Shown: piece after piece, positions 1-64,000 of the stretch
Position numbering within the stretch: position 1 is the first letter of the stretch
How the letters are laid out: each line of letters begins with the position of its first letter
From: an uncultured Anaerolinea sp.
GTDB taxonomy: Bacteria > Chloroflexota > Anaerolineae > Anaerolineales > Villigracilaceae
DNA: 64,000 bases
NCBI GenBank assembly: GCA_964511765.1
Contig: CAZEGE010000001.1
Location: 41,728 to 105,727 of the forward strand
Reading direction: 5' to 3'
Program-made: the position numbers and the translations under genes
Notes under the pieces: generated by a model
Database searches by the model: none
What the model was told of the DNA's origin: nothing
What the model saw: the letters and a program-made list of their open reading frames with translations, nothing else

Positions 1-200
1 ACCTCAACCGTTTGGCCTTCCTTCACAACATCTTCCACTTTATTGACCGCCTCTTGTTGAAGTTGTGATATGTGGATCACGCCGGGTAATGCCTGGCCAA
101 TATCCACGAGCGCCCCCGCCAGAGTGGTTTTTAATATTTTGCCGCTAACTTTAGTTTTTGGTTCAAGCGCGACGGCGGATGCGCTATCAGGTGTCGCCAT
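1..200 (-). CDS. S1 RNA-binding domain protein (runs off the left edge)
   Basis: Manual translation from ATG at 200: MATPDSASAVALEPKTKVSGKILKTTLAGALVDIGQALPGVIHISQLQQEAVNKVEDVVKEGQTVEV, an S1 pattern (G.V....GALVD.G...G.IHISQL). Confidence 0.8.
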   Translation of the reverse strand, partial: MATPDSASAVALEPKTKVSGKILKTTLAGALVDIGQALPGVIHISQLQQEAVNKVEDVVKEGQTVE

Positions 201-306
201 AGTTTAATCTCCTACTGTTTGAAATAATGCCGAAGAAGGATTATACCTGTCCCACAAAAAAACGTCAACTTGAATTCGTGATGGATTAAAAGCGAAAAAC
301 CTGCTC

Positions 307-335
307 TTGCGGTTTGTGTTTTCCATGTGTATAAT
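307..335 (+). promoter_or_regulatory. Sigma70-type promoter for the T-box-ileS transcript
   Basis: TTGCGG (307-312), 17-bp spacer, TATAAT (330-335), just upstream of T-box stem I. Confidence 0.65.
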
Positions 336-348
336 CCACAAAACAAAA

Positions 349-621
349 GCAATGATGGGAACGAGTAAATTTGTCGAAACGATCAGCGAGTCCGAGGTCA
401 GGTGTAAAGCGGATACGGTCAGGCGGTTGAAAATCATCCCGAAGCTGTGAACTGAAATCAAGCGAATAATTGTTTGAGAATAGGGAAGCCGAGCTTGTTC
501 TTCGTTATCAGAACAGGAGGATGATAGTCTTCCAATGAGTGTCTGTCAATTTGACGGAAATCAGAGTGGTACCGCGCGAGCATGGCTCTCGTCTCTGTTT
601 GAGATGAGAGTTCTTATTTTT
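349..621 (+). promoter_or_regulatory. T-box riboswitch (Ile, AUC specifier) with transcription terminator
   Basis: Stem I base GCAATGATGGGA (349-360) with TCCCGAAGC (437-445); AGTA/GAA loop E; AG bulge AGCGAG (385-390); GGTGTAA distal loop (401-407); specifier ATC (433-435); T-box CAGAG-TGGTACC-GCG (562-576) with antiterminator CGTCTCTG; terminator CTCTCGTCTC/GAGATGAGAG followed by TTCTTATTTTT. Confidence 0.93.
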
Positions 622-693
622 AATCGTTAAATCTTTGCAGGTATGATTGTTGAAACGAATAAACCCGATAATTTTTAAGTACTGGAGGCATGA

Positions 694-3600
694 ATGTTTA
701 AGTCGGTACCCCCAAAGCTCGATGTACCTTCGATGGAAGAAAATGTTCTCAAGATTTGGAAGAAACAGGATATTTTCAAGAAGACAGTCGAGCAGCGCAA
801 AGGAAAACCAGAATATGTATTTTATGAAGGTCCTCCCACTGCGAATGGACGGCCTGGCGTGCACCATGTCCTGGCGCGCGCCTTCAAGGATATGTTCCCA
901 CGCTACAAGACCATGCGCGGTTACCATGTCTCACGGCGCGGCGGCTGGGATACGCACGGCCTGCCAGTTGAGATCGAAGTGGAGAAGCAGCTTGGCTTCA
1001 ATAATAAACAACAGATCGAAGAATACGGCATAGATAAATTCAACGAACTTTGCAAGAAGTCCGTTTTTACGTACATTCAGGATTGGGAAAGACTCACAGA
1101 CCGCATCGCTTTTTGGGTTGACCTTGAAGACGCCTATGTAACCTATACCAACGAATACATCGAATCAGTGTGGTGGATCCTGAAAAATTTCTGGGAGAAG
1201 GACTTGCTCTTCAAGGGATACAAGATCGTACCCTATTGTCCGCGCTGCGGTACGCCGCTTTCCGACCATGAAGTTGCCCTCGGTTATGACGAGGTAACCG
1301 ATCCTTCAGTTTTTGTACGCCTACCGCTGGTGGACAAGCCAGACACATCGCTGTTGGTTTGGACAACGACTCCGTGGACGCTTCCCGCCAATGTGGCTGT
1401 CGCCGCACACCCCGAGGTGGACTATGTGACTGTGGAACGCGAGAACAACGGCACAAAAGAGAAACTCATCCTTGCGAAGAATTTGGTCGGGAAAATCTTC
1501 AAAGATGAAGAAGTAAAAGTAGTTGAGACCTTCAAAGGCAGGAAATTGAAAGGGGTGAAATACAAGCCGCTCTTTACCTTTGTGCCAGTGGATAAGCCTG
1601 CTTATTTTGTTGTGCTTGGCGATTTTGTCACCACGGAAGATGGTTCCGGCCTTGTGCATCAAGCCCCCGCATTTGGCGCAGAAGATATGGAAATGGCAAA
1701 ACAATATGATCTGCCAATCCTGCTGACCGTGCAGCCCGACGGTACTTTCATCCCCGAGATCACCCCATGGCGCGGAATCTTCGTCAAGGATGCTGACCCG
1801 CAGATCATCAAGGATCTTGACGCGCGTGGACTTTTATTCCGCGCAGGAACCTTGGTGCATACCTATCCATTTTGCTGGCGTTGCCATACTCCGCTTTTGT
1901 ATTATGCGCGCGAGTCGTGGTATATCCGCACGAGCTCAAAGCGTGACCGCCTCGTGGAATTAAACAAAACGATCAACTGGGTTCCCGATCATATCAAGAA
2001 TGGGCGCTTCGGAAACTGGCTTGAGAATAATATCGACTGGTCCCTCAGTCGCGAGCGTTATTGGGGCACGCCACTTCCCGTCTGGGAATGTGAAAATGAT
2101 GATTGCAAACATCGTGAGTGTGTTGGCTCTGTCGCAGAACTGTCTGAAAAAGCAGGCAAAGACCTGACTGAACTGGACCTACACCGCCCATATGTGGACA
2201 ACGTTTATTGGAAGTGCGGTGAATGCGGAGGCAGGATGACGCGCGTCAAGGACCTGATTGACGTGTGGTTCGACTCTGGTTCCATGCCTTACGCCCAATG
2301 GCATTATCCGTTTGAAAATCAGGAAAAGTTCAAACAACAGTTCCCGGCCGATTATATCTGCGAAGCAGTAGATCAAACTCGTGGTTGGTTCTACTCGCTT
2401 CATGCGATCAGCACTCTGCTGAATGATGGAGTCTCATTCGAGAATGTGATCTGCCTGGGACATATTCAGGATGCCGAAGGACGCAAGATGTCCAAGTCGC
2501 TTGGCAATATCGTTCAGCCATGGGATGTGCTGAACGTGCACGGCGCGGATGCGCTGCGCTGGTATCTCTACACTGCGTCCCCTCCAGGACAGGAACGCCG
2601 CTTTTCATCCGATCTGGTCGGCGATGTGATCCGCAGCTTTACGCTTACGTTGTGGAACGTGTACTCATTCTTTATTACCTATGCCAATCTTGATAAACCT
2701 CAGGGTTTGACGGTGACTGCCGCCGCCAATGATCTTGACCGCTGGCTGCTCTCTGAATTGAATGTGCTTGTCCGGGATGTGACCAAAGCGTATGAAGAAT
2801 ATGATGTCCTGAATGCGACCCGCCCGATAGAGAAGTTTGTTGAAACCCTTTCCACCTGGTATGTCCGCCGTTCGCGCCGCCGTTTCTGGAAGAACGATTC
2901 AGATACAGACAAGCAGGCCGCGTATTCGACACTGTATACTGCGTTGACGACTCTTGCAAAATTGATCGCTCCTTCCATGCCGTTCCTCGCGGAGGAGTTA
3001 TATCAAAACCTCGTCCGTTCGGTGGATGAGACCGCGCCCGAATCTGTGCACCTGGCCGAATGGCCGAAAGTGATGGATGAGTTCATCGACGAATCCCTCA
3101 ACCGGGATATGGAAATCATTGTGAAGGTTGTCTCGTTGGGTCACTCTGCGAGGCAAAAGGCCAACCGCAAGGTGCGCCAGCCTCTTGCGGAAGCTGCGTT
3201 CTCTGTGGGCAACCCCACCGAACGCAAAGCCTTGATGAATAATATGGATGTCATCGCGGACGAGTTGAATGTCAAGCGGGTCCGTTTGTTGGATGCTTCC
3301 ACAGAGGCGCTTACTCACACTGTCAAGCCTTTGCCCAAACAGCTCGGACAGAAATATGGCAACAAATTTCCAGCCATCCAAAAAGCGATCCGCGCCATGA
3401 ATGCCGAAGAAGCAGCAGGGATCTTGCAGTCCGGCCATCCATTGAAAGTGACGGCGGGCGGCGAGGCTTACGATATCCTCCCCGATGAAGTGGAAGTGAA
3501 GGCAATGGCGAAGGAAGGCTTCGCGGTTGCAGAGGAGGGTGCGTACGTTGCCGCTCTCGTCACAGACTTGACGCCCGAACTCATATCTGAAGGATTGGCG

Positions 3601-3843
3601 CGGGAATTCGTGCGCCGTGTACAGGACTTGCGCAAGAGCGCCGGGTTGGATGTCGCCGATCGGGTAGAACTGTTCGTCGAAGCCTCGACAGGTTTGAGGT
3701 CGGCAGTGGAGGCGCACGAGATCTACATCAAGGCGGAAACGCTTGCAACCAAATTATCCTTTGAGAGTCCACCCAAGGAAGCTTCCATTGTTGAAGATGG
3801 ATTCGACGGGGAGAAGGTCAAAGTAGGTTTGGTGAAGGCGTAG
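694..3843 (+). CDS. ileS: Isoleucyl-tRNA synthetase, type 2 (IleRS2)
   Basis: 1049 aa. YEGPPTANG, GWDTHGLPVE, WTTTPWTLPAN editing motif, DWSLSRERYWG, KMSKS. C-terminal REFVRRVQDLRK and no C-terminal Zn finger indicate type 2. RBS GGAGG at 684-688. Confidence 0.97.
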   Translation: MFKSVPPKLDVPSMEENVLKIWKKQDIFKKTVEQRKGKPEYVFYEGPPTANGRPGVHHVLARAFKDMFPRYKTMRGYHVSRRGGWDTHGLPVEIEVEKQLGFNNKQQIEEYGIDKFNELCKKSVFTYIQDWERLTDRIAFWVDLEDAYVTYTNEYIESVWWILKNFWEKDLLFKGYKIVPYCPRCGTPLSDHEVALGYDEVTDPSVFVRLPLVDKPDTSLLVWTTTPWTLPANVAVAAHPEVDYVTVERENNGTKEKLILAKNLVGKIFKDEEVKVVETFKGRKLKGVKYKPLFTFVPVDKPAYFVVLGDFVTTEDGSGLVHQAPAFGAEDMEMAKQYDLPILLTVQPDGTFIPEITPWRGIFVKDADPQIIKDLDARGLLFRAGTLVHTYPFCWRCHTPLLYYARESWYIRTSSKRDRLVELNKTINWVPDHIKNGRFGNWLENNIDWSLSRERYWGTPLPVWECENDDCKHRECVGSVAELSEKAGKDLTELDLHRPYVDNVYWKCGECGGRMTRVKDLIDVWFDSGSMPYAQWHYPFENQEKFKQQFPADYICEAVDQTRGWFYSLHAISTLLNDGVSFENVICLGHIQDAEGRKMSKSLGNIVQPWDVLNVHGADALRWYLYTASPPGQERRFSSDLVGDVIRSFTLTLWNVYSFFITYANLDKPQGLTVTAAANDLDRWLLSELNVLVRDVTKAYEEYDVLNATRPIEKFVETLSTWYVRRSRRRFWKNDSDTDKQAAYSTLYTALTTLAKLIAPSMPFLAEELYQNLVRSVDETAPESVHLAEWPKVMDEFIDESLNRDMEIIVKVVSLGHSARQKANRKVRQPLAEAAFSVGNPTERKALMNNMDVIADELNVKRVRLLDASTEALTHTVKPLPKQLGQKYGNKFPAIQKAIRAMNAEEAAGILQSGHPLKVTAGGEAYDILPDEVEVKAMAKEGFAVAEEGAYVAALVTDLTPELISEGLAREFVRRVQDLRKSAGLDVADRVELFVEASTGLRSAVEAHEIYIKAETLATKLSFESPPKEASIVEDGFDGEKVKVGLVKA

Positions 3844-3862
3844 TTGAGAAAGTAGAAGGTGG

Positions 3863-3902
3863 AAAACAGATTTCGGAAGTCGAATCTTCCGAAATCTGTT
3901 TT
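3863..3902 (+). terminator. Intrinsic terminator after ileS
   Basis: Perfect 17-bp inverted repeat AAAACAGATTTCGGAAG / CTTCCGAAATCTGTTTT. Confidence 0.85.
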
Positions 3903-3980
3903 AATTTATAATCTCAACGTACCTGTTTGCTTGCCTGCGTGTTTACATGTCCACATTTTCAAATATCAAAGGAATTACCC

Positions 3981-4703
3981 ATGACGATTTCTGCAATAGC
4001 ACATAAACCAAATCCCTTGCGCGTGATCGCCGCATGGAGTGTGCATCTGTTTACTGCGACGGGCGCAGTGTTCGGCCTGCTTGCAATCCTAGCTATTTTT
4101 GAACGGAACTGGCGCATGATGATCATTTGGATGATCGTCGCCATGCTGGTCGACGGTTTTGACGGGATGCTGGCCCGTTGGGCGGATGTGAAAACATATG
4201 CAAGCGGAATTGACGGCGCACTGCTGGATAACATGCTCGATTATCTCAACTATGTGCTTGTGCCCGCCATCTTTTTGATCGAAGCGGACATCTTGCCGCC
4301 AGGCGTTCGATTGTTGGGCGCATGCTCCATTCTTTTGACTTCGGCATATCAGTTCACACAAATCGACGCAAAAACAGACGACCATCATTTCAAGGGCTTT
4401 CCATCCTATTGGAATGTGGCCGCGTTATATATGTTATTGATGAACCTGCCGCATTGGGTGAATTTTGGTTTTCTGATGTTATTCAATATTATGGTTTTCA
4501 TCCCAATTAAATATATTTATCCCACCCGCAATAGTTATTTGCGAAACCTGACGCTTGCGTTGACCTATCTTTACGGCGCAATTGGAATTTGGGCATTGAT
4601 CCAGTATCCCAACCAGCCCAAGTGGGTAGTGTGGGTTTCGTTTGTTTATGTTGCATATTACATTGGATTGAGCATTATTCCCAAAAAATCAAATGCAAAT
4701 TGA
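3981..4703 (+). CDS. pcs: Phosphatidylcholine synthase-like CDP-alcohol phosphatidyltransferase
   Basis: AWSVHLFTATGAV N-terminus, DGFDGMLAR...IDGALLDNMLDYLNYV motif, and KTDDHHFKGFPSYWN, all Pcs-type. Start moved to ATG 3981. Confidence 0.75.
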   Translation: MTISAIAHKPNPLRVIAAWSVHLFTATGAVFGLLAILAIFERNWRMMIIWMIVAMLVDGFDGMLARWADVKTYASGIDGALLDNMLDYLNYVLVPAIFLIEADILPPGVRLLGACSILLTSAYQFTQIDAKTDDHHFKGFPSYWNVAALYMLLMNLPHWVNFGFLMLFNIMVFIPIKYIYPTRNSYLRNLTLALTYLYGAIGIWALIQYPNQPKWVVWVSFVYVAYYIGLSIIPKKSNAN

Positions 4704-5148
4704 GATTGTTACAAAAGCGGATGGTGAGCTTTACGAGGCGTTTCAACGCCTTGTGCCGCAACTGACCAATAACAATCCGCCACCCTCCCTGGACGATTTA
4801 GCTGGTCTGGTCCAAGATCCAGCCTCCACGCTGATGGTTGCCCGTAATGAAAATGGCAATATCATCGGCGCATTGACTCTCACAGTCTACCGCGTGCCGA
4901 CGGGAATCCGCTCTATTATTGAAGATGTGATCGTGGATATTTCCGCACGAGGAGAGGGGTTCGGGGAAGCTTTGATGCTGCGAGCCATTGATTTGGCGCG
5001 TGAAAAGGGTGCGGGAAATATCTCGCTGACATCCAATCCCTTGCGTGTAGCGGCGAATAGTTTATACGTGAAATTGGGATTCAAGAAACGGGAGACGAAT
5101 ACATTTCAAATCAGGCTATCATATGACGATGAGAAGGAAATTCGATGA
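4693..5148 (+). CDS. GNAT family N-acetyltransferase
   Basis: IEDVIVDISARGEGFGEALM acetyl-CoA binding motif; A(N)SLYVKLGF. Confidence 0.85.
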   Translation: MQIEIVTKADGELYEAFQRLVPQLTNNNPPPSLDDLAGLVQDPASTLMVARNENGNIIGALTLTVYRVPTGIRSIIEDVIVDISARGEGFGEALMLRAIDLAREKGAGNISLTSNPLRVAANSLYVKLGFKKRETNTFQIRLSYDDEKEIR

Positions 5149-5155
5149 TCCCCCT

Positions 5156-6337
5156 TTATTCGACTCCACGTGGTTGGCTAGGAGGGCTGGGCGAATCAGA
5201 CGCACTCCCCTGCCTAGATAGGCGTATTTGTTTGATCAATAACCAAACCAGGATGAACAGGTTGATAAAAGCTCCGGTCTTAACATACGCAACTGAGGTT
5301 TGCGCTAGGAATGGCATATACGACAGGCCTGAGGAAATTTGAAATAAGACTGGAACAGCCCAAAGACCGGGCATCCAAAAAGCGACTGCCAGCGAAAGGG
5401 CATCTGCAGGATAAAAATAACGCTCATGCATTTTCGGCAGTACAAAGGGTGCCAGGCTTAATGATATAAGGGCAAGTAGCAACAAGGTCTTCCCATCAGG
5501 TTTTTTTAAAGTGCGCCAGGTCAGCGCGATCCAGGCTGCGATAGACAGGAAGCCGGCGATCAGGGCAGGCTTGATTATTAATGGATACGCTGATCTTGAT
5601 ACCAGGATGTACAAGTTAGGCGCGTTCTTCGAAAGGGCTGTGCCTTTTGAAGCCTGGGAAAAATAGATCGACAACACATCCTGCCAGCTTCGCCCCAAAT
5701 ACACCGACGGTATCATCAAAACCATATACACAACCGGGACTAATAAATAATAAAACCATGGAATTTTTTTGTTGAACGTAAGGACCGCCAGGAGGGGTGT
5801 AAGAAATATTGCCTGCTGTTTGAAAGCGAATGCAAGTGAAAAAAATAATACCGCCTTGAACGCATCCTCTATTACGAGAAAGTAGACGCTGGTTAGTAAA
5901 AACGCTGTATAAATGCTATCCGCCTGCCCCCAGATACTGCTATTTATGACTATTGTTGGCAGGGCAAAAAAAATGGACGCCCCGAGGTACGGTACTGGGC
6001 TTTTGGGGTATTTTAAGCCGATCAGTCGCAAGACGACCAGGCCGGCATAAACATCAAAAAAAATGGAAATCAATTTAATCGCTGTCACTTTTGGGATTAC
6101 CCCGAACGTGAGGGTGGCAATGGCTAATAAATATAAATAAGGGGGGGTATAATTTGAAAATGTCTGTCCCAGCGGTACCAGTATTCCGCCCCTTTGAATT
6201 ATGTTATACCAGGGAAGCAGGAAGTGTTTCATATCGACAGATCTCCACTCGATGTAGGCGATACGGATATAAAGCGAAACGCCGATAAGAAGGGTGGAAA
6301 TCAAATAAGGAGCGTATTTTTTAAAGGATTGCGGCAT
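5156..6337 (-). CDS. Integral membrane GT-C-type (GT87-like) glycosyltransferase
   Basis: 393 aa, multi-TM. NYTPPYLY, SSIWGQADSIY, AFAFKQQA and LPKMHERYFYPA motifs. Confidence 0.7.
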   Translation of the reverse strand: MPQSFKKYAPYLISTLLIGVSLYIRIAYIEWRSVDMKHFLLPWYNIIQRGGILVPLGQTFSNYTPPYLYLLAIATLTFGVIPKVTAIKLISIFFDVYAGLVVLRLIGLKYPKSPVPYLGASIFFALPTIVINSSIWGQADSIYTAFLLTSVYFLVIEDAFKAVLFFSLAFAFKQQAIFLTPLLAVLTFNKKIPWFYYLLVPVVYMVLMIPSVYLGRSWQDVLSIYFSQASKGTALSKNAPNLYILVSRSAYPLIIKPALIAGFLSIAAWIALTWRTLKKPDGKTLLLLALISLSLAPFVLPKMHERYFYPADALSLAVAFWMPGLWAVPVLFQISSGLSYMPFLAQTSVAYVKTGAFINLFILVWLLIKQIRLSRQGSASDSPSPPSQPRGVE

Positions 6338-6443
6338 GCCGAGGCCTCCAGTCTTTGACCAAATATATTCCTGATTTCAAATACAAGATCGTGAAATTGT
6401 ACTACGTGGATCGAATCCATCCGCACCCAATCCGGCGGTCAGG

Positions 6444-7115
6444 TTAGAGCGCCACGAGAAACCGCTTCTCAGACAAGCGCAAGTTACTGTATTCGCCGCG
6501 GTAGTCCTCGGGGAGTAATTTTGCAAGCTCGTACATCATCTCATCCACGATTTGCTGGCGGATTTCACCCGTGATCTTGACGCCCTCGACGTTGATCGTA
6601 AATGGTTCGCCGACGCGGATGTGAAAATCTGTGCGTTTCAGGCGTTTCAAGTTCTTTAGATAATCCTCGCCGCCCCAGTGGGCAATGGGGATGATTGGCG
6701 CGCCTGAATGGAGTGCGATCATGACGGTGCCAGGCAGGGCGCGTTGAAGTTTTCCTAATTTATTGCGTGTGCCTTCGGGAGCCAGTCCGAAGATCTTGCC
6801 ATCCTCCAGGGCCTTCAACGCAAGTTTGAGCGCTTTCATGTCCGCTTCACCGCGGCGGACGGGGATAGTCCCCCAGACGCCGAAAATCCAGCGTAGAAAC
6901 CAGTTATCCCATGATTCTACTTTTGCCCAGCCAGTCAGAGGACGAGGCTGCAGGTGCGCGAACAACATCGGCACTTCGATCTGTCCTATGTGATTCGCGA
7001 TGGCGATCAGTGGTCCCTGCATGGGGAATTTATGTAAGTCCGGTGCGTCAATGCGGCAGGTGATGCGGGTATATACGCGGATTACGAAGTTGATAAACCA
7101 GGGGGTGAGTTTCAT
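6444..7115 (-). CDS. plsC: 1-acyl-sn-glycerol-3-phosphate acyltransferase family
   Basis: ANHIGQIE (HX4E variant), PVRRGEAD, FGLAPEGTR, APIIPIA. Start placed at MKLTPW (7115). Confidence 0.8.
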   Translation of the reverse strand: MKLTPWFINFVIRVYTRITCRIDAPDLHKFPMQGPLIAIANHIGQIEVPMLFAHLQPRPLTGWAKVESWDNWFLRWIFGVWGTIPVRRGEADMKALKLALKALEDGKIFGLAPEGTRNKLGKLQRALPGTVMIALHSGAPIIPIAHWGGEDYLKNLKRLKRTDFHIRVGEPFTINVEGVKITGEIRQQIVDEMMYELAKLLPEDYRGEYSNLRLSEKRFLVAL

Positions 7116-7119
7116 GGAT

Positions 7120-8040
7120 TCAGGCGCAGACAATTTCGAGTTCTTTCGGGAGCAGTTCAAGGGTAAGGTGCGAACCGTCCAGGCAGATAAACTCTCCATC
7201 GGCGTGGGCGGGGAAGGTCGTATCCAGTGATTTGATCGAAACAGTTTTCGCGCGTTTCATTTGGATTTCAGGAAGCGAGGCCTGTGTCCCTTTGATGAAG
7301 TGTGGGATCATGCTCAGAATACGACCCTTGGATGCGGTTTCGGCGATACACAGATCGAAGAAACCATCATCGGGCTGGCTTTCGGGAGCCATTTGAAAAC
7401 CGCCGCCCATGCGCCTGCCGTTCATGACGGAGATCATCAGCGATACCTGCCTGATGGTTTCCTGGCCGTCTAAAATTATTTCAACTTGCGGGGGATTGTA
7501 ATAAAGGAAAACGGTTTTGATGACGCCGATCAGGTAGGCAGGCAAACCGCGCGTCCAGCGGACTTTGACGGCTTCGTTACCCACCGCTGCATCAAAGCCG
7601 ACGCCGATGCCGTTTCCGAAATATCTGCCTTCGGGATAATCGCCGCCTTTAACAAGGCCGATGTCTATTTTTTTACGTTTGTTTTCATTCAAGGCCTTCA
7701 AGCCGTCCTTCAAATTGGTGGGAATGCCCGTGCCGCCTGCAAAATCGTTGCCTGTGCCGATTCCGAGCACTGAGAAGGCGGACAAGGTATGACCATCTTT
7801 TCGGGCGCGCATGATGCCATTGATGGCCTCGTTCGCGGTGCCATCTCCGCTGGCGCACACGATCACATCATAACCATCGCGGGCGGCGCCTTCGGCTAAT
7901 TCCGCCGCATGCCAGACGCATTCGGTTTGTACAAGCGTAAAATCCAGCCCGTAATTACGCAGGCTGGATTCGATTTGTGGAATTGATCTGCCACCAAGCC
8001 CATGGCCTGATGTTGGATTGACGATGACAAAATATTTCAC
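7120..8040 (-). CDS. Diacylglycerol/lipid kinase (YegS/DagK family)
   Basis: IVNPTSG, SGDGTANE, GTGNDFA and HADGE motifs. GTG start. Confidence 0.9.
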   Translation of the reverse strand: MKYFVIVNPTSGHGLGGRSIPQIESSLRNYGLDFTLVQTECVWHAAELAEGAARDGYDVIVCASGDGTANEAINGIMRARKDGHTLSAFSVLGIGTGNDFAGGTGIPTNLKDGLKALNENKRKKIDIGLVKGGDYPEGRYFGNGIGVGFDAAVGNEAVKVRWTRGLPAYLIGVIKTVFLYYNPPQVEIILDGQETIRQVSLMISVMNGRRMGGGFQMAPESQPDDGFFDLCIAETASKGRILSMIPHFIKGTQASLPEIQMKRAKTVSIKSLDTTFPAHADGEFICLDGSHLTLELLPKELEIVCA

Positions 8041-8103
8041 AGTTTGCTCCCGGTTTGAAATTGGGGCGAGTGTAACATATTTCAGGTGTGGGCGAGCAAG
8101 CCG

Positions 8104-8682
8104 TTACGATTTGGATATTAAATAGTCTTCGGGGGTATCCAGGTCAGCGATCACACTGGGTGTATTCACAAGTACGTAGTGGATTGTGCGGGCGTGTTTT
8201 TTTAAAAAATCACGCGGTGTTTTTGGCGACTTCATGGCCAATAATTCATCCCAAAGAGACCGCGCAACAAGCCAGGGATGCCCGCGCTGCATTTGATAAC
8301 TTGGGACGACAATCTGGGATTTGCTTTCAAGGAAGGCATTACAGATGCTGCGCACGCTTCTTTCCTCGACCTGGGGCTGGTCGCCAAGACAAATGAGAGC
8401 GGCGCTCGCCTCACGCATTTTTACAGACAAACCCAACTGGATCGAGCTCAACATTTCACCGTTTTTATAATCTTCATTAAAAACAGTCTGGACCGTTTTA
8501 CCGATCAGCACTTCGATCTGTTGGCGTGCCCCACCGGTGACAACCAGAATATCTTTGATACCGGAAGCCTGGAATGTGGAAATAACCGTTTGCAACACCG
8601 TGCTTTTCCCCCATGGCATCAGCATTTTCGGTTCGCCCATCCGTTTGGATTCGCCTGCGGCGAGGATGATCGCTGTAATCAT
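8104..8682 (-). CDS. mocA: MocA-like NTP transferase (molybdenum cofactor cytidylyltransferase family)
   Basis: IILAAGESKRMGEPKML, CLGDQP, QRGHP, DLDTPEDY. Confidence 0.8.
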   Translation of the reverse strand: MITAIILAAGESKRMGEPKMLMPWGKSTVLQTVISTFQASGIKDILVVTGGARQQIEVLIGKTVQTVFNEDYKNGEMLSSIQLGLSVKMREASAALICLGDQPQVEERSVRSICNAFLESKSQIVVPSYQMQRGHPWLVARSLWDELLAMKSPKTPRDFLKKHARTIHYVLVNTPSVIADLDTPEDYLISKS

Positions 8683-8691
8683 GATTTTTCT

Positions 8692-10056
8692 CTATAGTTT
8701 TTCAATATCAACCAATCTTTGATAGTCTTCAGGATTGTCAACATCCAGTAAAAGGATGTCATCGTGCCAGGGTATGTATTCTACTTTGTATTTTGGGAAA
8801 ATGGCGCGCCCGCCGATATCCCCTGTCAATTGCAGGAGATCGGGGAAGGTGACCCGATCAAATAATACCGGGTTGGCGCGGCGTTCTTCAAGGACGAGAG
8901 GCGCGAGGACGGACTGTAATTCGCGCGCATGTGACTCTGTCAATGCGCGAATGACTTCAGCTGGGATCTGGGGCTGGTCGGCGAGCAGGAAGATTGCAGC
9001 CCCGACCTGGCCTTTCCAAAATGAATTAAGACCACCGTCGTATTTGGGAGAGGCGGATATGAAGTGGATGCCCGCTTTTATGGAAGTGCTTTGACCTTGT
9101 TGGTATTCGGGATTGCGGACGATGTGTACGGGCAGGTCTTTTAAACAGGATTCTACATCAGCGGCGTGAAAGCCTGTGACGACCACCACCGGCCGAAGTC
9201 CGGATTGAAGCGCGGTTTCGGCAATATGCCTTACGAAGGGTTTGCCTTTCCAGTCCAGCAGTTGCTTGGGAGAACCGAAGCGAGCGGCTTCGCCTGCGGC
9301 GAGGAGGATGGCGGCGGTGTGTTCGAAGGCGTGAAAAATCTTTTGCTTGCATGACCCAACGATGACAGACTGGAATTGATCCAATAATTGGGGCGCCATG
9401 CCGCCGCCGAGCGAATCCAGTTTGGGTGTGTCGGCTTGATTGAGCAGGGCGATGCGCCGCGCCGTAGTTGGGATGTTTTTCAATCCGCCCAGCGGATGGG
9501 TGAGCATGGAAATGATCGCCTGCGGTGTGATGGTTTTACCGATTTGCAGGCCGCTGAGTTGGGAGAAAATTTCAGCGCGATGGACGTATTCTTCTGTAAG
9601 CGGTTTATCAATGGAGGCTAGCCCTGCAAGAACGATGACGGTTTCGGTAAACTCCGGGATGGGCGGTTCGTGAGCGGCGGGCGCCTTAACCGGTTTTTGG
9701 CGGGAGCCATCCGCTTCGATCAGGAGGGGAATATTATTTTCCTTTGAATTTTCGCGTAACCTACCGAGGATGATATCGCTGACGGGCTTTGTGCGGTCAT
9801 TTTCAATTTCACCTGTGACCAGGACGACTCCTTGGCGCGGCATATTTTGAAGGTCGGTCAGATCATTGGCAATGATGTGATGGTCCGCGAACGGGATTTG
9901 CCAAACTCCCAAATGAGAGGTTGCAGTTACGATTGACGATTGAAGCTGGCGGGCGAGTTGGAAGAGGACAGTTGACTTTCCGCCCGCGCCGACCAGGCTG
10001 ATGGTCTGGTTTGAGGCGCAGGGAGAGTCGAGCCGAAGCGCATGGGCGATATTCAT
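8692..10056 (-). CDS. yqeC: YqeC (selenium-dependent Mo-hydroxylase accessory) fused to a MocA-like nucleotidyltransferase
   Basis: N-terminal ISLVGAGGKS and LIEADGSRQKPVKAPAAHEPPIP (YqeC). C-terminal ILLAAGEAARFGSPKQLL...LADQP...DVDNPEDY (MocA family). Confidence 0.82.
   Translation of the reverse strand: MNIAHALRLDSPCASNQTISLVGAGGKSTVLFQLARQLQSSIVTATSHLGVWQIPFADHHIIANDLTDLQNMPRQGVVLVTGEIENDRTKPVSDIILGRLRENSKENNIPLLIEADGSRQKPVKAPAAHEPPIPEFTETVIVLAGLASIDKPLTEEYVHRAEIFSQLSGLQIGKTITPQAIISMLTHPLGGLKNIPTTARRIALLNQADTPKLDSLGGGMAPQLLDQFQSVIVGSCKQKIFHAFEHTAAILLAAGEAARFGSPKQLLDWKGKPFVRHIAETALQSGLRPVVVVTGFHAADVESCLKDLPVHIVRNPEYQQGQSTSIKAGIHFISASPKYDGGLNSFWKGQVGAAIFLLADQPQIPAEVIRALTESHARELQSVLAPLVLEERRANPVLFDRVTFPDLLQLTGDIGGRAIFPKYKVEYIPWHDDILLLDVDNPEDYQRLVDIEKL
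9001..9053. repeat. Palindromic repeat inserted in frame in yqeC-mocA
   Basis: Minus strand CCTCTCCCAAAT...ATTTTGGAAAGG hairpin encodes an extra SPKYDGGLNSFWKGQ segment just before VGAAIFLL. Confidence 0.5.
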
Positions 10057-10083
10057 GCCTGTATTGTCAAAAGAGGTTGCACA

Positions 10084-10578
10084 TTAAGGAGAGTGCAGAC
10101 TTTGCAGGCCCTTGCTCAACTCAGCGCTTGAGAGGGCGGCGGTTATTTCGGTTCCTGAATGATGCCAGCAAAGAAAGTTGACCGGCCGGTCGTTTGCGTC
10201 GAAGTTCAGGTGCACTCTGATATACAGCCTATCTTGCGCGGGGTGGCTGCCTACATATGAAACGCCCCAGTTGAATTCGAGGTGATTTTTCAGAACATCC
10301 AAATCTTCACTTTGTAAATGCGAGGGTTCCTCCAGGGTTTTGAATAGATCCCAGGGTGGCGACCAGATCCAGACAGGCGCGTTTTTATAAAAGACCGATT
10401 GAATTTGATCGAGATTCTGCCTGACGATGTCATCGTATTGTGAGGCATATCCTTTTCTTTCCAAATATTGTTCGCGGGGGGATTTATTTTTTTTCATGAG
10501 TCGTTGCAATTCCTTTTGCGGACTTTTACGTTTGCTTCTCGTATTCAAATTAGCGTTGCTTGCTTCACCCAGTGCCAT
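10084..10578 (-). CDS. Hypothetical protein
   Basis: 164-aa ORF co-oriented with neighbours that fills the gap. No family recognised; start uncertain. Confidence 0.5.
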   Translation of the reverse strand: MALGEASNANLNTRSKRKSPQKELQRLMKKNKSPREQYLERKGYASQYDDIVRQNLDQIQSVFYKNAPVWIWSPPWDLFKTLEEPSHLQSEDLDVLKNHLEFNWGVSYVGSHPAQDRLYIRVHLNFDANDRPVNFLCWHHSGTEITAALSSAELSKGLQSLHSP

Positions 10579-10661
10579 GTGAGGTCATATTAGTGATTTT
10601 AGCAGAAAATCTTTTTCCTTACATCTTTTTTGCAGTAATTTTTCGATCAGGGTTGTTTGTA

Positions 10662-11348
10662 TCATGGCAGGGGGCGATAAATATGCGGCGCGACCCAAAG
10701 GCCGTTATCCTTTTGCGGGGTGTCCAGTGTGTGGAAGAGCCGAAGCGTTAGCACGAAGTCCACGGTTTGACCGGTCAGGGCGCTCAAGCCGGCATCCACC
10801 TGTATGGGAGGATCCCCAGTTATGTAATCCCAATCCATAAATGAACCGTGAAATTTGCCTTTACTGTCATAATACTCTAGGGCAAATTGAACATCACAGG
10901 GCGTGGACATGCGGCATCGAAGTGTGGCGCGGAAGCGGTCGTTTTCGCCGACGGTGAAAGAGGGATAACGAAGGAATAATGCTCCATAGCCGTTCCAGGG
11001 GGGAATTGTAAGCATGACCGGTGTGTCGGCGGGCAAGCCTTCCGGGACGGGATCGATCGGCGTTGCAAAACCGCCAGAATGGTCCGCGTTGGCATCTGGA
11101 CAGGTCGTCAGGTGCTGAGCGCCGTTCATCCATTCCGTATTACACAGCAAACCGATGAAATCGAGGGCGATGGTTCCCAGGGAGGCATACGGAGTGGCTG
11201 TTGGCGTGGGGGCGGGAGTTAAAGAGGGGATGGGAGTAAACACCGGCGCAGGGTTAATTTCGACGGATGGGGTGGGCGTGGATATAGCTTTCGGCGCGCA
11301 GGCGGCCAGCAATATCGGAAACAGGCAAAGGGACAAAAAGCGGCGCAT
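10662..11348 (-). CDS. Putative lipoprotein with Pro/Thr-rich linker
   Basis: MRRFLSLCLFPILLAAC lipobox, then a PTP-rich linker and a globular domain. RBS GGAG upstream of 11348. Confidence 0.75.
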   Translation of the reverse strand: MRRFLSLCLFPILLAACAPKAISTPTPSVEINPAPVFTPIPSLTPAPTPTATPYASLGTIALDFIGLLCNTEWMNGAQHLTTCPDANADHSGGFATPIDPVPEGLPADTPVMLTIPPWNGYGALFLRYPSFTVGENDRFRATLRCRMSTPCDVQFALEYYDSKGKFHGSFMDWDYITGDPPIQVDAGLSALTGQTVDFVLTLRLFHTLDTPQKDNGLWVAPHIYRPLP

Positions 11349-11405
11349 GGGACAAACTCCTAATATTCTGACAGTCATCAGATGCATTGTTATAAGGCTG
11401 ATCTG

Positions 11406-12695
11406 TTACTTGATCATATCCAACAAGCGGTACCAGACCTTGCCTGCGTTCACAAACCAGGCTTTGTCCTGATAGAGAGGCGCGCGCGGGATGTGCAGGT
11501 CTGCAAACGGATTGTTGACCGCTTTGCCGAGGATCCCATTTGCCATTTGCTGGCCCAAGTATGTGGCAAGGGTTACGCCATGACCCACATAACACATGGA
11601 GTACCACATGCCGTTCACCTGTCCAGCGTGCGCATTCTCATCGAGGGTCAATCCAAGCGTCCCGCTCCAAAAATAATCGATTTTATAATCTGCCAATTCG
11701 GGGAAGATTTTTATCATCCCGTGTCTCAAGGTATTGATATTGGTCTGCGGGCTGACTCCGCTGAAGGTGGCCTCGCCACCCCACAACATACGCCTGTCGG
11801 GCGAGAGACGATAATAGGCGAGCACATTTCTGGTATCGTACGCCACGCGGTTTTTGGGGATCAAGCGTTCCGCCAGGTCTTTGGGTAAGGGTTCGGTGGC
11901 GATAATGAAGCTCTCCGCAGGAAAAACGCGTTGGCGGAATTGCGGCGCGATCTTTCCGATCCACGCATTGGCGGCGAGCAGGATTTCCCTGGCGGCGATA
12001 TCCCCTCGTTCGGTCCTGACCAGGTAGCGGCTGCCGTCCTGTGCAGGTATATTCCCAAGGCGTTCGATTTCCAGCACTTGCGTGCCTTCATAGATGTCCG
12101 CGCCTGCGCGTTCAGAGGCCAGCGCCATGCCGTGTACGAAACTGGCCGGCTGGAGCGAGGCGCCGCGCGGGTTGACCATCAAGCCGTGATATGCCTTCGT
12201 CCCAAGTTCCGATGACATTTCGTTTTTTGACAGGACCTGGACTTCATAATCCGCGATCTGATGCAGGGTTTCCTGTTCTTTTTTCAGGGCCTCGAAGTGT
12301 GCGGGCTGGCTGGCGGCTTCGATGCTTCCGCAGCGCACATAGTCGCACTCGATCTTTTCCTCCGTGACAATCTGTTCGACTGTGTCGGCGGCCTGTACCG
12401 CGGCGAGAAACATTTCCCTTGCCTGTTCGCGTCCGTGGCTCTTTATCGAGGCAGCCAGGGTGTGATGCAGGCACGAGAGCGCCTGCCCGCCGTTGCGTGC
12501 ACTCGCGCCCCAACCGATGGTTTGCGCTTCAAGCAGCGCCACGCGCGCGCCGCCTTTCGCCAGTTGCAGGGCTGCTGAAGCGCCCGTGTAACCACCGCCG
12601 ATCACGACCACATCTGTTTTTTTAGGAAGCGGCTTATTCAAATATGATTTCGGCGTCGGCGCAGTCACCGACCAGAAACAATCGTATTGAGTCAT
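11406..12695 (-). CDS. FAD-dependent oxidoreductase (DAO/PuuB-like)
   Basis: DVVVIGGGYTG, GASARNGG, CYVGHGV. Confidence 0.85.
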   Translation of the reverse strand: MTQYDCFWSVTAPTPKSYLNKPLPKKTDVVVIGGGYTGASAALQLAKGGARVALLEAQTIGWGASARNGGQALSCLHHTLAASIKSHGREQAREMFLAAVQAADTVEQIVTEEKIECDYVRCGSIEAASQPAHFEALKKEQETLHQIADYEVQVLSKNEMSSELGTKAYHGLMVNPRGASLQPASFVHGMALASERAGADIYEGTQVLEIERLGNIPAQDGSRYLVRTERGDIAAREILLAANAWIGKIAPQFRQRVFPAESFIIATEPLPKDLAERLIPKNRVAYDTRNVLAYYRLSPDRRMLWGGEATFSGVSPQTNINTLRHGMIKIFPELADYKIDYFWSGTLGLTLDENAHAGQVNGMWYSMCYVGHGVTLATYLGQQMANGILGKAVNNPFADLHIPRAPLYQDKAWFVNAGKVWYRLLDMIK

Positions 12696-12916
12696 GAAAT
12701 TTTCTCCAGAACATAATTCAGGGAATTATATTAAATCATAGCTTTCCCATAAACGCACATTCATAGAGTAGCGCAGAGCCGTAAACTCGTCAATGGTGCT
12801 TCGGTTTGGGAAATCTCAATCCGAATATACCTGGGTCGTCGCTGTGTTAAGTCTACGGAGATTCTGATCCTGGCATGGACTCTGGCTTGACAGTAAAAGT
12901 CCATACGAAAAACCTC

Positions 12917-12955
12917 AAAAAGAAACGCCCCTCGTTCCAAATGGAAGGAGAGGCG
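12917..12955 (-). terminator. Intrinsic terminator of the RRM gene
   Basis: Minus strand CGCCTCTCCTTCCA/TGGAACGAGGGGCG hairpin followed by TTTCTTTTT. Confidence 0.65.
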
Positions 12956-12980
12956 CTGTGCTGCGATGTATTTTTTTATG

Positions 12981-13241
12981 CTATGCGTGTTCGACGCGCG
13001 GTTTGGCGACATTGACCTTGAGCACGTTATCAGCCAGGGAATAGGCATTGAACATGCTGATGGCCTTGTCTGCATCGGCCTGCTCGGGCATGGACACAAA
13101 AGCGAAGCCCTTCGACAGGCCGGAGCCCTTGTCCATGACCAGCTCCACCGAAGAGACGGCTCCAGCTGTTGCGAACAAGGTCTTGATTTCGTCCTGTGTG
13201 GTCGACTTGTTCAGGTTTCCTACGTAGATTCGAATATCCAT
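12981..13241 (-). CDS. RNA-binding protein, single RRM (RNP-1/RNP-2)
   Basis: MDIRIYVGNL (RNP-2), SKGFAFVSM (RNP-1), LKVNVAKPR. RBS GAAGGAAG. Confidence 0.92.
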   Translation of the reverse strand: MDIRIYVGNLNKSTTQDEIKTLFATAGAVSSVELVMDKGSGLSKGFAFVSMPEQADADKAISMFNAYSLADNVLKVNVAKPRVEHA

Positions 13242-13405
13242 TTTATTACTTCCTTCTCCAGCTCGGCTGGAAATAAAAATGGCCGTCAACCCTATAAAAG
13301 GGTCGGCGGCCAAGGGGTGCGACAGAGATCCAGTTATTTATTACCCCTTCAGTCTAACACAGTTTCCGTCCACAGACGGGGCAATAAAATGGTGAGGATT
13401 TGATA

Positions 13406-13762
13406 TTACCCGGCTGGTATATAGATATTCTTTTGTTGAGGGTTGGATACGATGTTGTTGTCTGTAGTGTAGTTAGTGACTGTAAATGTTTTGCTGGTTG
13501 TAGTGCTTGTCGTCATTTCTAATTCAGCTGGATCTGGCACAGGTATATCATCCTCAAGAAGGCTTACAATAAAATCAATCATTGCAGTTTTCAGATCTGC
13601 TACAGCATTTCTTGGATTATCTCCTTGTCCAAAACATCCTTCTAATTCAGGTGCATGCGCAACATAGATTGGTTCTCCCTCGGTTGTTTCATCACGAACA
13701 ACCTTGATAAAATATGGACGATTAGCCAATTCCTCGGCTGTTTTCAACCATTTATCATTCAT
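13406..13762 (-). CDS. hicB: HicB-family antitoxin (RNase H-like domain only) with Thr-rich tail
   Basis: IYVAHAPELEGCFGQGDNPRNAVADLKTAM...LLEDDIPVPDP. Overlaps hicA by 8 bp. Confidence 0.75.
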   Translation of the reverse strand: MNDKWLKTAEELANRPYFIKVVRDETTEGEPIYVAHAPELEGCFGQGDNPRNAVADLKTAMIDFIVSLLEDDIPVPDPAELEMTTSTTTSKTFTVTNYTTDNNIVSNPQQKNIYIPAG

Positions 13763-14027
13763 CAATACTTCCTTTCTGTAATTCAAGCAGTCTCTCAATT
13801 AATTTTACTGCAAATTGAACATAACCTTTGGGAAGAGCTTTGTGTCTCGCTAAAGTAGCTCTTAACATTGGAAACTCAGGGTGCAATACTATATCATGAT
13901 TGCTGCCGTGTCTCATTATAAAACCAAACTCTTTATATAGTTTTTCGATATCTTCTTTTTTCCAATTTGACTTGGATTTTCGCATTTGCTCCAAAAGTTC
14001 CAATCGCTTTTCTGCTTTGGAAACCAT
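13755..14027 (-). CDS. hicA: HicA-family toxin
   Basis: 90 aa, basic. KEDIEKLYKEFGFIMRHGSNHDIVLHP matches the dsRBD-like HicA pattern with a GSxH motif. Lies upstream of hicB. Confidence 0.72.
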   Translation of the reverse strand: MVSKAEKRLELLEQMRKSKSNWKKEDIEKLYKEFGFIMRHGSNHDIVLHPEFPMLRATLARHKALPKGYVQFAVKLIERLLELQKGSIDE

Positions 14028-14446
14028 TGGTATTCCTGGGGCTGATTAGGCGTCTCTATTTGATTTACATACATAGTCAGTTCGTCTTTTTGATCTTTAT
14101 CAACAAGGAGAACAAATTGATACCTCCCTGGTTGGGGCAGGATTACATCTTTTAGATCAAGAATAATGTTTACTTCCGGTTTTCTACCGCCTTGTGCTTT
14201 TGGAACTTCAAACTCACCGGAAACTTCTAAAACATGGTTGGCGTCTGCGTCCATTAAAATGACAGTAAACGATCTTTTTTGACCATACTCACTTAACTCA
14301 GGACCTAGCTTTGCTACAAGGTGCATTGATGGATGCCTGGCAGGGAACTTATATGCATTAATATCGTTAAATATTCCCATAACATTTAATTTTCCGTCAC
14401 CAGTTACGTTAGCATAATCTGCAGTCAAAAATAGTAATGGTTTCAT
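13916..14446 (-). CDS. DUF6941-like beta-rich protein
   Basis: FLTADYANVTGDGKLNVMGIFNDI...FPARHP...LPQPGRYQFVLLVD pattern. As written it reads 112 bp into hicA. Confidence 0.6.
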   Translation of the reverse strand: MKPLLFLTADYANVTGDGKLNVMGIFNDINAYKFPARHPSMHLVAKLGPELSEYGQKRSFTVILMDADANHVLEVSGEFEVPKAQGGRKPEVNIILDLKDVILPQPGRYQFVLLVDKDQKDELTMYVNQIETPNQPQEYQWFPKQKSDWNFWSKCENPSQIGKKKISKNYIKSLVL

Positions 14447-14500
14447 TTGTGAACTCCCGCAATTTCAATTGGAAAACAACAAAATTATTCTAGCATACAT

Positions 14501-14529
14501 TTGACATCCTTCGACTTTTTTGCTACACT
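14501..14529 (+). promoter_or_regulatory. Sigma70 promoter of the purine catabolic operon
   Basis: TTGACA (14501-14506), 17-bp spacer, extended -10 TGC-TACACT (14524-14529). Confidence 0.75.
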
Positions 14530-14532
14530 ATA

Positions 14533-14547
14533 AGTTGTCAGACAACT
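14533..14547. promoter_or_regulatory. Palindromic operator, site 1
   Basis: AGTTGTC-A-GACAACT, a perfect inverted repeat over the expected transcription start. Recurs at 32189-32203. Confidence 0.65.
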
Positions 14548-14581
14548 AGACCAATCTCTAACAGCTGACGGCTAAAAGCAT

Positions 14582-16027
14582 ATGACCACCCTTCTCATCA
14601 AAAACGCGCATATCGTCACCATGGACGACCATCAACGGGAGATTCCCGAAGGTGGTCTTTTTATTCGCGAGGGAATCATTGAAAAGGTCGGCCCGATGAG
14701 CGAACTTCCCGACCCTTCGACAGGTTCAGGGCAGGCAGCCGATGAAGTTCTCGACCTCAAAGGTCATGTCGTTCTGCCTGGGCTGGTCAATACGCATCAT
14801 CATTTTTATCAAACCCTGACGCGCGCCGTTCCTGCCGCGCAGGACGCCAATCTTTTCAACTGGCTCAAAACTCTTTATCCCATTTGGGCGCGCCTCACTC
14901 CCGACGATATTTTTATCTCGACTCAGACCGCACTGGCAGAATTGGCCCTATCGGGATGCACCACCGCAGCGGATCATCTCTACCTCTTTCCAAACGGTTC
15001 AAAACTGGATGATGAAATTGCTGCGGCTGCCGAGATCGGATTACGCCTGCAAGCCTCGCGCGGTTCGATGAGCCTCGGCGAATCCAAAGGTGGACTCCCG
15101 CCCGATTCAGTGGTGGATAGCGAAGAAAATATCCTCAAAGATTCGCAGCGCCTGATCGAAAAATATCACGATGCAAAGCCCGGCGCGATGACTCAGATCG
15201 TACTCGCGCCCTGCTCGCCATTCAGCGTCACATCAGATTTAATGAAACAGTCTGCCAAACTGGCGCGTGATTATGGCGTGCATCTGCATACGCATCTCGC
15301 TGAGACCGAAGACGAAGAACAATTCTGCCAGCAGATGTTTGGCCATCGTCCCGTCGGTTATATGCAGGCTGTGGACTGGGTGGGTGAGGACGTCTGGTTT
15401 GCACATGCCGTCTGGGTCAACGATGAGGAGATACAGGTCTTTGCCAAACATCATTGCGGCGTGGCGCACTGTCCCACCTCAAATATGCGGCTGGCCTCTG
15501 GCATCGCGCCCATCAAGGAATTTCGCGCCGCTGGCGTGGACGTCGGCCTCGGCGTGGACGGCTCCGCTTCCAACGACGGCTCGCATCTGCTGGCGGAAGT
15601 CCGCAATGCGCTATTGGTGTCGAGAGTCAAAGAAGGCATGACAGGCTTCTCCGCTACACCCTCTCCCTCAGGGAGCCCCACAGGGGTGCTTCGCAAAGGG
15701 CAGGGTGAGGGCGAGCGAAAATTGATGACCGCGCGCGAAGCCTTGCATCTCGGCACACGCGGCGGCGCGGCGGTTCTGGGCCGTAATGATATCGGCAGCC
15801 TGGAAGCGGGCAAATGCGCCGACTTCTTCGCGGTCAACTTGAATCAACTGAGTTATACGGGCATGCATGACCCTGTGTCTGCCATCGTGTTTGGCCAGTC
15901 CATGAATGTGGATTACACTGTTGTCGGCGGAAAATTTATCGTAAAGGAAGGTCAGCTTATAACTATTAATGAACGTAAGTTGGTTGAAAAACATAACCAA
16001 GCCGCGAAACGATTATTGTTATCTTAA
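14582..16027 (+). CDS. 8-oxoguanine deaminase-like amidohydrolase
   Basis: PGLVNTHHHFYQTLTRA, HTHLAET, HCPTSNMRLASGI, GLGVDGSASNDG. Confidence 0.85.
   Translation: MTTLLIKNAHIVTMDDHQREIPEGGLFIREGIIEKVGPMSELPDPSTGSGQAADEVLDLKGHVVLPGLVNTHHHFYQTLTRAVPAAQDANLFNWLKTLYPIWARLTPDDIFISTQTALAELALSGCTTAADHLYLFPNGSKLDDEIAAAAEIGLRLQASRGSMSLGESKGGLPPDSVVDSEENILKDSQRLIEKYHDAKPGAMTQIVLAPCSPFSVTSDLMKQSAKLARDYGVHLHTHLAETEDEEQFCQQMFGHRPVGYMQAVDWVGEDVWFAHAVWVNDEEIQVFAKHHCGVAHCPTSNMRLASGIAPIKEFRAAGVDVGLGVDGSASNDGSHLLAEVRNALLVSRVKEGMTGFSATPSPSGSPTGVLRKGQGEGERKLMTAREALHLGTRGGAAVLGRNDIGSLEAGKCADFFAVNLNQLSYTGMHDPVSAIVFGQSMNVDYTVVGGKFIVKEGQLITINERKLVEKHNQAAKRLLLS
14712..14732. repeat. REP-like repeat inserted in frame
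   Basis: ACCCTTCGACAGGTTCAGGGC adds DPSTGSGQ between ELP and AADEVLDL. Confidence 0.6.
15659..15711. repeat. CCCTCTCCC/GGGAGAGGG palindrome with nested 21-nt insert, in frame
   Basis: CCCTCTCCCTCAGGGAG[CCCCACAGGGGTGCTTCGCAA]AGGGCAGGGTGAGGG. Shares the core CCCTCTCCCTCAGGGAG with the 38531-38578 copy. Confidence 0.7.
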
Positions 16028-16044
16028 ATTGGAGAATTTACATA

Positions 16045-16506
16045 ATGACAAACACACACAAGGTTGCGGCAGGCGACGATCTCTTTGGCGAACATCGAGG
16101 TCTCGGTATTAGTTTGATCTCTTTCAAGGTGGTACCGCAGGATAGCAGTGGTCTTTTTGTTATCGAAAATACCTTCCATGAGAAGGGCGGCCCTGCAAGA
16201 CATTTGCATTACGAACAGGATGAGTGGTTTTATGCGGTTGAAGGAGAATTTATTGTTGAAGTTGGGCAGGAAAGACTCACGCTAAAACCCGGCGACTCAC
16301 TTTTCGCGCCGCGCAAGATCCCTCATGTCTGGGCGTACGCAGGCGGTGGCGAGAAAGGCAGAATGCTGATCACCTTTATGCCCGCAGGCAAAATGGAGGC
16401 ATTTTTTCGTGAAGTAACAAAAGCAAACGCCATGCCGCCGCAAGACCCGGAATTATGGAAAGCCCATGGCATGGAGTTGCTTGGTCCGCCATTGAAAGTG
16501 GAATAG
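16045..16506 (+). CDS. Cupin domain protein (quercetin dioxygenase-like)
   Basis: GPARHLHYEQDEWFYAVEGE and PRKIPHVW cupin motifs. Confidence 0.85.
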   Translation: MTNTHKVAAGDDLFGEHRGLGISLISFKVVPQDSSGLFVIENTFHEKGGPARHLHYEQDEWFYAVEGEFIVEVGQERLTLKPGDSLFAPRKIPHVWAYAGGGEKGRMLITFMPAGKMEAFFREVTKANAMPPQDPELWKAHGMELLGPPLKVE

Positions 16507-16545
16507 AAATGCCGTCAGCAAAGAGATTGTTGCAAGGTCAAAGGA

Positions 16546-17106
16546 ATGAGTAACAAACGCGCCTGGATCAATGTCGTTCCCGAGGGAGAAGCGCAAGGCG
16601 AATTGAAGGCTTTGTACGAACAGGAATTCGATTCCGAAAAACAGGGAACAGATAATATCCTGGCGGTCCACTCGCTGAATCCGCCCACCCTGCGCGCTCA
16701 CGCCGATCTTTATCATACGGTGATGCACGCGAAGAGTCCGCTCAGCCGCTCGGAGCGTGAGATGGTGGCGGTGGTGGTCAGTGTCATCAATCAATGTCAT
16801 TATTGAATTGTGCATCATTCGCGCGGTCTGCTGCGATTTGTGAAGAGACCTGAACTGGTTGAAGCCTTGAAAAACGATTACCGCACCGCAGAGTTGATCC
16901 CGCGACAGCGCGCCCTGCTGGATTATGCTGATAAGCTTACGCGTGAACCCTGGTCTATGGCTGAGTCAGATCTTGAGCCTTTGCGAGAGGCCGGTTTGGA
17001 TGATCGCGGCATCCTTGACTTGAATCAGGCGGTGGCATATTTTGCCTATGTCAATCGTGTCGCGGATGGTTTGGGCGTCGCCGTCGACGAATACGCGTTT
17101 AAATAA
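16546..17106 (+). CDS. AhpD-like peroxidase-related selenoprotein (C-H-Y-U, UGA recoded at 16804-16806)
   Basis: ORFs 16546-16806 and 16810-17106 share a frame. Joined they read SVINQCHY*IVHHSRGL, where the family has CxxC. A SECIS-like hairpin follows the TGA. Confidence 0.85.
16807..16840 (+). promoter_or_regulatory. Bacterial SECIS element
   Basis: TCGC-GC-[GGTCT]-GC-T-GCGA hairpin (16819-16836). Loop G and U lie at +23/+24 counting the U of UGA as +1. Confidence 0.75.
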
Positions 17107-17107
17107 T

Positions 17108-17410
17108 ATGATGAGTGACTTGTTCGTAATAATTATCTTTGGCTGGCCTGCGGTCATTACATCCATATTGCTTTCGATTGTAGGTTTATTGTTGATGAAG
17201 CCAAAGTTCTTAATAGTCGCTGGAATTGTATGCGTCCCTTTTACATATTATGCCAGCAACGGATTTCGCACTCCTGTTTTATTGCTGCCTCTGTTTCAAT
17301 TGATCTCAGCTTATGCAATTGAACGTCAAAATAATTTCATGGCCTGGCTGCTGGTTATGCCATTGATCATTTTTTCGGTGGCGCTTGCTATTTCTGTTTT
17401 GACACAATAG
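17108..17410 (+). CDS. Small hydrophobic membrane protein
   Basis: About 100 aa with several hydrophobic segments. Start moved to ATG 17108, after the selenoprotein stop. Confidence 0.6.
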   Translation: MMSDLFVIIIFGWPAVITSILLSIVGLLLMKPKFLIVAGIVCVPFTYYASNGFRTPVLLLPLFQLISAYAIERQNNFMAWLLVMPLIIFSVALAISVLTQ

Positions 17411-17435
17411 TTGAATGTCCAGTTATGGAGAATTT

Positions 17436-19226
17436 ATGACCTCATCCACAAAACTCACTCGTACCCTTGTTGACGTAGCCATGGGACGCACCCAGGCCGA
17501 CCTTGTCATTCGGGGAGGTAAATGGGTGAGTGTGCAATCGGGTGAGGTCGTCCCGGATACCGATATTGCCATTGTGGCGGGTCACGTCGCTTACGTCGGG
17601 CGTGATACCAGTCATGCAATTGGAAAAAAGACAAAAGTCATCGAGGCCAGAGGGCGTTATCTTGTGCCCGGCCTTCTGGATGCGCATATGCACGTTGAAT
17701 CCGGCATGGTCACAGTGACAGAGTATGTGCGCGCGGTGGCAGTGCATGGAACGACCGGCATGTTCATCGACCCGCACGAGATCGCCAACGTCTTTGGTCT
17801 CAAAGGTGTGAAGTTAATGGTGGACGAGGCTCGCAAACAGCCCGTCCATGTCTGGGTACAAATGCCCTCTTGTGTTCCATCTGCGCCGGGGTTTGAAACA
17901 CCGGGTTCATCCATTGGCCCGAGGGAAGTGGCGGAAGCCATGAGCTGGAAGGGCATCATTGGCTTGGGAGAGATGATGAACTTCCCCGGCGTGTTCATGG
18001 GCGATAAAAAAATGCTGGAAGAAATGTCCGTGACGCATGCGGCAGGGAAGGTGATTGGCGGGCATTATGCCTCGCCGGACCTCGGCCTTCCGTTTCACGG
18101 GTATGTCGCGGGCGGCGCGGAGGACGACCACGAAGGCACTCGCCTGGATGATGCGGTCGCGCGTGTCAGGCAGGGTATGAAAGCCATGCTGCGTTACGGG
18201 TCCGCCTGGCATGACGTGGCGGCTCAGGTCAAAGCCATAACCGAAAAGAAATTGGATGCGCGCCGCTTCATCCTTTGCACCGATGATTCCCACGCGGCAA
18301 CGCTCACGCAGGAAGGTCACATGGACCGCGTGCTGCGCCATGCAATTTCGGAAGGTTTAAATCCGATGACTGCCATTCAAATGATGACCATCAATGCCGC
18401 CGAGCATTTCGGTCTTACCAAGGAAATGGGTATGATCGCGCCCGGCCGCTGGGCGGACCTGCTCCTGGTTGAGGATTTGATGAATTTCAAGGCCGATCTG
18501 GTCATCGCCAAAGGACAGGTCATTGCCGAGAATGGTGAATTGCAGGTCAAATTGCCCGTGGTCAAGTATCCCAAATGGGCCACCAATTCTGTGCATTTGA
18601 AGAGAAATCTCAAAGCGGAGGATTTTGCCCTGCGGACGAGAGCAAACGACGGAGTGGAGATTGAGGCGCATGTCATCGGTGTGATCGAGAATCAGGCGCC
18701 GACCCGCCATCTCAGGATGAAGGTCAAGGCAGACGCTGGCGAAGTCAAAGCGGATCTGAAACGCGACCTCGCGAAGATCGCGCTGGTGGAACGTCATCGC
18801 GCAACAGGCAAGGTCACGGTGGGATTGGTGAGCGGATTTGAATTCACAAGGAAGTGCGCGATCGGCTCGACAGTGGCGCATGACAGCCATCACATGATCG
18901 TGGTCGGAACTGATGATGAGAGCATGGCACTCGCTGCGAATGAACTGGCGAAATGCGGCGGCGGCCAGATTGTGGTGATCAACAGCGAAGTGGTTGGGCT
19001 GGTGGATTTGCCGATCGCGGGCTTGATGTCGAACGAGAGCGCGGATATTGTGGCGCAGAAAACCGCCTCGGTGCTTGAGGGTTTCAAGGCCTGCGGTTGT
19101 GAACTGAACAATCCGAATATGCAGTTAAGCTTAATGGCGCTGGTGGTCATACCTGAATTAAGGATTTCTGATAAGGGTCTTGTGGATGTAACCCAATTTG
19201 ATTTTGTGCCTGTGCTGGAAGATTGA
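17436..19226 (+). CDS. ade: Adenine deaminase
   Basis: PGLLDAHMHVES, DPHEIANV, GLGEMMN, DDHE, LCTDD, STVAHDSHH. RBS GGAG before 17436. Confidence 0.92.
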   Translation: MTSSTKLTRTLVDVAMGRTQADLVIRGGKWVSVQSGEVVPDTDIAIVAGHVAYVGRDTSHAIGKKTKVIEARGRYLVPGLLDAHMHVESGMVTVTEYVRAVAVHGTTGMFIDPHEIANVFGLKGVKLMVDEARKQPVHVWVQMPSCVPSAPGFETPGSSIGPREVAEAMSWKGIIGLGEMMNFPGVFMGDKKMLEEMSVTHAAGKVIGGHYASPDLGLPFHGYVAGGAEDDHEGTRLDDAVARVRQGMKAMLRYGSAWHDVAAQVKAITEKKLDARRFILCTDDSHAATLTQEGHMDRVLRHAISEGLNPMTAIQMMTINAAEHFGLTKEMGMIAPGRWADLLLVEDLMNFKADLVIAKGQVIAENGELQVKLPVVKYPKWATNSVHLKRNLKAEDFALRTRANDGVEIEAHVIGVIENQAPTRHLRMKVKADAGEVKADLKRDLAKIALVERHRATGKVTVGLVSGFEFTRKCAIGSTVAHDSHHMIVVGTDDESMALAANELAKCGGGQIVVINSEVVGLVDLPIAGLMSNESADIVAQKTASVLEGFKACGCELNNPNMQLSLMALVVIPELRISDKGLVDVTQFDFVPVLED

Positions 19227-19232
19227 GGTGAT

Positions 19233-19949
19233 ATGGCTAATTTTCCTTTTCAAAGAGTGCAGGTCGATCTGGCAGCGCTGATCGCTCGTTCGCCAGCGGG
19301 CCAGCGGCTTCCGTCCGAACCTGATCTTGCCAAACAACTTGGCGTTTCGCGCGCCACCTTGCGCGAGGCCATGCGTTCGTTTGAAACGCAGGGATTGATT
19401 CGCCGCAGGCAGGGTTCTGGAACTTTTGTGGTCGGCAAGATGCAGGTGCTGGATAGCGGCCTGGAAGTGCTTGAAAGCCTTGAGACGATTGCAATGCGCC
19501 TGGGGCTTGAGGTCTCTGTCAGTAATTTGAGCATCGAGCCGGCCGCTGCCGATGAAGAGCTGGTGAAGCTGCTGGATGTTGCGATGGGTGAAAAATTAAC
19601 TCGGGTCTGCCGCGTGGTGCGCACAGATAACAGACCCGTGGCATATCTTGAGGATATTCTGCCTGAGACCTTTCTCTCCTCGAAGGATTTACCCGAGGAT
19701 TTTCACGGTTCGGTTCTGGACTTTTTGCTGGGTCGCGGCGATGCTCTGGAATCTTCCCGCGCGAACGTCAGCGCCATCGGTGCAACAGCTGAAGTTGCCA
19801 AGGCGCTTGAGGTGCAGCGTGGCGACGTGTTATTGCATTTTTATTCACAGTTATATAATCGCAGCGGAAAAGTAGTGGATTATTCCCTTGGTTATTTTAT
19901 TCCCGGATATTTTCATTTCCATATCGTCCGGCGCGTAGGCATTACCTGA
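19233..19949 (+). CDS. GntR family regulator, HutC subfamily (HTH + UTRA)
   Basis: LPSEPDLAKQLGVSRATLREAM...RRQGSGTFV, then a C-terminal UTRA-type domain. Confidence 0.9.
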   Translation: MANFPFQRVQVDLAALIARSPAGQRLPSEPDLAKQLGVSRATLREAMRSFETQGLIRRRQGSGTFVVGKMQVLDSGLEVLESLETIAMRLGLEVSVSNLSIEPAAADEELVKLLDVAMGEKLTRVCRVVRTDNRPVAYLEDILPETFLSSKDLPEDFHGSVLDFLLGRGDALESSRANVSAIGATAEVAKALEVQRGDVLLHFYSQLYNRSGKVVDYSLGYFIPGYFHFHIVRRVGIT

Positions 19950-20003
19950 GCTTAAACTGATCGCGTACCTGCAATCAGCATATCAAATTCTTGAGGTGTT
20001 TTA

Positions 20004-21227
20004 ATGACAAAAGTGAACGACATAAAGAAAAAAGTACAGGACAATCGTGAAAATATTATTCAATTCTTGCGTGATATTGTTGCCATTCCCAGCATGGAAG
20101 GCCAATTGAAGGACGTCGGCGAGCGCATCCAGGCCGAGATGCTGAAACTAGGTTTCGACGAGGCGCGCTTCGACAAGATGGGCAACACCATCGGTCGCAT
20201 TGGCGACGGTCCCAAGGTGATCGTCTTCGACTCGCATATTGACACCGTGGGCGTCGGCGACCCCAGCGAATGGGAATGGGATCCGTTCAAGGGCAAGGTT
20301 GAGGACGGCGTTTTGTATGCGAGGGGTGCATGTGATGAAAAAGGCAGCACGCCCGGCATGGTGTATGGTATGGCAATTGCCCGCGATCTGGGTCTGCTCG
20401 ATGGCTACACCGCCTACTACTTCGGCAACATGGAAGAGTGGTGCGATGGCATCGCACCCAACGCCTTCGTCGAGACCGACCCCCGGGTGAAACCCGATTT
20501 CGTGGTCATCGGCGAGCCGACCAAGATGCAGGTCTACCGCGGGCATAAAGGGCGAATCGAATTGAAGGTCACCGCCACCGGGCGCTCAGCGCACGCGGCG
20601 TCGCACTACCTGGGCGACAACGCCGTGTACAAGATGATGGCGATCATCACGCAAATCCGCGAGTTGGATCGTCGGATGCGCTTCGGTATGGGCTATCATC
20701 CGGTGCAGGGATTTCCCTCAATCGCGGTGACCGATGTTTCGGCGCGCACGGCTTCACTCAACGCGGTGCCCGATCAGTTCACGATCTATATTGATCGCCG
20801 CATCACTTCGAACGAGCCGCACGACGCAGTGATTGAGCAGATCAAGGGACTGATCCCCGACTATTTGCAGGACGAAATTCACGTCGAAGAACTGTTCTAC
20901 GACGCGCCGTCCTACACAGGCTTCGTCTTTCCGGTGTTGAAGTTCTACCCGCCCTGGCTGCTGGATGACGCGCATCCATTGACGCAGGCGGGGCAGTGCA
21001 CTATCGAGACGCTGTGGGGCGAGAAGCGGATGCTGGGCACGTGGGACTTCTCGACCAACGGCACCTATTGGGCTGGCAAGGCGAATATCCCGTCCATCGG
21101 CTTTGGCCCTGGCGATGAGAAAACCGCGCACATGCGCCACGAAAACGTGTTGCTCGACGAGGTGGTACGCGCCACGGAGTTCTATGCGCTGTTGCCAAAA
21201 ATGTTGGCTGAACAAAGCCAAAAGTGA
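20004..21227 (+). CDS. ygeY: YgeY-family M20 metallohydrolase
   Basis: DSHIDTVGVGD, RGACDEKG, EEWCDG, GEPT, YRGHKGR, WDFSTNG, GFGPGDE...AH. Confidence 0.8.
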   Translation: MTKVNDIKKKVQDNRENIIQFLRDIVAIPSMEGQLKDVGERIQAEMLKLGFDEARFDKMGNTIGRIGDGPKVIVFDSHIDTVGVGDPSEWEWDPFKGKVEDGVLYARGACDEKGSTPGMVYGMAIARDLGLLDGYTAYYFGNMEEWCDGIAPNAFVETDPRVKPDFVVIGEPTKMQVYRGHKGRIELKVTATGRSAHAASHYLGDNAVYKMMAIITQIRELDRRMRFGMGYHPVQGFPSIAVTDVSARTASLNAVPDQFTIYIDRRITSNEPHDAVIEQIKGLIPDYLQDEIHVEELFYDAPSYTGFVFPVLKFYPPWLLDDAHPLTQAGQCTIETLWGEKRMLGTWDFSTNGTYWAGKANIPSIGFGPGDEKTAHMRHENVLLDEVVRATEFYALLPKMLAEQSQK

Positions 21228-21345
21228 GTTTGAAGGGTTGCCCCTTTTAATATTTAACGAAAAAATCAGGCCGAGAATCACACTTTAGAATTACAGGAGT
21301 CCACTATCATATCCACCATCTTCAACACAAATAAGGAGGTTCGTC

Positions 21346-22299
21346 ATGCGTAGTTTCAATGGTCGCGACATCTTGTCGCTCAAGGAATTCGAGCGCAATG
21401 AGTTTTTCCACGTGTTCGATGTGGCTCAGAAAATGGAGCCAATTGCACGCGCAAGAAAGAACGTGGATCTGCTCAAGGAGAAGACTCTGGTAACGGCTTT
21501 CTACCAGCCATCGACGCGCACGCGTCTGGCTCATGAATCGGCCATGCACCGCCTCGGCGGCCATGTCACGGGATTTTCAGATGCCAAGATGACCCGCGCC
21601 GGGGACTTCTACCAGGAGTCCATCAAGGATACGGTCAAGATGCTGGAGTACTATGGCGATGTGATCGTGATGCGCCATTTTCAGCAAGGCGCGCCGCATG
21701 AAGCCGCGAAGTGGGCGAGTGTGCCCATCATCAATGGCGGCGATGGCTGGGGCGAGCACCCGACGCAAATTCTCACCGACCTGTACACGGTTTTGCGTGA
21801 GAAAGGCCGCATTGATGGTCTCAAGTGGCTGGCGGTTGGCGATATGCGCATGCGAACTATGCACTCCCTCGGATATGCTTTGAGCCAGTTTGATTGCCCG
21901 ATCACATTTGTCGCTCCGCCGGAAATGGGACTCACCGATGAATTCAAGCAGGAACTCAAACAGTACAGCGTAAATTTCAAGGAAGCCGATCATGTTGAGA
22001 AAGCCATTGCAGAGGCAGATGTGATCCTGGTCGAGCCAGTTGTACAGCCAGATTACACAAAGTCTCGCGATGAGCGCACGGGCGAACTTAATTTGACGCC
22101 TGCGAACTACAAGATCACGCGCGAACTGCTGGAGACGAAAGCCAAGTCCGATGCCATCCTGCTTCACTCGCTCCCGCGCATGGACGAGATCCCAACTGAT
22201 GTGGATATCACACGCTGGTCGCGCTACTGGCAGGAAGCCTTCAACGGTGTCGTGATGCGAATGTCTTTGCTGGCGCTGGTCTTGGGCGCAACGGAATAA
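21346..22299 (+). CDS. Aspartate carbamoyltransferase-like enzyme with non-canonical acceptor site
   Basis: STRTR, VMRH, EHPTQ, RTMHSL and HSLPR present; the ATCase KGES and TRxQxER motifs are absent. Confidence 0.8.
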   Translation: MRSFNGRDILSLKEFERNEFFHVFDVAQKMEPIARARKNVDLLKEKTLVTAFYQPSTRTRLAHESAMHRLGGHVTGFSDAKMTRAGDFYQESIKDTVKMLEYYGDVIVMRHFQQGAPHEAAKWASVPIINGGDGWGEHPTQILTDLYTVLREKGRIDGLKWLAVGDMRMRTMHSLGYALSQFDCPITFVAPPEMGLTDEFKQELKQYSVNFKEADHVEKAIAEADVILVEPVVQPDYTKSRDERTGELNLTPANYKITRELLETKAKSDAILLHSLPRMDEIPTDVDITRWSRYWQEAFNGVVMRMSLLALVLGATE

Positions 22300-22327
22300 T
22301 AGTCGGCTAGTTGCTAGTCGGCTAGTC
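22300..22327. repeat. Short tandem repeat upstream of the four-helix-bundle gene
   Basis: TAGTCGGC-TAGTTGC-TAGTCGGC-TAGTC. Confidence 0.7.
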
Positions 22328-22341
22328 AAGGAGATGGCGCG

Positions 22342-22710
22342 ATGAGTACAGTCAAGAACTTCGAGGAGTTGCAGAGCTGGCAAAAGGCTAGGAGTTAGGC
22401 TGGGTATATTTACGAACTGACGCGGAAAGAAAAGTTTTCTCGTGACTGGGCTTTATGCAACCAGATACGAGATGCCGCAGGCTCTGTCATGCACAACATC
22501 GCCGAAGGTTTTGAAGCAGGCTATGACCCCGAATTTGCCCGTTTCCTGAAAATGGCAAGACGTTCAGCGGGCGAAGTCCAATCTGAACTGTATTTAGCCC
22601 TGGATGCCAGCTACATTACCAACGAGGAGTTGAAAAAGGCTTATGACCTTGCGGTAGAGACGAAAAAATTGATCAATGGAATGTTGAAATACCTGCGTAA
22701 TTCCGACTAA
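22342..22710 (+). pseudogene. Four helix bundle protein (23S rRNA IVS protein family) with in-frame TAG
   Basis: MSTVKNFEELQSWQKARS*AGYIYELT...NQIRDAAGSVMHNIAEGFE...FARFLKMARRSAGEVQSELY. TAG at 22396-22398; RBS AAGGAG. Confidence 0.8.
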
Positions 22711-22727
22711 CCGACTAGAAGGACTAG
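22703..22727. repeat. Short tandem repeat downstream of the four-helix-bundle gene, complementary to the upstream repeat
   Basis: CCGACTAA-CCGACTAG-AAGGACTAG. CCGACTA is the reverse complement of TAGTCGG. Confidence 0.7.
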
Positions 22728-22747
22728 AAGACAAGGAGACTAATAAT

Positions 22748-23737
22748 ATGCAAACAAATTTTCGTGGTCGTGATTTCATTGGCGACCTCGACTTCACAAA
22801 AGAGGAAGTCGAAACTGTTTTGGAAGTGGCCTGGGATCTTAAGCGCAAGCGCGCACTTGGCGAACCGCATCCATACCTGCGGGATAAGGTGCTGGCGATG
22901 CTCTTCTTCTTTTCATCCACACGCACACGTGGCTCGTTCGAGGCGGGCATGGCGCAGCTTGGCGGACACGGCGCTTTCATCGACAGCAATACAACCCAAA
23001 TTTCACACGGTGATACCCCGGTTGAAATTGGCGAGATCTTTGGCCGCTATTTTGACGGTATTGCCATCCGTCACTGCGATTACGGCGACGGAAACAAATA
23101 TCTAAATGCGGTGGCCAAGTCCAGCCGTGCGCCTGTCCTGAATATGCAATGCGATATTTATCACCCCTTCCAGTGCCTGGCTGATTTGATGACCATCATG
23201 GAAAAGAAGGGCAAGGATTTGCGCAAGAAGAAGATCGTAGTCTCATGGGCTTATGCCGCTTCCTACCTCAAGCCGATTTCTGTTCCCCAGTCTTTGATTT
23301 TGCAAATGCCGCGCTTTGGCATGGATGTGACGCTGGCTTATCCGCCTGAATTCTCATTGATGCCTGATATCGTTGAGCAGGCCAAGCAGCAGGCCAAGAT
23401 CGCCGGCACCAAGTTCGAGATCATTGACTCTAAAGATGGCATGACCGAAGCCTGCAAGAACGCGGACGTGATCTACGCCAAATCCTGGGGTCCGCTTTTG
23501 ACTACAAACGAGAAGGTTGAAGGCAAGAAACTGCAGGATATGTACAAAAATTGGATCATGGACGATGCCAAATTAAAGGTGGCCCACAAGGACGCCATCT
23601 ACATGCACCCGTTGCCTGCTGACCGCGATGTCGAAGTCACCAGCGATGTCCTGGATGGGCCGCAATCCGTGGTCTTTGATGAAGCTGAGAATCGCCTGCA
23701 CGCGCAGAAGGCCGTCATGGCGTTGACGATGGCGTAG
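22748..23737 (+). CDS. YgeW/AOTCase-like carbamoyltransferase
   Basis: SSTRTR, HPFQ, SWAYAASYLKPISVPQS, YAKSW, MHPLPADR, EAENRLH. Confidence 0.8.
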   Translation: MQTNFRGRDFIGDLDFTKEEVETVLEVAWDLKRKRALGEPHPYLRDKVLAMLFFFSSTRTRGSFEAGMAQLGGHGAFIDSNTTQISHGDTPVEIGEIFGRYFDGIAIRHCDYGDGNKYLNAVAKSSRAPVLNMQCDIYHPFQCLADLMTIMEKKGKDLRKKKIVVSWAYAASYLKPISVPQSLILQMPRFGMDVTLAYPPEFSLMPDIVEQAKQQAKIAGTKFEIIDSKDGMTEACKNADVIYAKSWGPLLTTNEKVEGKKLQDMYKNWIMDDAKLKVAHKDAIYMHPLPADRDVEVTSDVLDGPQSVVFDEAENRLHAQKAVMALTMA

Positions 23738-23745
23738 GAGAACGC

Positions 23746-24699
23746 ATGACCAATAAACTTGCAGTAATCGCCATCGGCGGCAACTCGCTTATCGTTGACG
23801 AAAAGAACGTAAGCGTTGAAAGCCAGTACAGGGCCGCAAAAGAGACTGCCGTTCATATTGCCGATATGATCGAGCAGGGTTGGGAAGTGGCAATCGGTCA
23901 TGGGAATGGTCCGCAGGTCGGATTCATCCTCAGACGTTCAGAAATTGCTGCGCGAGTCGAGGGGATGCACGAAGTCCCGTTGGATGTGTGCGGCGCGGAT
24001 AGCCAGGGTGCAATTGGGTATGCCCTCCAGCAAAACCTGCAAAACATTCTCTATCAGCGCGGCATCAAGAAGAAAGTGGTCACGGTCATTACGCAGACCC
24101 TTGTGGACAAAGCCGACCCGGCCTTCCAGAAACCGGCCAAGCCGATCGGCGGATTCATGACACAAGAGGAGGCCGAGCGCCGCCAGCGCGAACAAGGCTG
24201 GAGTGTGATCGAGGACGCCGGGCGCGGTTGGAGGCGTGTGGTCGCTTCGCCCCTGCCGAAAGAAATCGTTGAATTGGAAACCGTTCAAACTTTGCTGGAA
24301 AAGGGGATTGTTACCATTACGGTGGGCGGTGGCGGAATCCCGGTGATTGACCCCGGTGATGGAAATTACGAAGGTACTGCGGCGGTAGTGGATAAGGATT
24401 ATGCCTCGTCCCTGCTGGCGCGTGAAATTAAGGCTGATCTATTCGTCATCTCCACCGCGGTTGAAAAGGTTGCCATTAACTTTGGCAAGCCAGATCAAAA
24501 ATGGCTGGATAGAATAACACTTGCCGAGGCCAAGGCTTACCTGGCTGAAGGCATACACTTTGCCAAAGGCTCCATGGCTCCGAAGATTCAAGCTGTGATC
24601 TGGTATCTTGAGAACGGCGGCAAACAGGCGCTCATCACCAATCCTGAAAACATTGGCCGCGCGCTCAAAGGTGAAACAGGTACCTGGATCGAGCGATAG
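23746..24699 (+). CDS. arcC: Carbamate kinase
   Basis: VIAIGGNSL, HGNGPQVG, GWRRVVASPLP, AVVDKD, KGSMAPKI. Confidence 0.93.
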   Translation: MTNKLAVIAIGGNSLIVDEKNVSVESQYRAAKETAVHIADMIEQGWEVAIGHGNGPQVGFILRRSEIAARVEGMHEVPLDVCGADSQGAIGYALQQNLQNILYQRGIKKKVVTVITQTLVDKADPAFQKPAKPIGGFMTQEEAERRQREQGWSVIEDAGRGWRRVVASPLPKEIVELETVQTLLEKGIVTITVGGGGIPVIDPGDGNYEGTAAVVDKDYASSLLAREIKADLFVISTAVEKVAINFGKPDQKWLDRITLAEAKAYLAEGIHFAKGSMAPKIQAVIWYLENGGKQALITNPENIGRALKGETGTWIER

Positions 24700-24704
24700 T
24701 CTTA

Positions 24705-26720
24705 ATGAAAAAATGGATCGAACGGCTTGATGGCGTGAAATTTAAAACGCGTAGCGCTGCGTGGTTTATGCTATTAATTGCCGTACTGACCTATGGACTG
24801 TTCTTCTGGAAGCGCGGTTTTTATTGGGATGAATTTCCCTGGGCGTGGATCTATTATCGCCTGGGTCCTGATGTCTTAACAAAAACCTTCTCCACCAGCC
24901 GCCCGTTTTGGGGCATGATCTATCAGCTCACCCTGCCAGTAATTGGACCGAACCCCTGGGTTTGGCAATTACTGGCAATTGTTTTGCGCTGGTTTACTGC
25001 GCTTTTGTTATGGGCGATACTGCGTATTTTGTGGCCCGCGCACTCAAAACCCGCATTTTGGGCGAGTTTACTTTTCCTTGTCTACCCCGGTATGGGGCAG
25101 CACTTCATTGCCATGATGTACAGCCATTTTTATATTGTGCTGTCGTGCTATTTGCTTTCCATTTATCTTTCACTGCTGGCTCTGAAGGATGAAAAATACC
25201 GCTGGGTTTTATTTGGGGCATCCTGGTTGCTGGCCGCGGTCAACCTGCTGACCATGGAATATTTTTATTTCCTCGAGTTCGCACGGATTTTCCTCTTCTG
25301 GCAGGTGTTAACAGGCAGGAATAAAAACCGCATCCAAAAAACCGTATTGTACTTTTTGCCATTCTTGTTGATATTTTCAGGCGTCACATTTTGGCGTATG
25401 ACCTTCTTTACCTTCCAAAACGCCAGTTATCGATATGTTTTGCTGGACGCATTCCGCGATGATTTTCTGGCAGGGTTATTGTTGTTTATAAATAACGTTG
25501 CCCTGAGTTTCTGGCGGACCGTTTTTGAAGTCTGGTTGTATCCACTGCTAACCCTTGGCTTATCGGGATTTGGACCGCTCACGCTCGCCTTGATGCTGGT
25601 CCTGTTATTCTCGATCATTTTTCTGGTTGGCATATATTTGTTCAAATTTACAATAAACGACTCCGATGATCGTGAATTTGCCCGGCAGGCAGGTTTTATC
25701 GGTTTGGTTTTTTGGGGTCTATCGGGCGGATCGGTGTGGGTGATAGGCGTCGTTCCGCAGTTGAACTTCTCGATAGATCGCTTCATGCTGCCCTTCATGC
25801 TGGGGGCGAGTCTATTGCTGGCTAGTCTGATCGCGTTGATTAAAAACCGGCGCTCCCAAATGATCCTGGTGGCTTTGCTGGTTGGCTTTGCCGCGAGCAG
25901 ACATTTCCGTCTCGAAGATATTTTCCGCCACGATTGGGCCACCCAGCAAGACTTCTTTTGGCAAATGACATGGCGAATTCCGGCGCTGGAAAAAGGGACG
26001 ATCCTGCTTTCCAACGACCTGCCTGTTACCTACTATTCAGATAATTCATTGACCGGGCCTCTGAATTGGATCTACAGTCCGCCTGGTGAGATGAACAGTA
26101 TTTTATACTTCGCCTCCATACGGGTTGGAAAAACATTGCCAAGCGTGGAGCCGGGTCAAGCACATCAGTTGTACTATATCGGCCCGACCTTTTATGGGAA
26201 CACTTCCAAGATCCTTGTGATCCATTATGAACCGCCCGGTTGTTTCCGCGTGATCGATCCTGAGGTTGAAGAAACGAATCGGCTTCTGCCTCCTGCCCTT
26301 AGAGATGTTGCGCGCTATTCCAATCAGGATGTGATCCTGATCGAACAGCAGGCGCAGCTCCCAGGTCAGCTTTACGGAAGCGAGCCGTCGCATGGCTGGT
26401 GTTATTATTTTGGACAGGCTGAATTGGCGCGTCAAAAAGGAGATTGGGACCAGGTAGTCGCACTTGGTGAAACCGCGTTTGCGCTTGACGACCACCCAAA
26501 TGACCCAGTCGAACGTTTCGTTTTTATTGAAGGTTATGCTCATGTTGGAGATTGGAAAAAGGCGGTAGAATTATCAAATACTTCCTATAAAATATCAAAA
26601 AACTATGTCGGTCCGCTGCTCTGCAGGTTGTGGGATCGGATTGAACGCCAGACTCAAAGTACCCCGGAGCAGGTTTCTGCACTGGATAAAGTACGAAGCG
26701 AGTTCGAGTGTTTACCTTAG
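24705..26720 (+). CDS. Large multi-pass membrane protein with soluble C-terminal domain (possibly GT-C fold)
   Basis: 671 aa. GFYWDEFPW and SRPFWG N-terminal loop, about 11 TM segments, helical C-terminus. Confidence 0.7.
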   Translation: MKKWIERLDGVKFKTRSAAWFMLLIAVLTYGLFFWKRGFYWDEFPWAWIYYRLGPDVLTKTFSTSRPFWGMIYQLTLPVIGPNPWVWQLLAIVLRWFTALLLWAILRILWPAHSKPAFWASLLFLVYPGMGQHFIAMMYSHFYIVLSCYLLSIYLSLLALKDEKYRWVLFGASWLLAAVNLLTMEYFYFLEFARIFLFWQVLTGRNKNRIQKTVLYFLPFLLIFSGVTFWRMTFFTFQNASYRYVLLDAFRDDFLAGLLLFINNVALSFWRTVFEVWLYPLLTLGLSGFGPLTLALMLVLLFSIIFLVGIYLFKFTINDSDDREFARQAGFIGLVFWGLSGGSVWVIGVVPQLNFSIDRFMLPFMLGASLLLASLIALIKNRRSQMILVALLVGFAASRHFRLEDIFRHDWATQQDFFWQMTWRIPALEKGTILLSNDLPVTYYSDNSLTGPLNWIYSPPGEMNSILYFASIRVGKTLPSVEPGQAHQLYYIGPTFYGNTSKILVIHYEPPGCFRVIDPEVEETNRLLPPALRDVARYSNQDVILIEQQAQLPGQLYGSEPSHGWCYYFGQAELARQKGDWDQVVALGETAFALDDHPNDPVERFVFIEGYAHVGDWKKAVELSNTSYKISKNYVGPLLCRLWDRIERQTQSTPEQVSALDKVRSEFECLP

Positions 26721-26856
26721 AGATATATAATGTTATATTCTTCACAAAAACAATTGCTTTAATTACAATTGTTTACACAAATTGAAAGGAGGTCGAAAGA
26801 ACAATTTGACCTTGCATGTTTCGACGTAAAACATATATTTTATAAGGAGAAGAAGA

Positions 26857-28134
26857 ATGCGTAAGAATTTTGCCCGCCTCGCAATGTTTGCGTTGGCACT
26901 CATGTTAGTCCTGTCCGCTTGTGGTGGTGCTCAACCTGCCGCCACCGAAGCCCCTGCTGCCGGGGGAGCTCCTGCTGCTACGGAAGCCCCTGTTGCCGCT
27001 ACTGAAGCGCCCGCTGATTCGAGCGGCTTTCAGATCCCCGAGGTAGTAGATGGAAAATTCAATGTCGCCATGGTTTTGATCGGACCCCACGATGATGGCG
27101 GTTGGTCGCAGGCGCATTACGAAGGCCTGATGTACATTGAAGAGAATGTCCCGAATGTGCACACGGCCTATATTGAAAATGTACCTGAAGGTGCAGATTC
27201 CGAACAGGTTTTCCGCAGCCTTTCACGCAAGGGATTCAACCTGATCTTCGGCACATCCTTTGGTTTCGGCGACCCGATGCAGGCTGTCGCTGAGGAGTTC
27301 CCGGATGTGATGTATATTCACCTAACCGGTATCAACTCCAACCAGACCAACTTTGGCAACCTGATGGGTGCGATGGAAGATATGAAATACTTGGCTGGAA
27401 TGCTGGCAGGTGCGCGCGCCAAGATGGACGGAAACCCCAAACTTGGTTATATGGCCACCTTCCCCATCCCTGAAGAAATTCGCCTCGGTAATGCCATTGC
27501 GTTGGGTATGAAGAAGACCTGCCCCGAATGCACCATGGATGTCCGCTGGATCAATACCTGGCATGACCCTGTCATTGAGAAAGAAGCTGCGGCTTCCCTC
27601 TTTGATGCTGGTGCTCAGGTTGTGTTCACCGGCGCTGATACTCCTGCGAATGCCGATGTAGCGCAGGAAAAAGGCAAGTGGGGCGTAACCTATGACTGGT
27701 ATGGTTCCTGCAAGGTGGATGCTTGTCTCACCGCTCCTTACTGGGTCTGGGGTCCAATTTATTCCGCAATCACCGAAAAAGTAATTGCCGGAACCTATGT
27801 CCCTGGTTGGGATTACTTTGATGCCGAGACAGGTGCATTGGGATTGTATGGTTTCATGGAAGGCCAGGAACTTACCCCCGGTGTGGCCGATCTTGATCCT
27901 GAAGTGATTGCAATGGTGAAAGATACCCTTGCCAAGATGCTCGCTGGCGAATTCACTCGCTTTGATGTGTTCACTGGCCCGATTAACGATAATCAGGGTA
28001 ACGTGGTTCTGCCTGCCGGCCAAAGCCTGGAACAGGTCGATCTTGACGCCTTCCCTGAATATGGTTTGCCGTGTACCGTCTCAGTCTGTATGAAGTGGTG
28101 GGCCGAAGGCATTACCGCTGAACTGCCTCAATAG
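26857..28134 (+). CDS. BMP-family (nucleoside/purine) ABC substrate-binding lipoprotein 1
   Basis: Lipobox LSAC, AATEAP repeats, DGGWSQAH, IFGTSFGF, NAIALG. Confidence 0.88.
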   Translation: MRKNFARLAMFALALMLVLSACGGAQPAATEAPAAGGAPAATEAPVAATEAPADSSGFQIPEVVDGKFNVAMVLIGPHDDGGWSQAHYEGLMYIEENVPNVHTAYIENVPEGADSEQVFRSLSRKGFNLIFGTSFGFGDPMQAVAEEFPDVMYIHLTGINSNQTNFGNLMGAMEDMKYLAGMLAGARAKMDGNPKLGYMATFPIPEEIRLGNAIALGMKKTCPECTMDVRWINTWHDPVIEKEAAASLFDAGAQVVFTGADTPANADVAQEKGKWGVTYDWYGSCKVDACLTAPYWVWGPIYSAITEKVIAGTYVPGWDYFDAETGALGLYGFMEGQELTPGVADLDPEVIAMVKDTLAKMLAGEFTRFDVFTGPINDNQGNVVLPAGQSLEQVDLDAFPEYGLPCTVSVCMKWWAEGITAELPQ

Positions 28135-28151
28135 CCGTTAAATTGATAAAT

Positions 28152-28183
28152 GGGCCAGGACTCTCAGGGTTCTGGCCCTCTTT
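28152..28183 (+). terminator. Stem-loop after BMP gene 1
   Basis: GGGCCAGGAC...GTTCTGGCCC followed by TCTTT. Confidence 0.6.
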
Positions 28184-28294
28184 GTACAATGTCTGGTTGA
28201 CCGTCCCGCAGATTTGACGAGAGAATTTCATAATTCTAGGGAAACCTGCGGGATGTTTCCCAATATATCGACTTTATCGCAGGAGAGTAACCTG

Positions 28295-29890
28295 GTGATT
28301 AATCAAACCTCCTCAACGCTTGCTATACCCTCGGAAACACCCTTGATTGTCGAAATGCGTGGGATCGTCAAGCGTTTTCCCGGTGTGCTGGCAAACGACC
28401 ACGTTGATTTTGAATTATGTCAGGGCGAAATACACGGATTGCTGGGAGAGAACGGGGCCGGCAAAAGCACTTTAATGAATGTATTGGCTGGCTTATATCG
28501 CCAGGAAGCCGGCACTATTTTGGTCAGGGGTGAGCCGAAAGTTTTTTCCTCCCCGCGTGATGCGATCAAATCGGGTATTGGCATGGTGCATCAGCATTTC
28601 ATGCTTGTGCCATCTCAAACCGTCACGGAAAATATTTTGCTTGGGCTTGATGATCCGCGCTTCATCATGCGTTTACCTGATTACGATACCAAGATTGCAG
28701 AATTGGGTGAACGCTTTGGATTAAAAGTGGATCCGCGCGTAAAGATCTGGCAATTATCTGTGGGGGAACAACAGCGTGTTGAAATTCTAAAAATGCTTTA
28801 TCGCGGCGTGGACGTGCTTATCATGGATGAGCCGACTGCTGTGCTTGCCCCACAAGAGATCGTAGGTTTATTTGAAACCTTGCGAGCCATGATTGCTCAG
28901 GGGAAATCCGTTATTTTTATCAGTCATAAATTACAGGAAGTCAGCGCCATTGCGGACCGCGTCAGTGTTTTGCGGCGTGGGGTGGGTACGGCTTCGGGCG
29001 TGCCTTCAAAGGGGATTTCACGCCAGGAATTGGCGCGTTTGATGGTAGGGCGCGAAGTTATTTTTTCAGTTGATAAAAAGCCCTGCAATCCACAAAGTGT
29101 TGTGCTGGATGTTAAAGATATTCATGCCGAGAATGATAAAGGCCTGCCTGCTTTGCGCGGGGTTTCATTGAATGTGCGCGCGGGTGAAATTGTCGGTGTG
29201 GCGGGTGTGGCAGGGAATGGTCAGAGCGAGCTTTCACAGGTTATTTCCGGTATGCGTAAATGTAAACAGGGACAGGTTCTGTTGAATGGCGATACGGTCA
29301 GCAACCGAAATACGTTATTTGGCATTCAACACGGCATGGCGTATGTCCCCGAGGATCGCACCCATGTAGGCAGCGCCCCCAATCTCAGCGTGACAGATAA
29401 CGTCATTATGAAGAATTATCGCAAACCTCCGATCTCAAATAAGGGTTTGCTGGATATGAAAGTTGCCACCAAACTTGCCAATGAACTTAAAACGGCCTAC
29501 GACATTATCGTGCCCAGTGTTTCCACGCCCGTTCGTTTATTATCGGGCGGAAACCTGCAGCGTGTGATCCTGGCGCGTGAGATCTCCGGTTTGCCTGCGT
29601 TCATGGTTGCGGTGCAGCCGACGCGTGGCCTGGATGTCGGCGCAATCGAAGGAGTCCACCGTTTATTGCTTGCCCAGCGCGAAGCGGGTGCGGCTGTCCT
29701 GCTTATTTCTGAGGAGCTGGAGGAATTGCTCTCGCTCAGTGATCGCGTTTATGTGATCTACGAAGGAAAGATTATGGGCGAGGTGAAGGTCGAAGGCGGC
29801 GAAGCAGATGAGGACCTGGTTGATACGATTGGTCAGATGATGACGGGCACTCCGCTCGATCAAATCCCAAAAGAAGGAGTGGCTGCATAA
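28295..29890 (+). CDS. Tandem-domain ABC ATPase (NupA/CUT2 type)
   Basis: GENGAGKS, LSVGEQQR, IMDEPT, LSGGNLQR, QPTRGLD. GTG start with AGGAG RBS. Confidence 0.92.
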   Translation: MINQTSSTLAIPSETPLIVEMRGIVKRFPGVLANDHVDFELCQGEIHGLLGENGAGKSTLMNVLAGLYRQEAGTILVRGEPKVFSSPRDAIKSGIGMVHQHFMLVPSQTVTENILLGLDDPRFIMRLPDYDTKIAELGERFGLKVDPRVKIWQLSVGEQQRVEILKMLYRGVDVLIMDEPTAVLAPQEIVGLFETLRAMIAQGKSVIFISHKLQEVSAIADRVSVLRRGVGTASGVPSKGISRQELARLMVGREVIFSVDKKPCNPQSVVLDVKDIHAENDKGLPALRGVSLNVRAGEIVGVAGVAGNGQSELSQVISGMRKCKQGQVLLNGDTVSNRNTLFGIQHGMAYVPEDRTHVGSAPNLSVTDNVIMKNYRKPPISNKGLLDMKVATKLANELKTAYDIIVPSVSTPVRLLSGGNLQRVILAREISGLPAFMVAVQPTRGLDVGAIEGVHRLLLAQREAGAAVLLISEELEELLSLSDRVYVIYEGKIMGEVKVEGGEADEDLVDTIGQMMTGTPLDQIPKEGVAA

Positions 29891-31011
29891 TGGCTGAGTC
29901 GACCTCTGTTAAACCAAGAATGCCATTTCGTATCCGGATTGAGCCGCGCTTGAGCGAGCCTCCGGCATGGTATCCCGCTGTAATCTCCCTGGGTGCGCTT
30001 ATTGTAGCCTTGATATTGGGTGGTATTTTGATCACATTTTCCGGCGGCGATGCGATCCGTTCTTATCAACATATAGCCAAGGCTTCGTTTGGTGATATTG
30101 GTGTGCTTTCTGATACCATCGTAAAAGCAACGCCGATCCTTTTGGCGGCTCTGGCTTGTGCGGTGGCGTTCCGCATGAAATTGTGGAATATCGGCGCGGA
30201 GGGGCAGTTCATCATGGGTGCTTTTGGCGCGAGCGCGATCGTGCTTGCACCGGTATTGCCTGCGGAAACTTCGCGCTGGGTGTTTATTCCTGTCATGATG
30301 CTGGCAGGCATGGTTTCAGGTGCGATCTGGGGGTTTATCCCCGGCTATCTTAAGGCAAAATTCAATGTGAATGAGATCATCAGTACCTTGATGTTGAATT
30401 ATGTTGCAGTGGCGTGGGTTAACTTTTGGATCTTTGGTGTGTGGACGGAAGGCGGTTTTCAAATGTCCCCCAAGTTCCCAAACAATTCCTGGTTGCCGCG
30501 TTTGCTGGATTATGCCAAGGCTTTTCCAGCCTTTCGCGGATTGACTACTCACCTTGGATTGGTTATTGGGATCATAGCGGCATTTATTTTGTGGTTAATC
30601 ATCTTTCGCAGCCGTTGGGGATATGAGATCCGCTTGATTGGCGATAATCCAAAGGCGGCACAATATGCAGGCATCAATATCACACGGAACACGATCTGGG
30701 TGATGATGCTCTCTGGCGCGCTGGCAGGACTGGGTGGCATGTCCGAAATTTCCGGCGTTGTCCATCGTTTGCAAACTGCGCCGATTGCGGCCGGATATGG
30801 TTTTACGGGAATCATCGTTGCCTGGCTGGCTAAACTGAATCCACTGGTCATCATATTCGTTTCCGTCTTATTCGGTGCGTTGATCCTCGCAGGACGAGAG
30901 ATCCAGCCTTCGGGTGTCCCCAAAATGATCCAGGGAATTATACTGGTCTGTCTCATCGCCAGCGATTTCCTGCTGCGCTATCGGATCGTGATTGCACACG
31001 GGGAGGAATAA
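29890..31011 (+). CDS. Nucleoside ABC permease
   Basis: LWNIGAEGQF, NEIISTLMLN, GYEIRLIGDN, GYGFTGIIVAWL. Confidence 0.9.
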   Translation: MAESTSVKPRMPFRIRIEPRLSEPPAWYPAVISLGALIVALILGGILITFSGGDAIRSYQHIAKASFGDIGVLSDTIVKATPILLAALACAVAFRMKLWNIGAEGQFIMGAFGASAIVLAPVLPAETSRWVFIPVMMLAGMVSGAIWGFIPGYLKAKFNVNEIISTLMLNYVAVAWVNFWIFGVWTEGGFQMSPKFPNNSWLPRLLDYAKAFPAFRGLTTHLGLVIGIIAAFILWLIIFRSRWGYEIRLIGDNPKAAQYAGINITRNTIWVMMLSGALAGLGGMSEISGVVHRLQTAPIAAGYGFTGIIVAWLAKLNPLVIIFVSVLFGALILAGREIQPSGVPKMIQGIILVCLIASDFLLRYRIVIAHGEE

Positions 31012-31013
31012 TT

Positions 31014-31982
31014 ATGGACTTTACCATTATCTTACAGGCGGGCATCGCAAGTGGCACCGTACTACTATTTGCAACCATCGGTGAGTTGTTTGCTGAACGC
31101 TCCGGCGTTCTTAACCTCGGCGTTGAAGGCATGATGCTGATCGGCGCGATGAGCGCGTTTAGCACAACCATTGCAACTGGCAATCCATGGCTGGGTGTCT
31201 TGGTGGCCATGTTTTTTGCGGGCCTCATCAGCCAGATCCATGCCTTCATTGTGATCACTCTGCAGGCCGATCAGGTAGTCAGCGGTCTCTCGCTTACTTT
31301 TTTGGGCGCCGGCATCAGTCTCGTATTAGGCGAAGGCTTGAGCAAAGCCGGGACGGTTTCGCTCCTGCCTAACTTTTCATTCCCATTGCTGACCTTAATC
31401 CCGGTCGTTGGAAAAATATTTTTCACCAATCAAAGCGTGCTCGTTTATATCGGCTATCTGCTGGTTCCACTTTCCTGGTATTACATCAATCGTACGCGCC
31501 CGGGTCTGCACTTGCGCGCAGTAGGTGAATATCCATCGGCCGCAGATGCATTGGGAATCAATGTTTTCCGCATGCGTTATTTATATGTTTTTGTTGGCGG
31601 AATGTTGGCTGGGCTGGCAGGTGCGACAATCAGTCTCGCGGTTTCGCCAGGTTGGTTCAGCGAACTGACCACGGGTGGGCAGGGTTGGATCGCGATCGGA
31701 CTGGTGATTTTTGCGCAATGGGATCCATTTCGCGCGGCGATTGGCGCGTATGCTTTCGGCGCTCTTCGCCGCCTCATTTTGGATATTCAAGGACCGCTCG
31801 TTTTGTTGGGGTTTGCAAATCCGTTTTATTACAACCCTTACCTTGGTTTCTTCCTGCAAATGTTGCCCTATCTCTTCACCGTTGTTGTTTTGGTGATCGG
31901 TTCGCGTGAAGCCATGCGGAAACGCATTGGCGCGCCAGCCGCGTTGGGCACTCCTTATATTCGCGGAGAACGTGGAAAATAA
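31014..31982 (+). CDS. Nucleoside ABC permease
   Basis: ERSGVLNLGVEGMML, GLHLRAVGEYP, GQGWIAIGLV, PAALGTPY. Confidence 0.9.
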   Translation: MDFTIILQAGIASGTVLLFATIGELFAERSGVLNLGVEGMMLIGAMSAFSTTIATGNPWLGVLVAMFFAGLISQIHAFIVITLQADQVVSGLSLTFLGAGISLVLGEGLSKAGTVSLLPNFSFPLLTLIPVVGKIFFTNQSVLVYIGYLLVPLSWYYINRTRPGLHLRAVGEYPSAADALGINVFRMRYLYVFVGGMLAGLAGATISLAVSPGWFSELTTGGQGWIAIGLVIFAQWDPFRAAIGAYAFGALRRLILDIQGPLVLLGFANPFYYNPYLGFFLQMLPYLFTVVVLVIGSREAMRKRIGAPAALGTPYIRGERGK

Positions 31983-32188
31983 ATATTTTGCGCAATATTG
32001 ATCTAAAATAACCGCGCAATTTGCTTGTACGGATGATTTCATCTCTGGCTCATGGCCACAATCTGAATTCAAAATCAACTGCCGTTGTATTGAATTCAGA
32101 TTATTTTAAGGCGAGCCCCTGTCAATTGGATCAATATTCTCAAATTGGAGTGGAGATTCTGGATAAAAATCACGTTATTCTTATTACA

Positions 32189-32203
32189 AATTGTCTGACA
32201 ACT
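32189..32203. promoter_or_regulatory. Palindromic operator, site 2
   Basis: AATTGTC-T-GACAACT, upstream of a TATACT -10 (32219-32224) and of the second ABC operon. Confidence 0.6.
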
Positions 32204-32251
32204 TTTAAGCACTTTCAGTATACTGATACAATAGGAGACAGGTAGCTGCCC

Positions 32252-33406
32252 ATGAAAAAATTACTTCAAAGCGAATGGACATCCCGCCTGATCGATGGAC
32301 TCTTGCCGGTCTTTGCCGCCTTGGCTGCATTGTTAATCGGCGCAGTCATGTTGTTATTATTGAAAGTCAACCCCATCGAGGCGTATGCTGCTCTTTGGGA
32401 TGGCGCTTTCGGGAATACCAATGCTTTTGCAGAGACGTTAGTCAAAGCTACTCCTTTGCTTTTGGTGGCATTGGGTATTTGCATCTCCTTCCGCGGAGAT
32501 GTGATCAATATCGGTGGAGAGGGCCAGATGATCGTCGGCGCCATTCTGGCAACCTGGGTGGGACTTACTTTCACAGGTTTGCCGGGCTGGCTTGTTGTCA
32601 CAATTGCGATGTTGGCTGGATTTATTGGCGGTGGGATATGGGGCGGCATACCAGGTTTATTAAAAGCCTATTTCAATGTGAATGAAATTTTGAGCACCGT
32701 GATGATGAATGCGATCGCGGTGCAGTTGATGAACTTCCTTTTACGTGGACCGATGATCGATCCTTTGCAGGCTCAAAAGGCATCAAAGATTCCCCAGACA
32801 GCCAGGCTTTTGGAGACATTTCGTTTACCCCGATTGGCTCCCACACGCCTGCATCTTGGCGTGCTGATCGCTGTGATCCTGGCGATATTGGTTTACATCC
32901 TGCTCTGGCGGACGACGCTTGGATATCGGATCCGTGCTGTGGGACAAAACCCAAACGCTTCCCGCTACGCGGGAATAAAAGTACAACGTTATATTGTGTT
33001 GGCCCTGCTTTTAAGCGGCGCATTTTCCGGGTTGGCCGGAGCAACCCAGGTATTTGGCGTCAATTATCGCATGATCACGGATGGTTCCACATCTGGATTT
33101 ACGGGAAGTGCCGGTTTCAATGGAATTGTCGTCGCTTTATTCGGACAACTGCATCCGCTCTGGTCCATTCCCGCTTCCATATTGTTTGGCGCGCTTCTAG
33201 TGGGTGCGAACAAGATGCAAAGGGTGGTGCAAGTTCCATCGGCACTGGTTATAGCTTTGAATGGTTTGGTGGTTGTCTTTGTGGTAAGCAGTGAGTTTCT
33301 GCGCCAACGAAGACAGAGGCGAAGATTGGCGAGCGCAAAGCAGGAAGACGACTCTCCGCCTCGTCCGGATCATGAAGGATCACCACAAGTGGAGGCGGGT
33401 GCATGA
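32252..33406 (+). CDS. Nucleoside ABC permease (system 2)
   Basis: INIGGEGQM, NEILSTVMMN, GYRIRAVGQN, GFNGIVVALFG. Confidence 0.9.
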   Translation: MKKLLQSEWTSRLIDGLLPVFAALAALLIGAVMLLLLKVNPIEAYAALWDGAFGNTNAFAETLVKATPLLLVALGICISFRGDVINIGGEGQMIVGAILATWVGLTFTGLPGWLVVTIAMLAGFIGGGIWGGIPGLLKAYFNVNEILSTVMMNAIAVQLMNFLLRGPMIDPLQAQKASKIPQTARLLETFRLPRLAPTRLHLGVLIAVILAILVYILLWRTTLGYRIRAVGQNPNASRYAGIKVQRYIVLALLLSGAFSGLAGATQVFGVNYRMITDGSTSGFTGSAGFNGIVVALFGQLHPLWSIPASILFGALLVGANKMQRVVQVPSALVIALNGLVVVFVVSSEFLRQRRQRRRLASAKQEDDSPPRPDHEGSPQVEAGA

Positions 33407-34335
33407 TATCTGACCTGTTTACTGTTACTGTTTTGATTGGAATTCTCTCGTCTGGAATACGATTGGCAACCCCGTATTTATATGCCTCCATCGGTGAGAC
33501 CTTTGGCCAGCGTAGTGGAGTGCTCAACCTTGGCGTTGAAGGACAGATGCTGTTGGGCGCCTTTGCCGCTTTCTATGTGGTGCGCACGACCGGGAATCTA
33601 TGGCTTGGCATACTGGCTGCCATGATGGTTGGCGCGGTCATGGGATTGGCAATGGCATTCGTCACGGTTAACTTGCATGCCCAACAGGGTATCAGCGGCA
33701 TAGGCTTTTACATCTTTGGATTGGGAATGAGCGACTTGCTTTTCCAAAAGTTATTGGGAACTGTTGAAACCGTGCAGGGTTTCCCAAAGATTTATCTTGC
33801 AGGGCTTAGCGATATTCCGGGCATCGGGGAAATTCTCTTTCGCCAAAACCTGCTTGTATATGGGGCGTATCTTCTGGTTCCGTTGGCATGGTTTGTGTTG
33901 AATAAAACAAATTTGGGATTGAAGATCCGCGCGGTGGGCGAAAACCCGGATGCGGCCGATTCGCTCGGCGTCAGTGTGGGGCGCGTCAGATATTTCACCA
34001 TCATCCTTGGCGGAATTCTGTCCGGGCTTGGCGGGGCTTCCCTTTCCATCGCGTTATTAAATGTCTTCCAGCAGAACATGACCAGTGGAATTGGTTTTAT
34101 TGCCGTGGCTCTGGTATACTTTGGTGCCTGGCGGCCGTTGGGGGTGTTAGGCGGCGCTTTATTGTTCAGCATGGTCAACTCTTTGCAATTATGGATTCAA
34201 GTACTGGGCATTCCGATCCCCTCTGAAATTGCGGTGATGATGCCTTACGTGCTCACGATTCTGGTTTTGGTTGTTACCGTCTCAAGAGTCCGGGCTCCAT
34301 CGGCTTTGACGAAACCATTTGAGCGAGATACATAA
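33403..34335 (+). CDS. Nucleoside ABC permease (system 2)
   Basis: QRSGVLNLGVEGQM, GLKIRAVGENP, GIGFIAVALV, PSALTKPF. Confidence 0.9.
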   Translation: MISDLFTVTVLIGILSSGIRLATPYLYASIGETFGQRSGVLNLGVEGQMLLGAFAAFYVVRTTGNLWLGILAAMMVGAVMGLAMAFVTVNLHAQQGISGIGFYIFGLGMSDLLFQKLLGTVETVQGFPKIYLAGLSDIPGIGEILFRQNLLVYGAYLLVPLAWFVLNKTNLGLKIRAVGENPDAADSLGVSVGRVRYFTIILGGILSGLGGASLSIALLNVFQQNMTSGIGFIAVALVYFGAWRPLGVLGGALLFSMVNSLQLWIQVLGIPIPSEIAVMMPYVLTILVLVVTVSRVRAPSALTKPFERDT

Positions 34336-34439
34336 ACCATGGATAAGGAGGTTGTGTAAAAAGAGTTATTAGATAAATCACAGGTTGTGTCAAATTTTGT
34401 GCTTAAACAGTCTCATATTTAAATCAGGAGAAGAAGAAA

Positions 34440-35504
34440 ATGAAGAAGTACACATGGTTATTTACTCTGGTAGTTGCCTTTGCGCTGATCATAAGCGCAT
34501 GTGGTTCACCTGCGCCGGCTGAAGAAGCCTCGGAAGCTGCGCAACCCGCTACTGAAGCACCGACCTCAGCACCCGAAGTTGCCGAAGCGCCTGCTGCGGC
34601 ACCGTTTCGTGTAGCTGTTATTTTACCCAGCGCCAAGAATGACATGGCTTTTAGCCAGAGCATGTACGATGCGTTGGTCGCCATCCAGACAGAAATGGGC
34701 GGCCCTGACAAAATGGAGTTCGTATTCTCCGAGGGCATGTTCGTGGTGGATGATGCTGCCGCAGCTGTCCGTGACTATGCATCCCAAGGCTACAATCTGG
34801 TGATCGCTCACGGCTCGCAATATGGCTCCTCCTTGCAGGAAATTGCACCTGATTTCCCCAACACCAGCTTTGCCTGGGGCACAACCGTCGATACATTTGG
34901 TCAGCCCAATATCTTTGCCTACGAAGCGGCTTCCCAGGAAGGCGGATATGTTAATGGCGTGCTTGCGGCGACTCTTTCGACCAGCAAGGTCATTGGTATT
35001 GTCGCTCCGATCGAGACCGGTGACGCGAAGCTCTATGTGGAAGGTTTCAAGGACGGCGTGGCATCGGTCAACCCTGAGGTTAAGGTGAACGTGAACTACA
35101 TCGGTTCTTTCTCGGATGTGGCTCTTGCCGCCGAAGCCGCCACCACTCACATCTCCAACGGTGCTGATGTCCTGACAGGCACCGCTCAGATGGTGGTGGG
35201 TGCGATCGGCAAAGCCCAGGAGAACAATGTTCTCTGGTTTGCAAGTGATGCCAACCAATCCTCCCTGGCTCCCTCGATTGTGGTTGCCAGCCAGGTCTAT
35301 CATTGGGAAGTCATCCTAAAAGAAATGATCGACCTCATTCAGGCCGGTACGCTGGGCGGACAGTCCTTCACGATCAACCTGGCCAATAATGGCGAGGTGA
35401 TTGAATACAACCCGGACTACGCCCTTCCCGCAGATGCCAAGGCATTGGCTGATGAAACCGTGAAAGGGATCATTGACGGAACCATTACGATCGCCCTGCC
35501 TTAA
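34440..35504 (+). CDS. BMP-family ABC substrate-binding lipoprotein 2
   Basis: Lipobox ISAC, DMAFSQSM, IAHGSQY, GGYVNGVLA, YIGSFSD. Confidence 0.88.
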   Translation: MKKYTWLFTLVVAFALIISACGSPAPAEEASEAAQPATEAPTSAPEVAEAPAAAPFRVAVILPSAKNDMAFSQSMYDALVAIQTEMGGPDKMEFVFSEGMFVVDDAAAAVRDYASQGYNLVIAHGSQYGSSLQEIAPDFPNTSFAWGTTVDTFGQPNIFAYEAASQEGGYVNGVLAATLSTSKVIGIVAPIETGDAKLYVEGFKDGVASVNPEVKVNVNYIGSFSDVALAAEAATTHISNGADVLTGTAQMVVGAIGKAQENNVLWFASDANQSSLAPSIVVASQVYHWEVILKEMIDLIQAGTLGGQSFTINLANNGEVIEYNPDYALPADAKALADETVKGIIDGTITIALP

Positions 35505-35523
35505 GATAAATACCTGATAAAAA

Positions 35524-35557
35524 ACCTGACAAGTCATCGTAGGATGACTTGTCAGGT
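35524..35557. terminator. Stem-loop after BMP gene 2
   Basis: Perfect 15-bp inverted repeat ACCTGACAAGTCATC-gtag-GATGACTTGTCAGGT; no clear U tract. Confidence 0.6.
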
Positions 35558-35629
35558 AAAAGACAAGCAATTATTTTGAATTTCTCTTTTTGATTATTTA
35601 TCCCCCGAAGTTGTTAACTGGATGGTGTA

Positions 35630-37198
35630 ATGACCGAATCAACCAAACTTCCTTCCGGACAAACTCGTATTGAGAGCCTTGAAATGCGCGGCATTACCAA
35701 GAGATTTCCCGGTGTGCTTGCCAGTGACCATGTGAATTTTGATGTGAAATCCGGCGAAGTCCATGCCTTGCTGGGTGAAAATGGTGCGGGTAAAAGCACC
35801 TTGATGAAGATCCTCTACGGCATGTATCATGCGGATGAAGGTCAAATATTATTGAATGGCGAACCTGTCACTATTGCCTCGCCGACAGATGCAATCAACC
35901 TGGGTATTGGCATGATCCACCAGCATTTTATGCTGGTGCAGTCGTTGACAGTTGCGGAAAACGTAGCTTTGGGATTACCATCCTCTCGCGGCCCATTGAC
36001 CGACCTCGACCGTGTATCAAAACGCATTTTGGAATTGGCTGGAATTTATAGTTTGAAGATAGACCCAAACGCATACATCTGGCAGCTTTCCGTTGGCCAG
36101 CAGCAGCGCGTTGAAATTATCAAGGCGCTTTATCGCGGCGCTGCATTGCTCATTCTTGATGAACCCACTGCAGTGCTCACTCCACAGGAAGTGGATGAAT
36201 TATTTGCCATCATGCATCAGATGGTGAGGGATGGTTATGCTCTTATCTTTATTTCCCATAAATTACATGAAGTTGTCGAGATCAGTAATCGCGTGACAGT
36301 CTTGCGGGATGGCCGTAAAATAGGCACGCGCCCCACCTCTGAAACCACCAAACAGGACCTTGCCAATTGGATGGTCGGCCGTGAAATCAGCTTCGCGCCG
36401 GATCGCGGGAATGTGGAGCTTGGAGAAGTTCGCCTGCAAGTCGAGCAGCTATCCTGTGGGAGTGATCGCGGCACGCCCGGCTTGCGCGATGTAAGCCTGG
36501 AGGTCCACGCCGGTGAAATTTTGGGAATAGCAGGCGTTTCGGGTAACGGTCAACGCGAATTGGCTGAAACAATTACCGGCTTGCGAAAAATAACCGGCGG
36601 TCGTGTCTATCTGGAGGGGAAAAATGTCACTGGCTTTGCTCCCGCTGAATTAACCAAAAGAATGCTTTCCTATATTCCAGAGGAACGTATGCGCGATGGG
36701 ATGATCAAGGATTTTAGCGTGGCAGAAAATATGATCCTGCGGGAACATCACAAACCGCCCTTCTCCCGTTCCGGCTTCTTGAACCTGAAAGAAATCTCCA
36801 GCCATACAGACCGAATGATCGCAAGGTTCCATGTTAAGACACCCTCGCAGGAAACCCTCGCCAAGAATCTCTCTGGCGGCAACATTCAAAAAGTAGTCCT
36901 CGCTCGCGAAATCTCCCGCAACCCGCGCGCCATTATTGCCGCGCAGCCAACCCGTGGACTTGACATCGGCGCCACGGAATATGTCCGTGAACAATTGATC
37001 GAACAACGAAAAAAAGGCGCGGCAGTCTTACTCATCTCCGAGGATCTGGATGAAGTTCTCGCGCTTTCTGATCGTATTGCGGTCATATACGAAGGCCGGA
37101 TCATGGATATTCTTCCTCGTCAAAATGCAACCCCGGAAAAACTCGGTCTGTTTATGGCGGGCGTGCATCCGGAAGAAGGTGTTCCAGTAGTTACATAG
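35630..37198 (+). CDS. Tandem-domain ABC ATPase (system 2)
   Basis: GENGAGKS, LSVGQQQR, ILDEPT, LSGGNIQK, QPTRGLD. Confidence 0.92.
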   Translation: MTESTKLPSGQTRIESLEMRGITKRFPGVLASDHVNFDVKSGEVHALLGENGAGKSTLMKILYGMYHADEGQILLNGEPVTIASPTDAINLGIGMIHQHFMLVQSLTVAENVALGLPSSRGPLTDLDRVSKRILELAGIYSLKIDPNAYIWQLSVGQQQRVEIIKALYRGAALLILDEPTAVLTPQEVDELFAIMHQMVRDGYALIFISHKLHEVVEISNRVTVLRDGRKIGTRPTSETTKQDLANWMVGREISFAPDRGNVELGEVRLQVEQLSCGSDRGTPGLRDVSLEVHAGEILGIAGVSGNGQRELAETITGLRKITGGRVYLEGKNVTGFAPAELTKRMLSYIPEERMRDGMIKDFSVAENMILREHHKPPFSRSGFLNLKEISSHTDRMIARFHVKTPSQETLAKNLSGGNIQKVVLAREISRNPRAIIAAQPTRGLDIGATEYVREQLIEQRKKGAAVLLISEDLDEVLALSDRIAVIYEGRIMDILPRQNATPEKLGLFMAGVHPEEGVPVVT

Positions 37199-37320
37199 AT
37201 CGAATTAATAGTAGTACAATTTTATTCCATCGGTTCGGTGGTCGTGGCGCGGCGCGCGCCACGGCGTTGGGCAAACCCATCGAAAAGTGCCGCCGTCCAG
37301 TAAGAAAAAGGACACCACCC

Positions 37321-38226
37321 ATGAACCTTTGGCAAGAATATATTCGCCCTGCCACCCTGTCACAAGCTATAAAGGCTTTTGCCGAATCGCCCGGTCCCGC
37401 GCTGCCCATCGCGGGTGGTACTGATTTAATACTCGACCTCGGACAGGGCCGACATGCCCCCGTTCACACACTCATAGATGTGACTGGGATTCAAGAAATG
37501 CTCGCTCTCGAAATACGGAGTGACTTCCTTTTTGTCGGCGCTGGCCTCTCGGTCAGCCGCATCGTATCGGATCCTTTGGCTGGTCAGCATGCCCAGGCTC
37601 TGGTCGAAGCTGGGACTTTGATCGCCGGCCCGCAAGTCCGCAACGTGGCTACATTGGGTGGAAATGTTGCGCACGCCCTCCCCGCTGCTGACGGGACGAT
37701 TGCCCTGCTCGCCCTCAACGCCCAAGCCGAGATCGCCGGCATCAACGCTCAAGCCGTCGTCCCCGGCGGCGATTCGCCAGCCATACGCCGAATCCCATTC
37801 AATGAATTATTTCTCGGCCCCGGAAAATCCTCTCTCAAACATGGTGAGGAGTTGTTAGTTGGTTTCTATCTGCCACTTACCAGGCACCAACAAGCCTCAT
37901 GTTTCAAGAGAATCATGCGTCCGCAAGGCGTGGCGTTGCCGATCATCAACCTCGCCATCTGGCTCGAACGCATGGACGATAATATTAAACAAATACGCAT
38001 CGCCGTCGGACCGGGCGCGCCCATTCCATGGCGCGCCACAGAAGCGGAAAAATTTATGGCGGGCAAAGCCATGAGCGATGAAATCGTGGACACCGCGCTT
38101 GAAGCTCTTCTCGTTCAAGTCGGATTCCGCTCCAGCCCCCGCCGCGCCAGCTCTGACTACCGTCGCCACATCGTGGATGGATTGTTCAGGGACACGCTCG
38201 AAGCCGCGTGGGAAAGAGCAATATAA
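37321..38226 (+). CDS. Xanthine dehydrogenase-family FAD-binding subunit
   Basis: PIAGGTDL, IAGPQVRNVATLGGNVAHALPAAD, ASSDYRRH. Start placed at MNLWQ. Confidence 0.88.
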   Translation: MNLWQEYIRPATLSQAIKAFAESPGPALPIAGGTDLILDLGQGRHAPVHTLIDVTGIQEMLALEIRSDFLFVGAGLSVSRIVSDPLAGQHAQALVEAGTLIAGPQVRNVATLGGNVAHALPAADGTIALLALNAQAEIAGINAQAVVPGGDSPAIRRIPFNELFLGPGKSSLKHGEELLVGFYLPLTRHQQASCFKRIMRPQGVALPIINLAIWLERMDDNIKQIRIAVGPGAPIPWRATEAEKFMAGKAMSDEIVDTALEALLVQVGFRSSPRRASSDYRRHIVDGLFRDTLEAAWERAI

Positions 38227-38289
38227 CCACTGAAAATGGAGTCAAAAGTCTCCTGATTTTTGACTCCATTGCTACAGAGGAAATCAATT

Positions 38290-41157
38290 ATGAACAATCA
38301 ATTCTCACTTACTGTTAACGGCATCGAACATACTCTCGAACCCATTGCGGGCGAAACCCTCGCGGACCTCCTCCGCAACCGACTGCGCCTGACAGGCACA
38401 AAGATTGGCTGCGGAGAAGCGGAGTGCGGTTCATGTACCGTGCTTGTGGACGGCGAGCCTGTCGTCTCGTGCATCTATCCCGCTGAGCGCGCGGGTGGAA
38501 AACAGATCACGACCATCGAAGGTTTGGCTTCCCTCACCCCAACCCCTCTCCCTCAGGGAGAGGGGCAAGGGGCGAGGGTAAAACTTCATCCGCTTCAGGA
38601 AGCCTTCGTCGAACATGGCGCGGTCCAATGCGGATTCTGCATCCCCGGGCAGGTCATGACCGCGTATGCGCTGCTCAAATGTAACCCGAATCCTAATTCG
38701 GATGAGATCCGCTTTGCGTTAAAGGATACGCTGTGTCGTTGCGCGGGTTATCCCACGATTGAGAATGCCATTATCGCCGCCGCGTATTCCCTGCGGACGG
38801 GGGAACCCATCCCTCTGCCGCATATCCCTGATTCGATTCATCAACATGATACCGTCGGTCATACTCATACACGCCCCGATGGAATTGAGAAGGTCACTGG
38901 CGACGCAATCTATACCGATGACCTTGTCTTCGATGGCATGTTGTATGCCAAGGCGCGGCGCGCGATGATTCCGCATGGCATCTTGAAGAAGCTCGATATT
39001 TCAAAAGCCAAAGCATTACCTGGCGTTGTGGCGGTTTTAACCGCTGAAGACATCCCCGGCGAACACAATCATGGACTGGTCATTTATGATTGGCCGACCA
39101 TTGTCGGTATTGGAGAGCGCGTCAGATACGTTGGGGATACGATCGCGATCATAGCTGCGGAAAGCCAACAGATCGCCGAGCAGGCCTCGGCTTTGATCGA
39201 AGCGGAGTTCGACTTCCAGCCTGTCATTACGAATCCGGTTCAGGCACGTCAGGATGGAGTCTCGCAAATCCACGAAAAAGGGAATTTGCTCAAGCATATC
39301 AAAGTCCGCAAAGGCGACATGGAAAAAGGTTTTGCCGAAGCCGATGTGATTCTCGAACACACTTTCCACACGTCCACCACCGACCATGCTTTCATCGAAC
39401 CCGAGTGCAGCATTGCCGTGCCGTTACCCGATGGCCGCATGGAAATATATGTCGGCTCACAAATTCCATATCAGGATCGGACTCAGGTGGCGCGTGTGAT
39501 GGGCTGGGACGAGTCGCGCGTACGCATCGTGGGGCAGCTCATGGGTGGCGGTTTCGGAGGCAAGGAAGATGTGATGGGACAAATTCACGTCGCCATGCTG
39601 GCGAATGCGACCCAGCGGCCTGTGAAATTATTGTTTGATCGCCATGAAAGTTTGCTCGTGCATCCCAAACGGCATGCCACGCAGATCCGCGTCAAGATCG
39701 GAGCAAAGAAAGATGGCCGCATCGTTGCGGTGGATACCGAACTTTATGGCGATACAGGCGCGTATGCCTCGCTTGGTGAAAAGGTGATGACGCGCGCCAC
39801 CACGCACTCTGCCGGCCCTTATGATGTGGAGCATGTGCGCGCCGATTGTTACGCCATGTACACCAATAATCCGCCTGCGGGCGCCTTCCGTGGATTTGGC
39901 GTGACGCAATCTGCTTTCGCGGTTGAGTCCATGATGGATATGCTCGCCGAGAAATTGAACATCGAGCCTGTTGAACTGCGCCGCATGAATGCGCTGCACG
40001 TTGGAAGCATCACCAACACAGGACAGGAGCTGCGCGAGTCGGTTGGCTTGATGGAATGTATTGATAAAGTGGACGCAGAAATGCGGAAGCTAAACCCGCA
40101 TCCTTTCAAGCCGACTCCTGCTCCCTCACCCCTAACCCCTCTCCCTTCTCCCCTCGGGAGAAGGGCTGGGGACGAGGGGCATTTGGTGCGCGCCTGGGGC
40201 TTTGCCGCGGCGTACAAGAACACAGGCCTCGGCGGCGGCGCTCCCGATAAATCCGGCGCGGAAGTGGAACTCTACGACAACGGCACATTTGAAGTGCGCA
40301 GTTCCTCCGCCGAGATGGGGCAGGGACTTGTCTCTGTCATGCGCATGATCGTTGCCGAAGAAATGACAGTCGCTCCTGATAAAGTCCGCGTGCTTGTCAT
40401 GGACACAGACTTAACTCCCAATGGCGGCCCGACAACTGCCTCGCGTCAAACCTATGTAACAGGCAATGCTTCTCGTTATGCTGCGAAGACCTTACGCAAC
40501 GCCATCATCGCCACGCTAGCTGAAAAGTATGATGTGAAGCCTGACCAAATTAAATTCAAAGATGGCATTGTGCATGCCAATGGACATTCGATGTCGTACG
40601 CGGAAGTCGCCAAAGAAATGAAATCAATGGGACAACAACCCCGTGCGCTGTACGAATACGAAGCACCGAAAACCCAACCTCTCGGCGAAGGCGGTGACAT
40701 GCACTTTGCCTTCTCCTACGGAGTCCAAGCCGCCGAAGTCGAAGTCAATACTCAAACAGGCGAAGTCCGTGTATTGAAAGTTATCGCCGCCAACGATGTG
40801 GGCATGGCCGTCAATCCGCTCGGCTTGCAGGGACAGGTCGAAGGCGGCGTGATGATGGGACTCGGCAACGCCCTCACCGAAGAATTCATCATGGATAATG
40901 GCTATGTCGTCACCGATCATCTCGCGCGCTATCGCGTGCCCGGCATTATGCTTACCCCTGAGATCACAGCCATCATCGTCGAACATCCCACCGCGGAAGG
41001 TCCCTATGGCGCAAAGGGTGTGGGGGAGATATGCAGTATCCCAACTACGCCCGCGATCACGAATGCAATATACAACGCCGTCGGAGTGAGGATCGATAAG
41101 ACACCTGTGGATCAGGAGATGATTGCAAGAGAGTTATGGGAGAGAAACGCTAAATAA
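38290..41157 (+). CDS. Xanthine dehydrogenase-family fused [2Fe-2S] + molybdopterin subunit
   Basis: GCGEAECGSC, VQCGFC, LCRC Fe-S motifs; GGGFGGKE, AFRGFG, AKGVGE Mo-domain motifs. Confidence 0.92.
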   Translation: MNNQFSLTVNGIEHTLEPIAGETLADLLRNRLRLTGTKIGCGEAECGSCTVLVDGEPVVSCIYPAERAGGKQITTIEGLASLTPTPLPQGEGQGARVKLHPLQEAFVEHGAVQCGFCIPGQVMTAYALLKCNPNPNSDEIRFALKDTLCRCAGYPTIENAIIAAAYSLRTGEPIPLPHIPDSIHQHDTVGHTHTRPDGIEKVTGDAIYTDDLVFDGMLYAKARRAMIPHGILKKLDISKAKALPGVVAVLTAEDIPGEHNHGLVIYDWPTIVGIGERVRYVGDTIAIIAAESQQIAEQASALIEAEFDFQPVITNPVQARQDGVSQIHEKGNLLKHIKVRKGDMEKGFAEADVILEHTFHTSTTDHAFIEPECSIAVPLPDGRMEIYVGSQIPYQDRTQVARVMGWDESRVRIVGQLMGGGFGGKEDVMGQIHVAMLANATQRPVKLLFDRHESLLVHPKRHATQIRVKIGAKKDGRIVAVDTELYGDTGAYASLGEKVMTRATTHSAGPYDVEHVRADCYAMYTNNPPAGAFRGFGVTQSAFAVESMMDMLAEKLNIEPVELRRMNALHVGSITNTGQELRESVGLMECIDKVDAEMRKLNPHPFKPTPAPSPLTPLPSPLGRRAGDEGHLVRAWGFAAAYKNTGLGGGAPDKSGAEVELYDNGTFEVRSSSAEMGQGLVSVMRMIVAEEMTVAPDKVRVLVMDTDLTPNGGPTTASRQTYVTGNASRYAAKTLRNAIIATLAEKYDVKPDQIKFKDGIVHANGHSMSYAEVAKEMKSMGQQPRALYEYEAPKTQPLGEGGDMHFAFSYGVQAAEVEVNTQTGEVRVLKVIAANDVGMAVNPLGLQGQVEGGVMMGLGNALTEEFIMDNGYVVTDHLARYRVPGIMLTPEITAIIVEHPTAEGPYGAKGVGEICSIPTTPAITNAIYNAVGVRIDKTPVDQEMIARELWERNAK
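38531..38578. repeat. 48-nt palindromic repeat inserted in frame
   Basis: CCCTCACCCC-AA-CCCCTCTCCC-TCA-GGGAGAGGGG-CAA-GGGGCGAGGG, encoding LTPTPLPQGEGQGAR inside the Fe-S domain. Confidence 0.75.
40123..40179. repeat. Composite palindromic repeat inserted in frame
   Basis: CCCTCACCCCTAACCCCTCTCCC-TTCTCCCCTCGGGAGAA-GGGCTGGGGACGAGGGG, encoding PSPLTPLPSPLGRRAGDEG. Confidence 0.72.
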
Positions 41158-41173
41158 ACTATAGAAATATAAG

Positions 41174-41216
41174 AAAAGAAAATGTCTGAGGTTTATATTC
41201 TCAGACATTTTCTTTT
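41174..41216. terminator. Bidirectional terminator between xdh and the convergent cassette
   Basis: Perfect 17-bp inverted repeat AAAAGAAAATGTCTGAG / CTCAGACATTTTCTTTT, overlapping the druA-like stop. Confidence 0.8.
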
Positions 41217-42280
41217 CCACTTTCGCTCAACAGTTTTTCTTGTAAATCATTTAATCTTGGAATTACCCATCTTGTATACCAATAATCTACTAAATCATCT
41301 TTATTAAATTCTTTCCATTTGACTCTGTTAGATTCTCCTTTTAGATATTCCCTCCAGTTTTCTGCTAGTGTGCAACGATAATATCCTCTTTGCCAGCCAA
41401 TGCTCATCATATCTACTGATAAACCAAGTTCACGCAAGCCTTTACGAAGAATTCTCATCTTCCAGTTTGGGCCTTGTCCGAATTTATAAGTGTTGAATTC
41501 CTCTGGCGAAACAACTTTTTTTATTAACTCCCAACTTCCATTTGCCGTGATGTGAATATGGCTTTGCCCTTTAGTATAGCCAATGAAATCCCAATTAAAC
41601 AAGCGAGTGTAAATTGACGATTTTCCAAAAGCCCCTAAAGTATCAATGTAAACCAAATAAGGTTTTTTATTTTTCTGGGTAATGATAGTTTCCAATTTTT
41701 TATACTTTTCATAAAACTTTTTTCGCACTTCTGGAAACATAATTGTTAGGGCAACTAATTTTCCACCAAGTATACGGTTGTAGGGTGGGATAGCTCCTAA
41801 GATATAAGCAGTCATGCAGTTATAAAGACGTTCTAGTTTTTGATCTTTAGACCAACCAATTGATTTGAGATCTCTTGTTTCTAAACCAATTACGGGATCT
41901 GCCAACCCAACAATTCCTATAAGTTTGTCGTTTTGTTCGTCAAAAACAAAATATCTTAACCTTCTTCCATACCCTGCTGTAACAGGTATCGACCAAAACC
42001 CTGTTGCATAAGCCCAAATACGTTTGTGCTCTTCGCTTTGGTCAACAAGTATTAAATAAGGTTTAACTTTTAGAATATCAATTTCTTCTGGCTTTGCAAT
42101 GTATTTTTTTACTTTTTCAAAATAAACATCTTGCTTGGGGTTTGTTTGTTCGGCAAGCTTTGCTTGAGTTTCTCTGAAATCGGTAACACTAATTTTGCCC
42201 TCAGCTTCATTCCACTGAACGCCATAGTTTGCTAGGTTTGCAAGAATTTTTTCCCGAATACGTTTTTTTTGTACAGCCAT
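41201..42280 (-). CDS. druA: DruA-like (DUF4338) protein
   Basis: WSIPVTAGYGRRLRYFVFD..NDKLIGI.GLADPV, RD..IGW, LGAIPPYNRILGGKLVA, GKSSIYTRL, FGQGPNWKMR, RW.IPR match the Druantia DruA pattern as recalled. Confidence 0.8.
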   Translation of the reverse strand: MAVQKKRIREKILANLANYGVQWNEAEGKISVTDFRETQAKLAEQTNPKQDVYFEKVKKYIAKPEEIDILKVKPYLILVDQSEEHKRIWAYATGFWSIPVTAGYGRRLRYFVFDEQNDKLIGIVGLADPVIGLETRDLKSIGWSKDQKLERLYNCMTAYILGAIPPYNRILGGKLVALTIMFPEVRKKFYEKYKKLETIITQKNKKPYLVYIDTLGAFGKSSIYTRLFNWDFIGYTKGQSHIHITANGSWELIKKVVSPEEFNTYKFGQGPNWKMRILRKGLRELGLSVDMMSIGWQRGYYRCTLAENWREYLKGESNRVKWKEFNKDDLVDYWYTRWVIPRLNDLQEKLLSESGKENV

Positions 42281-42291
42281 TTTAGGTTGGT

Positions 42292-43956
42292 TTACTTTAT
42301 GAATTTTGAATCTTTGTAAACTTTGTTTTCAATCAGTTTTTCAAACCAATTTACTCGAATTGGTAACGCAAATGCTTGATCGGATGATACCATGTAGAGA
42401 TTTCCAGGGATGGTTTCTCGTTGAATAAAATTTGCAATTACTCCATCGAAATTGATGTTTGATTTTGTTAGGGCTCTAATATCATCTGCATTTCCCATAT
42501 GAAATGAGAAGAAGTTTTCGGCTTGTGTGCGTATCTCTTCGGAAATCGCTGATGGTCTTTGTGTTACGGCGATTAAACCTAGTCCAAATTTTCGGCCTTC
42601 TTTTGCGACTCTAACAAATGGATTTGCGTTTGATCTTACAAATTCTTCTGACAAAACATTTTGGGCTTCTTCCACAAATATTACGGTGTTGATCACATTT
42701 TCTTTTTTGTCCGATGTGAATTCAGCTTTATTGTTTTCGAACAACTTCCTGACAATAATAGTGGAGATTATGCTTGCGTCCATGTTATCTTTTAGTGATA
42801 AGTCAATTACAACTGTTTTTCCGCTTTTCAGATGTGTAAAGATTTTCTCGACCATATCAGACTTGGACGAGTGAATACCTTTTCCTTCGTCTATTAAATG
42901 ACCAATTCGTTTTCTAATAGCCATTATGGTCTTTCTGGCACTAACATCTTCTTTCGGATTGCCACTTTTATCGACTTTTTGGTCCCCGAAGAAGTCGGAG
43001 AAATCAACATGCAATTTGTGCGGATCTTCTACATACTTGCCGATGTTTTGGATAAAATCTCCAACACCTTCTTCATCCAAGTAAAGCAAGAAGGATTTCA
43101 TCACCTCGGAAAAACCTGCCCCAAAATTTAAAATATCACCAACAGTTAGGTGCTTGTGAGTATTGATTAAGACATTTCCGCCATAAATAAATCTCCCGTC
43201 ATATTCTTTTGGCAATTTCTTATCCGAATAAACAATCAAGTTTTGTTTTATAGTTGGGTCGTCAATATCACCAAGCCCGTATGTTTTAGTGCCGCGCAAG
43301 AAATATTCGCCATTTAAGTCAAAGATTAACTTCCCGTAACTGGTATCTCCAATCATATAGTGCAGTAACACTTTCACTAAGTTGGTTTTCCCAAAACCAG
43401 ATTGAGCAAATATCATCGTTCTTTTTTCCCGAAGCTTGTCAATTTGGAATAAGATTTGCCCTTTGTCTTCAAAAATGGTTTCGCCAACACATAGATAGCC
43501 AATTGGCGCGCCATTTTCATTTGCTTTATTCAAGATGTATTCGGTCTCGCGTTTATTTAAATGGCGAGCGATGTATGAGACCGTTGGAAGTTTTCTAACA
43601 GCAGTTGTGAATTCAAGACTTCTGCCATTATCAGTAAAAGTACCTAAAATCCGAACTTTATAAGTATAACTAAACATTTTCTGTTTATCGCGTTCTGAAA
43701 GTTCCCGTTCAGCGATACGCGCATAATGTACTGCAATTAGCGTTTTATCTTGGGACTTGAAAATTGGATCTTCATCATAAATCTCCGCTTCAACACGGGC
43801 AAGAAACTTTGTGCTTCCTTCATCTTTTGGAGTTAGAACAATAAAATCACCAGTTTGAGGGCTGGCTTTTGCGTCTTCGTAAGAAGAATAAATTAAGAGT
43901 GCGTCTTCTGTGGTTTTCTGCCCATAAAGTACGCCAAAATCAGCTTTTGTAGTCAT
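42292..43956 (-). CDS. herA: HerA/FtsK-like ATPase (HAS barrel + DUF87)
   Basis: Walker A AQSGFGKT, IFDLNGEY, Walker B IFVEEAQN, arginine finger region AKEGRKFGLGLIAVTQRPS. Confidence 0.88.
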   Translation of the reverse strand: MTTKADFGVLYGQKTTEDALLIYSSYEDAKASPQTGDFIVLTPKDEGSTKFLARVEAEIYDEDPIFKSQDKTLIAVHYARIAERELSERDKQKMFSYTYKVRILGTFTDNGRSLEFTTAVRKLPTVSYIARHLNKRETEYILNKANENGAPIGYLCVGETIFEDKGQILFQIDKLREKRTMIFAQSGFGKTNLVKVLLHYMIGDTSYGKLIFDLNGEYFLRGTKTYGLGDIDDPTIKQNLIVYSDKKLPKEYDGRFIYGGNVLINTHKHLTVGDILNFGAGFSEVMKSFLLYLDEEGVGDFIQNIGKYVEDPHKLHVDFSDFFGDQKVDKSGNPKEDVSARKTIMAIRKRIGHLIDEGKGIHSSKSDMVEKIFTHLKSGKTVVIDLSLKDNMDASIISTIIVRKLFENNKAEFTSDKKENVINTVIFVEEAQNVLSEEFVRSNANPFVRVAKEGRKFGLGLIAVTQRPSAISEEIRTQAENFFSFHMGNADDIRALTKSNINFDGVIANFIQRETIPGNLYMVSSDQAFALPIRVNWFEKLIENKVYKDSKFIK

Positions 43957-43965
43957 GTTGTAGTC

Positions 43966-45198
43966 CTAGAATCTGTCATGTGTGTCGAGGAATAGATTTT
44001 CGATGTCGACGTTATCCATTTGTTGGTCTTTGTACAAAGAATATTTTAGACGGTTTACGATTTCTTCTTTGAAGTTTTTCCTTAGTGATATGAAATTATG
44101 CGCTTCCGCCAAAGGGTAAGGGTATCCAAGAATGTAGTGTTCTTGAGTTAAGCAGGTAAGTTCTTTGAAAATCAAATCTAATATTTCCCTGTTTCGTTTA
44201 ATCTCGCCATTTTCAATTCCGGGAATAGCATCAAAGATATTTACGTCAGCAATAATCCAATCATAGTTTTGTAGTTTTTCTACGTAGTCAAGACGCGCCG
44301 CCATGTACAGTCCAAAGCCCCTTCCGCTTTTTATTGCCTTTCTAACAATAAAGTCACCCTTATATGCTGCTTTGAGAACATCATCTGCAACTTCAAACCA
44401 ACAACAAAGTTTTTTCCTATTTGGTTCTGTTTGAGTAAATGGATATTTGTGCTTAAGTTCATCTTGGAGATAATTATCTATCCTTTTGAAGGTATACGAT
44501 AATTCCATCTTCACAGGCGATTGTTTTGTAATAGAAACAATGATAATCCCTTTTTCGTGTAAATATTTTCCAAGCTTAACCATATAAGGCTGTTTGACGA
44601 GCAGTGGGCGCAAGTTGCCATCGCGCAAAATAAAATCACCAGCCTTTGTTACTGATAATTCAGAAATTTCTAAAATTAATGCAATCTCTAGGATTTCTTG
44701 GCAAAAACCAAGTAACGAAGAAAGATTAGCGCATATTTGATCTTTTTTCCATGGAAAAATATTCTCTAGTCTGTCATTCCAAAAATCCAACAACTTTTTG
44801 ACAACAGGCATAGATAGTAATTCGTCATACATTACTCCAAGGTGTTCTTCATTGGTTACAAGTATATTTTCTGGATAGTATGCTTGACCAAGAATTACAG
44901 GATCATCATCAAAGTTCATTCTTACTTGTTTACCATGATGATAGCAAATGTACCCCGCTGTATATATTGCAATAGCCAATCCATTGTAAAACTCTTGGCT
45001 ATTGTAACTTCCGTCAATTGCGTAGAAACGTCTGTCGGTATTGTCAATCTCATTGAACGGGGTAATTTCAAAAATCTGCGGCGTTTCAATGTTATCTTCG
45101 ATGCCAACGGGATTAATGCCATAATTCTTATTGCTTCGCGTGTTTATTTGGCGAGCTACGGCTTCAATTGCGCTGTCTGGAATTTCTTTTTTTGACAT
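43966..45198 (-). CDS. nurA: NurA-family 5'-3' nuclease
   Basis: FYAIDGS, ILRDGNL, SITKQS and the C-terminal GYPYPLAEAH motif. Directly upstream of herA. Confidence 0.8.
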   Translation of the reverse strand: MSKKEIPDSAIEAVARQINTRSNKNYGINPVGIEDNIETPQIFEITPFNEIDNTDRRFYAIDGSYNSQEFYNGLAIAIYTAGYICYHHGKQVRMNFDDDPVILGQAYYPENILVTNEEHLGVMYDELLSMPVVKKLLDFWNDRLENIFPWKKDQICANLSSLLGFCQEILEIALILEISELSVTKAGDFILRDGNLRPLLVKQPYMVKLGKYLHEKGIIIVSITKQSPVKMELSYTFKRIDNYLQDELKHKYPFTQTEPNRKKLCCWFEVADDVLKAAYKGDFIVRKAIKSGRGFGLYMAARLDYVEKLQNYDWIIADVNIFDAIPGIENGEIKRNREILDLIFKELTCLTQEHYILGYPYPLAEAHNFISLRKNFKEEIVNRLKYSLYKDQQMDNVDIENLFLDTHDRF

Positions 45199-45330
45199 AA
45201 TATTTTTAGAATGATATACCCAACTGAGTGTAATTTAATCAATGCTCGCAAGTATAGCACACTCGTTAAATTTCCCTGGAACCTAAATGAGAATTTGATT
45301 TTCCATCTATTCTGTTTTATGCAAGATACA

Positions 45331-45365
45331 AAAAATAAAAAGAGACGCTCAGGATTTAGAGTGTC
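45331..45365 (-). terminator. Minus-strand terminator-like hairpin upstream of nurA
   Basis: Minus strand GACACTC-taaatcct-GAGCGTC followed by TCTTTTTATTTTT. Confidence 0.45.
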
Positions 45366-45412
45366 AGGTCTGCTCCCATATCGGGTAAAATCAAGCAAAG
45401 AAAAGGGTAACT

Positions 45413-46681
45413 ATGAACAAATTCACTGGCTATCGCTGTTCACTTTGTGGGACCGAATACCTGCCTGGTCAGGTCACGTACACTTGCCCGAAGGATGGCG
45501 GAAATTTGGATGTCCTCCTTGATTATGAATATATTAAAAAGAAGTTCCAGCCCGAAGATATCACCTCGCGCACTGAATCATCGCTATGGAGATATTTGCC
45601 CCTCCTGCCAGTCAACGAGCCGGAGGGGAATTCCACTCCCTTACACGCTGCAGGCTGGACGCCTGTATTTGCCCTGCCGCGGTTGGCAGAGAAACTAAAT
45701 CTCAAGCACCTCTGGCTCAAGGATGAGTCGCGTAATCCCACTGCCTCTTTCAAGGATCGCGCCAGCGCAGTGGTTGTGACCCGCGCGCGCGAATTCAAAG
45801 CGGAGGTGGTTGTCACGGCTTCTACAGGTAATGCGGGTGCGGCGTTGGCGGGCATGTCTGCGGCGATTGGTCAGAAAGCGATCATCCTTGCGCCCAAGTC
45901 TGCTCCGCAGGCAAAAGTGGCGCAACTTCTCATCTTTGGGGCGAAGGTGGTCCTTGTGGATGGCACTTACGATGATGCATTCGATCTGAGTATTAAAGCC
46001 TCGAATGAATTCGGCTGGTATTGTCGTAATACTGGCTATAATCCATTTACACTCGAGGGAAAGAAAACTGCCGCCTTTGAGATCTGGGAATGGTGGCTGG
46101 AAGTACATCGAGACTGGCATCAAAAGGACAACCAGCTCGATGACCATGCGCCTCTCACGATCTTTGTGTCGGTGGGTGACGGCAACATTATTTCAGGCAT
46201 TCACAAAGGCTTCAAGGATTTACTTGCATTGGGATGGATTTCCAGCATGCCGCGCATCATCGGCGTGCAGGCTGAAGGGTCTGCGGCCATCGCAAATGCT
46301 TTTCATGCCAATACCGAAATTATTACGCCAGTCTCCGCGAAGACGATTGCAGATAGCATCTCGGTGGACTTGCCGCGAGACGGAGTCCGTGCCGTGCGTG
46401 CCGCGAAGGAAACCGGCGGCACATATATCACGGTGTCAGATGAAGAGATCGTCAAAGCCATTGCGGAACTTGGAAAAATGGGAGTTTTTCCCGAACCTGC
46501 CGGGGCTGCGGCCTATGCCGGTTTGGTCAAAGCAGCAGGTTCGGGCGGGGTGGGAAGCGATGATCCAATTTTGGTGTTGAATACGGGCAGCGGCCTCAAG
46601 GATATCCGCGCGGCGATGCAGGCTGTTGCAGAGGCTCCCATTATCGAACCTGCATTGCCGGCGCTTAGGAAATTACTATGA
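45413..46681 (+). CDS. thrC: Threonine synthase-like PLP enzyme (fold type II)
   Basis: CSLCG, LWRY, KDESRNPTASFKDR (PLP Lys), STGNAG, VGDG, PEPAGAA, NTGSGLKD. Confidence 0.78.
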   Translation: MNKFTGYRCSLCGTEYLPGQVTYTCPKDGGNLDVLLDYEYIKKKFQPEDITSRTESSLWRYLPLLPVNEPEGNSTPLHAAGWTPVFALPRLAEKLNLKHLWLKDESRNPTASFKDRASAVVVTRAREFKAEVVVTASTGNAGAALAGMSAAIGQKAIILAPKSAPQAKVAQLLIFGAKVVLVDGTYDDAFDLSIKASNEFGWYCRNTGYNPFTLEGKKTAAFEIWEWWLEVHRDWHQKDNQLDDHAPLTIFVSVGDGNIISGIHKGFKDLLALGWISSMPRIIGVQAEGSAAIANAFHANTEIITPVSAKTIADSISVDLPRDGVRAVRAAKETGGTYITVSDEEIVKAIAELGKMGVFPEPAGAAAYAGLVKAAGSGGVGSDDPILVLNTGSGLKDIRAAMQAVAEAPIIEPALPALRKLL

Positions 46682-47838
46682 AGAAAAATACTAATGAATG
46701 GAGTCTATCATTTCGATATGTAGTTGCCATCTTCTTATTTCTTTTACTGGTGGCGTTTTTGATCTATGCACGTGAAGCGGTAAAGGCATTGGTCATTTCT
46801 GCATTTACTGCTTATTTGATCAGCCCGGCCGTTACGTACATAAGATCAAAAACAAATTTATCCCGCAAGGCTGCTGTAAATATTGTCTATTTTTCTGCGC
46901 TGATATTTTTGATAGGAGTTCCCGCGACTTTAACCCCGATCTTTTTTGATGAAATAAAAATTGTAGCCAGCGATCTCCTTGACCTTTCACGCCAGACGAG
47001 CGTTTTGCTTACACAGCCTGTGCAGTTTGGCGGGATGGTGTTTCATTTCGAGCAATTGGGTGAAAGCCTTGGGCAATTGCAGGAATCAGTTCTCACTCCA
47101 TTACCTGAAGAGGCATTGGCATTGCTCGAAACGACATCCATCAATGTACTGTGGTCTTTGGTGATTCTTGTAAGTGTGCATCTGTTCATGAGCGAATGGC
47201 CGAGCATACATGCATGGATGATTGACCTGGCGCCGCAAGCGTATCATGATGATATGAGTGAGTTGTACAAACGCCTTCGAAAGGTGTGGATGGCATACTT
47301 GCGCGGGCAAATCGTTCTGATGGTAGTGGTTGGGGTTGTGTTCACTATTGCATGGCTTATCCTGGGTATTCCTGGGGCGTTGGTTCTGGGTGTTCTGGCC
47401 GGGTTGTTCACCTTGATTCCCGATGTTGGACCTTTCCTGGCGGCGGTGCTTGCAATGGCTGTGGCTTTGCTGGAAGGTTCCAGTTGGATACCCGTTTCAA
47501 ATTTTTGGGTGGCTGGCATTGTCGGTCTGACGTATCTGGTATTGATTAATTTAAAGAATTTCTTTGTGCGTCCGATTATCATGGGACGCAGTTTACACAT
47601 GAATGAAGCGTTGATTTTCATCGCGATCATGATCGCCACGATTCTTGAAGGAATTATGGGCGCCTTGCTGGTTGTCCCAGTCCTGGCTTCAGTGATTGTG
47701 ATCCTTGAATATTTTCGCCGCCGCGTGCTTGGATTACCGCCATTTGAAGACAACGGCAGCCTGCAATTTAGCCTGCCTGCATCCAAAATACAATCACATT
47801 TTCGAAAGTCTACCAGAGAAAAGAAAAAGAATTTATGA
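46678..47838 (+). CDS. AI-2E family transporter
   Basis: Multi-TM; YLRGQ, LIPDVGP, RPIIMGRSL, GALLVVP. Confidence 0.85.
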   Translation: MKKNTNEWSLSFRYVVAIFLFLLLVAFLIYAREAVKALVISAFTAYLISPAVTYIRSKTNLSRKAAVNIVYFSALIFLIGVPATLTPIFFDEIKIVASDLLDLSRQTSVLLTQPVQFGGMVFHFEQLGESLGQLQESVLTPLPEEALALLETTSINVLWSLVILVSVHLFMSEWPSIHAWMIDLAPQAYHDDMSELYKRLRKVWMAYLRGQIVLMVVVGVVFTIAWLILGIPGALVLGVLAGLFTLIPDVGPFLAAVLAMAVALLEGSSWIPVSNFWVAGIVGLTYLVLINLKNFFVRPIIMGRSLHMNEALIFIAIMIATILEGIMGALLVVPVLASVIVILEYFRRRVLGLPPFEDNGSLQFSLPASKIQSHFRKSTREKKKNL

Positions 47839-48767
47839 AGATTACCTATTCGATCATTGCCCCGATTTACAACGAAATTGATAACATCCCGGAGTTATAT
47901 CGCCGCGTAAAAGAAGTGATGGATTCCTGCGGCGAAACCTGGGAATTCATCCTTGTGGACGATGGCTCAACGGACGGCTCCACGGAAAAGATCCGCGACC
48001 TTGCAAAAACGGACAAGATCGTACGTCCCGTGATCTTTGCCCGCAACTTTGGGCATCAAGTCGCCGTCACGGCAGGCTGGGATTATGCCCGCGGCGATGC
48101 GATCGTTATTATCGACGCGGATTTGCAGGACCCACCGGAAACAATCCTTGAACTTGCCAAGAAATGGAAGGAAGGCTATGAGGTCGTTTACGCAGTGCGT
48201 GGAGAGCGTGAAGGTGAATCCTGGTTCAAACTGTGGACGGCTTCCCTCTTTTATCGTTTGATCTATCGTATCACCGACGTGAAAATCCCAATCGATACCG
48301 GCGACTTCCGTTTGATGGATCGCAAGGTGGTGGATGTGCTCATGCAGATGAAGGAACGCCACCGCTTCCCACGCGGCATGTCCGCCTGGGTTGGTTTCAG
48401 GCAGATCGGTGTGACCTACAAACGCGCCGCACGTTATGCAGGGGTGACAAAATATCCTTTCAAAAAAATGTTGGGCCTCGCTTTAAATGCCGTTACAAGT
48501 TTCTCGTATTTCCCTTTGCAGGTGGCGACTTTCTTCGGCTTTGTTTCGGCTGGCATTGCCATACTCGCCATTCCCATTGTGATTTATATGCGTATCATGG
48601 GGTCGGGCGCATTTTTCGGACAGGCGACAACTTTAATCGCAGTGCTATTCCTCGGCGGCGTGCAGTTAATTTCACTGGGCATCCTTGGTGAATATATTGG
48701 GCGTCTTTACGATGAAGCGAAGGGAAGACCCTTGTATATTGTCCGTGAAGCGCCTGATGACCGGTAA
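47835..48767 (+). CDS. GT2 polyprenol-phosphate glycosyltransferase (GtrB/YkcC-like)
   Basis: VDDGSTD, RNFGHQ, DADLQDPP, DTGDFRL, LGEYIGR and two C-terminal TMs. Confidence 0.9.
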   Translation: MKITYSIIAPIYNEIDNIPELYRRVKEVMDSCGETWEFILVDDGSTDGSTEKIRDLAKTDKIVRPVIFARNFGHQVAVTAGWDYARGDAIVIIDADLQDPPETILELAKKWKEGYEVVYAVRGEREGESWFKLWTASLFYRLIYRITDVKIPIDTGDFRLMDRKVVDVLMQMKERHRFPRGMSAWVGFRQIGVTYKRAARYAGVTKYPFKKMLGLALNAVTSFSYFPLQVATFFGFVSAGIAILAIPIVIYMRIMGSGAFFGQATTLIAVLFLGGVQLISLGILGEYIGRLYDEAKGRPLYIVREAPDDR

Positions 48768-48848
48768 TCGGGTTTCAGTGACCAGTCGTTGAATGTAAAA
48801 TATTAATCTTCAACGATTATTTCATCCTCTATCTTTCATCCACTTCCC

Positions 48849-50207
48849 ATGTCTCTCACCTTTCTTAAAGATCGCGCCTTCCTGCGCGAAATGTTGACCA
48901 TCGCCATTCCCATTTCATTTCAACAGCTTGTTAACGCGTCGCTCAATATGATCGACGTCATCATGGTCGGACAGTTGGGCGAAGCCACCATTGCCGCGCT
49001 TGGTTTGGCCAACCAGGTATTTTTCGTTTTCATTCTGCTCTTGTTCGGCACAACCAGCGGCATGGCCATCTTCACCGCTCAATTCTGGGGCAAGCGGGAG
49101 GTTGGTCCCATTCGCAAAGTGCTGGGTATGAGCATCCTCACCACGTCCGTCATTGCGCTCATCTTCACACTGGCCGCCACGCTGATGCCGAAAACCGTGC
49201 TCGGCTTTTACACGAACGATCCTGAAGTGATCGAGCTCGGTTCTCGATATCTCCGTATTGTTGGCTTTTCATATATCCCCGTTGCGATAGCCACTTCGTA
49301 TATTGCGACCCTGCGAAGCATTCAACTTATCAAGATCACTGTCCTCTCGACGATCAGCGCCCTGATCTTTAAGACGGTCCTTGGTTATATGCTGATCTTT
49401 GGCATTGGAATATTTCCTGCGCTTGGAGTGGCAGGCGCCGCGATAGGCACCGCCTCAGGCTGGGTCCTGGAATTGATCCTGCTCCTTGTCCTTATCTACG
49501 CCCAGAAGACTCCCCTGGCCGCCAATCCGCTGACATTCTTCTCCTTCAAGATCTCATTCTTTGGACAGGTTTTTCGGACGACATTTCCCGCGCTTGCCAA
49601 CGAATTTTTCTGGTCAGTTGGTATTACAACTTATAACGCCATTTATGCGCATATCGGAACGGATGCAATTGCCGCGATCAATGTAAATGCGACGATTGAA
49701 GAACTCGGTTTCGTCGTCTTTATGGGTCTTGGGAATGCCTGCGCGGTGATGGTGGGCAACCGGATTGGCGCAGGTAAAAAGGAGGAGGCCTACGAAACTG
49801 TACGCCGCGTCGTTATCCTTTGCGTATTCGGTGCGTGGGTAGTGGGATTGATTGTCTTTTTATTGCGGGATCTTGTGGTGGGTTTATACGATCTTTCCCC
49901 CAGTGGCGTGAATAATGTCCGCATGTTGATTCTGATGATGGCATGCACCTTGTGGATTCGGATGTTCAATTTTTCGACATTTATCGGCGCACTGCGCGCA
50001 GGCGGTGACACGCGCTTTGCCCTTATCATGGAAATCTGTTCCATCTGGCTGATCGGTGTTCCCGCAGCCTATGTTGGCGGATTTGTTTTACATCTTCCTG
50101 TATATTATGTCTATCTTATGGTAACGCTCGAAGAAATTACCAAAGCCTTTGTCTGTGCGTGGAGGTTCAGGTCACGCAAGTGGATTCACGACCTGGTAAA
50201 TACATAG
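48849..50207 (+). CDS. MATE family efflux transporter
   Basis: IDVIMVGQLG, AQFWGK, GVAGAAIGT, VGNRIGAG, LRAGGDT. Confidence 0.9.
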   Translation: MSLTFLKDRAFLREMLTIAIPISFQQLVNASLNMIDVIMVGQLGEATIAALGLANQVFFVFILLLFGTTSGMAIFTAQFWGKREVGPIRKVLGMSILTTSVIALIFTLAATLMPKTVLGFYTNDPEVIELGSRYLRIVGFSYIPVAIATSYIATLRSIQLIKITVLSTISALIFKTVLGYMLIFGIGIFPALGVAGAAIGTASGWVLELILLLVLIYAQKTPLAANPLTFFSFKISFFGQVFRTTFPALANEFFWSVGITTYNAIYAHIGTDAIAAINVNATIEELGFVVFMGLGNACAVMVGNRIGAGKKEEAYETVRRVVILCVFGAWVVGLIVFLLRDLVVGLYDLSPSGVNNVRMLILMMACTLWIRMFNFSTFIGALRAGGDTRFALIMEICSIWLIGVPAAYVGGFVLHLPVYYVYLMVTLEEITKAFVCAWRFRSRKWIHDLVNT

Positions 50208-50322
50208 CGCCCTTCCGTTAAAATGAGCGCCAGGTGGGCAAAAACTGGCTTTTCCCATTACAGCCAGGATACTTGAAGTAAAATCAGAGCAATTATTTGT
50301 TAAAACCATGATTGGAGAACTC

Positions 50323-50730
50323 ATGCCTAAAATCACTGCCATTCATCATGTGGCTGTTGTAGTGGACGACCTCGACAAATCACTTGCATTCTGGCGGGAT
50401 GCATTGGGACTTGAACTTCATGAACTGCGGGATGTGCCTGCCGAGAAATCGCGGGTCGCATTCCTGCCCATCGCTGGCGCCGAAGTGGAATTGGTTATGC
50501 CGACGACGGATGATTCCGGTATTGCCAAATATCTTGCCAAGCGCGGGCCTGGCATGCACCACATTTGCTTGGAAGTGGATGATATCGACGGCATGATGTC
50601 TCAAATGAAAACAAAAAATATTCGCCTTATCAACGAAGAAGCGCGCACTGCTGAGGGCGGAAGAAAATACGCCTTCATTCACCCGGAGTCAACCGGCGGG
50701 GTGCTGGTTGAGTTATATCAAATTGCTTAA
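50323..50730 (+). CDS. mce: Methylmalonyl-CoA epimerase (VOC fold)
   Basis: IHHVAVVV, EVELVMP, GPGMHHICLEV, FIHPESTGGVLVEL. Confidence 0.85.
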   Translation: MPKITAIHHVAVVVDDLDKSLAFWRDALGLELHELRDVPAEKSRVAFLPIAGAEVELVMPTTDDSGIAKYLAKRGPGMHHICLEVDDIDGMMSQMKTKNIRLINEEARTAEGGRKYAFIHPESTGGVLVELYQIA

Positions 50731-50745
50731 GCGTAAGATACAGGC

Positions 50746-52203
50746 ATGCCAGAAAAACTTGAAGGAATCTTAAGAAACGAATGTGGTCTTGTGAAAGACC
50801 GCCCGATCATTGTGGGAGTCTCCGGAGGACCTGACAGCCTATGTTTGATGGAAATATTACATCAGGCAGGCTATTCGCTGGTTATCGCCTGTTTCGATCA
50901 CCGCCTTCGGCCTGAATCGAACCTTGAAGCGAGCATGGTGGAGAAGACAGCTGCGAGGCTTATGCTTGACTGCATCATCGATGGCGCCGATGTTCGCAGT
51001 TATGCTGGCAAAAATAAAATGTCCATCGAAGAAGCTGCGCGTACGCTGCGTTACCGCTTTTTATTTGATCTTGCCCGCCGCCAAAAGGCCCAGGCTGTGG
51101 CTGTGGGCCATACGGCGGACGATCAAGTGGAAACTGTGCTGATGCATATTTTGCGAGGCAGTGGAATTACCGGATTGACAGGAATGTCCTACCGTTCCAT
51201 CATCAAGACTTTCGATCCTGTGATTCCCATTGTACGTCCCCTGCTTGATCTTGGGAGGGAGGATACAGTTATATATTGCGCGGAAAATGGTTTGCACCCC
51301 TACCACGATTCAAGCAACGATTCACTGGATTTTCAACGCAATCATATCCGCCATGTGCTGATCCCCAACCTGGAAAGTTATAACCCAAAAATTCGCGAAG
51401 CAATTTTGCGTATGACACAATCATTGAAAGCTGATTACGTGGTTATAAAGGAGGCTTTAGAGAATACATGGAACGAGGTTGTCGTTGGAATAAATAAAGA
51501 TGTCATCACCTTTAACGCTGGCTTGCTTTGCGAATATTCGCCCGGCCTCCAACGGAACCTGATCAAACATGCCATGCAGACTCTTCGCCCGGGCGTGGAC
51601 ATCAGTTTTTCCGTTCTTGAACGTGCTGCCAATGTGATCAGTTCAAGCCCTCACTCCGCGCGCCTGGACTTAAAAGCAGGCTTGCACATGCTTCGCGAAT
51701 CCAACTCAATTTACATCTGTACGCTGGATGCAGAGCTGCCTATTAGCCTTTGGCCTCAAATGCCCGAGGACTTATCCATCACCATCTCGCCTCCAGGGCA
51801 GGCGGCTCTTGCTGGCGGTTGGAAGCTGAACTGCGAACGCCGGCGCCTGCCAGCTTCGGCTTGGGAACAGGCCGAACGAAACGAGAATCAGTTTCAGGTC
51901 TGGTTGGATGCGGAGAATTTGCCTGGGTCGCTTGAGCTGCGGACGCGTCGGCAGGGTGATCGTTTTGCGCCGCTGGGCATGAATGGTCATTCGCAGAAAC
52001 TTTCAGATTTTTTTATCAATGAGAAAATTCCGTATCGCGCACGGGAGCGCTGGCCGCTGTTGTGCGCAGGTCATGAGATCATCTGGGTACCAGGATATCG
52101 ACTGTCACATACCTATCGGTTGTCACAGTCGACGCGGAATATTATTTATATTTCAATGGTACGCCCTTCTGAAATCACATCCAATGAAGACCCCCGCCAA
52201 TAA
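50746..52203 (+). CDS. tilS: tRNA(Ile)-lysidine synthetase
   Basis: VGVSGGPDS, EEAARTLRY, GHTADDQVET, RNHIRH and a C-terminal TilS_C domain. Confidence 0.93.
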   Translation: MPEKLEGILRNECGLVKDRPIIVGVSGGPDSLCLMEILHQAGYSLVIACFDHRLRPESNLEASMVEKTAARLMLDCIIDGADVRSYAGKNKMSIEEAARTLRYRFLFDLARRQKAQAVAVGHTADDQVETVLMHILRGSGITGLTGMSYRSIIKTFDPVIPIVRPLLDLGREDTVIYCAENGLHPYHDSSNDSLDFQRNHIRHVLIPNLESYNPKIREAILRMTQSLKADYVVIKEALENTWNEVVVGINKDVITFNAGLLCEYSPGLQRNLIKHAMQTLRPGVDISFSVLERAANVISSSPHSARLDLKAGLHMLRESNSIYICTLDAELPISLWPQMPEDLSITISPPGQAALAGGWKLNCERRRLPASAWEQAERNENQFQVWLDAENLPGSLELRTRRQGDRFAPLGMNGHSQKLSDFFINEKIPYRARERWPLLCAGHEIIWVPGYRLSHTYRLSQSTRNIIYISMVRPSEITSNEDPRQ

Positions 52204-52220
52204 ACCTGACGGGGATCTTT

Positions 52221-53120
52221 TTATTTTATTTCACCATTAAGTTGTTTTAGTTTTATGAACAGTTCACGCCATTGAATCTTGGAAACGCCCAGTTTTTGGC
52301 GGATTTTATCTGGCTCGATGCCTGATTGATAATCACGCAGGGCAGATGTCCAGCGGCACATATCGAATGATAGGTGTTTGGCAAGGCCCGCTTCCCGGCC
52401 AATATCTTCAAGCAGATATTCCAGCCTGCGGGGCGACCATGCAAAAACCTGATCCACGGGCTGGTATTGAGAAAGATATTCTTCGTAGGCAGTGATCCAA
52501 TCCTCATCCAAATCTATCTTTCGTTCCTTGTATCGGTTGGCGGGGCTGGCATAGCGCACAAATAGATGCGGGCCATTCTTCGCCTGCAGGTCAATGTGGT
52601 TAATGTGAATGCCAAGGCATTCGCTTTTCTTGATGGCCGTGCTGAGCAGGAGATAAACGAGGGTGTAGGAGCGGGCGTCCGGCTTTTGCTCTCGGCGGTG
52701 ACGGTCTGCGGCGAGAAGCACGGCGTCATATTCTTCTTCCGTGAGTACCTGTGGAAGCGGGCTGATGGCAGACCGTTGCAGGACTTTTTCTGCCGGGTTA
52801 ATGGCCAGTGTGCCGTGTTGATGCAGCCAGCGGAAGAACGATTTCACGGACGTGATTCGGCGTGACAAGGTCTTGGGGCTGCAAGGGATGCCGCGTTCTT
52901 TTTCCATCCAGGTGAAGAAGCGGTTGAGGTCGTCTGTGGTGATCGTACCGATGGCCTGGTCGGGCGCCACGAATTGATTGAGCAGGCGAACGTCGGAGAG
53001 GAAGGCTTTGACGGTGTTGGAGGAACGTCCCTGATCGTAAAGGAACATTTCCCAGCCGTTGATTGCGGCGGGAAGCATGGTCTTCGCGGTAATATGGGCG
53101 GAATCAATTATTTTTGCCAT
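52221..53120 (-). CDS. Tyrosine recombinase (XerC/D-like) homolog lacking catalytic residues
   Basis: SAM-like N-domain (RSSNTVKAFLSD, TLSRRITSVKSFFRWL, NPA). Catalytic motifs read TAIKKSE, SFDMCRW, KLGVS and there is no C-terminal Tyr. Confidence 0.75.
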   Translation of the reverse strand: MAKIIDSAHITAKTMLPAAINGWEMFLYDQGRSSNTVKAFLSDVRLLNQFVAPDQAIGTITTDDLNRFFTWMEKERGIPCSPKTLSRRITSVKSFFRWLHQHGTLAINPAEKVLQRSAISPLPQVLTEEEYDAVLLAADRHRREQKPDARSYTLVYLLLSTAIKKSECLGIHINHIDLQAKNGPHLFVRYASPANRYKERKIDLDEDWITAYEEYLSQYQPVDQVFAWSPRRLEYLLEDIGREAGLAKHLSFDMCRWTSALRDYQSGIEPDKIRQKLGVSKIQWRELFIKLKQLNGEIK

Positions 53121-53193
53121 TAGGTCATCCTTGCGCGGTCTTTTCGTATAGTTTAACTAATCTGGAGAGGGTTGTCAAATGGTGTTTGGTGGA

Positions 53194-54696
53194 TTAATGA
53201 GTAAGGTCCTGGGGCTGGAAACACGGTTCATAATCTGAACCAAGAATGACGCGATATTGAACCGGGCTGTTTGCATCGGGCAGGGACAGTACGCTTGCCG
53301 AATACAAGCCGAGGGTGGAGATAAGCGTCTGTCTTTGTGAGGAGTTCTGATCAGGTGTGAAATCCACGATAACGGAAGATGTGTAGTCGCGGCGGTCGGC
53401 AGCTGCAATTGTGGTTTGATAACCTGCATAGTTAAGGCGTGACGAAGCGAGGGATTCAAGGGTGTCGAAGCTGGCGCCATTTTGTACCTCAACCGTGATG
53501 GTTTGGCGGACAACTGCATAGGAGGATAAGGTGGTGGCTTCGATGAGCATTTGTTCGAGTTCGGCTTGACTGGTTAAAAGGACAGATGCTCCGCCGGGGG
53601 TTATCCATGAACTGACGTAGGGCGGGCGAATGTAATAACCTCGAATATTTGCATTTGTGAAATTGATAGCGTACGGGGCCATGCGAAGTATGTCAGCAAG
53701 CCCAAGGTCCGTGACGACTGTGCTTGAGAAGTCGTTGTAAAGTTGTGGGATTTTACCGAATGTATTCGTTTGCAGGGCTTTCTGGAAGATGGTGCGCAGT
53801 ACTTCCTGCTGGCGGCGGCCTCTGTCAAAGTCGCTGGATTTGGAGCGGGAGCGGGCGTACCAAAGTGCGAGGTCGCCATCCATGTGTACCTGTCCTGGAC
53901 CAACCGTGAAAAGCCACCAGTTGTTTTCATTGTTTGGATCGTAGGATGGATCTATCAAGCGCCAATCAGTGTATGCGCATGCGACAGGTAAATCAACCCC
54001 GCCGAGGGTATCCACGATACGGCGAAACCCGTCAAATTCAACCATAGCCGTATGATCGATGCGGATGCCCAGGTTGTATGCGATGGTTTCTTTCAAGAGA
54101 CCCGGTCCGCCGCCGGGGTAACCATATAATTCCCCGCTTTGGTAGGCGGTGTTGATGCGCTGCATGCCAACCGTGGGAATGTAGATCCACAAATCACGCG
54201 GGATGGAGATGAGGGAGACCTGTCCCTCTTTTGGCCAGATGATGGCAATGACGAGCGTGTCGGTTCGATAGGATGAGCCGGGGCGTTTGTCTGAGCCGAT
54301 GAGCAGGAAATTGATGGTCTCCTGGTCTGTGAGCGGAGGCAGGGCGGTCGGGTTGATAGATGGCGCCTGTGCAGGTGGAGCGGCCTGGGTGGGGAAAAGC
54401 TGATCGAAACTGACCGTAGCTGTCGGTTCGATTGCAGGCAATTGAGCGGGAGACGGCGTCTCGGACGAAAGAATAAGTTGTGGAGTGGGTGCATTAATGC
54501 CAAACGAATAAAGCGAAGGCTGCGTTGGCGTAAAAAGGGATGGTTGAAATGGAGTGGGAGTGGGAGTTGCGTTGGGCGCGGATGTGATCAGGATAAATGG
54601 CAAAGGCACCTGTTCAGGCGCTGATGCTGTGGCCCCGCATGCGGATAATAAAATTGCGAGGAGTATGATTCGTAAATAATGGGCGGGTGATCTCAT
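53194..54696 (-). CDS. LCP (LytR-CpsA-Psr) family lipoprotein with LytR_C domain
   Basis: LLIGSD, RTDTL, SIPRDLW, RINTA, LWYARSR, DFDRGRRQQ, EVQNG; lipobox LSAC. Confidence 0.9.
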   Translation of the reverse strand: MRSPAHYLRIILLAILLSACGATASAPEQVPLPFILITSAPNATPTPTPFQPSLFTPTQPSLYSFGINAPTPQLILSSETPSPAQLPAIEPTATVSFDQLFPTQAAPPAQAPSINPTALPPLTDQETINFLLIGSDKRPGSSYRTDTLVIAIIWPKEGQVSLISIPRDLWIYIPTVGMQRINTAYQSGELYGYPGGGPGLLKETIAYNLGIRIDHTAMVEFDGFRRIVDTLGGVDLPVACAYTDWRLIDPSYDPNNENNWWLFTVGPGQVHMDGDLALWYARSRSKSSDFDRGRRQQEVLRTIFQKALQTNTFGKIPQLYNDFSSTVVTDLGLADILRMAPYAINFTNANIRGYYIRPPYVSSWITPGGASVLLTSQAELEQMLIEATTLSSYAVVRQTITVEVQNGASFDTLESLASSRLNYAGYQTTIAAADRRDYTSSVIVDFTPDQNSSQRQTLISTLGLYSASVLSLPDANSPVQYRVILGSDYEPCFQPQDLTH

Positions 54697-54788
54697 TTAT
54701 CCACGGCTAATGTTGATGGGTTGTTTACGCGGTGTCATAATGTGATAAATAAACTTCGGTGATTTGATGAGGTGAGGTTTGACATGAG

Positions 54789-55568
54789 TTATGGCGCAGG
54801 GGTGGAGGTGGATACTACCGTTGGTGTGGCGGGGATGGGCGTGTTGCTTGGAATAATTGTGGCTGTAAATGGCAGGGCAGTTTCGGTCAATGGATCGGTG
54901 GGATAGGGTGTGACAATAATGCCGATTAATAGAATTGGATATGGTGTGCGCGTAGCCACATAGGGAACCCAGAGCGCTTCGCCGGCGTAGATAAGATTGC
55001 CGAATCTGCAATTGACGTCTCGTAATAATTCCGCGGATATGTAATGATTGGTTGCAATTGCATAAAGAGTATCACCGGGTTTTACAATATAGGTTTTTAC
55101 CCATCCGGCCGCACCTTGCCTACAAACCACAGGTGTACTGGTCGGTGCTGTGGGCACATATAAGACTGTGCCCGCCACGAGATTGTCGCTCAACAGACAA
55201 TTGGAAACCCTTAACTGATCTTTGCTGATGCGGTAACGTGCGGCAATGATGTCAAGTGTTTCACCGCCTTGAATGAAAATATAGCCCCAGCCTGAGGGAG
55301 GCCGACATGAGCCCGGCATGACGATATTGGTAAATGTAGGTGAGACAAGTATAAGTGTCGGAGTTTGTAGCTCTGACAGGGGCGTAAATACGGGTGCTAA
55401 TGTGGATGTATAAGTAAGCGGTGCGGAAGAGGGGAGCGGGTAAGCGGTGGAAGTGGGTGTCGCTTCGGGAATGGACTCCACAAGCGAAATGGACAATGCC
55501 CCAGCCATCAATCCAATCGAGAGCAAAGCCACAATCAGCGCATTTCCAATATCATGCAATCTCTGCAT
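54789..55568 (-). CDS. Membrane-anchored protein with two LysM domains
   Basis: IQGGETLDIIAARY...L..NCL and YIVKPGDTLYAIA...N LysM repeats; N-terminal TM; PT-rich tail. Confidence 0.85.
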   Translation of the reverse strand: MQRLHDIGNALIVALLSIGLMAGALSISLVESIPEATPTSTAYPLPSSAPLTYTSTLAPVFTPLSELQTPTLILVSPTFTNIVMPGSCRPPSGWGYIFIQGGETLDIIAARYRISKDQLRVSNCLLSDNLVAGTVLYVPTAPTSTPVVCRQGAAGWVKTYIVKPGDTLYAIATNHYISAELLRDVNCRFGNLIYAGEALWVPYVATRTPYPILLIGIIVTPYPTDPLTETALPFTATIIPSNTPIPATPTVVSTSTPAP

Positions 55569-55569
55569 T

Positions 55570-57894
55570 TTAACTATTCTTTTCGATGATTGTCTCACTG
55601 ACAACGGGTAAAAGTACGCTGAAAGTGGAGCCAACCCCCTGCTCGCTATCCACCCAGATCTGTCCCTGCTGCGCCTCCGTCAGAGTTTTGGCAATGGATA
55701 GACCCATGCCAGTATCGCCGACACCCTGGATGACGACATGGCTAGCACGGTATAAGCGGTTGAAGACGCGCGGTAGATCTTCGGATGCGATGCCGCCACC
55801 GGTGTCTGTCACCTGTATAAGGAGATACTCCAGACAGTTTTCGATTCGCGTTTGGACCTTGAGCTTGATTGTGCCTTCGAACGGGGTCGCTGCCCCTGCA
55901 TTTTGCAGCAAATGAGTCAAGATTTGTTGCAGCGCTTCACGGTCAGCTTGAATGGGTGCAAGTGTTTTTGGAAGTTCAAGGAGAATGGAGATATTATTCT
56001 CGCGCACTTGTGTGTAGGTGTGAGATAGGGCAATATCAATAATCAAGTTCAGGTCTACTGATTCAGGCTTGAGATCGTTCAACTCGGTGGCAACCGTGGT
56101 GATCTGAATCATATCCTCCATCAAACTGCGCAGGCGATCCGTGGACGCCTTGATGCGTTCGACAAACTTTTTCTGCAAGGCGCCGAGAATTCCCACCGAT
56201 TCACCCAGGAGCAGATCGGTGTATCCCACGATCGAAGATAATGGCTGGCGAAATTCCTGTGAGATGGATGAGATTGCCTCGACTTGTTCAATGTTCTTTA
56301 TGGAAAAATTACCCTTTTCCAACTCGTGTATTTTTATGTTGGCTTCAGCGAATTGTTTTTGTAAACGGGTCAATTCCTGCAGGGTTGTCTTCAATTCATT
56401 CTCTGCCTGCGATGGTGAGGAGGAAGGAGTTTGGGGTTTTCCCGAACGCAATTCTCCGTTTTCAAGTTGCAACTGCTCTATGATACGCTGTGATTCTGCC
56501 TGTGCGGCAAGCAGGGAAACCATATCCAGGGATCCGCTTTTTTCTTTTTCTGCGTGGACCTGCTCCAATTGTTTGGTAAGTTCCTGGACTTGATTTTCCA
56601 ATTCCGTCACTTGTGCGTGAATCTGGTTGCTTTGCAATTCAAGTTCATTCGCTTCCCGACTTCGGATTATGATGGGAACAAGTGAAGTGGCAATATTCGA
56701 AAGAAAAGCCTGGTCTTCCGCGGTCCAGGTTCGGTCAGAATAAGGGGAAAGCAATAGTAACCCGCCCAGAGTTTCATTTTCCGGGGTGAGGATCGGTACA
56801 CTCAGTAAATGACCGGGGTTGGTTAAACCGAGAATATCTCCAAGCCCCTTAATATCTGCGGAAGTACTGCTGGCAGGCATTCGCAAGGGACGTCCGCGTT
56901 GTAACGAATTGGCCAGCATGGGGGTCGATGATTTGTTTAACGAGCCGCCTTCCAAATTATCCTCGCGGATCAGGTCGTATCCACCTGTAATTACCATCTG
57001 GTTATTGTCATCTGTCAGGTGGATCATAAAGCACAGGTCAGATAGCATGGTCTGTGCAATGGCGCGGCTGATGGCTTGACTGACTTTGGTGGGATTTGAT
57101 TCTGCTGCGAGCGCCAACATGGCGTGGAAGGTTTTTGGATCTGTGCTGTAGCGTCTGCGTTCTGGAGGCTCGGCATCTTGCTGTAGCGTTGTGGGCCGAG
57201 GCTGGGCAGTCGTATCGGAAGGGTTGACAAAGCGTTGTGGCAAGGTCAGTAATATCGGGTAAGCCGCCATATATGCGAACCGTACAATGCCCGAGTAATC
57301 GCCGTCCGATTGGAAGAGCAAATGACCTGCGTGACCTAGAAAGACAAACAAGAGCAGGGTCATCCCGTACCACATCCCATTGGGTCTACGAATGGAAAGC
57401 ACCGCCATACCGACCAGCGCCAGCAATAAGGAGCCGACCTGCCAAAACCAATCATCAACCGTCCGGTTGTAATTGAGCACCGCCAATTGAGATTGCCAGG
57501 TAATCAGACTTAATCCCAATGCAACCGCTACCAATAGGCTTAATAGGATGGTCGCCATATCCGCCGTGCGGTTTGGTTCCGGAAAGGCATACAACCATGT
57601 GATCCATATAATGCTAAACATTATGAAGGCGCGGTCCATGGGCGGCAGGATCGTTTTCGGGTCAATAACCTGTTGCCAGCCAAGCCCGCTAAACAGGAAC
57701 ATGACGATTTGCGCAAGAAGCAAAATGCCAAGTCCCACAAAAGCGCGATGCGCCTGCGGGAATCCGCTTACCCGCCAGTGGTTAAACGCCGAATGAAGCG
57801 CACTCGCAACCACAATTGCCAGCACAATATAGTAAATTAAATTCCCAGGCGGGATAGTTAGCTGAGTAATGATGGATGAGGTGAAGGCGTTCAT
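55570..57894 (-). CDS. Membrane GAF/coiled-coil histidine kinase homolog with His-to-Gln H-box
   Basis: About 7 TM, GAF, coiled coil, H-box SQEFRQPL, N-box LLQNA, DTGGGI, GMGLSI, GSTF. Confidence 0.85.
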   Translation of the reverse strand: MNAFTSSIITQLTIPPGNLIYYIVLAIVVASALHSAFNHWRVSGFPQAHRAFVGLGILLLAQIVMFLFSGLGWQQVIDPKTILPPMDRAFIMFSIIWITWLYAFPEPNRTADMATILLSLLVAVALGLSLITWQSQLAVLNYNRTVDDWFWQVGSLLLALVGMAVLSIRRPNGMWYGMTLLLFVFLGHAGHLLFQSDGDYSGIVRFAYMAAYPILLTLPQRFVNPSDTTAQPRPTTLQQDAEPPERRRYSTDPKTFHAMLALAAESNPTKVSQAISRAIAQTMLSDLCFMIHLTDDNNQMVITGGYDLIREDNLEGGSLNKSSTPMLANSLQRGRPLRMPASSTSADIKGLGDILGLTNPGHLLSVPILTPENETLGGLLLLSPYSDRTWTAEDQAFLSNIATSLVPIIIRSREANELELQSNQIHAQVTELENQVQELTKQLEQVHAEKEKSGSLDMVSLLAAQAESQRIIEQLQLENGELRSGKPQTPSSSPSQAENELKTTLQELTRLQKQFAEANIKIHELEKGNFSIKNIEQVEAISSISQEFRQPLSSIVGYTDLLLGESVGILGALQKKFVERIKASTDRLRSLMEDMIQITTVATELNDLKPESVDLNLIIDIALSHTYTQVRENNISILLELPKTLAPIQADREALQQILTHLLQNAGAATPFEGTIKLKVQTRIENCLEYLLIQVTDTGGGIASEDLPRVFNRLYRASHVVIQGVGDTGMGLSIAKTLTEAQQGQIWVDSEQGVGSTFSVLLPVVSETIIEKNS

Positions 57895-57955
57895 GCAGTT
57901 ATGATTATACTGCCAGTTCAAAAAAATTTGGCACAGACACGTATAATTGCCCTAT

Positions 57956-59353
57956 ATGATGAAGAACAAAAAATGGTCTCTCCCGCTCATCGTTACATCT
58001 CTGCTTTTTGCAGTTCTCCTGCCCATCCTTTTCACAGGGTATTCCCTCATCGACAGTGCAGAAGCTGAATTTGCGGTGCAGAATTATGCAAGAGCCGCAC
58101 AACAATATCATCAAGCCATCCGCCTTCTACCCTGGCGCAATGACCTTTGGCAAAAGGCGGGCGTTTCTGCATATGCCAGCGGTGATTATTTTGAGGCGAT
58201 CAACTTTTTAAACAACGCACCTGACCTTTCCGAGCAGGGTTGGATCATATTGGGATATTCCTATGCCAACACAGATGATCTTCCCTCCGCTCTTCAGGCG
58301 TATCGGCACGGCTTGCAATTCCATGATTCGGCTTATTTATATGCAGGACTTGCCTCGGTTTATCGGGAACAAAAAGAGTGGCAGGCCGAACGCGGCGCAC
58401 TCAAGAATCAACTTCGCCTGGATATAAGCGACGCCTATGCCCATTACAGACTTGGCCTGCTGCTGACCCTTCTTGAACCCGAGCAGGCACTTTCTGAATT
58501 AATGCTCGCCACTTCTCTTAATCCTGAAGTTGACTCTGCCATGCAAACCTTGAGGGCCGCCTTGAATCTATCCGCCACCCAACCCGACGCATCACAGCAG
58601 ATGCTGACTATTGGGCGAGCGCTTGGCCTTGTGCAGGAATGGGAGTTGTCCATTGCGGCGTTTGATAAAGCGACTCAAATTAACCCTGAAAATGCCGAAG
58701 CCTGGGCCTGGCTTGGCGAAGCGAAACAGCAAATCGGTCAGGACGGAAGCGTAGACCTTGATCAGGCACTTTCGTTGGATCATACTTCTGCCGTCGTCCA
58801 TGCTTTGCGTGCATTGTTTTGGAATCGTCAGGAAAAATTCGATAAAATGCTTATGGAATATTTGCGCGCCGCAAGCTACGACCCGGCCAATCCTGCATGG
58901 CAGGCCTCCATTGGCGACGCCTATTTCAAACTTGGCGATCTCGCCGCCGCATTGACCGCCTATCAGCGTGCAGCAGAACTTGCGCCAAACGAAGCGACAT
59001 ACTGGCGTTTGTTGTCGGTTTTTTGTGCAGAGAATGGAGTGCGGGTGGAAGATATAGGTTTACCCGCCGCACGACAGGCGGTGACTCTTGCGCCTGATGA
59101 TCCTTTTGCTTTGGATGCGTTGGGCTGGTCCTATCTCTCGTCTGGCAGGTTCGCCAACGCCGAGCAAACCTTGTCTGATGTGGTTGAGCGTTTCCCGCAT
59201 CATTTTCCTGCGCACATCCATCTAGCCCTGACGTATCTGATGCAGGGCAAGCGTGGTGAGGCGTATAATTCTTTAACCTACGTACGCGATGAGGATCAAT
59301 CAGGTGTATATCGCGATAAGGCGGATCAATTATTGGAACAGTATTTTCCATAA
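57956..59353 (+). CDS. Tetratricopeptide repeat protein with N-terminal signal/TM
   Basis: Multiple TPR-like units (AYQRAAELAPN, AWAWLGEA, ALDALGWSY). Confidence 0.82.
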   Translation: MMKNKKWSLPLIVTSLLFAVLLPILFTGYSLIDSAEAEFAVQNYARAAQQYHQAIRLLPWRNDLWQKAGVSAYASGDYFEAINFLNNAPDLSEQGWIILGYSYANTDDLPSALQAYRHGLQFHDSAYLYAGLASVYREQKEWQAERGALKNQLRLDISDAYAHYRLGLLLTLLEPEQALSELMLATSLNPEVDSAMQTLRAALNLSATQPDASQQMLTIGRALGLVQEWELSIAAFDKATQINPENAEAWAWLGEAKQQIGQDGSVDLDQALSLDHTSAVVHALRALFWNRQEKFDKMLMEYLRAASYDPANPAWQASIGDAYFKLGDLAAALTAYQRAAELAPNEATYWRLLSVFCAENGVRVEDIGLPAARQAVTLAPDDPFALDALGWSYLSSGRFANAEQTLSDVVERFPHHFPAHIHLALTYLMQGKRGEAYNSLTYVRDEDQSGVYRDKADQLLEQYFP

Positions 59354-59375
59354 ACCTCATGATAAAATCACAACC

Positions 59376-60026
59376 ATGAAGAAAAATAAATTATCCATAT
59401 TGCTCCTGCTGGTTCTGTCTTTTGCTTGTACCAGGCCGGCCATTATTCCGATACCGCAGGCCACAATTGCGGCGCCGGGCAGCGTGTTGTTTCAGGATGA
59501 TTTTTCCCATCCTGACTCAGGGTGGGACCGCACGCTGGCCGATGAGGGCATCATGGATTATGACGCGGGTGGATATCGCATTCTCGTCAATTCAGTGCAG
59601 ACAAATTTCTGGTCCACTCCGCACCAAAATTTTTCAAATGTACAGATCGAGGTGGATGCCGGCAAATTGGCAGGCCCCGATGAAAACCGCATTGGCTTGG
59701 TCTGCCGTTTCAATGGCAGTGATTATTATTTCTTCATCATTTCGAGCGACGGTTTTTATGGCATGGGCGTTTATTCAGGCGGCCAGGCCCTTTTGCTGGG
59801 CCAAAGCGAAATGCAGTCTTCTTCAAGTATTAACAAAGGACTCGCCGTTAATCACTTGCGCGCCGATTGCACAGGCAATACCCTCACATTTTATATCAAT
59901 GGTTTACAGGTCGCACAGACCCAGGACTCAACCTTGACCACGGGGGAGACCGGTCTTTTAGCTGGGACATTTGCCACGCCCGGCGTGGATGTGATCTTCG
60001 ATAATTTTGCGGTCTTGCAGCCATGA
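59376..60026 (+). CDS. Putative lipoprotein with concanavalin-like (DUF1080-type) beta-sandwich
   Basis: MKKNKLSILLLLVLSFAC lipobox; LFQDDFS..SGW, GLVCR, LTFYING, VIFDNF. Confidence 0.7.
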   Translation: MKKNKLSILLLLVLSFACTRPAIIPIPQATIAAPGSVLFQDDFSHPDSGWDRTLADEGIMDYDAGGYRILVNSVQTNFWSTPHQNFSNVQIEVDAGKLAGPDENRIGLVCRFNGSDYYFFIISSDGFYGMGVYSGGQALLLGQSEMQSSSSINKGLAVNHLRADCTGNTLTFYINGLQVAQTQDSTLTTGETGLLAGTFATPGVDVIFDNFAVLQP

Positions 60027-60123
60027 TAACATGTGGCGGTAGCCCGAAGCAATCTCATGGCAACTGGAAGATGGCTTTGTCGAGAAGAGCGCCCTCCTCG
60101 CAATAAAATAATAAATACTATAT

Positions 60124-61422
60124 ATGAAAGTCTTTCTCGATACCATCGGTTGCAGACTCAACCAGAGTGAAATTGAAAGCATGGCACGCCAGTTCCGCGC
60201 GGCGGGACACGAGATCGTTGCCAGTGCTGAATATGCTGAAATGGCGGTGGTTAATACCTGCGCTGTGACTACACAAGCCGCTTCGGATTCCCGCGGCAGG
60301 ATCCGAAGTATCGCACGCGCAGGCGTGGATGAGATTGTCGCCACGGGCTGTTGGACGACTATCCAGTCAAAGGAAGCCGCCATACTTCCAAATGTAAAAC
60401 ACGTTGTTGCAAACGATAAAAAAGATTCCCTGGTTTTGGATCTTCTCCATCTTCAATCTTTTAGCCAGGCTGAGGACAAACCTTCCATCTTCGATCTTGA
60501 ACCCATGGATCGTCTGCCTCTACCTGGCTTGCATCACCGTACACGCGCATTTATCAAAGTGCAGGATGGATGTGACAACCATTGCACATTTTGCGTCACC
60601 ACCATTGCGCGCGGCGAGGGGCGCTCTCGTCCGCTGGCCGATGTAATCGCGGATATCAATTTCGCGCTTGGGGGTGATTCTAAAGAAATTGTTTTGACTG
60701 GCGTGCATCTTGGTTCCTGGGGACAGGAGATGGGTTGTCACTTGTACGATCTGGTTAAAGCCATTTTACGTGAAACGGATGTAAAGCGATTGAGGCTTTC
60801 ATCCCTCGAACCTTGGGATTTGGATGCGGATTTCTTCTCGCTCTGGGAGGACAAACGCCTCATGCCTCACCTGCACCTGCCTCTGCAATCTGGGAGCGAA
60901 TCCACGCTCAAGCGGATGGCGCGCAAGACCACTCCCGCATCCTTTCGCGGGCTGGTCTCTGCCGCCAGGGAGGTCAAGCCTGAGGTGGCGATCACAACAG
61001 ACATCATTGCAGGCTTTCCCGGCGAGACGGAAGAAGAATTTGCCGAGACGCTTGATTTCGTTGGTGAAGTAAAATTTGCAGGAGGACATGTCTTTTCGTA
61101 TTCGCCGCGTCCCGCTACAGGGGCGTCAAAGATGAAGGGGCAGGTCAAGCCTGAGTTAAGAAAGAGGCGGAATCACATCCTGCAGGAGGCGATCGCAGAG
61201 TCGGCAAAATCCTACCGCGAAAAATTTATCGGGCGGAGCCTGTCCGTCCTATGGGAATCCACAACGGAATATGGCGAATACGGCTGGCGCATGGAAGGTT
61301 GGACGGGAAATTATTTGCGCGTCAGTGCGACTGCGCCTGCTCCGCGCTGGAACCGGGTGGACGAAATCCAGTTGACTGGCTTGGATGGAGAGAAATTGAT
61401 GGGTGTAATTCAAAAAGAGTAA
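60124..61422 (+). CDS. mtaB: tRNA methylthiotransferase, MtaB type (radical SAM)
   Basis: GCRLNQSE, NTCAVT, KVQDGCDNHCTFC (CxxxCxxC), HLPLQSGS, TDIIAGFPGET. Confidence 0.85.
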   Translation: MKVFLDTIGCRLNQSEIESMARQFRAAGHEIVASAEYAEMAVVNTCAVTTQAASDSRGRIRSIARAGVDEIVATGCWTTIQSKEAAILPNVKHVVANDKKDSLVLDLLHLQSFSQAEDKPSIFDLEPMDRLPLPGLHHRTRAFIKVQDGCDNHCTFCVTTIARGEGRSRPLADVIADINFALGGDSKEIVLTGVHLGSWGQEMGCHLYDLVKAILRETDVKRLRLSSLEPWDLDADFFSLWEDKRLMPHLHLPLQSGSESTLKRMARKTTPASFRGLVSAAREVKPEVAITTDIIAGFPGETEEEFAETLDFVGEVKFAGGHVFSYSPRPATGASKMKGQVKPELRKRRNHILQEAIAESAKSYREKFIGRSLSVLWESTTEYGEYGWRMEGWTGNYLRVSATAPAPRWNRVDEIQLTGLDGEKLMGVIQKE

Positions 61423-61515
61423 ATAGCAGGTTACGAATGTCACTTTTTGAAATAGGGGAGAAATTGTATAATGCCTGTGCGATATTTCACATTAAATCCA
61501 CAAAGGAGCAACCCA

Positions 61516-62394
61516 ATGACAGCTCAATTAATTGACGGCAAGTTAATTGCCCAGCAAGTACGTGACGAAGTAAAGGCGAATGTGGCGAAACGTGTTGCGG
61601 CGGGTAAATCCAAGCCAACTCTTGCAGCCGTACTCGTCGGAGAACGGGTAGACTCTGCAACCTACGTGCGGGCTAAAGGTAAGGCCTGTGAAGAATTGGG
61701 GATGGGCTCGGTCAGCCATCACCTGCCTGCCGATATTTCTCAGGAGGAGCTGGAAAAAGTTATTACAGGATTGAATGCAGATAAATCAGTAAATGGTATT
61801 CTCGTGCAATTGCCATTGCCGGATCATTTGAATGAAGAACGTGTGCTGCAACTGATCAGCATCGAAAAGGATGTGGATGGTTTCTCGCCGCTCAACATTG
61901 GACGTTTGGCGCAAAAGGGACGTGAGCCATTGTTTGTCCCGTGCACGCCCTATGGTTGTATTTATCTGCTGGAAAAAGCAGGCGTGAAAATTGAAGGCGC
62001 CAATGCAGTGGTATTGGGACGCTCAAATATTGTCGGCATGCCGGCTGCCTTGTTATTAATCGGAAAGAATGCCACAGTGACGGTTTGTCATTCACGCACA
62101 AAAGATATCGCGGCCGTCGTCCGTGAAGCGGATATCCTGATCGCAGCCATCGGCAAGACTGAATTTGTGCGCGGCGACTGGATCAAGCCTGGCGCCGCAA
62201 TCATTGACGTGGGCATCAACTCCAAACCGGATGCTACAAAGAAAAGCGGCTATCGTCTGGTGGGCGATGTCAATTTTGAGGAAGCGAAGGAAGTTGCTGG
62301 CTTCATTACCCCTGTCCCGGGCGGGGTCGGCCCCATGACAATCGCAATGTTGATGAACAACACCTACCGGGCGGCGGAAATTCAAGAACCGTAA
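61516..62394 (+). CDS. folD: Methylenetetrahydrofolate dehydrogenase/cyclohydrolase
   Basis: GILVQLPLP, KDVDG, PCTP, GRSNIVG, TPVPGGVGPMT. RBS AAGGAG. Confidence 0.95.
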   Translation: MTAQLIDGKLIAQQVRDEVKANVAKRVAAGKSKPTLAAVLVGERVDSATYVRAKGKACEELGMGSVSHHLPADISQEELEKVITGLNADKSVNGILVQLPLPDHLNEERVLQLISIEKDVDGFSPLNIGRLAQKGREPLFVPCTPYGCIYLLEKAGVKIEGANAVVLGRSNIVGMPAALLLIGKNATVTVCHSRTKDIAAVVREADILIAAIGKTEFVRGDWIKPGAAIIDVGINSKPDATKKSGYRLVGDVNFEEAKEVAGFITPVPGGVGPMTIAMLMNNTYRAAEIQEP

Positions 62395-62396
62395 AT

Positions 62397-62427
62397 GGTG
62401 ATTAGTGATCAGTGATCAGTTATCAGT
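62397..62427. repeat. Heptamer tandem repeat after folD
   Basis: GGTGATT-AGTGATC-AGTGATC-AGTTATC-AGT. Confidence 0.6.
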
Positions 62428-62450
62428 CCTGCCATTTGGCAGGACTTTTC
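62425..62450 (+). terminator. Intrinsic terminator after folD
   Basis: AGTCCTGCC-attt-GGCAGGACT followed by TTTC. Confidence 0.75.
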
Positions 62451-62461
62451 TATTTAAAACC

Positions 62462-62490
62462 TTGACATACTAATAATTTAGTACTAATAT
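62462..62490 (+). promoter_or_regulatory. Promoter of the padR operon with an inverted repeat in the spacer
   Basis: TTGACA (62462-67), 17 bp, TAATAT (62485-90). TACT-N8-AGTA at 62468-62483. Confidence 0.6.
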
Positions 62491-62535
62491 TTATTTATTA
62501 ATAATATTGACTTGATACTACTGAAAGGAGCAAGG

Positions 62536-62892
62536 ATGACTGAAATTACCGCGCAAACCAAAAAATTCCAAAAGGAGTTGAATTCGGGCACATCATCCCT
62601 CGTGTTGTTGAGTGTGTTGAGCCACAGCAAGGAGCCAATGTACGGCTACCAGATCGCAAAACTGCTTGAAGAAAGCGGACCTGATTTTCCAATGATGAAG
62701 CAGGGAACCCTGTACCCAGTGCTTCGCTCTCTTGAAGAGAATGGGTTATTGGAAAGTACTGTGGAGCCTTCAGTTTCGGGCCCGCCGCGCAGATATTACA
62801 AAATTACAAGTGGCGGGCGCAGCATTTTGGAAGAATGGCTCGAAATTTGGAAGCAGACCAAGAAATTTGTGGATGCGATCTTGAAAGGATGA
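62536..62892 (+). CDS. PadR family transcriptional regulator
   Basis: PMYGYQI, QGTLYPVLRSLEENGL, PRRYYKIT..G. RBS AAGGAG. Confidence 0.92.
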   Translation: MTEITAQTKKFQKELNSGTSSLVLLSVLSHSKEPMYGYQIAKLLEESGPDFPMMKQGTLYPVLRSLEENGLLESTVEPSVSGPPRRYYKITSGGRSILEEWLEIWKQTKKFVDAILKG

Positions 62893-62896
62893 CACC

Positions 62897-63781
62897 ATGT
62901 TTAAAACAGTTGAAGAATATCTCGGTGCTTTGAAAAATGAAATGAGGGACGCCGATTCCGCGCTGGTGCAGGATGCCCAGGCCGATGCGCGTGAGCATTT
63001 GTCCACTGCGCTGGCTGTTGCGTGTGAAGCTGCGCCTGAAGCGAGTGAAGCCGATGCGCTCAAGAAAATAATCGAAGAATATGGCACACCTGAAGAAACC
63101 GCATCCGCTTACAAGGAAGTGGAGCGGCGTACATCTCCTGCGTTGAAGCAGACCGTTAAACCACGTTCGGTATTGGGGCGTTTCTTTGGGGTGTACACCG
63201 ATCCGCGAGCCTGGGGTGCGTTGCTCTATATGTTAATCGCCTTTGTGACGGGTGTTTTCTACCTTACCTGGGCAGTGACTGGCGTTTCAGTTTCTGTATC
63301 CTTTTTGATCTTCATTTTTGGCTTTCCATTTGCGCTTTTGTTCCTACTCTCCGTGCGTGGATTGGCTTTGCTCGAAGGCCGCCTTGTGGAAGCTCTGCTT
63401 GGTGTACGAATGCCGCGCCGACCTCTGTTTTCACATCAAGACATGAAGTGGTTTGACAGGCTTAAAGCTCTTCTAACCGATAAGGCCACATGGTCGATGT
63501 TAATCTATATGATTGTTCAGTTTGTATTAGGAACCGCGTATTTTGTCGTGATCGTGACTGTGTTGAGTATCTCGCTCTCTTTCATTGCCATCCCAATATT
63601 ACAGGCATGGCTGGGACAGGGCGTGATAAACAATAATGACATGCGATATTTCCTCCCGACATGGTCATACCCTCTTTTGGTGTTGATCGGTTTTCTCTTG
63701 TGGACAACTTTCATGAATATCGCGCGAAGCATTGGTCAACTGCACGGAAAGATGGCCAAGTGGCTGCTGGTCTCTGAGTAG
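62897..63781 (+). CDS. Membrane protein with DUF1700/HAAS-like N-terminus and putative sensor domain
   Basis: EEYLGALK...EYGTPEETASAY N-domain, then 4 TM with ERRL/EGRLVEALLG-type motif; typical PadR partner. Confidence 0.75.
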   Translation: MFKTVEEYLGALKNEMRDADSALVQDAQADAREHLSTALAVACEAAPEASEADALKKIIEEYGTPEETASAYKEVERRTSPALKQTVKPRSVLGRFFGVYTDPRAWGALLYMLIAFVTGVFYLTWAVTGVSVSVSFLIFIFGFPFALLFLLSVRGLALLEGRLVEALLGVRMPRRPLFSHQDMKWFDRLKALLTDKATWSMLIYMIVQFVLGTAYFVVIVTVLSISLSFIAIPILQAWLGQGVINNNDMRYFLPTWSYPLLVLIGFLLWTTFMNIARSIGQLHGKMAKWLLVSE

Positions 63782-63785
63782 AAAT

Positions 63786-63822
63786 AAGAAGACGGCTCAA
63801 TGAAAAACTGAGCCGTCTTCTT
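63786..63822. terminator. Bidirectional terminator
   Basis: Perfect 14-bp inverted repeat AAGAAGACGGCTCA / TGAGCCGTCTTCTT between convergent genes. Confidence 0.8.
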
Positions 63823-63841
63823 ATCGGTTTTCTTTTTCAGG

Positions 63842-64000
63842 TTATGGTCTGATATATAAACCTAAATGATTTGCAACGGCGCGTTCCCTGCCTGGTTTGT
63901 TCATGTCAATGGGGAAATTCAATACGCGGGCTTTTCCGTCAAATCCCTTGATGGTCATTGTGGACGATCCGCCGCCGTCCATGTTAACGCCGGTGTAAAC
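63842..64000 (-). CDS. Phosphodiester glycosidase (NAGPA/DUF2233) family protein, C-terminal part
   Basis: Manual translation VYTGVNMDGGGSSTMTI...GRERAVANHL* with the (L/M)DGGGS motif. Confidence 0.75.
   Translation of the reverse strand, partial: VYTGVNMDGGGSSTMTIKGFDGKARVLNFPIDMNKPGRERAVANHLGLYIRP

Follow-up and report, generated by a model that had tools for sequence, protein, structure and literature searches.

Within the window, by which we mean the whole 64,000-nt stretch of DNA that we analyzed, two open reading frames (16546-16803 and 16807-17106) lie in one frame and are parted solely by the TGA at 16804-16806. A first-pass annotation had drawn attention to this arrangement and to a downstream loop carrying G23 and U24, and had both its coordinates and its letters right. 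A single frame runs from ATG 16546 through TAT 16801-16803, the TGA itself and ATT 16807 to TAA 17104-17106, and the read-through product has VINQ-C84-H-Y-[TGA87]-I-V-H-H91 around the TGA. The gene belongs to a string of plus-strand genes (14582-21227) with gaps of 17-54 bases between them, downstream of the best sigma-70-like promoter match, and in the lineage of the window it is probably co-transcribed with the purine deaminase genes. The features of the locus and of its surroundings are collected in Table 1.

Table 1. Coordinates of the AhpD-like gene, its hairpin and the selected genes and signals of the window.
Feature	Coordinates	Strand	Remarks
YqeC (selenium cofactor biosynthesis) fused to MocA-like cytidylyltransferase	8692..10056	-	TIGR03172, 151.6 bits; cutoff 73.05
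Best sigma-70-like promoter match, TTGACA-17-TACACT	14501..14529	+	10/12; consensus match only
8-oxoguanine deaminase-like amidohydrolase, upstream neighbour	14582..16027	+	Also upstream in relatives L001 and L003
AhpD-like (TIGR01926) gene of the very probable selenoprotein, complete	16546..17106	+	186 codons + TAA; Sec would be codon 87
N-terminal coding part, residues 1-86	16546..16803	+	Glu72 16759-16761, Cys84 16795-16797, Tyr86 16801-16803
UGA, almost certainly read as selenocysteine, residue 87	16804..16806	+	Second-Cys position of CxxC
C-terminal coding part, residues 88-186, and stop TAA 17104-17106	16807..17106	+	His91 16816-16818
SECIS-like hairpin core	16819..16836	+	nt 16-33 from U of UGA; 13-30 nt downstream
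Extended hairpin with optional lower helix (U12-U15 with G37-A40)	16815..16843	+	MFE fold
Hydrophobic ORF, 100 aa	17108-17410		Between the selenoprotein gene and adenine deaminase
Adenine deaminase, next downstream gene with a family match	17415..19226	+	
YgeY	20004-21227		451 bits; cutoff 321.5
Se-dependent-XDH-like gene	38260-41157		TIGR03311 is top match, 752.8 bits, below cutoff 830.45

The read-through product matched the NCBIfam model TIGR01926 (peroxidase-related enzyme) with 162.8 bits against a cutoff of 81.8 (E=6.7e-48), residues 6-180 aligning with profile positions 1-175 of 178 and spanning the TGA. This end-to-end match bears out the earlier proposal that the locus is one AhpD-like gene whose product has a CxxU motif. 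The product also matched the Pfam CMD domain PF02627 (3.7e-13) and the PDB entry 3c1l (2e-31), the latter in an alignment that is unbroken across the TGA. With the model of AhpD proper (TIGR00777) it scored 16.9 bits (cutoff 191.95), and with NF041238 (AhpD-related (seleno)protein, CFYUT type) 64.7 bits (cutoff 175), in a match confined to the C-terminal part of this 357-position model; both scores place it outside the respective family. In-frame TGA codons with 45 or more open codons to either side are not rare, as there are 62 such sites in the six frames of the window. What goes beyond chance is the full-length TIGR01926 match across the TGA together with its conservation in relatives, and not the in-frame TGA as such. 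A scan of the window revealed no second in-frame-TGA gene with a redox motif or family support.

We compared the locus with the 80 closest Sec-type loci (the best 80 of 544 genomic relatives) and with 80 more distant Cys-form relatives. All 79 assessable loci among those best 80 of 544 have TGA at the aligned codon, in the context C-x-Y-TGA-x-x-H-H, and the TGA-carrying relatives come from about eight phyla (Chloroflexota, Acidimicrobiia, Acidobacteriota, Marinimicrobia, Gemmatimonadota, Phycisphaerae, Pseudomonadota and Bacillota). In the Cys forms, the same codon is TGC or TGT in 80 of 80, and in the protein alignment the full-length Cys homologues have a Cys in the column aligned with the TGA. 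The TGA thus takes the place of the second Cys in the CxxC of the family, as the first-pass annotation had put it. The check that it had suggested, an alignment with Cys at the TGA position and conservation on both sides, gave the expected outcome: with tblastn, the N-terminal half was found directly upstream of the TGA and in frame in 77/80 related loci, and the C-terminal half in 80/80, contiguous with the N-terminal half where this was found. The substitutions that separate the window from L001-L009 are mostly at third codon positions in both halves; relative to L003, codon positions 1/2/3 differ at 12/4/48 sites in the N-terminal half and at 15/12/52 in the C-terminal half. The relay residues Glu(-15), Cys(-3), Tyr(-1) and His(+4) are present in 78 of the 80 Sec-type sequences, and the His at +4 from Sec in 80/80. 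Taken together, the gene is continuous, it belongs to the family and its UGA is conserved, and TGA 16804 is almost certainly the selenocysteine codon of a 186-residue AhpD-like redox protein.

The sequence GCGGUCUGC occupies 16823-16831, that is, nt 20-28 counted from the U of UGA, which places G23 at 16826 and U24 at 16827. The family-consistent fold has the pairs U16-A33, C17-G32, G18-C31, C19-G30, G20-C28 and C21-G27 with U29 bulged, and a loop made up of G22, G23, U24, C25 and U26 (16825-16829). In the MFE fold of the window, G23 belongs to the closing pair of a UCUG loop; an alternative fold of near-equal energy (-6.3 vs -6.1 kcal/mol for the upper stems) leaves G22-U26 in the loop, and this is the fold common to the AhpD-like family. 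The MFE folds of the window, L001 and L003 include the optional lower helix, which is not kept in other close relatives. Folding of 57 nt (-12.3 kcal/mol, z=+0.20) or 45 nt (-9.0 kcal/mol, z=+0.78) was no better than that of shuffled sequences. As the hairpin of the window taken alone is no better than chance, the support for it is comparative. Rfam gave no matches in a gathering-threshold scan of the whole window and chance matches only (E above 5) in a permissive scan of 16500-17150, from which it follows that no curated SECIS model covers the AhpD-like element.

Across the relatives (again the best 80 of 544), a hairpin enclosing nt 23-24 was found in 74/80 Sec sequences, mostly with 5-7 bp. 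These hairpins present a GGUCU-type loop around nt 22-26 on at least 10 different stem sequences, which compensate, and GG occurs at nt 22-23 in 74 of the 80. Since the hairpin lies wholly within coding sequence and its loop is a Gly-Leu codon pair, this nucleotide conservation might be ascribed to constraint on the protein (His-His-x-x-Gly-Leu) with no RNA element being involved. The non-significant single-sequence fold would fit such an explanation, as would an arm-swap test in which the 5' arm of one sequence was combined with the 3' arm of another and which gave a modest signal (own arms -7.17 vs chimeras -5.66 kcal/mol, median rank 0.36). The signal is modest because many GC-rich arms are interchangeable, and we placed weight on the pair counts and the Cys-form control rather than on this test. 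Several observations speak against an origin in the protein alone: (i) nt 24, the synonymous third position of the Gly codon, is U in 62/80 Sec forms and the Leu codon of the loop is CUN in 78/80, whereas the Cys forms have no such synonymous preference, (ii) the residues flanking the loop covary as base-pairing codons (SR..LR, AA..VR, GE..LK, GE..RR, GA..RR), (iii) in the Cys forms Ala replaces Gly, there is no hairpin and folding is weaker (MFE of nt 13-39, -6.9 kcal/mol in Sec forms vs -4.1 in Cys forms, p=5e-10), and (iv) one clade that lost the GG loop has a different hairpin 10 nt downstream. We therefore hold protein constraint to be a very unlikely explanation.

The 80 sequences cannot all be fitted to one gapless consensus structure, as the closing pair differs by clade (21-25, 21-26 or 21-27). 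Because the loop-closing register varies among clades, pairs were formally counted on two sets, a 19-sequence class and a model-fitted alignment with gaps in about half of its cells. In the seed alignment of the 19-sequence class, 98% of cells are paired and three of six pairs show compensatory change, vs 25-46% of cells paired in slid controls. The covariance model R1 had its sole match in the 64 kb at the 16819-16836 site (57.8 bits), matched the site at the TGA in 76/80 related Sec-type loci and did not exceed 14 bits at the corresponding site in Cys forms. The hairpin downstream of the UGA is thus conserved and covarying.

It might still be argued that read-through of the UGA inserts Trp, Cys or Gly, by an alternative code or near-cognate suppression, and not Sec. 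Some database entries do give W at this position: the protein database holds full-length calls with W at the TGA (P0001-P0004 and P0016), next to about 35 C-terminal halves (100-128 aa) beginning immediately behind the TGA, two of them (NCBI, 109-110 aa) named 'peroxidase-related enzyme', and one N-terminal half. Where P0004 has its W, however, the matching L032 DNA reads TGA, and the fragments show that annotation splits this gene, as had been predicted. TGA is moreover an ordinary terminator here, ending 8 of the 36 ORFs of the window that have family support and, within the AhpD-like family, 31 of 80 genes, so the genetic code is standard. The aligned residue of the homologues is a redox Cys, which makes up a classic Sec/Cys pair, and a hairpin at a fixed distance marks Sec decoding and not code reassignment. 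Decoding as Trp, Cys or Gly is on these grounds highly improbable.

Nor does the TGA look like the result of a nonsense mutation, or of an error in sequencing or assembly, that turned a Cys-type AhpD-like gene into a pseudogene. Cys-type homologues with TGC or TGT are common, a single base change would convert either into TGA, and no Sec machinery is visible in the window: neither the tRNA scan, which found no tRNA in the 64 kb, nor the scan of the ORFs for SelA, SelB and SelD yielded selA, selB, selC or selD there. Against this stand the retention of the TGA in 79/79 assessable relatives from about eight phyla, purifying selection on both halves of the gene, and the conserved, covarying hairpin that is absent from Cys forms. 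In addition, contigs from four independent metagenome studies (sediment, groundwater, lake and soil) cover 16500-17150 with 0-3 differences, the sole listed one being at position 16530, and all have the TGA unchanged, which shows that TGA 16804 is not an assembly error. The C-terminal half has no frameshifts and no neutral substitution pattern. A pseudogene or an error is already contradicted by these data and is barely conceivable. We give as little credit to two small proteins, one of 86 aa ending at the TGA and one of 98 aa starting from GTG 16810: gene callers do output exactly these two ORFs, but in solved homologues the two-helix catalytic motif that contains the TGA (Glu72...Cys84-x-x-[87]-x3-His91) forms a single structural unit, and each Cys-form relative is one protein of about 185 aa. 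Moreover, 16810 is not preceded by a Shine-Dalgarno-like sequence, and in relatives the TGA is often followed by a codon other than a start codon (CTG, ACG, ACC).

The selenoprotein gene sits in a purine-catabolic cluster near yqeC, in agreement with the first-pass annotation, which had gone on to see two selenium traits at one locus. YqeC is a marker of the labile-selenium-cofactor trait, and its fusion protein, YgeY and the XDH-like gene of the window favor this reading; YqeB and SelD were not found in the window. The purine-catabolic placement recurs in only two of the 80 related loci, L001 and L003, and in L001 adenine deaminase directly follows the selenoprotein gene. With a linkage to purine genes and yqeC in 2/80 loci only, the co-occurrence of the two traits gives no indication of function, and the relatives' loci show no conserved gene neighbourhood across the AhpD-like family. 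One might speculate that, in the Anaerolineae-like lineage of the window, L001 and L003, an AhpD-like selenoprotein was recruited into a Se-dependent purine hydroxylase regulon as a dedicated selenol/thiol reductant. It could, for example, maintain the labile selenium cofactor or the proteins that deliver it in the reduced state, or could remove peroxide from purine oxidation. Such a recruitment would functionally tie two selenium-utilisation traits, but we consider it very unlikely.

Altogether, we regard it as very probable that 16546-17106 is one gene with its UGA read as Sec, and that its product of 186 residues belongs to the AhpD-like selenoprotein family (COG2128/TIGR01926, C-x-x-U). 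For the protein of the window, we infer Sec insertion, SelB binding, redox chemistry and a physiological substrate along the following lines. UGA 16804 would be decoded as selenocysteine during translation, and SelB, together with GTP and Sec-tRNA(Sec), would bind to the short hairpin at 16819-16836, whose apical G and U are 23 and 24 nt away from the UGA, a type of binding to the SECIS hairpin that was shown for E. coli fdhF. The product would bear the AhpD proton-relay residues Glu72, Cys84, Tyr86, Sec87 and His91. In the most likely chemistry, the selenolate at residue 87 may attack an oxidised substrate, either peroxide or a protein sulfenate or disulfide; a selenenylsulfide with Cys84 would then form, to be re-reduced by a thiol donor.

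The resemblance to the fdhF SECIS that had been put forward for the window element holds in the apical part and not in the stem. GGUCUGC at nt 22-28 is identical in the window and in E. coli fdhF, so that G23 and U24 lie at equal distance from the UGA, and it encodes Gly-Leu at codons +7 and +8 in both; both elements are located inside the coding sequence just after the UGA. In contrast, the fdhF helix spans about 40 nt and extends back as far as nt 3 (-14.9 kcal/mol, z=-1.6), whereas the window has a short upper stem of 5-6 bp and an optional lower helix of 4 bp (-9.0 kcal/mol, z=+0.8). An SECIS of the fdhF type has a bulged U17 in a long two-part helix. The predicted fold of the window has no bulged U on the 5' side and lacks such a long two-part helix starting next to the UGA; it presents G23/U24 in the apical loop under the family-consistent fold and not under the MFE fold. 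The covariance model R1 of the AhpD-like element misses the fdhF element.

The closest comparison is with the AhpD-like selenoprotein family itself, which the first-pass annotation had rightly called known but little studied (PMC1088965, PMC2398784, PMC13188914). It was described with its CxxU motif in 2005 from 27 Sargasso Sea sequences (PMC1088965), appears as 'AhpD-like 1' of the Global Ocean Sampling (GOS) in 2008 with 299 Sec sequences and 902 Cys homologues (PMC2398784), and is included as COG2128/TIGR01926 in a 2026 review (PMC13188914) and in BSepDB (PMC13326102). As the family has been catalogued since 2005, the window gene is one more member and no discovery, and with family, CxxU motif and SECIS known since then, it adds little in biological terms. 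Nothing essential differs between the two: they share the domain model, C-x-x-U, a length of ~185 aa and a SECIS-like hairpin directly after the UGA with G in a small apical loop. The copy of the window comes from a freshwater/sediment/groundwater Anaerolineae-like lineage, and its closest relative, L001, has 85-90% amino-acid identity. In practical terms, the window gene is to be annotated as one 186-residue selenoprotein, in place of the two fragments or the W at the Sec position under which its relatives are now stored. The 80 Sec-type and 80 Cys-type loci also provide a clean natural comparison of how an in-frame SECIS constrains the protein, as the Sec forms have Gly-Leu at +7/+8 with base-pairing codons around it and the Cys forms have Ala-Leu and no hairpin.

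The selenoprotein gene has no adjacent ahpC; no peroxiredoxin partner was detected among the scanned ORFs of the window or among recurrent neighbours in the relatives' loci, and no other obvious redox partner was seen near the selenoprotein gene. The PDB homologues 3c1l (Mlr4105), 2pfx, 2oyo, 2prr and 6k40 (AhpD) match the window protein at 2e-31 to 6e-23 over about 160 residues, and the PA0269 structure 2o4d at 1.1e-7. The entries 3c1l, 2pfx, 2oyo and 2prr carry putative or uncharacterized names. The relay residues of Pseudomonas aeruginosa PA0269 are Glu36/Cys48/Tyr50/Cys51/His55 (PMC3141380), and their counterparts in the window are Glu72/Cys84/Tyr86/Sec87/His91. The relay spacing Glu-x11-Cys-x-(His/Tyr)-Cys-x3-His is identical in Mycobacterium tuberculosis AhpD, PA0269 and the window protein. 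The C-x-x-C of 3c1l, 2pfx, 2oyo, 2prr and 6k40 aligns with the C-H-Y-[TGA] of the window; all five are Cys forms. Relative to AhpD and PA0269, the window protein would have Sec in place of the second Cys.

The frame under study holds two ORFs, 16546-16806 (86 aa) and 16810-17106 (98 aa), separated solely by the TGA at 16804-16806; the first-pass annotation had described them so, and both coordinates and letters check out. Translation through the TGA gives 186 residues, including ...VINQ-C84-H-Y-(TGA87)-I-V-H-H91.... Such a split is by itself weak evidence, since the six frames of the window contain 62 in-frame TGAs with 45 or more open codons both before and after. Family profile searches, in which Cys was put in place of the TGA-encoded residue, assigned the protein to TIGR01926 (NCBIfam 'peroxidase-related enzyme'; 162.8 bits, cutoff 81.8), with residues 6-180 covering profile positions 1-175 of 178, and the Pfam CMD domain was matched at 3.7e-13. 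The scores were below the cutoff for the true AhpD model TIGR00777 (16.9 bits, cutoff 191.95) and for NF041238, a CFYUT-type AhpD-related selenoprotein (64.7 bits, cutoff 175). Structures 3c1l, 2pfx, 2oyo, 6k40 and 2prr were matched at 2e-31 to 6e-23, their C-x-x-C aligning with C-H-Y-(TGA) without a break over the TGA. In full-length relatives (about 185 aa, 40-55% identity) the TGA column likewise holds the second Cys of C-x-x-C, so the stop does fall, as had been proposed, on the second Cys of the family CxxC.

The protein-database search returned 95 proteins. All of the closest matches (56-80% identity) are fragments, 100-128 aa long, starting directly after the TGA; one N-terminal half ends in ...NRCHY, and five 'full-length' entries read C-H-Y-W, the W of database protein P0004 being TGA in the corresponding DNA (L032). 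These half-proteins and C-H-Y-W entries indicate that gene callers split the gene, as predicted, or mistranslate it. Other database proteins have unusual architectures: P0084 corresponds to a close relative's N half and, past about 60 residues, continues into unrelated sequence resembling a tyrosine recombinase C-terminus, probably through an insertion; in P0077 a C half is joined to a SnoaL-like domain; and in P0088 a C half is followed by a second CMD domain.

A scan in which each species was represented by one genome yielded 544 relatives. The best 80 of these were analyzed, and belong to Chloroflexota/Anaerolineae, Acidimicrobiia, Acidobacteriota, Marinimicrobia, Gemmatimonadota, Phycisphaerae, Pseudomonadota and Bacillota. 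Among these best 80, TGA occupies the aligned codon in all 79 assessable loci (one is cut by a contig end), always in the context C-x-Y-TGA-x-x-H-H, and the flanking halves are in frame in 77/80 (N half) and 80/80 (C half). When compared with the nine closest relatives, third codon positions take most substitutions in both halves alike; against the related locus L003, codon positions 1/2/3 differ 12/4/48 times in the N half and 15/12/52 times in the C half. Starting from Cys forms, a second scan yielded 80 metagenomic loci, and every one has TGC or TGT at the aligned codon. The homologues carry Cys or TGA at this position, and the Cys relatives are single full-length proteins.

The interrupted frame could also be read as a pseudogene, an assembly error, two separate proteins or the product of an alternative genetic code. 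All four are very unlikely, since TGA is an ordinary stop, terminating 8 of the 36 family-supported ORFs of the window and 31 of the 80 genes of the AhpD-like family, and since the 651 bases around the gene recur with 0-3 differences in contigs of four independent studies (sediment, groundwater, lake and soil), the sole difference listed being at 16530. Judged from its sequence, the gene very probably encodes a selenocysteine (Sec)-containing AhpD-like protein; the feature is real, and the interpretation first given to it is correct in essentials. Besides, sequence near-identical to window positions 14600-19200 (0.40-0.99 of sampled words) is present in metagenomes of about a dozen studies, from sediment, groundwater, lake water, soil and mine tailings, so the organism, which the related loci L001-L009 suggest is an Anaerolineae-like Chloroflexota, is widespread in subsurface and freshwater habitats.

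Features of the window around the probable selenoprotein gene
Feature	Position	Strand	Remark
Second MocA-like gene	region 8104-10056	-	stand-alone, adjoins YqeC fusion
YqeC fused to MocA-like domain	8692-10056	-	454 aa; MocA-like part is a molybdenum cofactor cytidylyltransferase domain
Two ORFs beyond YqeC fusion	10084-10578, 10662-11387		no family match
8-oxoguanine deaminase-like gene	14582-16027	+	
Cupin	16045-16506	+	
AhpD-like selenoprotein gene	16546-17106	+	
Hydrophobic ORF	17108-17410	+	100 aa
Adenine deaminase	17415-19226	+	
GntR regulator	19233-19949	+	
YgeY	20004-21227	+	
Carbamoyltransferases, carbamate kinase, two BMP-type ABC transporter sets	after YgeY		
ORF between carbamate kinase and first BMP set	24705-26720	+	671 aa; no match in either Pfam or NCBIfam
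First BMP-family (nucleoside-type) set	26857-31982	+	binding protein, ATPase, two permeases
Second BMP-family set, in tandem	32252-37198	+	two permeases, binding protein, ATPase
XDH FAD subunit	37267-38226		
Se-dependent-XDH-like gene	38260-41157		TIGR03311 top match, below its cutoff
Three ORFs (359, 554, 410 aa)	41201-45198	-	no NCBIfam match at 1e-25; GC 0.37-0.41 vs ~0.50 elsewhere

The gene lies in a string of plus-strand genes with gaps of 17-54 bases, between which no convincing terminator-like site was found. The locus combines purine and labile-selenium genes much as the first-pass annotation described it, with deaminases, YgeY, the YqeC fusion and XDH-like genes. Neither YqeB nor SelD was found within the window, and selA, selB, selC and selD are all absent from these 64 kb; from what is established for the labile-selenium trait, YqeC and the Se-dependent hydroxylase markers imply selD, and they are silent on selA, selB and selC. 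Among the related loci compared, the purine-locus placement recurs only in L001, the closest relative, which is fully syntenic with the window at 84-90% identity, and L003. In six other close relatives the gene lies beside Mrp/NUBPL, ferredoxin and peptidoglycan-binding genes, and marinimicrobial copies have genes for an amino-acid permease, M20 peptidase and amidinotransferase as neighbors. The association with the purine locus seems to be specific to the lineage and does not, taken alone, point to a function. In L001 the cupin and the 100-aa ORF have no tblastn match, and the deaminase genes directly abut the selenoprotein gene. The low-GC stretch, flanked by the XDH genes and a threonine-synthase-like gene, may be an island acquired by horizontal transfer.

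Downstream of the TGA, 16823-16831 reads GCGGUCUGC, with G23 at 16826 and U24 at 16827, counted from the U of UGA. The folding energy of the window hairpin is unremarkable (MFE -12.3 kcal/mol over 57 nt, z=+0.20; -9.0 over 45 nt, z=+0.78), and Rfam gave no match to the window element. A hairpin around nt 23-24, mostly of 5-7 bp and with loop GGUCU, GGUC, GGU or GGG, is present in 74/80 Sec-type sequences, with at least 10 kinds of stem (UCGCGC/GC-GCGA, GCGGCC/GG-CCGC, GGAGC/GCUCC, GCAGG/CCUGC, GGGGAG/CUCCUC, GGCGAA/UUCGCC, GGAGAA/UUCUC, GGCUG/CAGCC, CGCUC/GAGCG, GCGGAG/CUCCGC). In this set nt 22-23 are GG in 74/80; 62/80 have U at nt 24, which is the third, synonymous position of a Gly codon, and 78/80 have CUN as the Leu codon after it. 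The Cys forms, in contrast, have Ala instead of Gly and codon usage without preference, and nt 13-39 fold at -4.1 kcal/mol as against -6.9 in Sec forms (Mann-Whitney p=5e-10, although the sequences are not independent). At the site of window 16822-16836, the Cys-type loci (L081-L160) read Ala-Leu and the hairpin is absent.

In a gapless alignment of the 19 sequences in the window's register, 98.2% of cells are paired and 3/6 pairs show changes on both sides; sliding the partner columns lowers pairing to 25-46%. The covariance model derived from it has a single match in the 64 kb (16804-16848, 57.8 bits; next best 9.1) and matches the TGA site in 76/80 Sec-type loci; at the equivalent site in Cys forms its score does not exceed 14 bits. 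The model-fitted alignment, which is biased towards the model and about half of whose cells are gaps, has 91% of cells paired as against 68% in shuffles, with compensatory changes in 4/6 pairs; an arm-swap test was weakly positive. In the family-consistent fold of the window the loop spans G22-U26 (16825-16829) and is closed by C21-G27 and G20-C28; U29 is bulged, and the pairs C19-G30, G18-C31, C17-G32 and U16-A33 come next. This fold and the upper stem of the MFE fold are about equal in energy (-6.3 vs -6.1 kcal/mol). One Chloroflexota clade (L059, L060, L064, L074, L076 and L080; protein ...C-x-Y-U-L-K/R-H-H-A-R-N-L-R-Q) no longer has the GG loop at nt 22-23, Asn having replaced Gly. In its place, within nt 1-45 after the TGA (e.g. 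L059:5992-6036), a different hairpin, (U)CCGUC-AGUU-GACGG(A), spans roughly nt 26-41 and puts the loop G and U 10 nt farther from the UGA, and the stem varies inside the clade (CCUUCGUC/GACGAAGG in L080). This looks like a SECIS relocated inside one protein family.

The reference element was the E. coli K-12 fdhF region, where UGACACGGCCCAUCGGUUGCAGGUCUGCACC... follows the Sec codon. GGUCUGC occupies nt 22-28 in fdhF and in the window alike, encoding Gly-Leu at codons +7 and +8 in both. The apical part of the fdhF SECIS is what SelB binds in E. coli. However, fdhF forms a long helix (nt 3-42, -14.9 kcal/mol, z=-1.6), the window a short stem, and the fdhF element is undetected by the AhpD-like covariance model. 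The close resemblance to fdhF claimed initially thus holds for the apical part and fails for the whole element. Sec forms of the family share with fdhF (L161:2406-2450(-)) Gly-Leu (GGU CUN) at +7/+8 with mutually pairing flanking codons, and in the catalytic helix the identity of several residues appears to be dictated by the RNA element.

Regarding the chemistry, no ahpC was found near the gene, nor any neighbor conserved across the family among the related loci compared. The selenolate at residue 87 would most likely attack an oxidized substrate, and would then most likely form a selenenylsulfide with Cys84. Glu72/Cys84/Tyr86/Sec87/His91 have a spacing identical to that of the proton relays of M. 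tuberculosis AhpD (Glu118/Cys130/His132/Cys133/His137) and PA0269 (Glu36/Cys48/Tyr50/Cys51/His55) (PMC3141380), and the Glu, Cys, Tyr and His are kept in 78/80 relatives. The family is indeed known, as the first-pass annotation held. The 'AhpD-like protein' (COG2128, CxxU) was described from the Sargasso Sea as a new selenoprotein family of 27 sequences, with its SECIS drawn (PMC1088965); it ranked fourth in abundance among prokaryotic selenoprotein families in the Global Ocean Sampling, with 299 Sec sequences and 902 Cys homologues (PMC2398784); it is listed in a 2026 review as 'AhpD-like protein, TIGR01926, CxxU' with a GenBank example (PMC13188914), and has its own page in BSepDB (PMC13326102). 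The window gene displays every testable defining feature of this well-catalogued family, to which it adds one more member.

Follow-up and report, generated by a model that had tools for sequence, protein, structure and literature searches.

A second, ATCase-derived carbamoyltransferase in a putative ureide-cleaving module of Anaerolineae

Introduction

Why would one bacterial gene series carry two different carbamoyltransferases ahead of a single carbamate kinase? The question is raised by an uncultured member of the Anaerolineae (Chloroflexota), in which the window (the whole 64,000-nucleotide stretch of DNA analysed here) holds four genes at 20004-24699, all on the plus strand, for a YgeY-family hydrolase, an aspartate carbamoyltransferase (ATCase)-like enzyme, a second carbamoyltransferase and a carbamate kinase (CK). 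The closest known arrangement is the reductive urate cluster of E. coli and Clostridium, which comprises xdhD-ygfM, ygfK, ssnA, hyuA, ygeW, yqeA and ygeY together with ygeX (Li et al., PMC12507026; Liu et al., bioRxiv 10.1101/2025.04.24.650524). In the characterised pathway YgeW and YqeA give ATP and YgeY takes the second ureido group, with the two published schemes disagreeing on which ureido group YgeW removes (PMC12507026; bioRxiv 10.1101/2025.04.24.650524); the urate-derived diureide is published as the (R)/D isomer. We consider it probable that the four window genes form the ureide-cleaving, ATP-yielding end of an Anaerolineae version of reductive (2,8-dioxopurine) urate/purine fermentation, for which we infer the substrates, in what order and with which regiochemistry the two cleavages proceed, and how much ATP results.

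Results

Profile families, coordinates and strand agree for the four genes (Table 1), bearing out the series described in an earlier note on this DNA, and the neighbours named there (adenine and 8-oxoguanine deaminases, two ABC systems and an Xdh-family enzyme) were all found as described. The CK gene starts 8 bp past the second transferase gene. In most related loci the GntR/UTRA gene lies directly upstream of the gene for YgeY or for the ATCase-like protein, and its product is likely a repressor of a catabolic operon. The ABC systems presumably import purines or nucleosides, and the two deaminases would act as feeders, converting adenine to hypoxanthine and 8-oxoguanine or guanine to urate or xanthine; the 8-oxoguanine deaminase gene was found in 41 of 64 related loci. 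Between the two transferase genes lies a variable slot, filled here by the IVS-family gene, of which intact copies occur there in eight loci and in L258; the window copy is interrupted by an in-frame TAG at 22394-22396, and the gene is probably outside the pathway.

Table 1 Window genes discussed in the text, with profile scores and, where given, family cut-offs.
Feature	Position	Strand	Assignment
MocA	8104-8682	-	maturation factor for (seleno-)molybdenum hydroxylase; TIGR03310 162 bits
YqeC-MocA fusion	8692-10056	-	hydroxylase maturation factor; TIGR03172 (YqeC) 151.6, cut-off 73; MocA domain
8-oxoguanine deaminase-type amidohydrolase	14582-16027	+	NF006055 668.7, cut-off 532
Small cupin gene	16045-16506		
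Adenine deaminase	17415-19226	+	TIGR01178 513.9, cut-off 472.5; Adenine_deam_C domain
GntR/UTRA (HutC-type) regulator	19233-19949	+	GntR and UTRA domains
YgeY-family M20 hydrolase	20004-21227	+	TIGR03526 451 bits, cut-off 321.5; 38% identity to E. coli YgeY
ATCase-like protein (pseudo-ATCase)	21346-22299	+	TIGR00670 254.4, cut-off 236.95; NF002032 226, below cut-off 263
23S rRNA IVS protein family, four-helix bundle	22343-22710	+	PF05635, 60.7 bits
Divergent carbamoyltransferase, compact YgeW-type	22748-23737	+	under every NCBIfam cut-off
Carbamate kinase	23746-24699	+	TIGR00746 382, cut-off 358; 51% identity to E. coli YqeA
Two Bmp/PnrA-type ABC importers	26857-37198	+	
Xdh-family molybdenum hydroxylase: FAD subunit and fused FeS/Mo subunit	37267-41157	+	XdhB 163 bits (FAD subunit); Se_dep_XDH 753 bits, below cut-off 830

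Searches of the window with E. coli HyuA, YgeX/DpaL and YqeB (tblastn) gave no reportable match, and no ORF resembles SsnA other than that of the 8-oxoguanine deaminase (24% identity), in keeping with the earlier statement that hyuA, ssnA, dpaL and yqeB are missing here; the window holds neither SsnA nor a ring reductase. Homologues of HyuA and YgeX/DpaL were likewise not found in approximately 170 Anaerolineae loci, and the ureide of these organisms may therefore differ from the 2,3-diureidopropionate of E. coli. A PALP gene at 45413-46681 was considered as DpaL and rejected, as it scores as a threonine synthase.

The ATCase-like protein is labelled aspartate carbamoyltransferase in public records and is 37% identical to E. 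coli PyrB. Its carbamoyl-phosphate site is intact, with STRT, R105, HPTQ and R167 invariant. Elsewhere in the active site K84 is replaced by Tyr, K83 by Asp, S80 by Arg and P266 by Ser (HPLP to HSLP), the RxQxER motif is missing (R229 to Pro and Q231 to Val in both the HMMER and the 93-sequence alignments), and the 240s loop reads EPVVQPDYT; the site changes are all invariant in 27 orthologues. An alternative pairwise MAFFT alignment to E. coli PyrB sets TKSRDER against TRVQKER, which would leave a Lys and an Arg near the site, and AlphaFold models (pLDDT 62 and 59) are too poor to decide between the two alignments of this loop. In the tree the protein falls within a clade of 40 representatives, apart from 46 canonical ATCases, and all 40 are without the canonical Lys84, RxQxER and HPLP. 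Read from its sequence, the protein is not an ATCase but an ATCase-derived carbamoyltransferase, hereafter pseudo-ATCase. Given the loss of two cationic residues and the gain of Asp83, a zwitterionic or cationic diaminopropionate would fit the site better than dianionic aspartate.

The second transferase scores below the OTC (252.6 against 306), AOTC (231 against 288) and YgeW (191.6 against 453) cut-offs of NCBIfam. Among E. coli proteins it matches YgeW best (34% over 350 aa, E 2e-54; ArgI 27%), to which it is sister in the tree with support of 97/88. The residues proposed to bind the second substrate of YgeW, Q98, Q160, S200, K203, K270, D334 and E344 (list taken from PMC4581275), are kept in 57 orthologues, and the proline-rich loop is retained (SWAYAASYLKPISVPQS, compared with TWAYSPSYGKPLSVPQG in YgeW). 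The DxxxSMG, HCLP and Lys53 of OTCase are absent. On these features the product is a compact YgeW-type enzyme, probably knotted, which differs from E. coli YgeW in its length (329 rather than 396 aa) and in having HPLP, not HCLP. The labels first given to the two transferases, "ATCase-like" and "YgeW/AOTCase-like", thus hold.

One may postulate instead that the two enzymes are a biosynthetic PyrB and ArgF (or acyl-ornithine transcarbamylase) that merely neighbour purine genes, with CK supplying carbamoyl phosphate as in Pyrococcus. The TIGR00670 score and the public name would agree with this, as would the high conservation of both proteins among relatives (78-97%) and their best solved relatives, the Pyrococcus ATCase (that of P. 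abyssi is closest to the pseudo-ATCase) and OTCase; a canonical pyrB or argF has also not been demonstrated in any module-bearing genome. Nevertheless, all orthologues lack K84, R229 and Q231 of the aspartate site, as well as DxxxSMG, HCLP and K53 of the ornithine site, and pyrI, pyrC or arg neighbours were not found around the two genes. Among 69 loci of close relatives that are otherwise syntenic, 31 have no pseudo-ATCase, which would be unexpected for an essential gene, and canonical ATCases with RxQxER do occur in Anaerolineae (P0167, NPV07317.1). The operon, moreover, lies behind a GntR/UTRA gene together with YgeY, and relatives add YgfK, SsnA or an F420 reductase. We regard a biosynthetic role as highly improbable, and the active-site residues make it very unlikely that the two transferases are the genome's only PyrB and ArgF.

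Comparison across Chloroflexota showed that the module is conserved, in the same gene order, in at least 80 species-level Anaerolineae genomes, and the arrangement is therefore no chance juxtaposition. The pseudo-ATCase is always accompanied by the YgeW-type enzyme and CK; wherever the sequence downstream of a pseudo-ATCase gene can be read, CK is present. The 69 informative loci comprise 24 that encode both YgeY and pseudo-ATCase, 29 with YgeY only, 14 with pseudo-ATCase only and two with neither. YgeY is missing from 14 of the 38 loci with pseudo-ATCase, compared with 2 of the 31 without it (Fisher p = 0.0036, phylogeny ignored), and the pseudo-ATCase-only state arose at least five times on the tree. 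YgeY and pseudo-ATCase look interchangeable, and this pattern of YgeY loss suggests that, with pseudo-ATCase, the second ureido group is phosphorolysed instead of hydrolysed. As the two coexist in 24 genomes, they may also act on different substrates and not be alternatives.

The equilibria of carbamoyltransferases lie on the side of carbamoylation, so that a strong downstream pull would be needed for two phosphorolyses in a row. These equilibria, together with the weak YgeW phosphorolysis seen by Li et al. (Life Metab 2025, PMC12507026) and the evidently anabolic actinomycete relatives, would accord with a scenario in which pseudo-ATCase is a synthetic or non-catalytic partner that carbamoylates diaminopropionate for detoxification or storage, or modulates the YgeW-type enzyme, with no added ATP. 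We consider this quite unlikely: every carbamoyl-phosphate-binding residue is invariant, the gene is always linked to CK, and repeated loss of YgeY would block the pathway unless pseudo-ATCase removes a ureido group.

The genomic context of relatives ties the module to reductive urate breakdown. In four Anaerolineales loci (L043, L044, L045 and L060) a single cluster encodes Xdh, GntR, YgeY, pseudo-ATCase, the YgeW-type enzyme, CK, two PALP proteins, YgfK (TIGR03315, 909 against a cut-off of 835) and SsnA (NF005540, 554 against 444). A locus of an Acidimicrobiia MAG (L257) runs Xdh, SsnA-like, F420 LLM reductase, pseudo-ATCase, YgeW-type, CK and two PALP genes, with no YgeY in the cluster; its pseudo-ATCase and YgeW-type enzyme are 72% and 62% identical to those of the window. 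Anaerolineae widely carry an SsnA-Fno-CofE-F420-LLM locus, which lies on separate contigs in six module-bearing genomes, and orthologues of the window Xdh stand directly upstream of SsnA in L099, L111, L118, L143, L147, L156 and L158. Together with the retained YgeW substrate residues and the preferential loss of YgeY alongside pseudo-ATCase, the Anaerolineales and Acidimicrobiia clusters favour the proposal of the earlier note that phosphorolysis of two ureido groups by two transferases supplies CK; its alternative, that one of them serves pyrimidine ureides, gained no support.

Actinomycete relatives offer a hint to the substrate of the pseudo-ATCase. A Streptomyces griseoflavus protein that is 46% identical to it and shares the MEPVVQPDYT loop, TRAGDFF and HSLPR is encoded by a gene that overlaps SbnA (TIGR03945, 378 against 350) and belongs to an NRPS cluster; SbnB (TIGR03944, 394 against 327) is a member of this cluster too, and SbnA and SbnB are the pair that synthesises L-2,3-diaminopropionate. 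An Actinoplanes relative adjoins PALP and OCD genes. By analogy, this points to a substrate derived from diaminopropionate, although the analogy may fail on stereochemistry or regiochemistry, since the SbnA/SbnB product is L-Dap and the urate diureide is (R)/D.

Alternatively, pseudo-ATCase may act on a ureide other than the product of the YgeW-type enzyme, such that two catabolic pathways share one CK; candidates are N-carbamoyl-aspartate from orotate/pyrimidine breakdown, allantoate, oxalurate and the 4-ureido-5-imidazolecarboxylate of the clostridial xanthine route. There is precedent in the Rubrobacter pseudo-ATCase, which phosphorolyses allantoate and whose gene adjoins a CK gene (PMC4016543), and the 24 loci with both YgeY and pseudo-ATCase, the small cupin gene and the missing HyuA/DpaL homologues, the latter implying that the chemistry here departs in part from that of E. 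coli, would also be compatible. Weighing on the other side, neither the window nor related loci contain uricase, allantoinase, allantoicase, dihydroorotase or dihydropyrimidinase, and the loss of Lys84 and RxQxER speaks against carbamoyl-aspartate. The Lys84 equivalent (K106*) is kept in the Rubrobacter enzyme and lost here. The constant company of the YgeW-type enzyme and CK, the position among SsnA and reductase genes in L257 and L043, the YgeY loss pattern and the SbnA/SbnB context instead point to a diaminopropionate ureide, and we view a separate ureide as somewhat unlikely.

Discussion

In the pathway we favour, cleavage of two ureido groups of one diureide, purines would enter through the Bmp ABC systems and be funnelled to urate by the adenine and 8-oxoguanine deaminases and Xdh, after which ring reduction and opening by SsnA and an F420- or YgfK-type reductase encoded elsewhere would give a diureide of 2,3-diaminopropionate. 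The YgeW-type enzyme would phosphorolyse the first ureido group; the leftover mono-ureido-diaminopropionate would be hydrolysed by YgeY or phosphorolysed by pseudo-ATCase, and CK would use each carbamoyl phosphate and ADP to make ATP. These organisms would then probably draw ATP from both urea-like groups of the purine rather than one: if true, pseudo-ATCase doubles the ATP gained per urate at substrate level, from one to two, and makes YgeY dispensable.

As in E. coli and Clostridium, YgeY, a YgeW-type enzyme and CK occur together with Xdh and YqeC/MocA, with YgfK and SsnA joining the cluster in the window's relatives, and phosphorolysis of a ureido group would be followed by ATP formation. 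The differences are the added ATCase-derived transferase, the lack of HyuA and YgeX homologues noted above, and an upstream half (SsnA, F420-dependent LLM reductase, Fno and CofE) that in Anaerolineae is usually a separate locus. The single carbamoyltransferase that the earlier note gives for the E. coli/clostridial cluster is correct for the characterised examples; in Nocardioides sp. JS614, however, a pseudo-ATCase paralogue adjoins a ygeW homologue, xdhABC and hyuA, with no function proposed (PMC4016543). That pairing is the same as ours, and the pseudo-ATCases described by Barba et al. 2013 (PMC4016543), which include the Rubrobacter xylanophilus ureidoglycine carbamoyltransferase (UGTCase), are likewise ATCase-branch paralogues with STRT and HPTQ intact, no RxQ and an altered HxLP, adjoining CK and purine-catabolic genes. 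UGTCase itself belongs to an oxidative route with uricase and allantoinase and keeps the Lys84 equivalent, whereas the window enzyme has Tyr at this position, EPVVQPDYT and a reductive context.

An exchange of hydrolase and carbamoyltransferase at one ureido step, trading irreversibility against ATP, is known between the hydrolytic UacY of C. difficile and the phosphorolytic YgeW of E. coli (Li et al. 2025, PMC12507026). The swap proposed here, YgeY for pseudo-ATCase, would concern the other ureido group, and both groups could then be kept as carbamoyl phosphate. CK would pull the transferases and give ATP as it does with catabolic OTCase or PTCase in the arginine and agmatine deiminase pathways, which involve other substrates and subfamilies; here two transferases would act in series with one kinase. 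The DPTCase (L-2,3-diaminopropionate transcarbamylase) that serves in the biosynthesis of viomycin and zwittermicin (Shi et al. 2015, PMC4581275) resembles the pseudo-ATCase in its likely amine substrate, as judged by the SbnA/SbnB-type Dap genes near the Streptomyces and Actinoplanes relatives, but is of the OTCase branch with HDLP and (T/S)RWQTTG, compared with the ATCase branch, HSLP and EPVVQPDYT. Regulation and habitat also differ from those of the E. coli/Clostridium cluster, with GntR/UTRA in place of the sigma-54 regulator YgeV, and hosts from sediment, groundwater and lake water rather than the gut.

Gene content of the module

The four genes of the module lie on one strand within 20004-24699 (see the table of features), and the carbamate kinase (CK) gene starts 8 bp past the end of the gene for the second, YgeW-type carbamoyltransferase. 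The 5' flank encodes 8-oxoguanine deaminase, a cupin, adenine deaminase and a GntR/UTRA regulator, and the 3' flank encodes a 671-aa membrane protein, two Bmp-type ABC systems and an Xdh-family molybdenum hydroxylase (Xdh) made up of an FAD subunit and a fused FeS/Mo subunit; MocA and a YqeC-MocA fusion are found on the opposite strand farther upstream. Searches with E. coli homologues and HMMs within the window bore out the statement of the earlier note that HyuA, SsnA, DpaL and YqeB are not encoded there. The window likewise holds no pyrI or pyrC, no arg genes lie near the YgeW-type transferase, and neither allantoinase nor uricase was found in the window or in the related loci of other genomes (designated by L-numbers). 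A PLP-dependent (PALP) gene beyond Xdh was considered as a hidden dpaL and rejected, as it scores as threonine synthase; it is only ~52% identical to the cluster-type PALP genes of loci L043, L257 and L258.

Features of the window and of related loci in other genomes. HMM entries give score and curated cut-off.
Feature	Position	Strand	Curated HMMs or record
YgeY-family M20 hydrolase	20004-21227	+	passed: TIGR03526 451.1>321.5; NF009555 423.5>321
ATCase-like protein	21346-22299	+	passed: TIGR00670 254.4>236.95; missed: NF002032 226<263
Slot between the transferase genes	22300-22747		
Second carbamoyltransferase (YgeW-type)	22748-23737	+	under every cut-off: OTC 252.6<306; AOTC (NF003384) 231<288; YgeW HMMs NF005538 191.6<453, TIGR03316 180.8<500
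Carbamate kinase	23746-24699	+	passed: TIGR00746 382.1>358.25; NF009007 410>266
671-aa membrane protein	24705-26720		
Xdh	37267-41157	+	
YqeC-MocA fusion	8692-10056	-	
Low-GC island	41201-45198	-	
PALP gene of the window	45413-46681		
PALP pair after CK	L043:12057-14771		
PALP pair after CK	L257:5542-8328		
PALP pair after CK	L258:11921-14793		
SsnA-F420 locus	L089:10007-20849		
Locus with a changed CK slot	L024:11098-14257		
Streptomyces griseoflavus cluster	L256:2629-19613		JBIWOJ010000016.1

Within the 450 bp that separate the two transferase genes is a four-helix-bundle gene (23S rRNA IVS protein family, PF05635) that is broken by an in-frame TAG (..QKARS*AGYIY.. vs ..KARELAGYVY.. in intact copies elsewhere) and bordered by repeats of the TAGTCGGC type. 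In this slot relatives carry a 174-aa histidine-phosphatase-like gene (20 loci), a gene for a 97-aa protein without assigned family (9 loci) or an uninterrupted four-helix-bundle gene (8 loci and L258). A promoter and terminator scan gave nothing useful above shuffled background. Near-identical locus DNA was found in sediment, groundwater and lake-water metagenomes; only DNA metagenomes matched, and no RNA run held the locus.

A compact YgeW-type transferase

The best E. coli match of the second transferase is YgeW (34% over 350 aa, against 28% for PyrB and 27% for ArgI). In an alignment with YgeW and ArgI, 57 of 57 orthologues keep Q98, Q160, S200, K203, K270, D334 and E344, the second-substrate residues of YgeW as proposed by Shi et al. 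2015 (PMC4581275). The surrounding regions are also alike, with NMQCDIYHPFQ vs NLQCDIDHPTQ of YgeW around Q160, YAKSWGP vs YPKSWAP around K270, and a proline-rich loop with S200 and K203 that reads SWAYAASYLKPISVPQS in the YgeW-type enzyme vs TWAYSPSYGKPLSVPQG in YgeW; D124 of YgeW is not kept and is C or V in the orthologues. The enzyme may have a trefoil-knotted fold: its sequence shows the signatures expected of one (the proline-rich loop and a 120s loop longer than that of OTCase), while the AlphaFold model was poor (pLDDT 59.1). Phylogenetically the enzyme is sister to E. coli YgeW (97/88) in a tree with only three outgroup-side sequences, and CK adjoins its gene in 53 loci.

Two other identities were weighed. 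Compared with the marks of an ornithine carbamoyltransferase (DxxxSMG, HCLP, Lys53 of FxKxSxRT and Asn167), the enzyme departs from the set, with YAKSWGPLL for YTDVWVSMG (DxxxSMG), HPLP for HCLP and FFFSSTRT for FEKDSTRT (Lys53), and it misses all OTC HMM cut-offs. Trp77/75 (80s loop) and Glu144/142 of AOTCase/SOTCase correspond to Q98 and Q160 of YgeW (Shi et al. 2015, PMC4581275); through the YgeW alignment our enzyme has Gln at both positions, it misses the AOTC HMM cut-off and has no arg neighbours, and an AOTCase or SOTCase identity was rejected.

Judged by its sequence, we regard the second transferase as a compact YgeW. It has 329 aa vs 396 aa and HPLP vs HCLP of YgeW, and is short of ~19 N-terminal residues, 11 residues in the 120s region, ~16 in the 240s loop and ~19 at the C-terminus, the terminal helices being gone. 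The YgeW HMM cut-offs are missed because of HPLP, the change at D124, the lost terminal helices and the shortened 120s and 240s loops. As this compact HPLP form escapes current YgeW HMMs and identity cut-offs, surveys of urate degradation undercount Chloroflexota.

The ATCase-like protein matches the pseudo-ATCases

The carbamoyl-phosphate site of the ATCase-like protein (S52-T53-R54-T55, R105, H134 and Q137) is invariant in the window protein and 26 orthologues, and R167 is kept, while HPLP has become HSLP (P266 to S). In ATCase, R229 and Q231 of RxQxER bind the beta-carboxylate of aspartate, and Lys84 and Ser80 are contributed by the 80s loop of the neighbouring chain. Here the 80s loop has Y at K84, D at K83 and R at S80, invariant in all 27 sequences, and the RxQxER of the 240s loop is lost. 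EPVVQ comes to lie opposite TRVQK (R229 to P, Q231 to V) both in HMMER alignments to three solved ATCases and in a MAFFT alignment of 93 sequences; a pairwise MAFFT alternative puts TKSRDER opposite TRVQKER after an 8-aa insertion, and RxQ is missing in this alignment too.

Of 1.84 billion cluster representatives searched, 942 matched at E<=1e-30. Canonical ATCases with KKGE, YGRT, RxQxER and HPLP make up 46 of 91 full-length representatives, and 40 of the 91 form a separate clade that shares TRAGDxYxE and the deletion of one residue ahead of R167 and lacks RxQxER. The TRAGDFYQES loop is common to the whole pseudo-ATCase clade, and the window protein falls within an inner clade of good support (98/92). 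The protein matches the pseudo-ATCases sensu Barba et al. 2013 in that STRT and HPTQ are intact, RxQ is replaced, HxLP is altered and the gene lies outside pyr operons.

A pseudo-ATCase of Rubrobacter phosphorolyses allantoate and has its gene next to carbamate kinase, and that of Nocardioides JS614 adjoins a ygeW homologue, xdhABC and hyuA (Barba et al. 2013, PMC4016543). An identity with the Rubrobacter enzyme, ureidoglycine carbamoyltransferase (UGTCase), was rejected for the window protein; UGTCase keeps the Lys84 equivalent (K106*) and has allantoinase and uricase neighbours, whereas the window pseudo-ATCase has Y at K84 and neither neighbour. In the literature searched, mentions of pseudo-ATCase or UGTCase were confined to Barba et al. 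2013, Shi et al. 2015 and a single paper dealing with an algorithm for mapping chemical reactions. A protein homologue search with the pseudo-ATCase returned only orthologues of at least 93% identity. The matches of a contig scan with a canonical Anaerolineae ATCase (P0167 = NPV07317.1) were for the most part Bathyarchaeia and Anaerolineae that are not related, and none fell in a module-bearing genome. AlphaFold2 models of the two transferases from shallow orthologue alignments were poor (pLDDT 62.0 and 59.1).

Conservation of the module and the pattern of YgeY loss

The arrangement that the earlier note had read as a variant purine/ureide pathway with two carbamoyltransferases held up in a synteny comparison, which found YgeW-type orthologues (78-97% identical) in no fewer than 80 species-level MAGs of Chloroflexota, most of them Anaerolineales; in all, about 500 genomes carry the module. 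MAGs assigned to Anaerolinea thermophila have the YgeW-type gene with CK (L068) and a locus with SsnA (L174). The usual order is 8-oxoguanine deaminase, adenine deaminase, GntR, YgeY, (pseudo-ATCase), transferase and CK, followed by the membrane protein or ABC systems. Among 69 loci with enough upstream sequence, 24 have both YgeY and pseudo-ATCase, 29 YgeY only, 14 pseudo-ATCase only and 2 neither. YgeY is therefore missing in 14/38 loci with pseudo-ATCase vs 2/31 without (Fisher p = 0.0036, odds ratio 8.5, ignoring phylogeny). At least 15 changes of architecture fall on the transferase tree, with five or more separate origins of the pseudo-ATCase-only state. CK is present in every pseudo-ATCase locus with readable downstream sequence.

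Two further observations concern these loci. By their identity to the window protein, YgeY orthologues form two classes (~63-70% and ~75-88%), the higher always accompanied by pseudo-ATCase, which suggests two YgeY lineages. In L024, from an Anaerolinea MAG, the CK slot after the YgeW-type gene is filled by an Lrp/AsnC regulator and other genes, among them an extra transferase for which a canonical ArgF identity was rejected, the protein being putrescine-carbamoyltransferase-like (DLWWWVG, HNLP); the next ORF is agmatine-deiminase-like by eye.

Relation to the reductive urate pathway

In the pathway described in 2025, urate is converted to 2,8-dioxopurine (XdhD), which is reduced by YgfK or UacX and opened by SsnA and HyuA to 2,3-diureidopropionate; YgeW phosphorolyses one ureido group, with ATP formed via YqeA, YgeY hydrolyses the other, and YgeX converts diaminopropionate to pyruvate (PMC12507026; 10.1101/2025.04.24.650524). 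In gut bacteria YgeW and carbamate kinase together yield one ATP per urate. Even for E. coli there is disagreement on the order in which the ureido groups are removed and on the regiochemistry (PMC12507026; 10.1101/2025.04.24.650524).

The window encodes neither SsnA nor a dearomatising reductase (YgfK, UacX or F420 LLM). Both occur in four Anaerolineales loci (L043, L044, L045 and L060), where a single cluster comprises Xdh, GntR, YgeY, pseudo-ATCase, YgeW-type transferase, CK, two PALP genes, a hydrolase, YgfK (909>835) and SsnA (554>444). A second type of locus, with at least 582 relatives, carries SsnA, an F420:NADP oxidoreductase, CofE and an F420-dependent LLM reductase (then YgfM-like and XdhD-like genes). 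It was found on other contigs of six module genomes (DATEDD01, CAZLWG01, JBBSCM01, JAIFKY01, JBMFPJ01 and JACAEM01), and a window-type Xdh lies directly upstream of it in seven genomes. These SsnA-F420 loci of Anaerolineae agree with the remark of Li et al. that Chloroflexota SsnA clusters use an F420-type reductase (PMC12507026). In L089 and L096-L175 the SsnA-F420 locus also has a thioesterase, a YgfM-like FAD protein and an XdhD-like protein (998 aa); genes for F420 recycling are part of the locus, and HyuA is not encoded in its vicinity.

The association is also seen in L257, from an Acidimicrobiia MAG, which contains Xdh, an SsnA-like gene, F420 LLM, pseudo-ATCase, YgeW-type transferase, CK, two PALP genes and a Bmp ABC system but no YgeY, with identities to the window's proteins of 72% (pseudo-ATCase), 62% (YgeW-type) and 64% (CK). 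A further contig, L258, contains adenine deaminase, GntR, pseudo-ATCase, the four-helix-bundle gene, YgeW-type transferase, CK and two PALP genes. Homologues of HyuA and YgeX were found neither in the window nor in the Anaerolineae loci L001-L089 and L096-L175. The PALP pair that follows CK, absent from the window, keeps the same order across phyla (one gene ThrC-like, ~430 aa, the other CysK-like, ~488 aa) and may substitute for YgeX in diaminopropionate removal. Taken as a whole, the module is a real, conserved variant of a known pathway.

Proposed role of the pseudo-ATCase

The simplest reading of the presence pattern is that the pseudo-ATCase performs YgeY's step, taking off the second ureido group by phosphorolysis. 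This would give a second carbamoyl phosphate and hence a second ATP. As the equilibrium of the transferase reaction is unfavourable, many genomes may retain YgeY to have an irreversible bypass.

The nearest non-Chloroflexota subclade of the pseudo-ATCase includes actinomycete proteins, and their gene contexts bear on the substrate. A relative from Streptomyces griseoflavus (L256) is 46% identical and shares the MEPVVQPDYT loop, TRAGDFF and HSLPR. Its gene overlaps SbnA (378>350) and adjoins an NRPS gene; the cluster, whose NRPS has 2445 aa, also contains SbnB (394>327) and encodes a PPTase, a Rieske oxygenase, an F420 LLM and a glutamate-mutase-like protein. The relative from Actinoplanes sp. 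(L259), likewise in a secondary-metabolite cluster, has PALP and OCD neighbour genes of the SbnA/SbnB type, and two other contexts were uninformative. As SbnA and SbnB make L-2,3-diaminopropionate, these relatives most likely carbamoylate diaminopropionate. Known diaminopropionate transcarbamylases are of the HDLP type, whereas the L256 and L259 relatives would represent a diaminopropionate carbamoyltransferase of the ATCase branch. The active site of the pseudo-ATCase, with two cationic residues lost and Asp83 gained, would likewise fit diaminopropionate better than aspartate. The analogy with Streptomyces must be drawn cautiously, however; the urate-derived diureide is reported as (R), whereas the product of SbnA and SbnB is the L isomer.

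We tentatively propose that the pseudo-ATCase is, quite possibly if not quite probably, a new ATCase-branch (mono-ureido-)2,3-diaminopropionate:phosphate carbamoyltransferase, catabolic in Anaerolineae and Acidimicrobiia, with two ATP per purine and YgeY dispensable, and anabolic beside SbnA/SbnB in actinomycetes. In the former it would act behind the compact YgeW, so that both ureido groups of the urate-derived diureide become carbamoyl phosphate; in the latter the same subfamily would run anabolically to ureido-alanine building blocks for non-ribosomal peptides. The biochemical prediction is a specific one that can be tested, and it is moderately surprising. Knowledge of the reductive urate pathway dates only from 2025 and comes from gut bacteria. 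The titles and abstracts listed for it do not point to a second carbamoyltransferase, and term searches within Liu et al., Li et al. and a review of 2026 found no mention of one. If the proposal is true, a widespread environmental version that saves both ureido groups would double the substrate-level yield, which matters for energy-limited anaerobes of sediment and groundwater; part of the large pseudo-ATCase radiation, routinely named "aspartate carbamoyltransferase" in public records, would gain a substrate class, and engineered uricolytic strains an alternative enzyme.

Other features of the window

The 671-aa protein encoded 5 bp past the CK gene is polytopic and without Pfam or NCBIfam match; 32 of the related loci also have it behind CK, where it is only 36-77% identical. 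In the fusion on the opposite strand, YqeC (selenium-cofactor biosynthesis) is joined to a MocA cytidylyltransferase domain, with a separate MocA gene adjoining and no YqeB in the window, and this hints at a selenium dependence of the molybdenum hydroxylase Xdh. A low-GC island (0.37-0.46 vs ~0.50 elsewhere) separates the Xdh genes from the threonine-synthase-like gene. Its products are a DruA-like protein (PF14236), a HerA/DUF87 ATPase and a NurA-like nuclease, and it has the look of a defence island that was inserted here.

Follow-up and report, generated by a model that had tools for sequence, protein, structure and literature searches.

The 64,000-nucleotide stretch of DNA analysed here (the window) encodes an ATCase-like protein that we call psATC, for pseudo-ATCase. 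In our judgement the chances are about evenly balanced that psATC is a pseudo-ATCase acting as a catabolic carbamoyltransferase in the reductive uric-acid pathway, where it would remove the second ureido group by phosphorolysis. The evidence comes from its active-site motifs, from the operon in which its gene is conserved, and from its distribution relative to that of the hydrolase YgeY.

Fold and Active-Site Motifs of psATC

On translation, the open reading frame 21346-22299 on the forward strand is a stop-free frame of 317 aa. Its product matches both Pfam halves (OTCace_N with 154 bits and OTCace with 84.6 bits), its closest solved structure is that of the Pyrococcus abyssi ATCase (1ml4; E 1.7e-68, residues 4-315), and it is 40-45% identical to archaeal ATCases. 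psATC has the full two-domain ATCase/OTCase fold.

psATC has fold and length in common with E. coli PyrB, to which it is 37% identical, and the PyrB ligands S52-R56, R105, H134, Q137 and R167 are kept. In the alignment of the two proteins, S56-T-R-T-R60 of psATC corresponds to S52-R56 of PyrB, R110-H111 to R105-H106, H138-P-T-Q141 to H134-Q137, and H274-S-L-P-R278 to H265-P-L-P-R269, while R170 corresponds to R167, the ligand of the alpha-carboxylate. Other parts of the active site are different. The 80s loop has one to two extra residues and reads K81-M-T-R84-A-G-D87-F-Y89-Q-E91-S, versus N-T-S80-L-G-K-K84-G-E-T in E. coli PyrB. The PyrB sequence T228-R229-V-Q231-K-E-R is replaced by E230-P231-V-V-Q-P-D-Y-T238-K-S-R241, and the 240s region of psATC is four residues longer.

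Aspartate is bound by K84, R229 and Q231 in E. coli PyrB, with R229 and Q231 being the ligands of the beta-carboxylate. The initial annotation, made from the sequence alone, had described an ATCase-like enzyme that has lost these residues, and the alignment agrees: STRTR, RH, HPTQ, HSLPR, FYQES and EPVVQPDY are all found where it had placed them, and K84, R229 and Q231 are all replaced. Of the four aspartate ligands K84, R167, R229 and Q231, only R167 is kept (as R170), and the same is true for 51/51 orthologues.

These 51 full-length orthologues come from different species and have pairwise identities of 58-97%. Across the set, 99 of the 317 positions are invariant, including the carbamoyl-phosphate ligands and the alpha-carboxylate arginine R170. 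K81, T83, R84, A85, G86, D87, Y89, Q90 and E91 are also invariant, as are E230, P231, Q234, D236 and Y237. Taken as a whole, the new motifs are invariant or close to it. Because the invariant positions include the new motifs, the rebuilding of these motifs can, on sequence evidence, be attributed to neither chance nor decay. Where PyrB has K84 and its ligands of the beta-carboxylate, R229 and Q231, psATC has the invariant acidic or neutral residues D87, E230, D236, Y237 and Q234. Since the equivalent of R167 is kept while R229, Q231 and K84 are replaced, the pocket would, by established ATCase chemistry, fit an N-carbamoyl alpha-amino acid with a non-carboxylate side chain.

Relationship to PyrB and Annotation

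A canonical ATCase with the motifs KGES, RVQKERF and HPLPR is encoded on another contig (C37) of the same genome, and scores 372 bits with TIGR00670 and 319 bits with NF002032, for which the cut-off is 263 bits. An OTCase (ArgF) is encoded on contig C27. psATC itself scores 254.4 bits with TIGR00670, over the cut-off of 236.95 bits, and 226 bits with NF002032, under the cut-off. In a quick IQ-TREE search without bootstraps, psATC fell into a 23-member “RAGD-loop” clade (SH-aLRT 96) that lies apart from the RxQxER sequences. The public names of proteins near-identical to psATC are all “aspartate carbamoyltransferase”.

The proposal of the initial annotation that this gene is not the pyrB of the cell is borne out by the canonical enzyme on C37, and its prediction of mis-annotation as pyrB came true in the names of the near-identical public entries and the TIGR00670 score. 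Its suggestion that the enzyme works in the catabolic direction finds support in the operon context described below, a purine-degradation cluster with a carbamate kinase triad. The annotation problem is a broad one: the TIGR00670 cut-off admits the psATC family, and thousands of database entries carry the ATCase name. Metabolic reconstructions of Chloroflexota and Actinomycetota thus count as a pyrimidine enzyme one that is probably purine-catabolic. When 72,556 plasmids were searched with tblastn, only ordinary pyrB genes came up (<=40% identity), with no sign of psATC on these known plasmids.

The psATC Operon

The neighbourhood of psATC was compared over 54 loci, namely that of the window and those of 53 GTDB species representatives; Chloroflexota and Actinomycetota are among the phyla covered. 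In the window, the gene order is YgeY > psATC > YgeW-like > carbamate kinase, within a purine-degradation cluster that contains the following genes:

8104..10056, reverse strand: MocA/YgfJ and YqeC-MocA fusion, for maturation of the selenium/molybdenum cofactor of the hydroxylase
14582..16027, forward strand: 8-oxoguanine deaminase, urate-forming; in 22/54 loci
17415..19226, forward strand: adenine deaminase (TIGR01178, 514 bits; cut-off 472.5)
19233..19949, forward strand: GntR/UTRA regulator heading the operon; kept upstream of psATC in many loci
20004..21227, forward strand: YgeY-family M20 hydrolase (TIGR03526, 451 bits; cut-off 321.5)
21346..22299, forward strand: psATC, 317 aa; carbamoyl-phosphate site and R167 equivalent kept, K84, R229 and Q231 replaced
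22748..23737, forward strand: YgeW-like carbamoyltransferase, 329 aa, with STRTR, HPFQ and HPLPA
23746..24699, forward strand: carbamate kinase (TIGR00746, 382 bits; cut-off 358)
24705..26720, forward strand: 671-aa protein without Pfam or NCBIfam matches
26857..37198, forward strand: two Bmp/PnrA-type ABC uptake systems (binding proteins, ATPases and four permeases)
37267..38226, forward strand: FAD subunit of a molybdenum hydroxylase, YgfM/XdhB-like
38260..41157, forward strand: fused Fe-S/Mo subunit, selenium-dependent xanthine-dehydrogenase-like (XdhD-like; TIGR03311, 753 bits; cut-off 830)
45413..46681, forward strand: threonine-synthase-like PLP enzyme

The 329-aa YgeW-like protein is the sister of E. 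coli YgeW in the tree (SH-aLRT 92, 33% identity) and is under every NCBIfam cut-off, scoring 191 bits versus 453 for the YgeW model. The carbamate kinase gene starts 8 nt past the end of the YgeW-like gene, and the gene for the 671-aa protein, which has homologues in 4/54 loci, starts 5 nt past that of carbamate kinase. The order psATC > YgeW-like > carbamate kinase recurs in about 40 loci, with the YgeW-like gene adjacent in 42 and carbamate kinase in 39 of the 54 (locus proteins were clustered on ORFs without overlap removal). HyuA and XDH are found at many of the loci, which also hold SsnA, 8-oxoguanine deaminase and two F420 enzymes (an LLM-class F420 oxidoreductase and an F420 reductase), and CysK-like PLP enzymes occur in the operons as well. 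No allantoinase, uricase, allantoate enzyme or ureidoglycolate enzyme was found among the 54 loci.

The psATC operon is that of the reductive uric-acid (2,8-dioxopurine) pathway, which was described in 2025. In the genome of the window, SsnA is encoded on contig C44 (501 bits; cut-off 455) and HyuA on contig C132 (504 bits; cut-off 393), and YgeY and carbamate kinase are encoded in the window itself. According to the 2025 pathway papers, urate is converted by XDH, a reductase, SsnA and HyuA into 2,3-diureidopropanoate, which has two ureido groups. E. coli YgeW takes one of these with phosphate to give carbamoyl phosphate, from which carbamate kinase makes ATP, and YgeY hydrolyses the other ureido group of the pathway intermediate; with the diureido acid as substrate, YgeW and YqeA together have been shown to form ATP (bioRxiv 10.1101/2025.04.24.650524). 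The YgeW phosphorolysis has been reported as unfavourable, and the intermediate was reported as (R), i.e., D-configured. The two 2025 papers are at odds over which ureido group YgeW removes, and a search of them for an ATCase-like gene, PyrB or a second carbamoyltransferase found no mention.

The window, encoding YgeY, a YgeW-like enzyme and carbamate kinase, follows the same operon logic as E. coli YgeW/YgeY/YqeA. However, the E. coli cluster has one carbamoyltransferase, whereas psATC is a second one, which comes from the ATCase branch and not from the YgeW branch. The pathway reductase appears to be F420-dependent in the related loci, another difference from E. coli, and YgeX was not found in the genome of the window, which is 95% complete (best match 48 bits; cut-off 276). 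What the cluster keeps instead is a threonine-synthase-like PLP enzyme; its gene is kept just after that of carbamate kinase in 23 loci, and in the window it is parted from the cluster by a DruA/HerA/NurA insertion. This PLP gene (45413-46681) was considered as YgeX and ruled out, as it scores 271 bits with the threonine synthase model (cut-off 303) and 65 bits with the YgeX model.

Distribution of psATC and YgeY

In a survey of 301 Chloroflexota genomes, SsnA, YgeY and the YgeW-like gene are co-extensive, and the last of these is therefore part of the base pathway. Orthologues of psATC were found in 19 of these genomes. YgeY is present in 38 of the 43 genomes that have SsnA but lack psATC, versus only 10 of the 19 that have psATC, these counts including related genomes that are not independent. 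YgeY over the cut-off is absent genome-wide in 13 of 15 psATC genomes that lack YgeY at the locus. When SsnA was searched at E <= 1e-90, six psATC-positive genomes gave none, which counts against a role in this pathway; more divergent SsnA-like genes occur in related loci.

Three of the seven genomes in the genus of the window have psATC, located exactly between the YgeY gene and the YgeW-like gene, and in the other four these two genes lie side by side. Genomes thus occur in three states: YgeY plus YgeW-like; YgeY plus psATC plus YgeW-like, as in the window; and psATC plus YgeW-like without YgeY. These states make a clean candidate case for a hydrolase displaced by a phosphorylase that was recruited from a biosynthetic enzyme family. 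psATC as a strict replacement of YgeY is ruled out, as the two genes occur together and side by side in the window and in 10 of the 19 psATC-positive Chloroflexota.

With YgeY next to psATC, the window and about half of the psATC-positive Chloroflexota have three enzymes for two ureido groups, which looks redundant and speaks against the function proposed below.

Proposed Function of psATC

What follows on substrate, regiochemistry and direction is our inference. psATC would remove the second ureido group of 2,3-diureidopropanoate with phosphate rather than water, and the group most likely to be attacked would be the alpha one (2-ureido), in either 3-amino-2-ureidopropanoate or the diureido acid. 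The products would be 2,3-diaminopropanoate or albizziin and a second carbamoyl phosphate, which the adjacent carbamate kinase would turn into extra ATP. psATC would in this way carry out the step of YgeY while yielding carbamoyl phosphate and ATP.

The most specific form of this proposal, to which we give slightly less than an even chance, is that psATC is an N2-carbamoyl-2,3-diaminopropanoate (or 2,3-diureidopropanoate) phosphorylase, in the forward direction a diaminopropanoate carbamoyltransferase. Together with the YgeW-like enzyme it would make purine fermentation fully phosphorolytic, raising the substrate-level yield from one to two ATP per purine, and it would have displaced YgeY non-orthologously in Actinomycetota and part of Chloroflexota. 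The regiochemistry left for psATC is uncertain because the 2025 papers disagree on the ureido group taken by YgeW. ATCase binds L-aspartate, and because the pathway intermediate is reported to be D-configured, a residue-by-residue transfer of the ATCase binding model is weakened.

If the proposal is true, both ureido carbons of the purine ring are kept as carbamoyl phosphate. A second, unrelated carbamoyltransferase in one operon is a natural system for settling the regiochemistry of YgeW, and the psATC operon also tests whether both ureido groups can become ATP.

Alternative Functions

That psATC is a genuine second, divergent PyrB, or else an inactive or regulatory relic, seems very improbable to us. 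Public records do say ATCase, the TIGR00670 cut-off is passed (254 versus 237 bits) and the identity to archaeal ATCases is 40-45%, but K84, R229 and Q231 are all replaced, the NF002032 cut-off is missed (226 versus 263 bits), the branch lies outside the RxQxER clade of ATCases, a canonical PyrB is encoded on C37, and the distribution is patchy even inside the genus; against a relic stand the 99 invariant positions, which include the new motifs. It is also unlikely that psATC is synthetic, carbamoylating an amine with carbamoyl phosphate from the YgeW-like enzyme for salvage, for detoxification or to make a small metabolite. Carbamate kinase is adjacent in 39/54 loci, the rest of the operon is degradative and GntR/UTRA-regulated, no biosynthetic partners were found at psATC loci, and the YgeY pattern points to decarbamoylation. 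These observations have to be set against the fact that thermodynamics favours the carbamoylation of amines, with YgeW phosphorolysis being reported as unfavourable, and that the threonine-synthase-like and CysK-like PLP enzymes of the operons could produce or consume unusual amino acids.

It is possible, if rather doubtful, that psATC is catabolic and feeds carbamate kinase but acts on another ureide, namely oxalurate (as an oxamate transcarbamylase), allantoate, N-carbamoyl-beta-alanine, or the YgeW-like enzyme's own ureido group, of which psATC would then be an isozyme. An intact carbamoyl-phosphate site and a link to carbamate kinase suit any ureide, dihydropyrimidines are also opened by HyuA-type enzymes, and oxalurate and allantoate carry a carboxylate beside the ureido nitrogen, in keeping with the retained R170. 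However, the conserved neighbours are SsnA, HyuA, XDH and F420 enzymes, with no allantoinase, uricase, allantoate or ureidoglycolate enzymes among them. For allantoate, one pseudo-ATCase is indeed an allantoate phosphorylase, but the motifs HPLA and AIA of the ureidoglycine carbamoyltransferase (UGTCase) type are not present in psATC, and an HPLA-type representative (P0171) falls in another clade and adjoins an allantoinase-like gene. With N-carbamoyl-beta-alanine as the substrate, R167 should have been lost and R229 and Q231 retained, the opposite of what is seen, and the constant company of the YgeW-like gene is not expected of an isozyme.

Comparison with Other Pseudo-ATCases

The pseudo-ATCase class was named in 2013 by Barba, Dutoit, Legrain and Labedan (BMC Syst Biol; PMC4016543). 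psATC belongs to this class, and its placement among the groups of these authors rests on motifs and context. Like the published pseudo-ATCases (PMC4016543), it is annotated as an ATCase, lies in a non-pyr context and has a genuine PyrB elsewhere in the genome; it also shares with them the retention of STRT and HPTQ, an altered HPLP motif (HSLP in psATC), the loss of RxQ (V-Q-P in psATC) and a basal branching relative to the ATCases. The HSLP and V-Q-P of psATC match one motif pair in Table 1 of that paper.

Among pseudo-ATCases, an activity has been assayed only for the UGTCase Rxyl_2847 of Rubrobacter xylanophilus, which phosphorolyses allantoate (2,2-diureidoacetate) to carbamoyl phosphate (PMC4016543). 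This is a distant relative that has in common with psATC its superfamily grade, a rebuilt “xxRAGD” 80s loop and a location beside carbamate kinase in a purine-degradation cluster. However, its motifs are HPLA and AIA/AIS/SIA, versus HSLP and EPVVQPDY in psATC, and it neighbours allantoinase and uricase of the oxidative route, neither of which occurs at the 54 psATC loci. Allantoate has one carbon fewer than the diureido acid proposed for psATC, and its phosphorolysis is a precedent in favour of that proposal, as is the ATP formation by E. coli YgeW and YqeA.

The closest match in context is the Nocardioides sp. JS614 type (subgroup 2 of Barba et al.), which like psATC adjoins a ygeW homologue and has xdh and hyuA nearby; the psATC orthologue of a Nocardioides MAG (68% identity) has exactly this context. 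Subgroup 2 was given no function in 2013 and contained one genome (PMC4016543), whereas the psATC subfamily is now seen in several phyla, in at least 53 species, and is linked to a pathway that was worked out only in 2025. In Table 1 of PMC4016543, HSLP and VxP are given under “pseudo-ATCase 3”, while the matching context is described in the text under subgroup 2, and two pseudo-ATCase rows of that table may have been interchanged.

psATC is distinct from the aspartate carbamoyltransferase of the cell

The ATCase-like gene, here named psATC (21346-22299, forward strand), is an open frame whose translation has 317 aa. In the protein, each half of the aspartate/ornithine carbamoyltransferase fold was detected, and solved ATCases align with it end to end, with Pyrococcus abyssi 1ml4 as the best match (E 1.7e-68). 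Alignment to E. coli PyrB confirmed all the motifs quoted in the initial annotation. The carbamoyl-phosphate ligands are complete (STRTR, R110-H111, HPTQ, and HSLPR at the H-x-L-P-R turn), and R170, the counterpart of the α-carboxylate ligand R167, is kept. The 80s loop reads KMTRAGDFYQES versus NTSLGKKGET in PyrB, and EPVVQPDYTKSR takes the place of T-R229-V-Q231-K-E-R.

psATC orthologues were identified at 53 loci (63-91% identity) in a scan that covered one genome per species. These loci belong to Chloroflexota (Anaerolineales, Caldilineae, Thermoflexus, Ardenticatenaceae and Limnocylindria), Actinomycetota (Acidimicrobiia, Gaiellales, Nocardioides and Streptosporangiaceae), Phycisphaerae and others. 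In the 51 full-length orthologues 99 of the 317 positions are invariant, including the new residues of the 80s loop (K81, T83, R84, A85, G86, D87, Y89, Q90 and E91) and of the 240s region (E230, P231, Q234, D236 and Y237). The earlier claim that the aspartate-binding residues have been lost is thus borne out by replacements that are themselves conserved. Judged from its sequence, psATC appears to be a maintained enzyme and not a decayed pyrB.

The assembly, which is 95% complete, encodes four members of the carbamoyltransferase fold. The separate pyrB that had to be looked for is located on contig C37; its product, a canonical PyrB, contains KGES, RVQKERF and HPLPR and reaches 372 bits with TIGR00670 and 319 bits with NF002032. 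An OTCase gene is located on contig C27. psATC scores 254 bits on TIGR00670, slightly above the 237-bit cut-off, but its 226 bits on NF002032 are below the cut-off of 263. Because it just clears the former, near-identical proteins in public records are all named aspartate carbamoyltransferase, the mis-annotation anticipated for this gene. psATC is not the ATCase of the cell, and the possibility that it is a true or dead PyrB is excluded for practical purposes.

psATC is located in a purine-degradation gene cluster

The cluster contains, in this order and all on the forward strand, genes for 8-oxoguanine deaminase, a cupin, adenine deaminase, a GntR/UTRA regulator, a YgeY-family M20 hydrolase, psATC, a 329-aa carbamoyltransferase, carbamate kinase, a 671-aa protein of unknown family and two Bmp-type ABC importers, followed by those for the FAD subunit and the fused Fe-S/Mo subunit of a selenium-type xanthine dehydrogenase (XDH). 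The YqeC and MocA cofactor-maturation genes are located upstream on the opposite strand. Features referred to here are:

8104-8682 (-), separate MocA gene, following the fusion gene below
8692-10056 (-), single 454-aa ORF, selenium-cofactor protein YqeC (residues 18-216) fused to a MocA/YgfJ cytidylyltransferase (residues 249-448)
20004-21227 (+), YgeY-family M20 hydrolase
22300-22326, TAGTCGGCTAGT direct repeats
22489-22710, 73-aa ORF
22748-23737 (+), YgeW-like 329-aa carbamoyltransferase
23746-24699 (+), carbamate kinase
24705-26720 (+), 671-aa protein
41201-45198 (-), DruA / HerA-like / NurA-like three-gene block
45413-46681 (+), threonine-synthase-like PLP enzyme, 422 aa

The 329-aa protein is the sister of E. 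coli YgeW in our tree (SH-aLRT 92, 33% identity), although it scores under every curated cut-off. SsnA and the D-hydantoinase HyuA are encoded on other contigs. SsnA, on contig C44 and away from the main cluster, is followed directly by genes for an F420-dependent NADP oxidoreductase and F420 gamma-glutamyl ligase (region L018:12316-15255).

Except for YgeX, which a profile search did not find in this genome, these genes constitute the gene set of the reductive uric-acid/2,8-dioxopurine pathway described in 2025 (bioRxiv 10.1101/2025.04.24.650524 and a Life Metabolism paper). In that pathway urate is reduced, and SsnA and HyuA open both rings to give 2,3-diureidopropanoate. YgeW then removes one ureido group with phosphate, yielding ATP via the carbamate kinase YqeA; YgeY hydrolyzes the remaining one, and diaminopropanoate is broken down by YgeX. 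A Chloroflexota variant whose reductase is F420-dependent is noted in the Life Metabolism paper, and the arrangement on C44 fits this variant. Neither paper mentions an ATCase-like gene.

To define the conserved neighbourhood, every ORF of the window and of the 53 loci was clustered; contig ends cut many loci, so that the counts are lower bounds. The core order is psATC, YgeW-like gene (42 of 54 loci) and carbamate kinase (39 of 54). Genes for 8-oxoguanine deaminase recur in 22 loci and those for the Mo subunit of XDH in 16, while at least 11 loci encode SsnA and at least 10 HyuA. An LLM-class F420 oxidoreductase, NADPH:F420 reductase and GntR regulators are encoded there as well. YgeY is present in only seven of the 54, each from a close Anaerolineales relative.

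psATC belongs to the pseudo-ATCases

A large and diverse set of ATCase-like proteins emerged from an exhaustive HMMER search against 1.8 billion representatives, followed by a motif table. Its members share an x-x-R-A-G-D 80s loop, are one residue shorter just ahead of the R167 equivalent and lack RxQxER. In a quick maximum-likelihood tree with OTCase and YgeW as the root (SH-aLRT support, no bootstraps), these proteins form a basal grade on the ATCase side, and psATC branches in nested clades (SH-aLRT 99, 97 and 96 for 3, 10 and 23 rows) outside of which all RxQxER sequences fall. psATC belongs to this set, which corresponds to the pseudo-ATCases of Barba et al. (2013, PMC4016543).

In subgroup 1 of these authors, the enzyme Rxyl_2847 was demonstrated to convert allantoate by phosphorolysis into carbamoyl phosphate and ureidoglycine. 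It has other motifs (HPLA, AIA) than psATC, and an HPLA-type representative (P0171), whose gene adjoins an allantoinase-like gene, falls in a separate clade. Subgroup 2, from one Nocardioides genome, has an adjacent ygeW homologue with xdhABC and hyuA in its context; this is the context of psATC, including that of an orthologue in a Nocardioides MAG (68% identity). Table 1 of that paper lists the motif pair of psATC, HSLP and VxP, as pseudo-ATCase 3, so that the group 3 family has the context that the text gives for group 2. The group 2 row contains alternative residues although that group is a single organism, and the two rows may therefore have been swapped. While the class has been known since 2013, the link of the psATC subfamily to the 2025 pathway, its pattern with YgeY and its predicted substrate are new, testable inferences.

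Distribution of psATC and YgeY

In 301 evenly drawn Chloroflexota genomes, psATC (≥68% identity) was present in 19, SsnA in 56 and YgeY in 49, and about 60 carried the YgeW-like gene. Being co-extensive with SsnA and YgeY, the YgeW-like gene encodes the carbamoyltransferase of the base pathway, and psATC is an add-on. YgeY was found in 38 of 43 SsnA-positive, psATC-negative genomes versus 10 of 19 psATC-positive ones, descriptive counts without a statistical test, as the genomes are related. Fifteen genomes whose psATC locus lacks YgeY were searched whole, and in 13 YgeY was above cut-off nowhere. In the genus of the window, psATC is present in three of seven genomes, exactly between the YgeY and YgeW-like genes, which are adjacent in the other four. 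Based on these counts and this insertion pattern, three genomic states exist: YgeY with YgeW-like, all three genes, and psATC with YgeW-like.

Proposed role of psATC

The pathway has exactly two ureido groups to remove. In the state lacking YgeY two candidate removers are left, both carbamoyltransferases adjoining carbamate kinase. Most simply, psATC would take the step of YgeY by phosphorolysis and yield a second carbamoyl phosphate. Where YgeY and psATC occur together, as in the window, YgeY could be a hydrolytic bypass under phosphate or ADP limitation, or have another substrate.

In ATCase structures, R167 binds the α-carboxylate of aspartate, and R229, Q231 and K84 bind the β-carboxylate. 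psATC keeps the α-carboxylate arginine, and in place of the β-carboxylate ligands it has acidic or neutral residues that are invariant (D87, E230, D236, Q234 and Y237). Such a pocket would suit an N-carbamoyl α-amino acid with an ammonium or ureido side chain, candidates being 3-amino-2-ureidopropanoate and 2,3-diureidopropanoate, with the 2-ureido group as the predicted site of attack. At the level of residues, this points the same way as replacement of the YgeY step. It is in line with the regiochemistry given in the bioRxiv paper, where YgeW removes the 3-ureido and YgeY the 2-ureido group, and agrees less well with the reverse assignment in the Life Metabolism paper. The intermediate is reported as (R), a caveat on transferring the L-aspartate binding model. 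Rxyl_2847 of Rubrobacter provides a precedent, with a substrate one carbon shorter.

The main competitor is that psATC acts on another ureide: oxalurate, allantoate, N-carbamoyl-β-alanine or the group removed by the YgeW-like enzyme itself. Allantoate cleavage by one pseudo-ATCase speaks for this rival. A role of psATC in the synthetic direction is a further, less likely rival. The separate PyrB and the purine-degradation context support the earlier proposal of a carbamoyltransferase for a different amine with a predicted catabolic function.

Additional features of the loci

The psATC/YgeW-like gap (22300-22747, 448 nt) contains the direct repeats and the 73-aa ORF; other loci have no gap or different small ORFs at this position. 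The gene for the 671-aa protein begins 5 nt past carbamate kinase; the protein has no match in Pfam or NCBIfam, and homologues are present in only four of the 54 loci. YgeX is absent from all 54 clustered loci, many of them contig-cut, and from four of five relatives searched. The threonine-synthase-like PLP enzyme, encoded 3' of carbamate kinase in 23 related loci (L027-L074) and near the cluster in psATC-negative relatives too, may be a local substitute for diaminopropionate ammonia-lyase. Two other PLP-fold enzymes recur in psATC operons (L030, L035, L037, L044, L047 and others), one CysK-like of ~495 aa (24 loci) and one of ~480 aa (10 loci), with zero copies in the window. The DruA / HerA-like / NurA-like block lies between the xanthine dehydrogenase and the conserved PLP genes, splitting the purine cluster.
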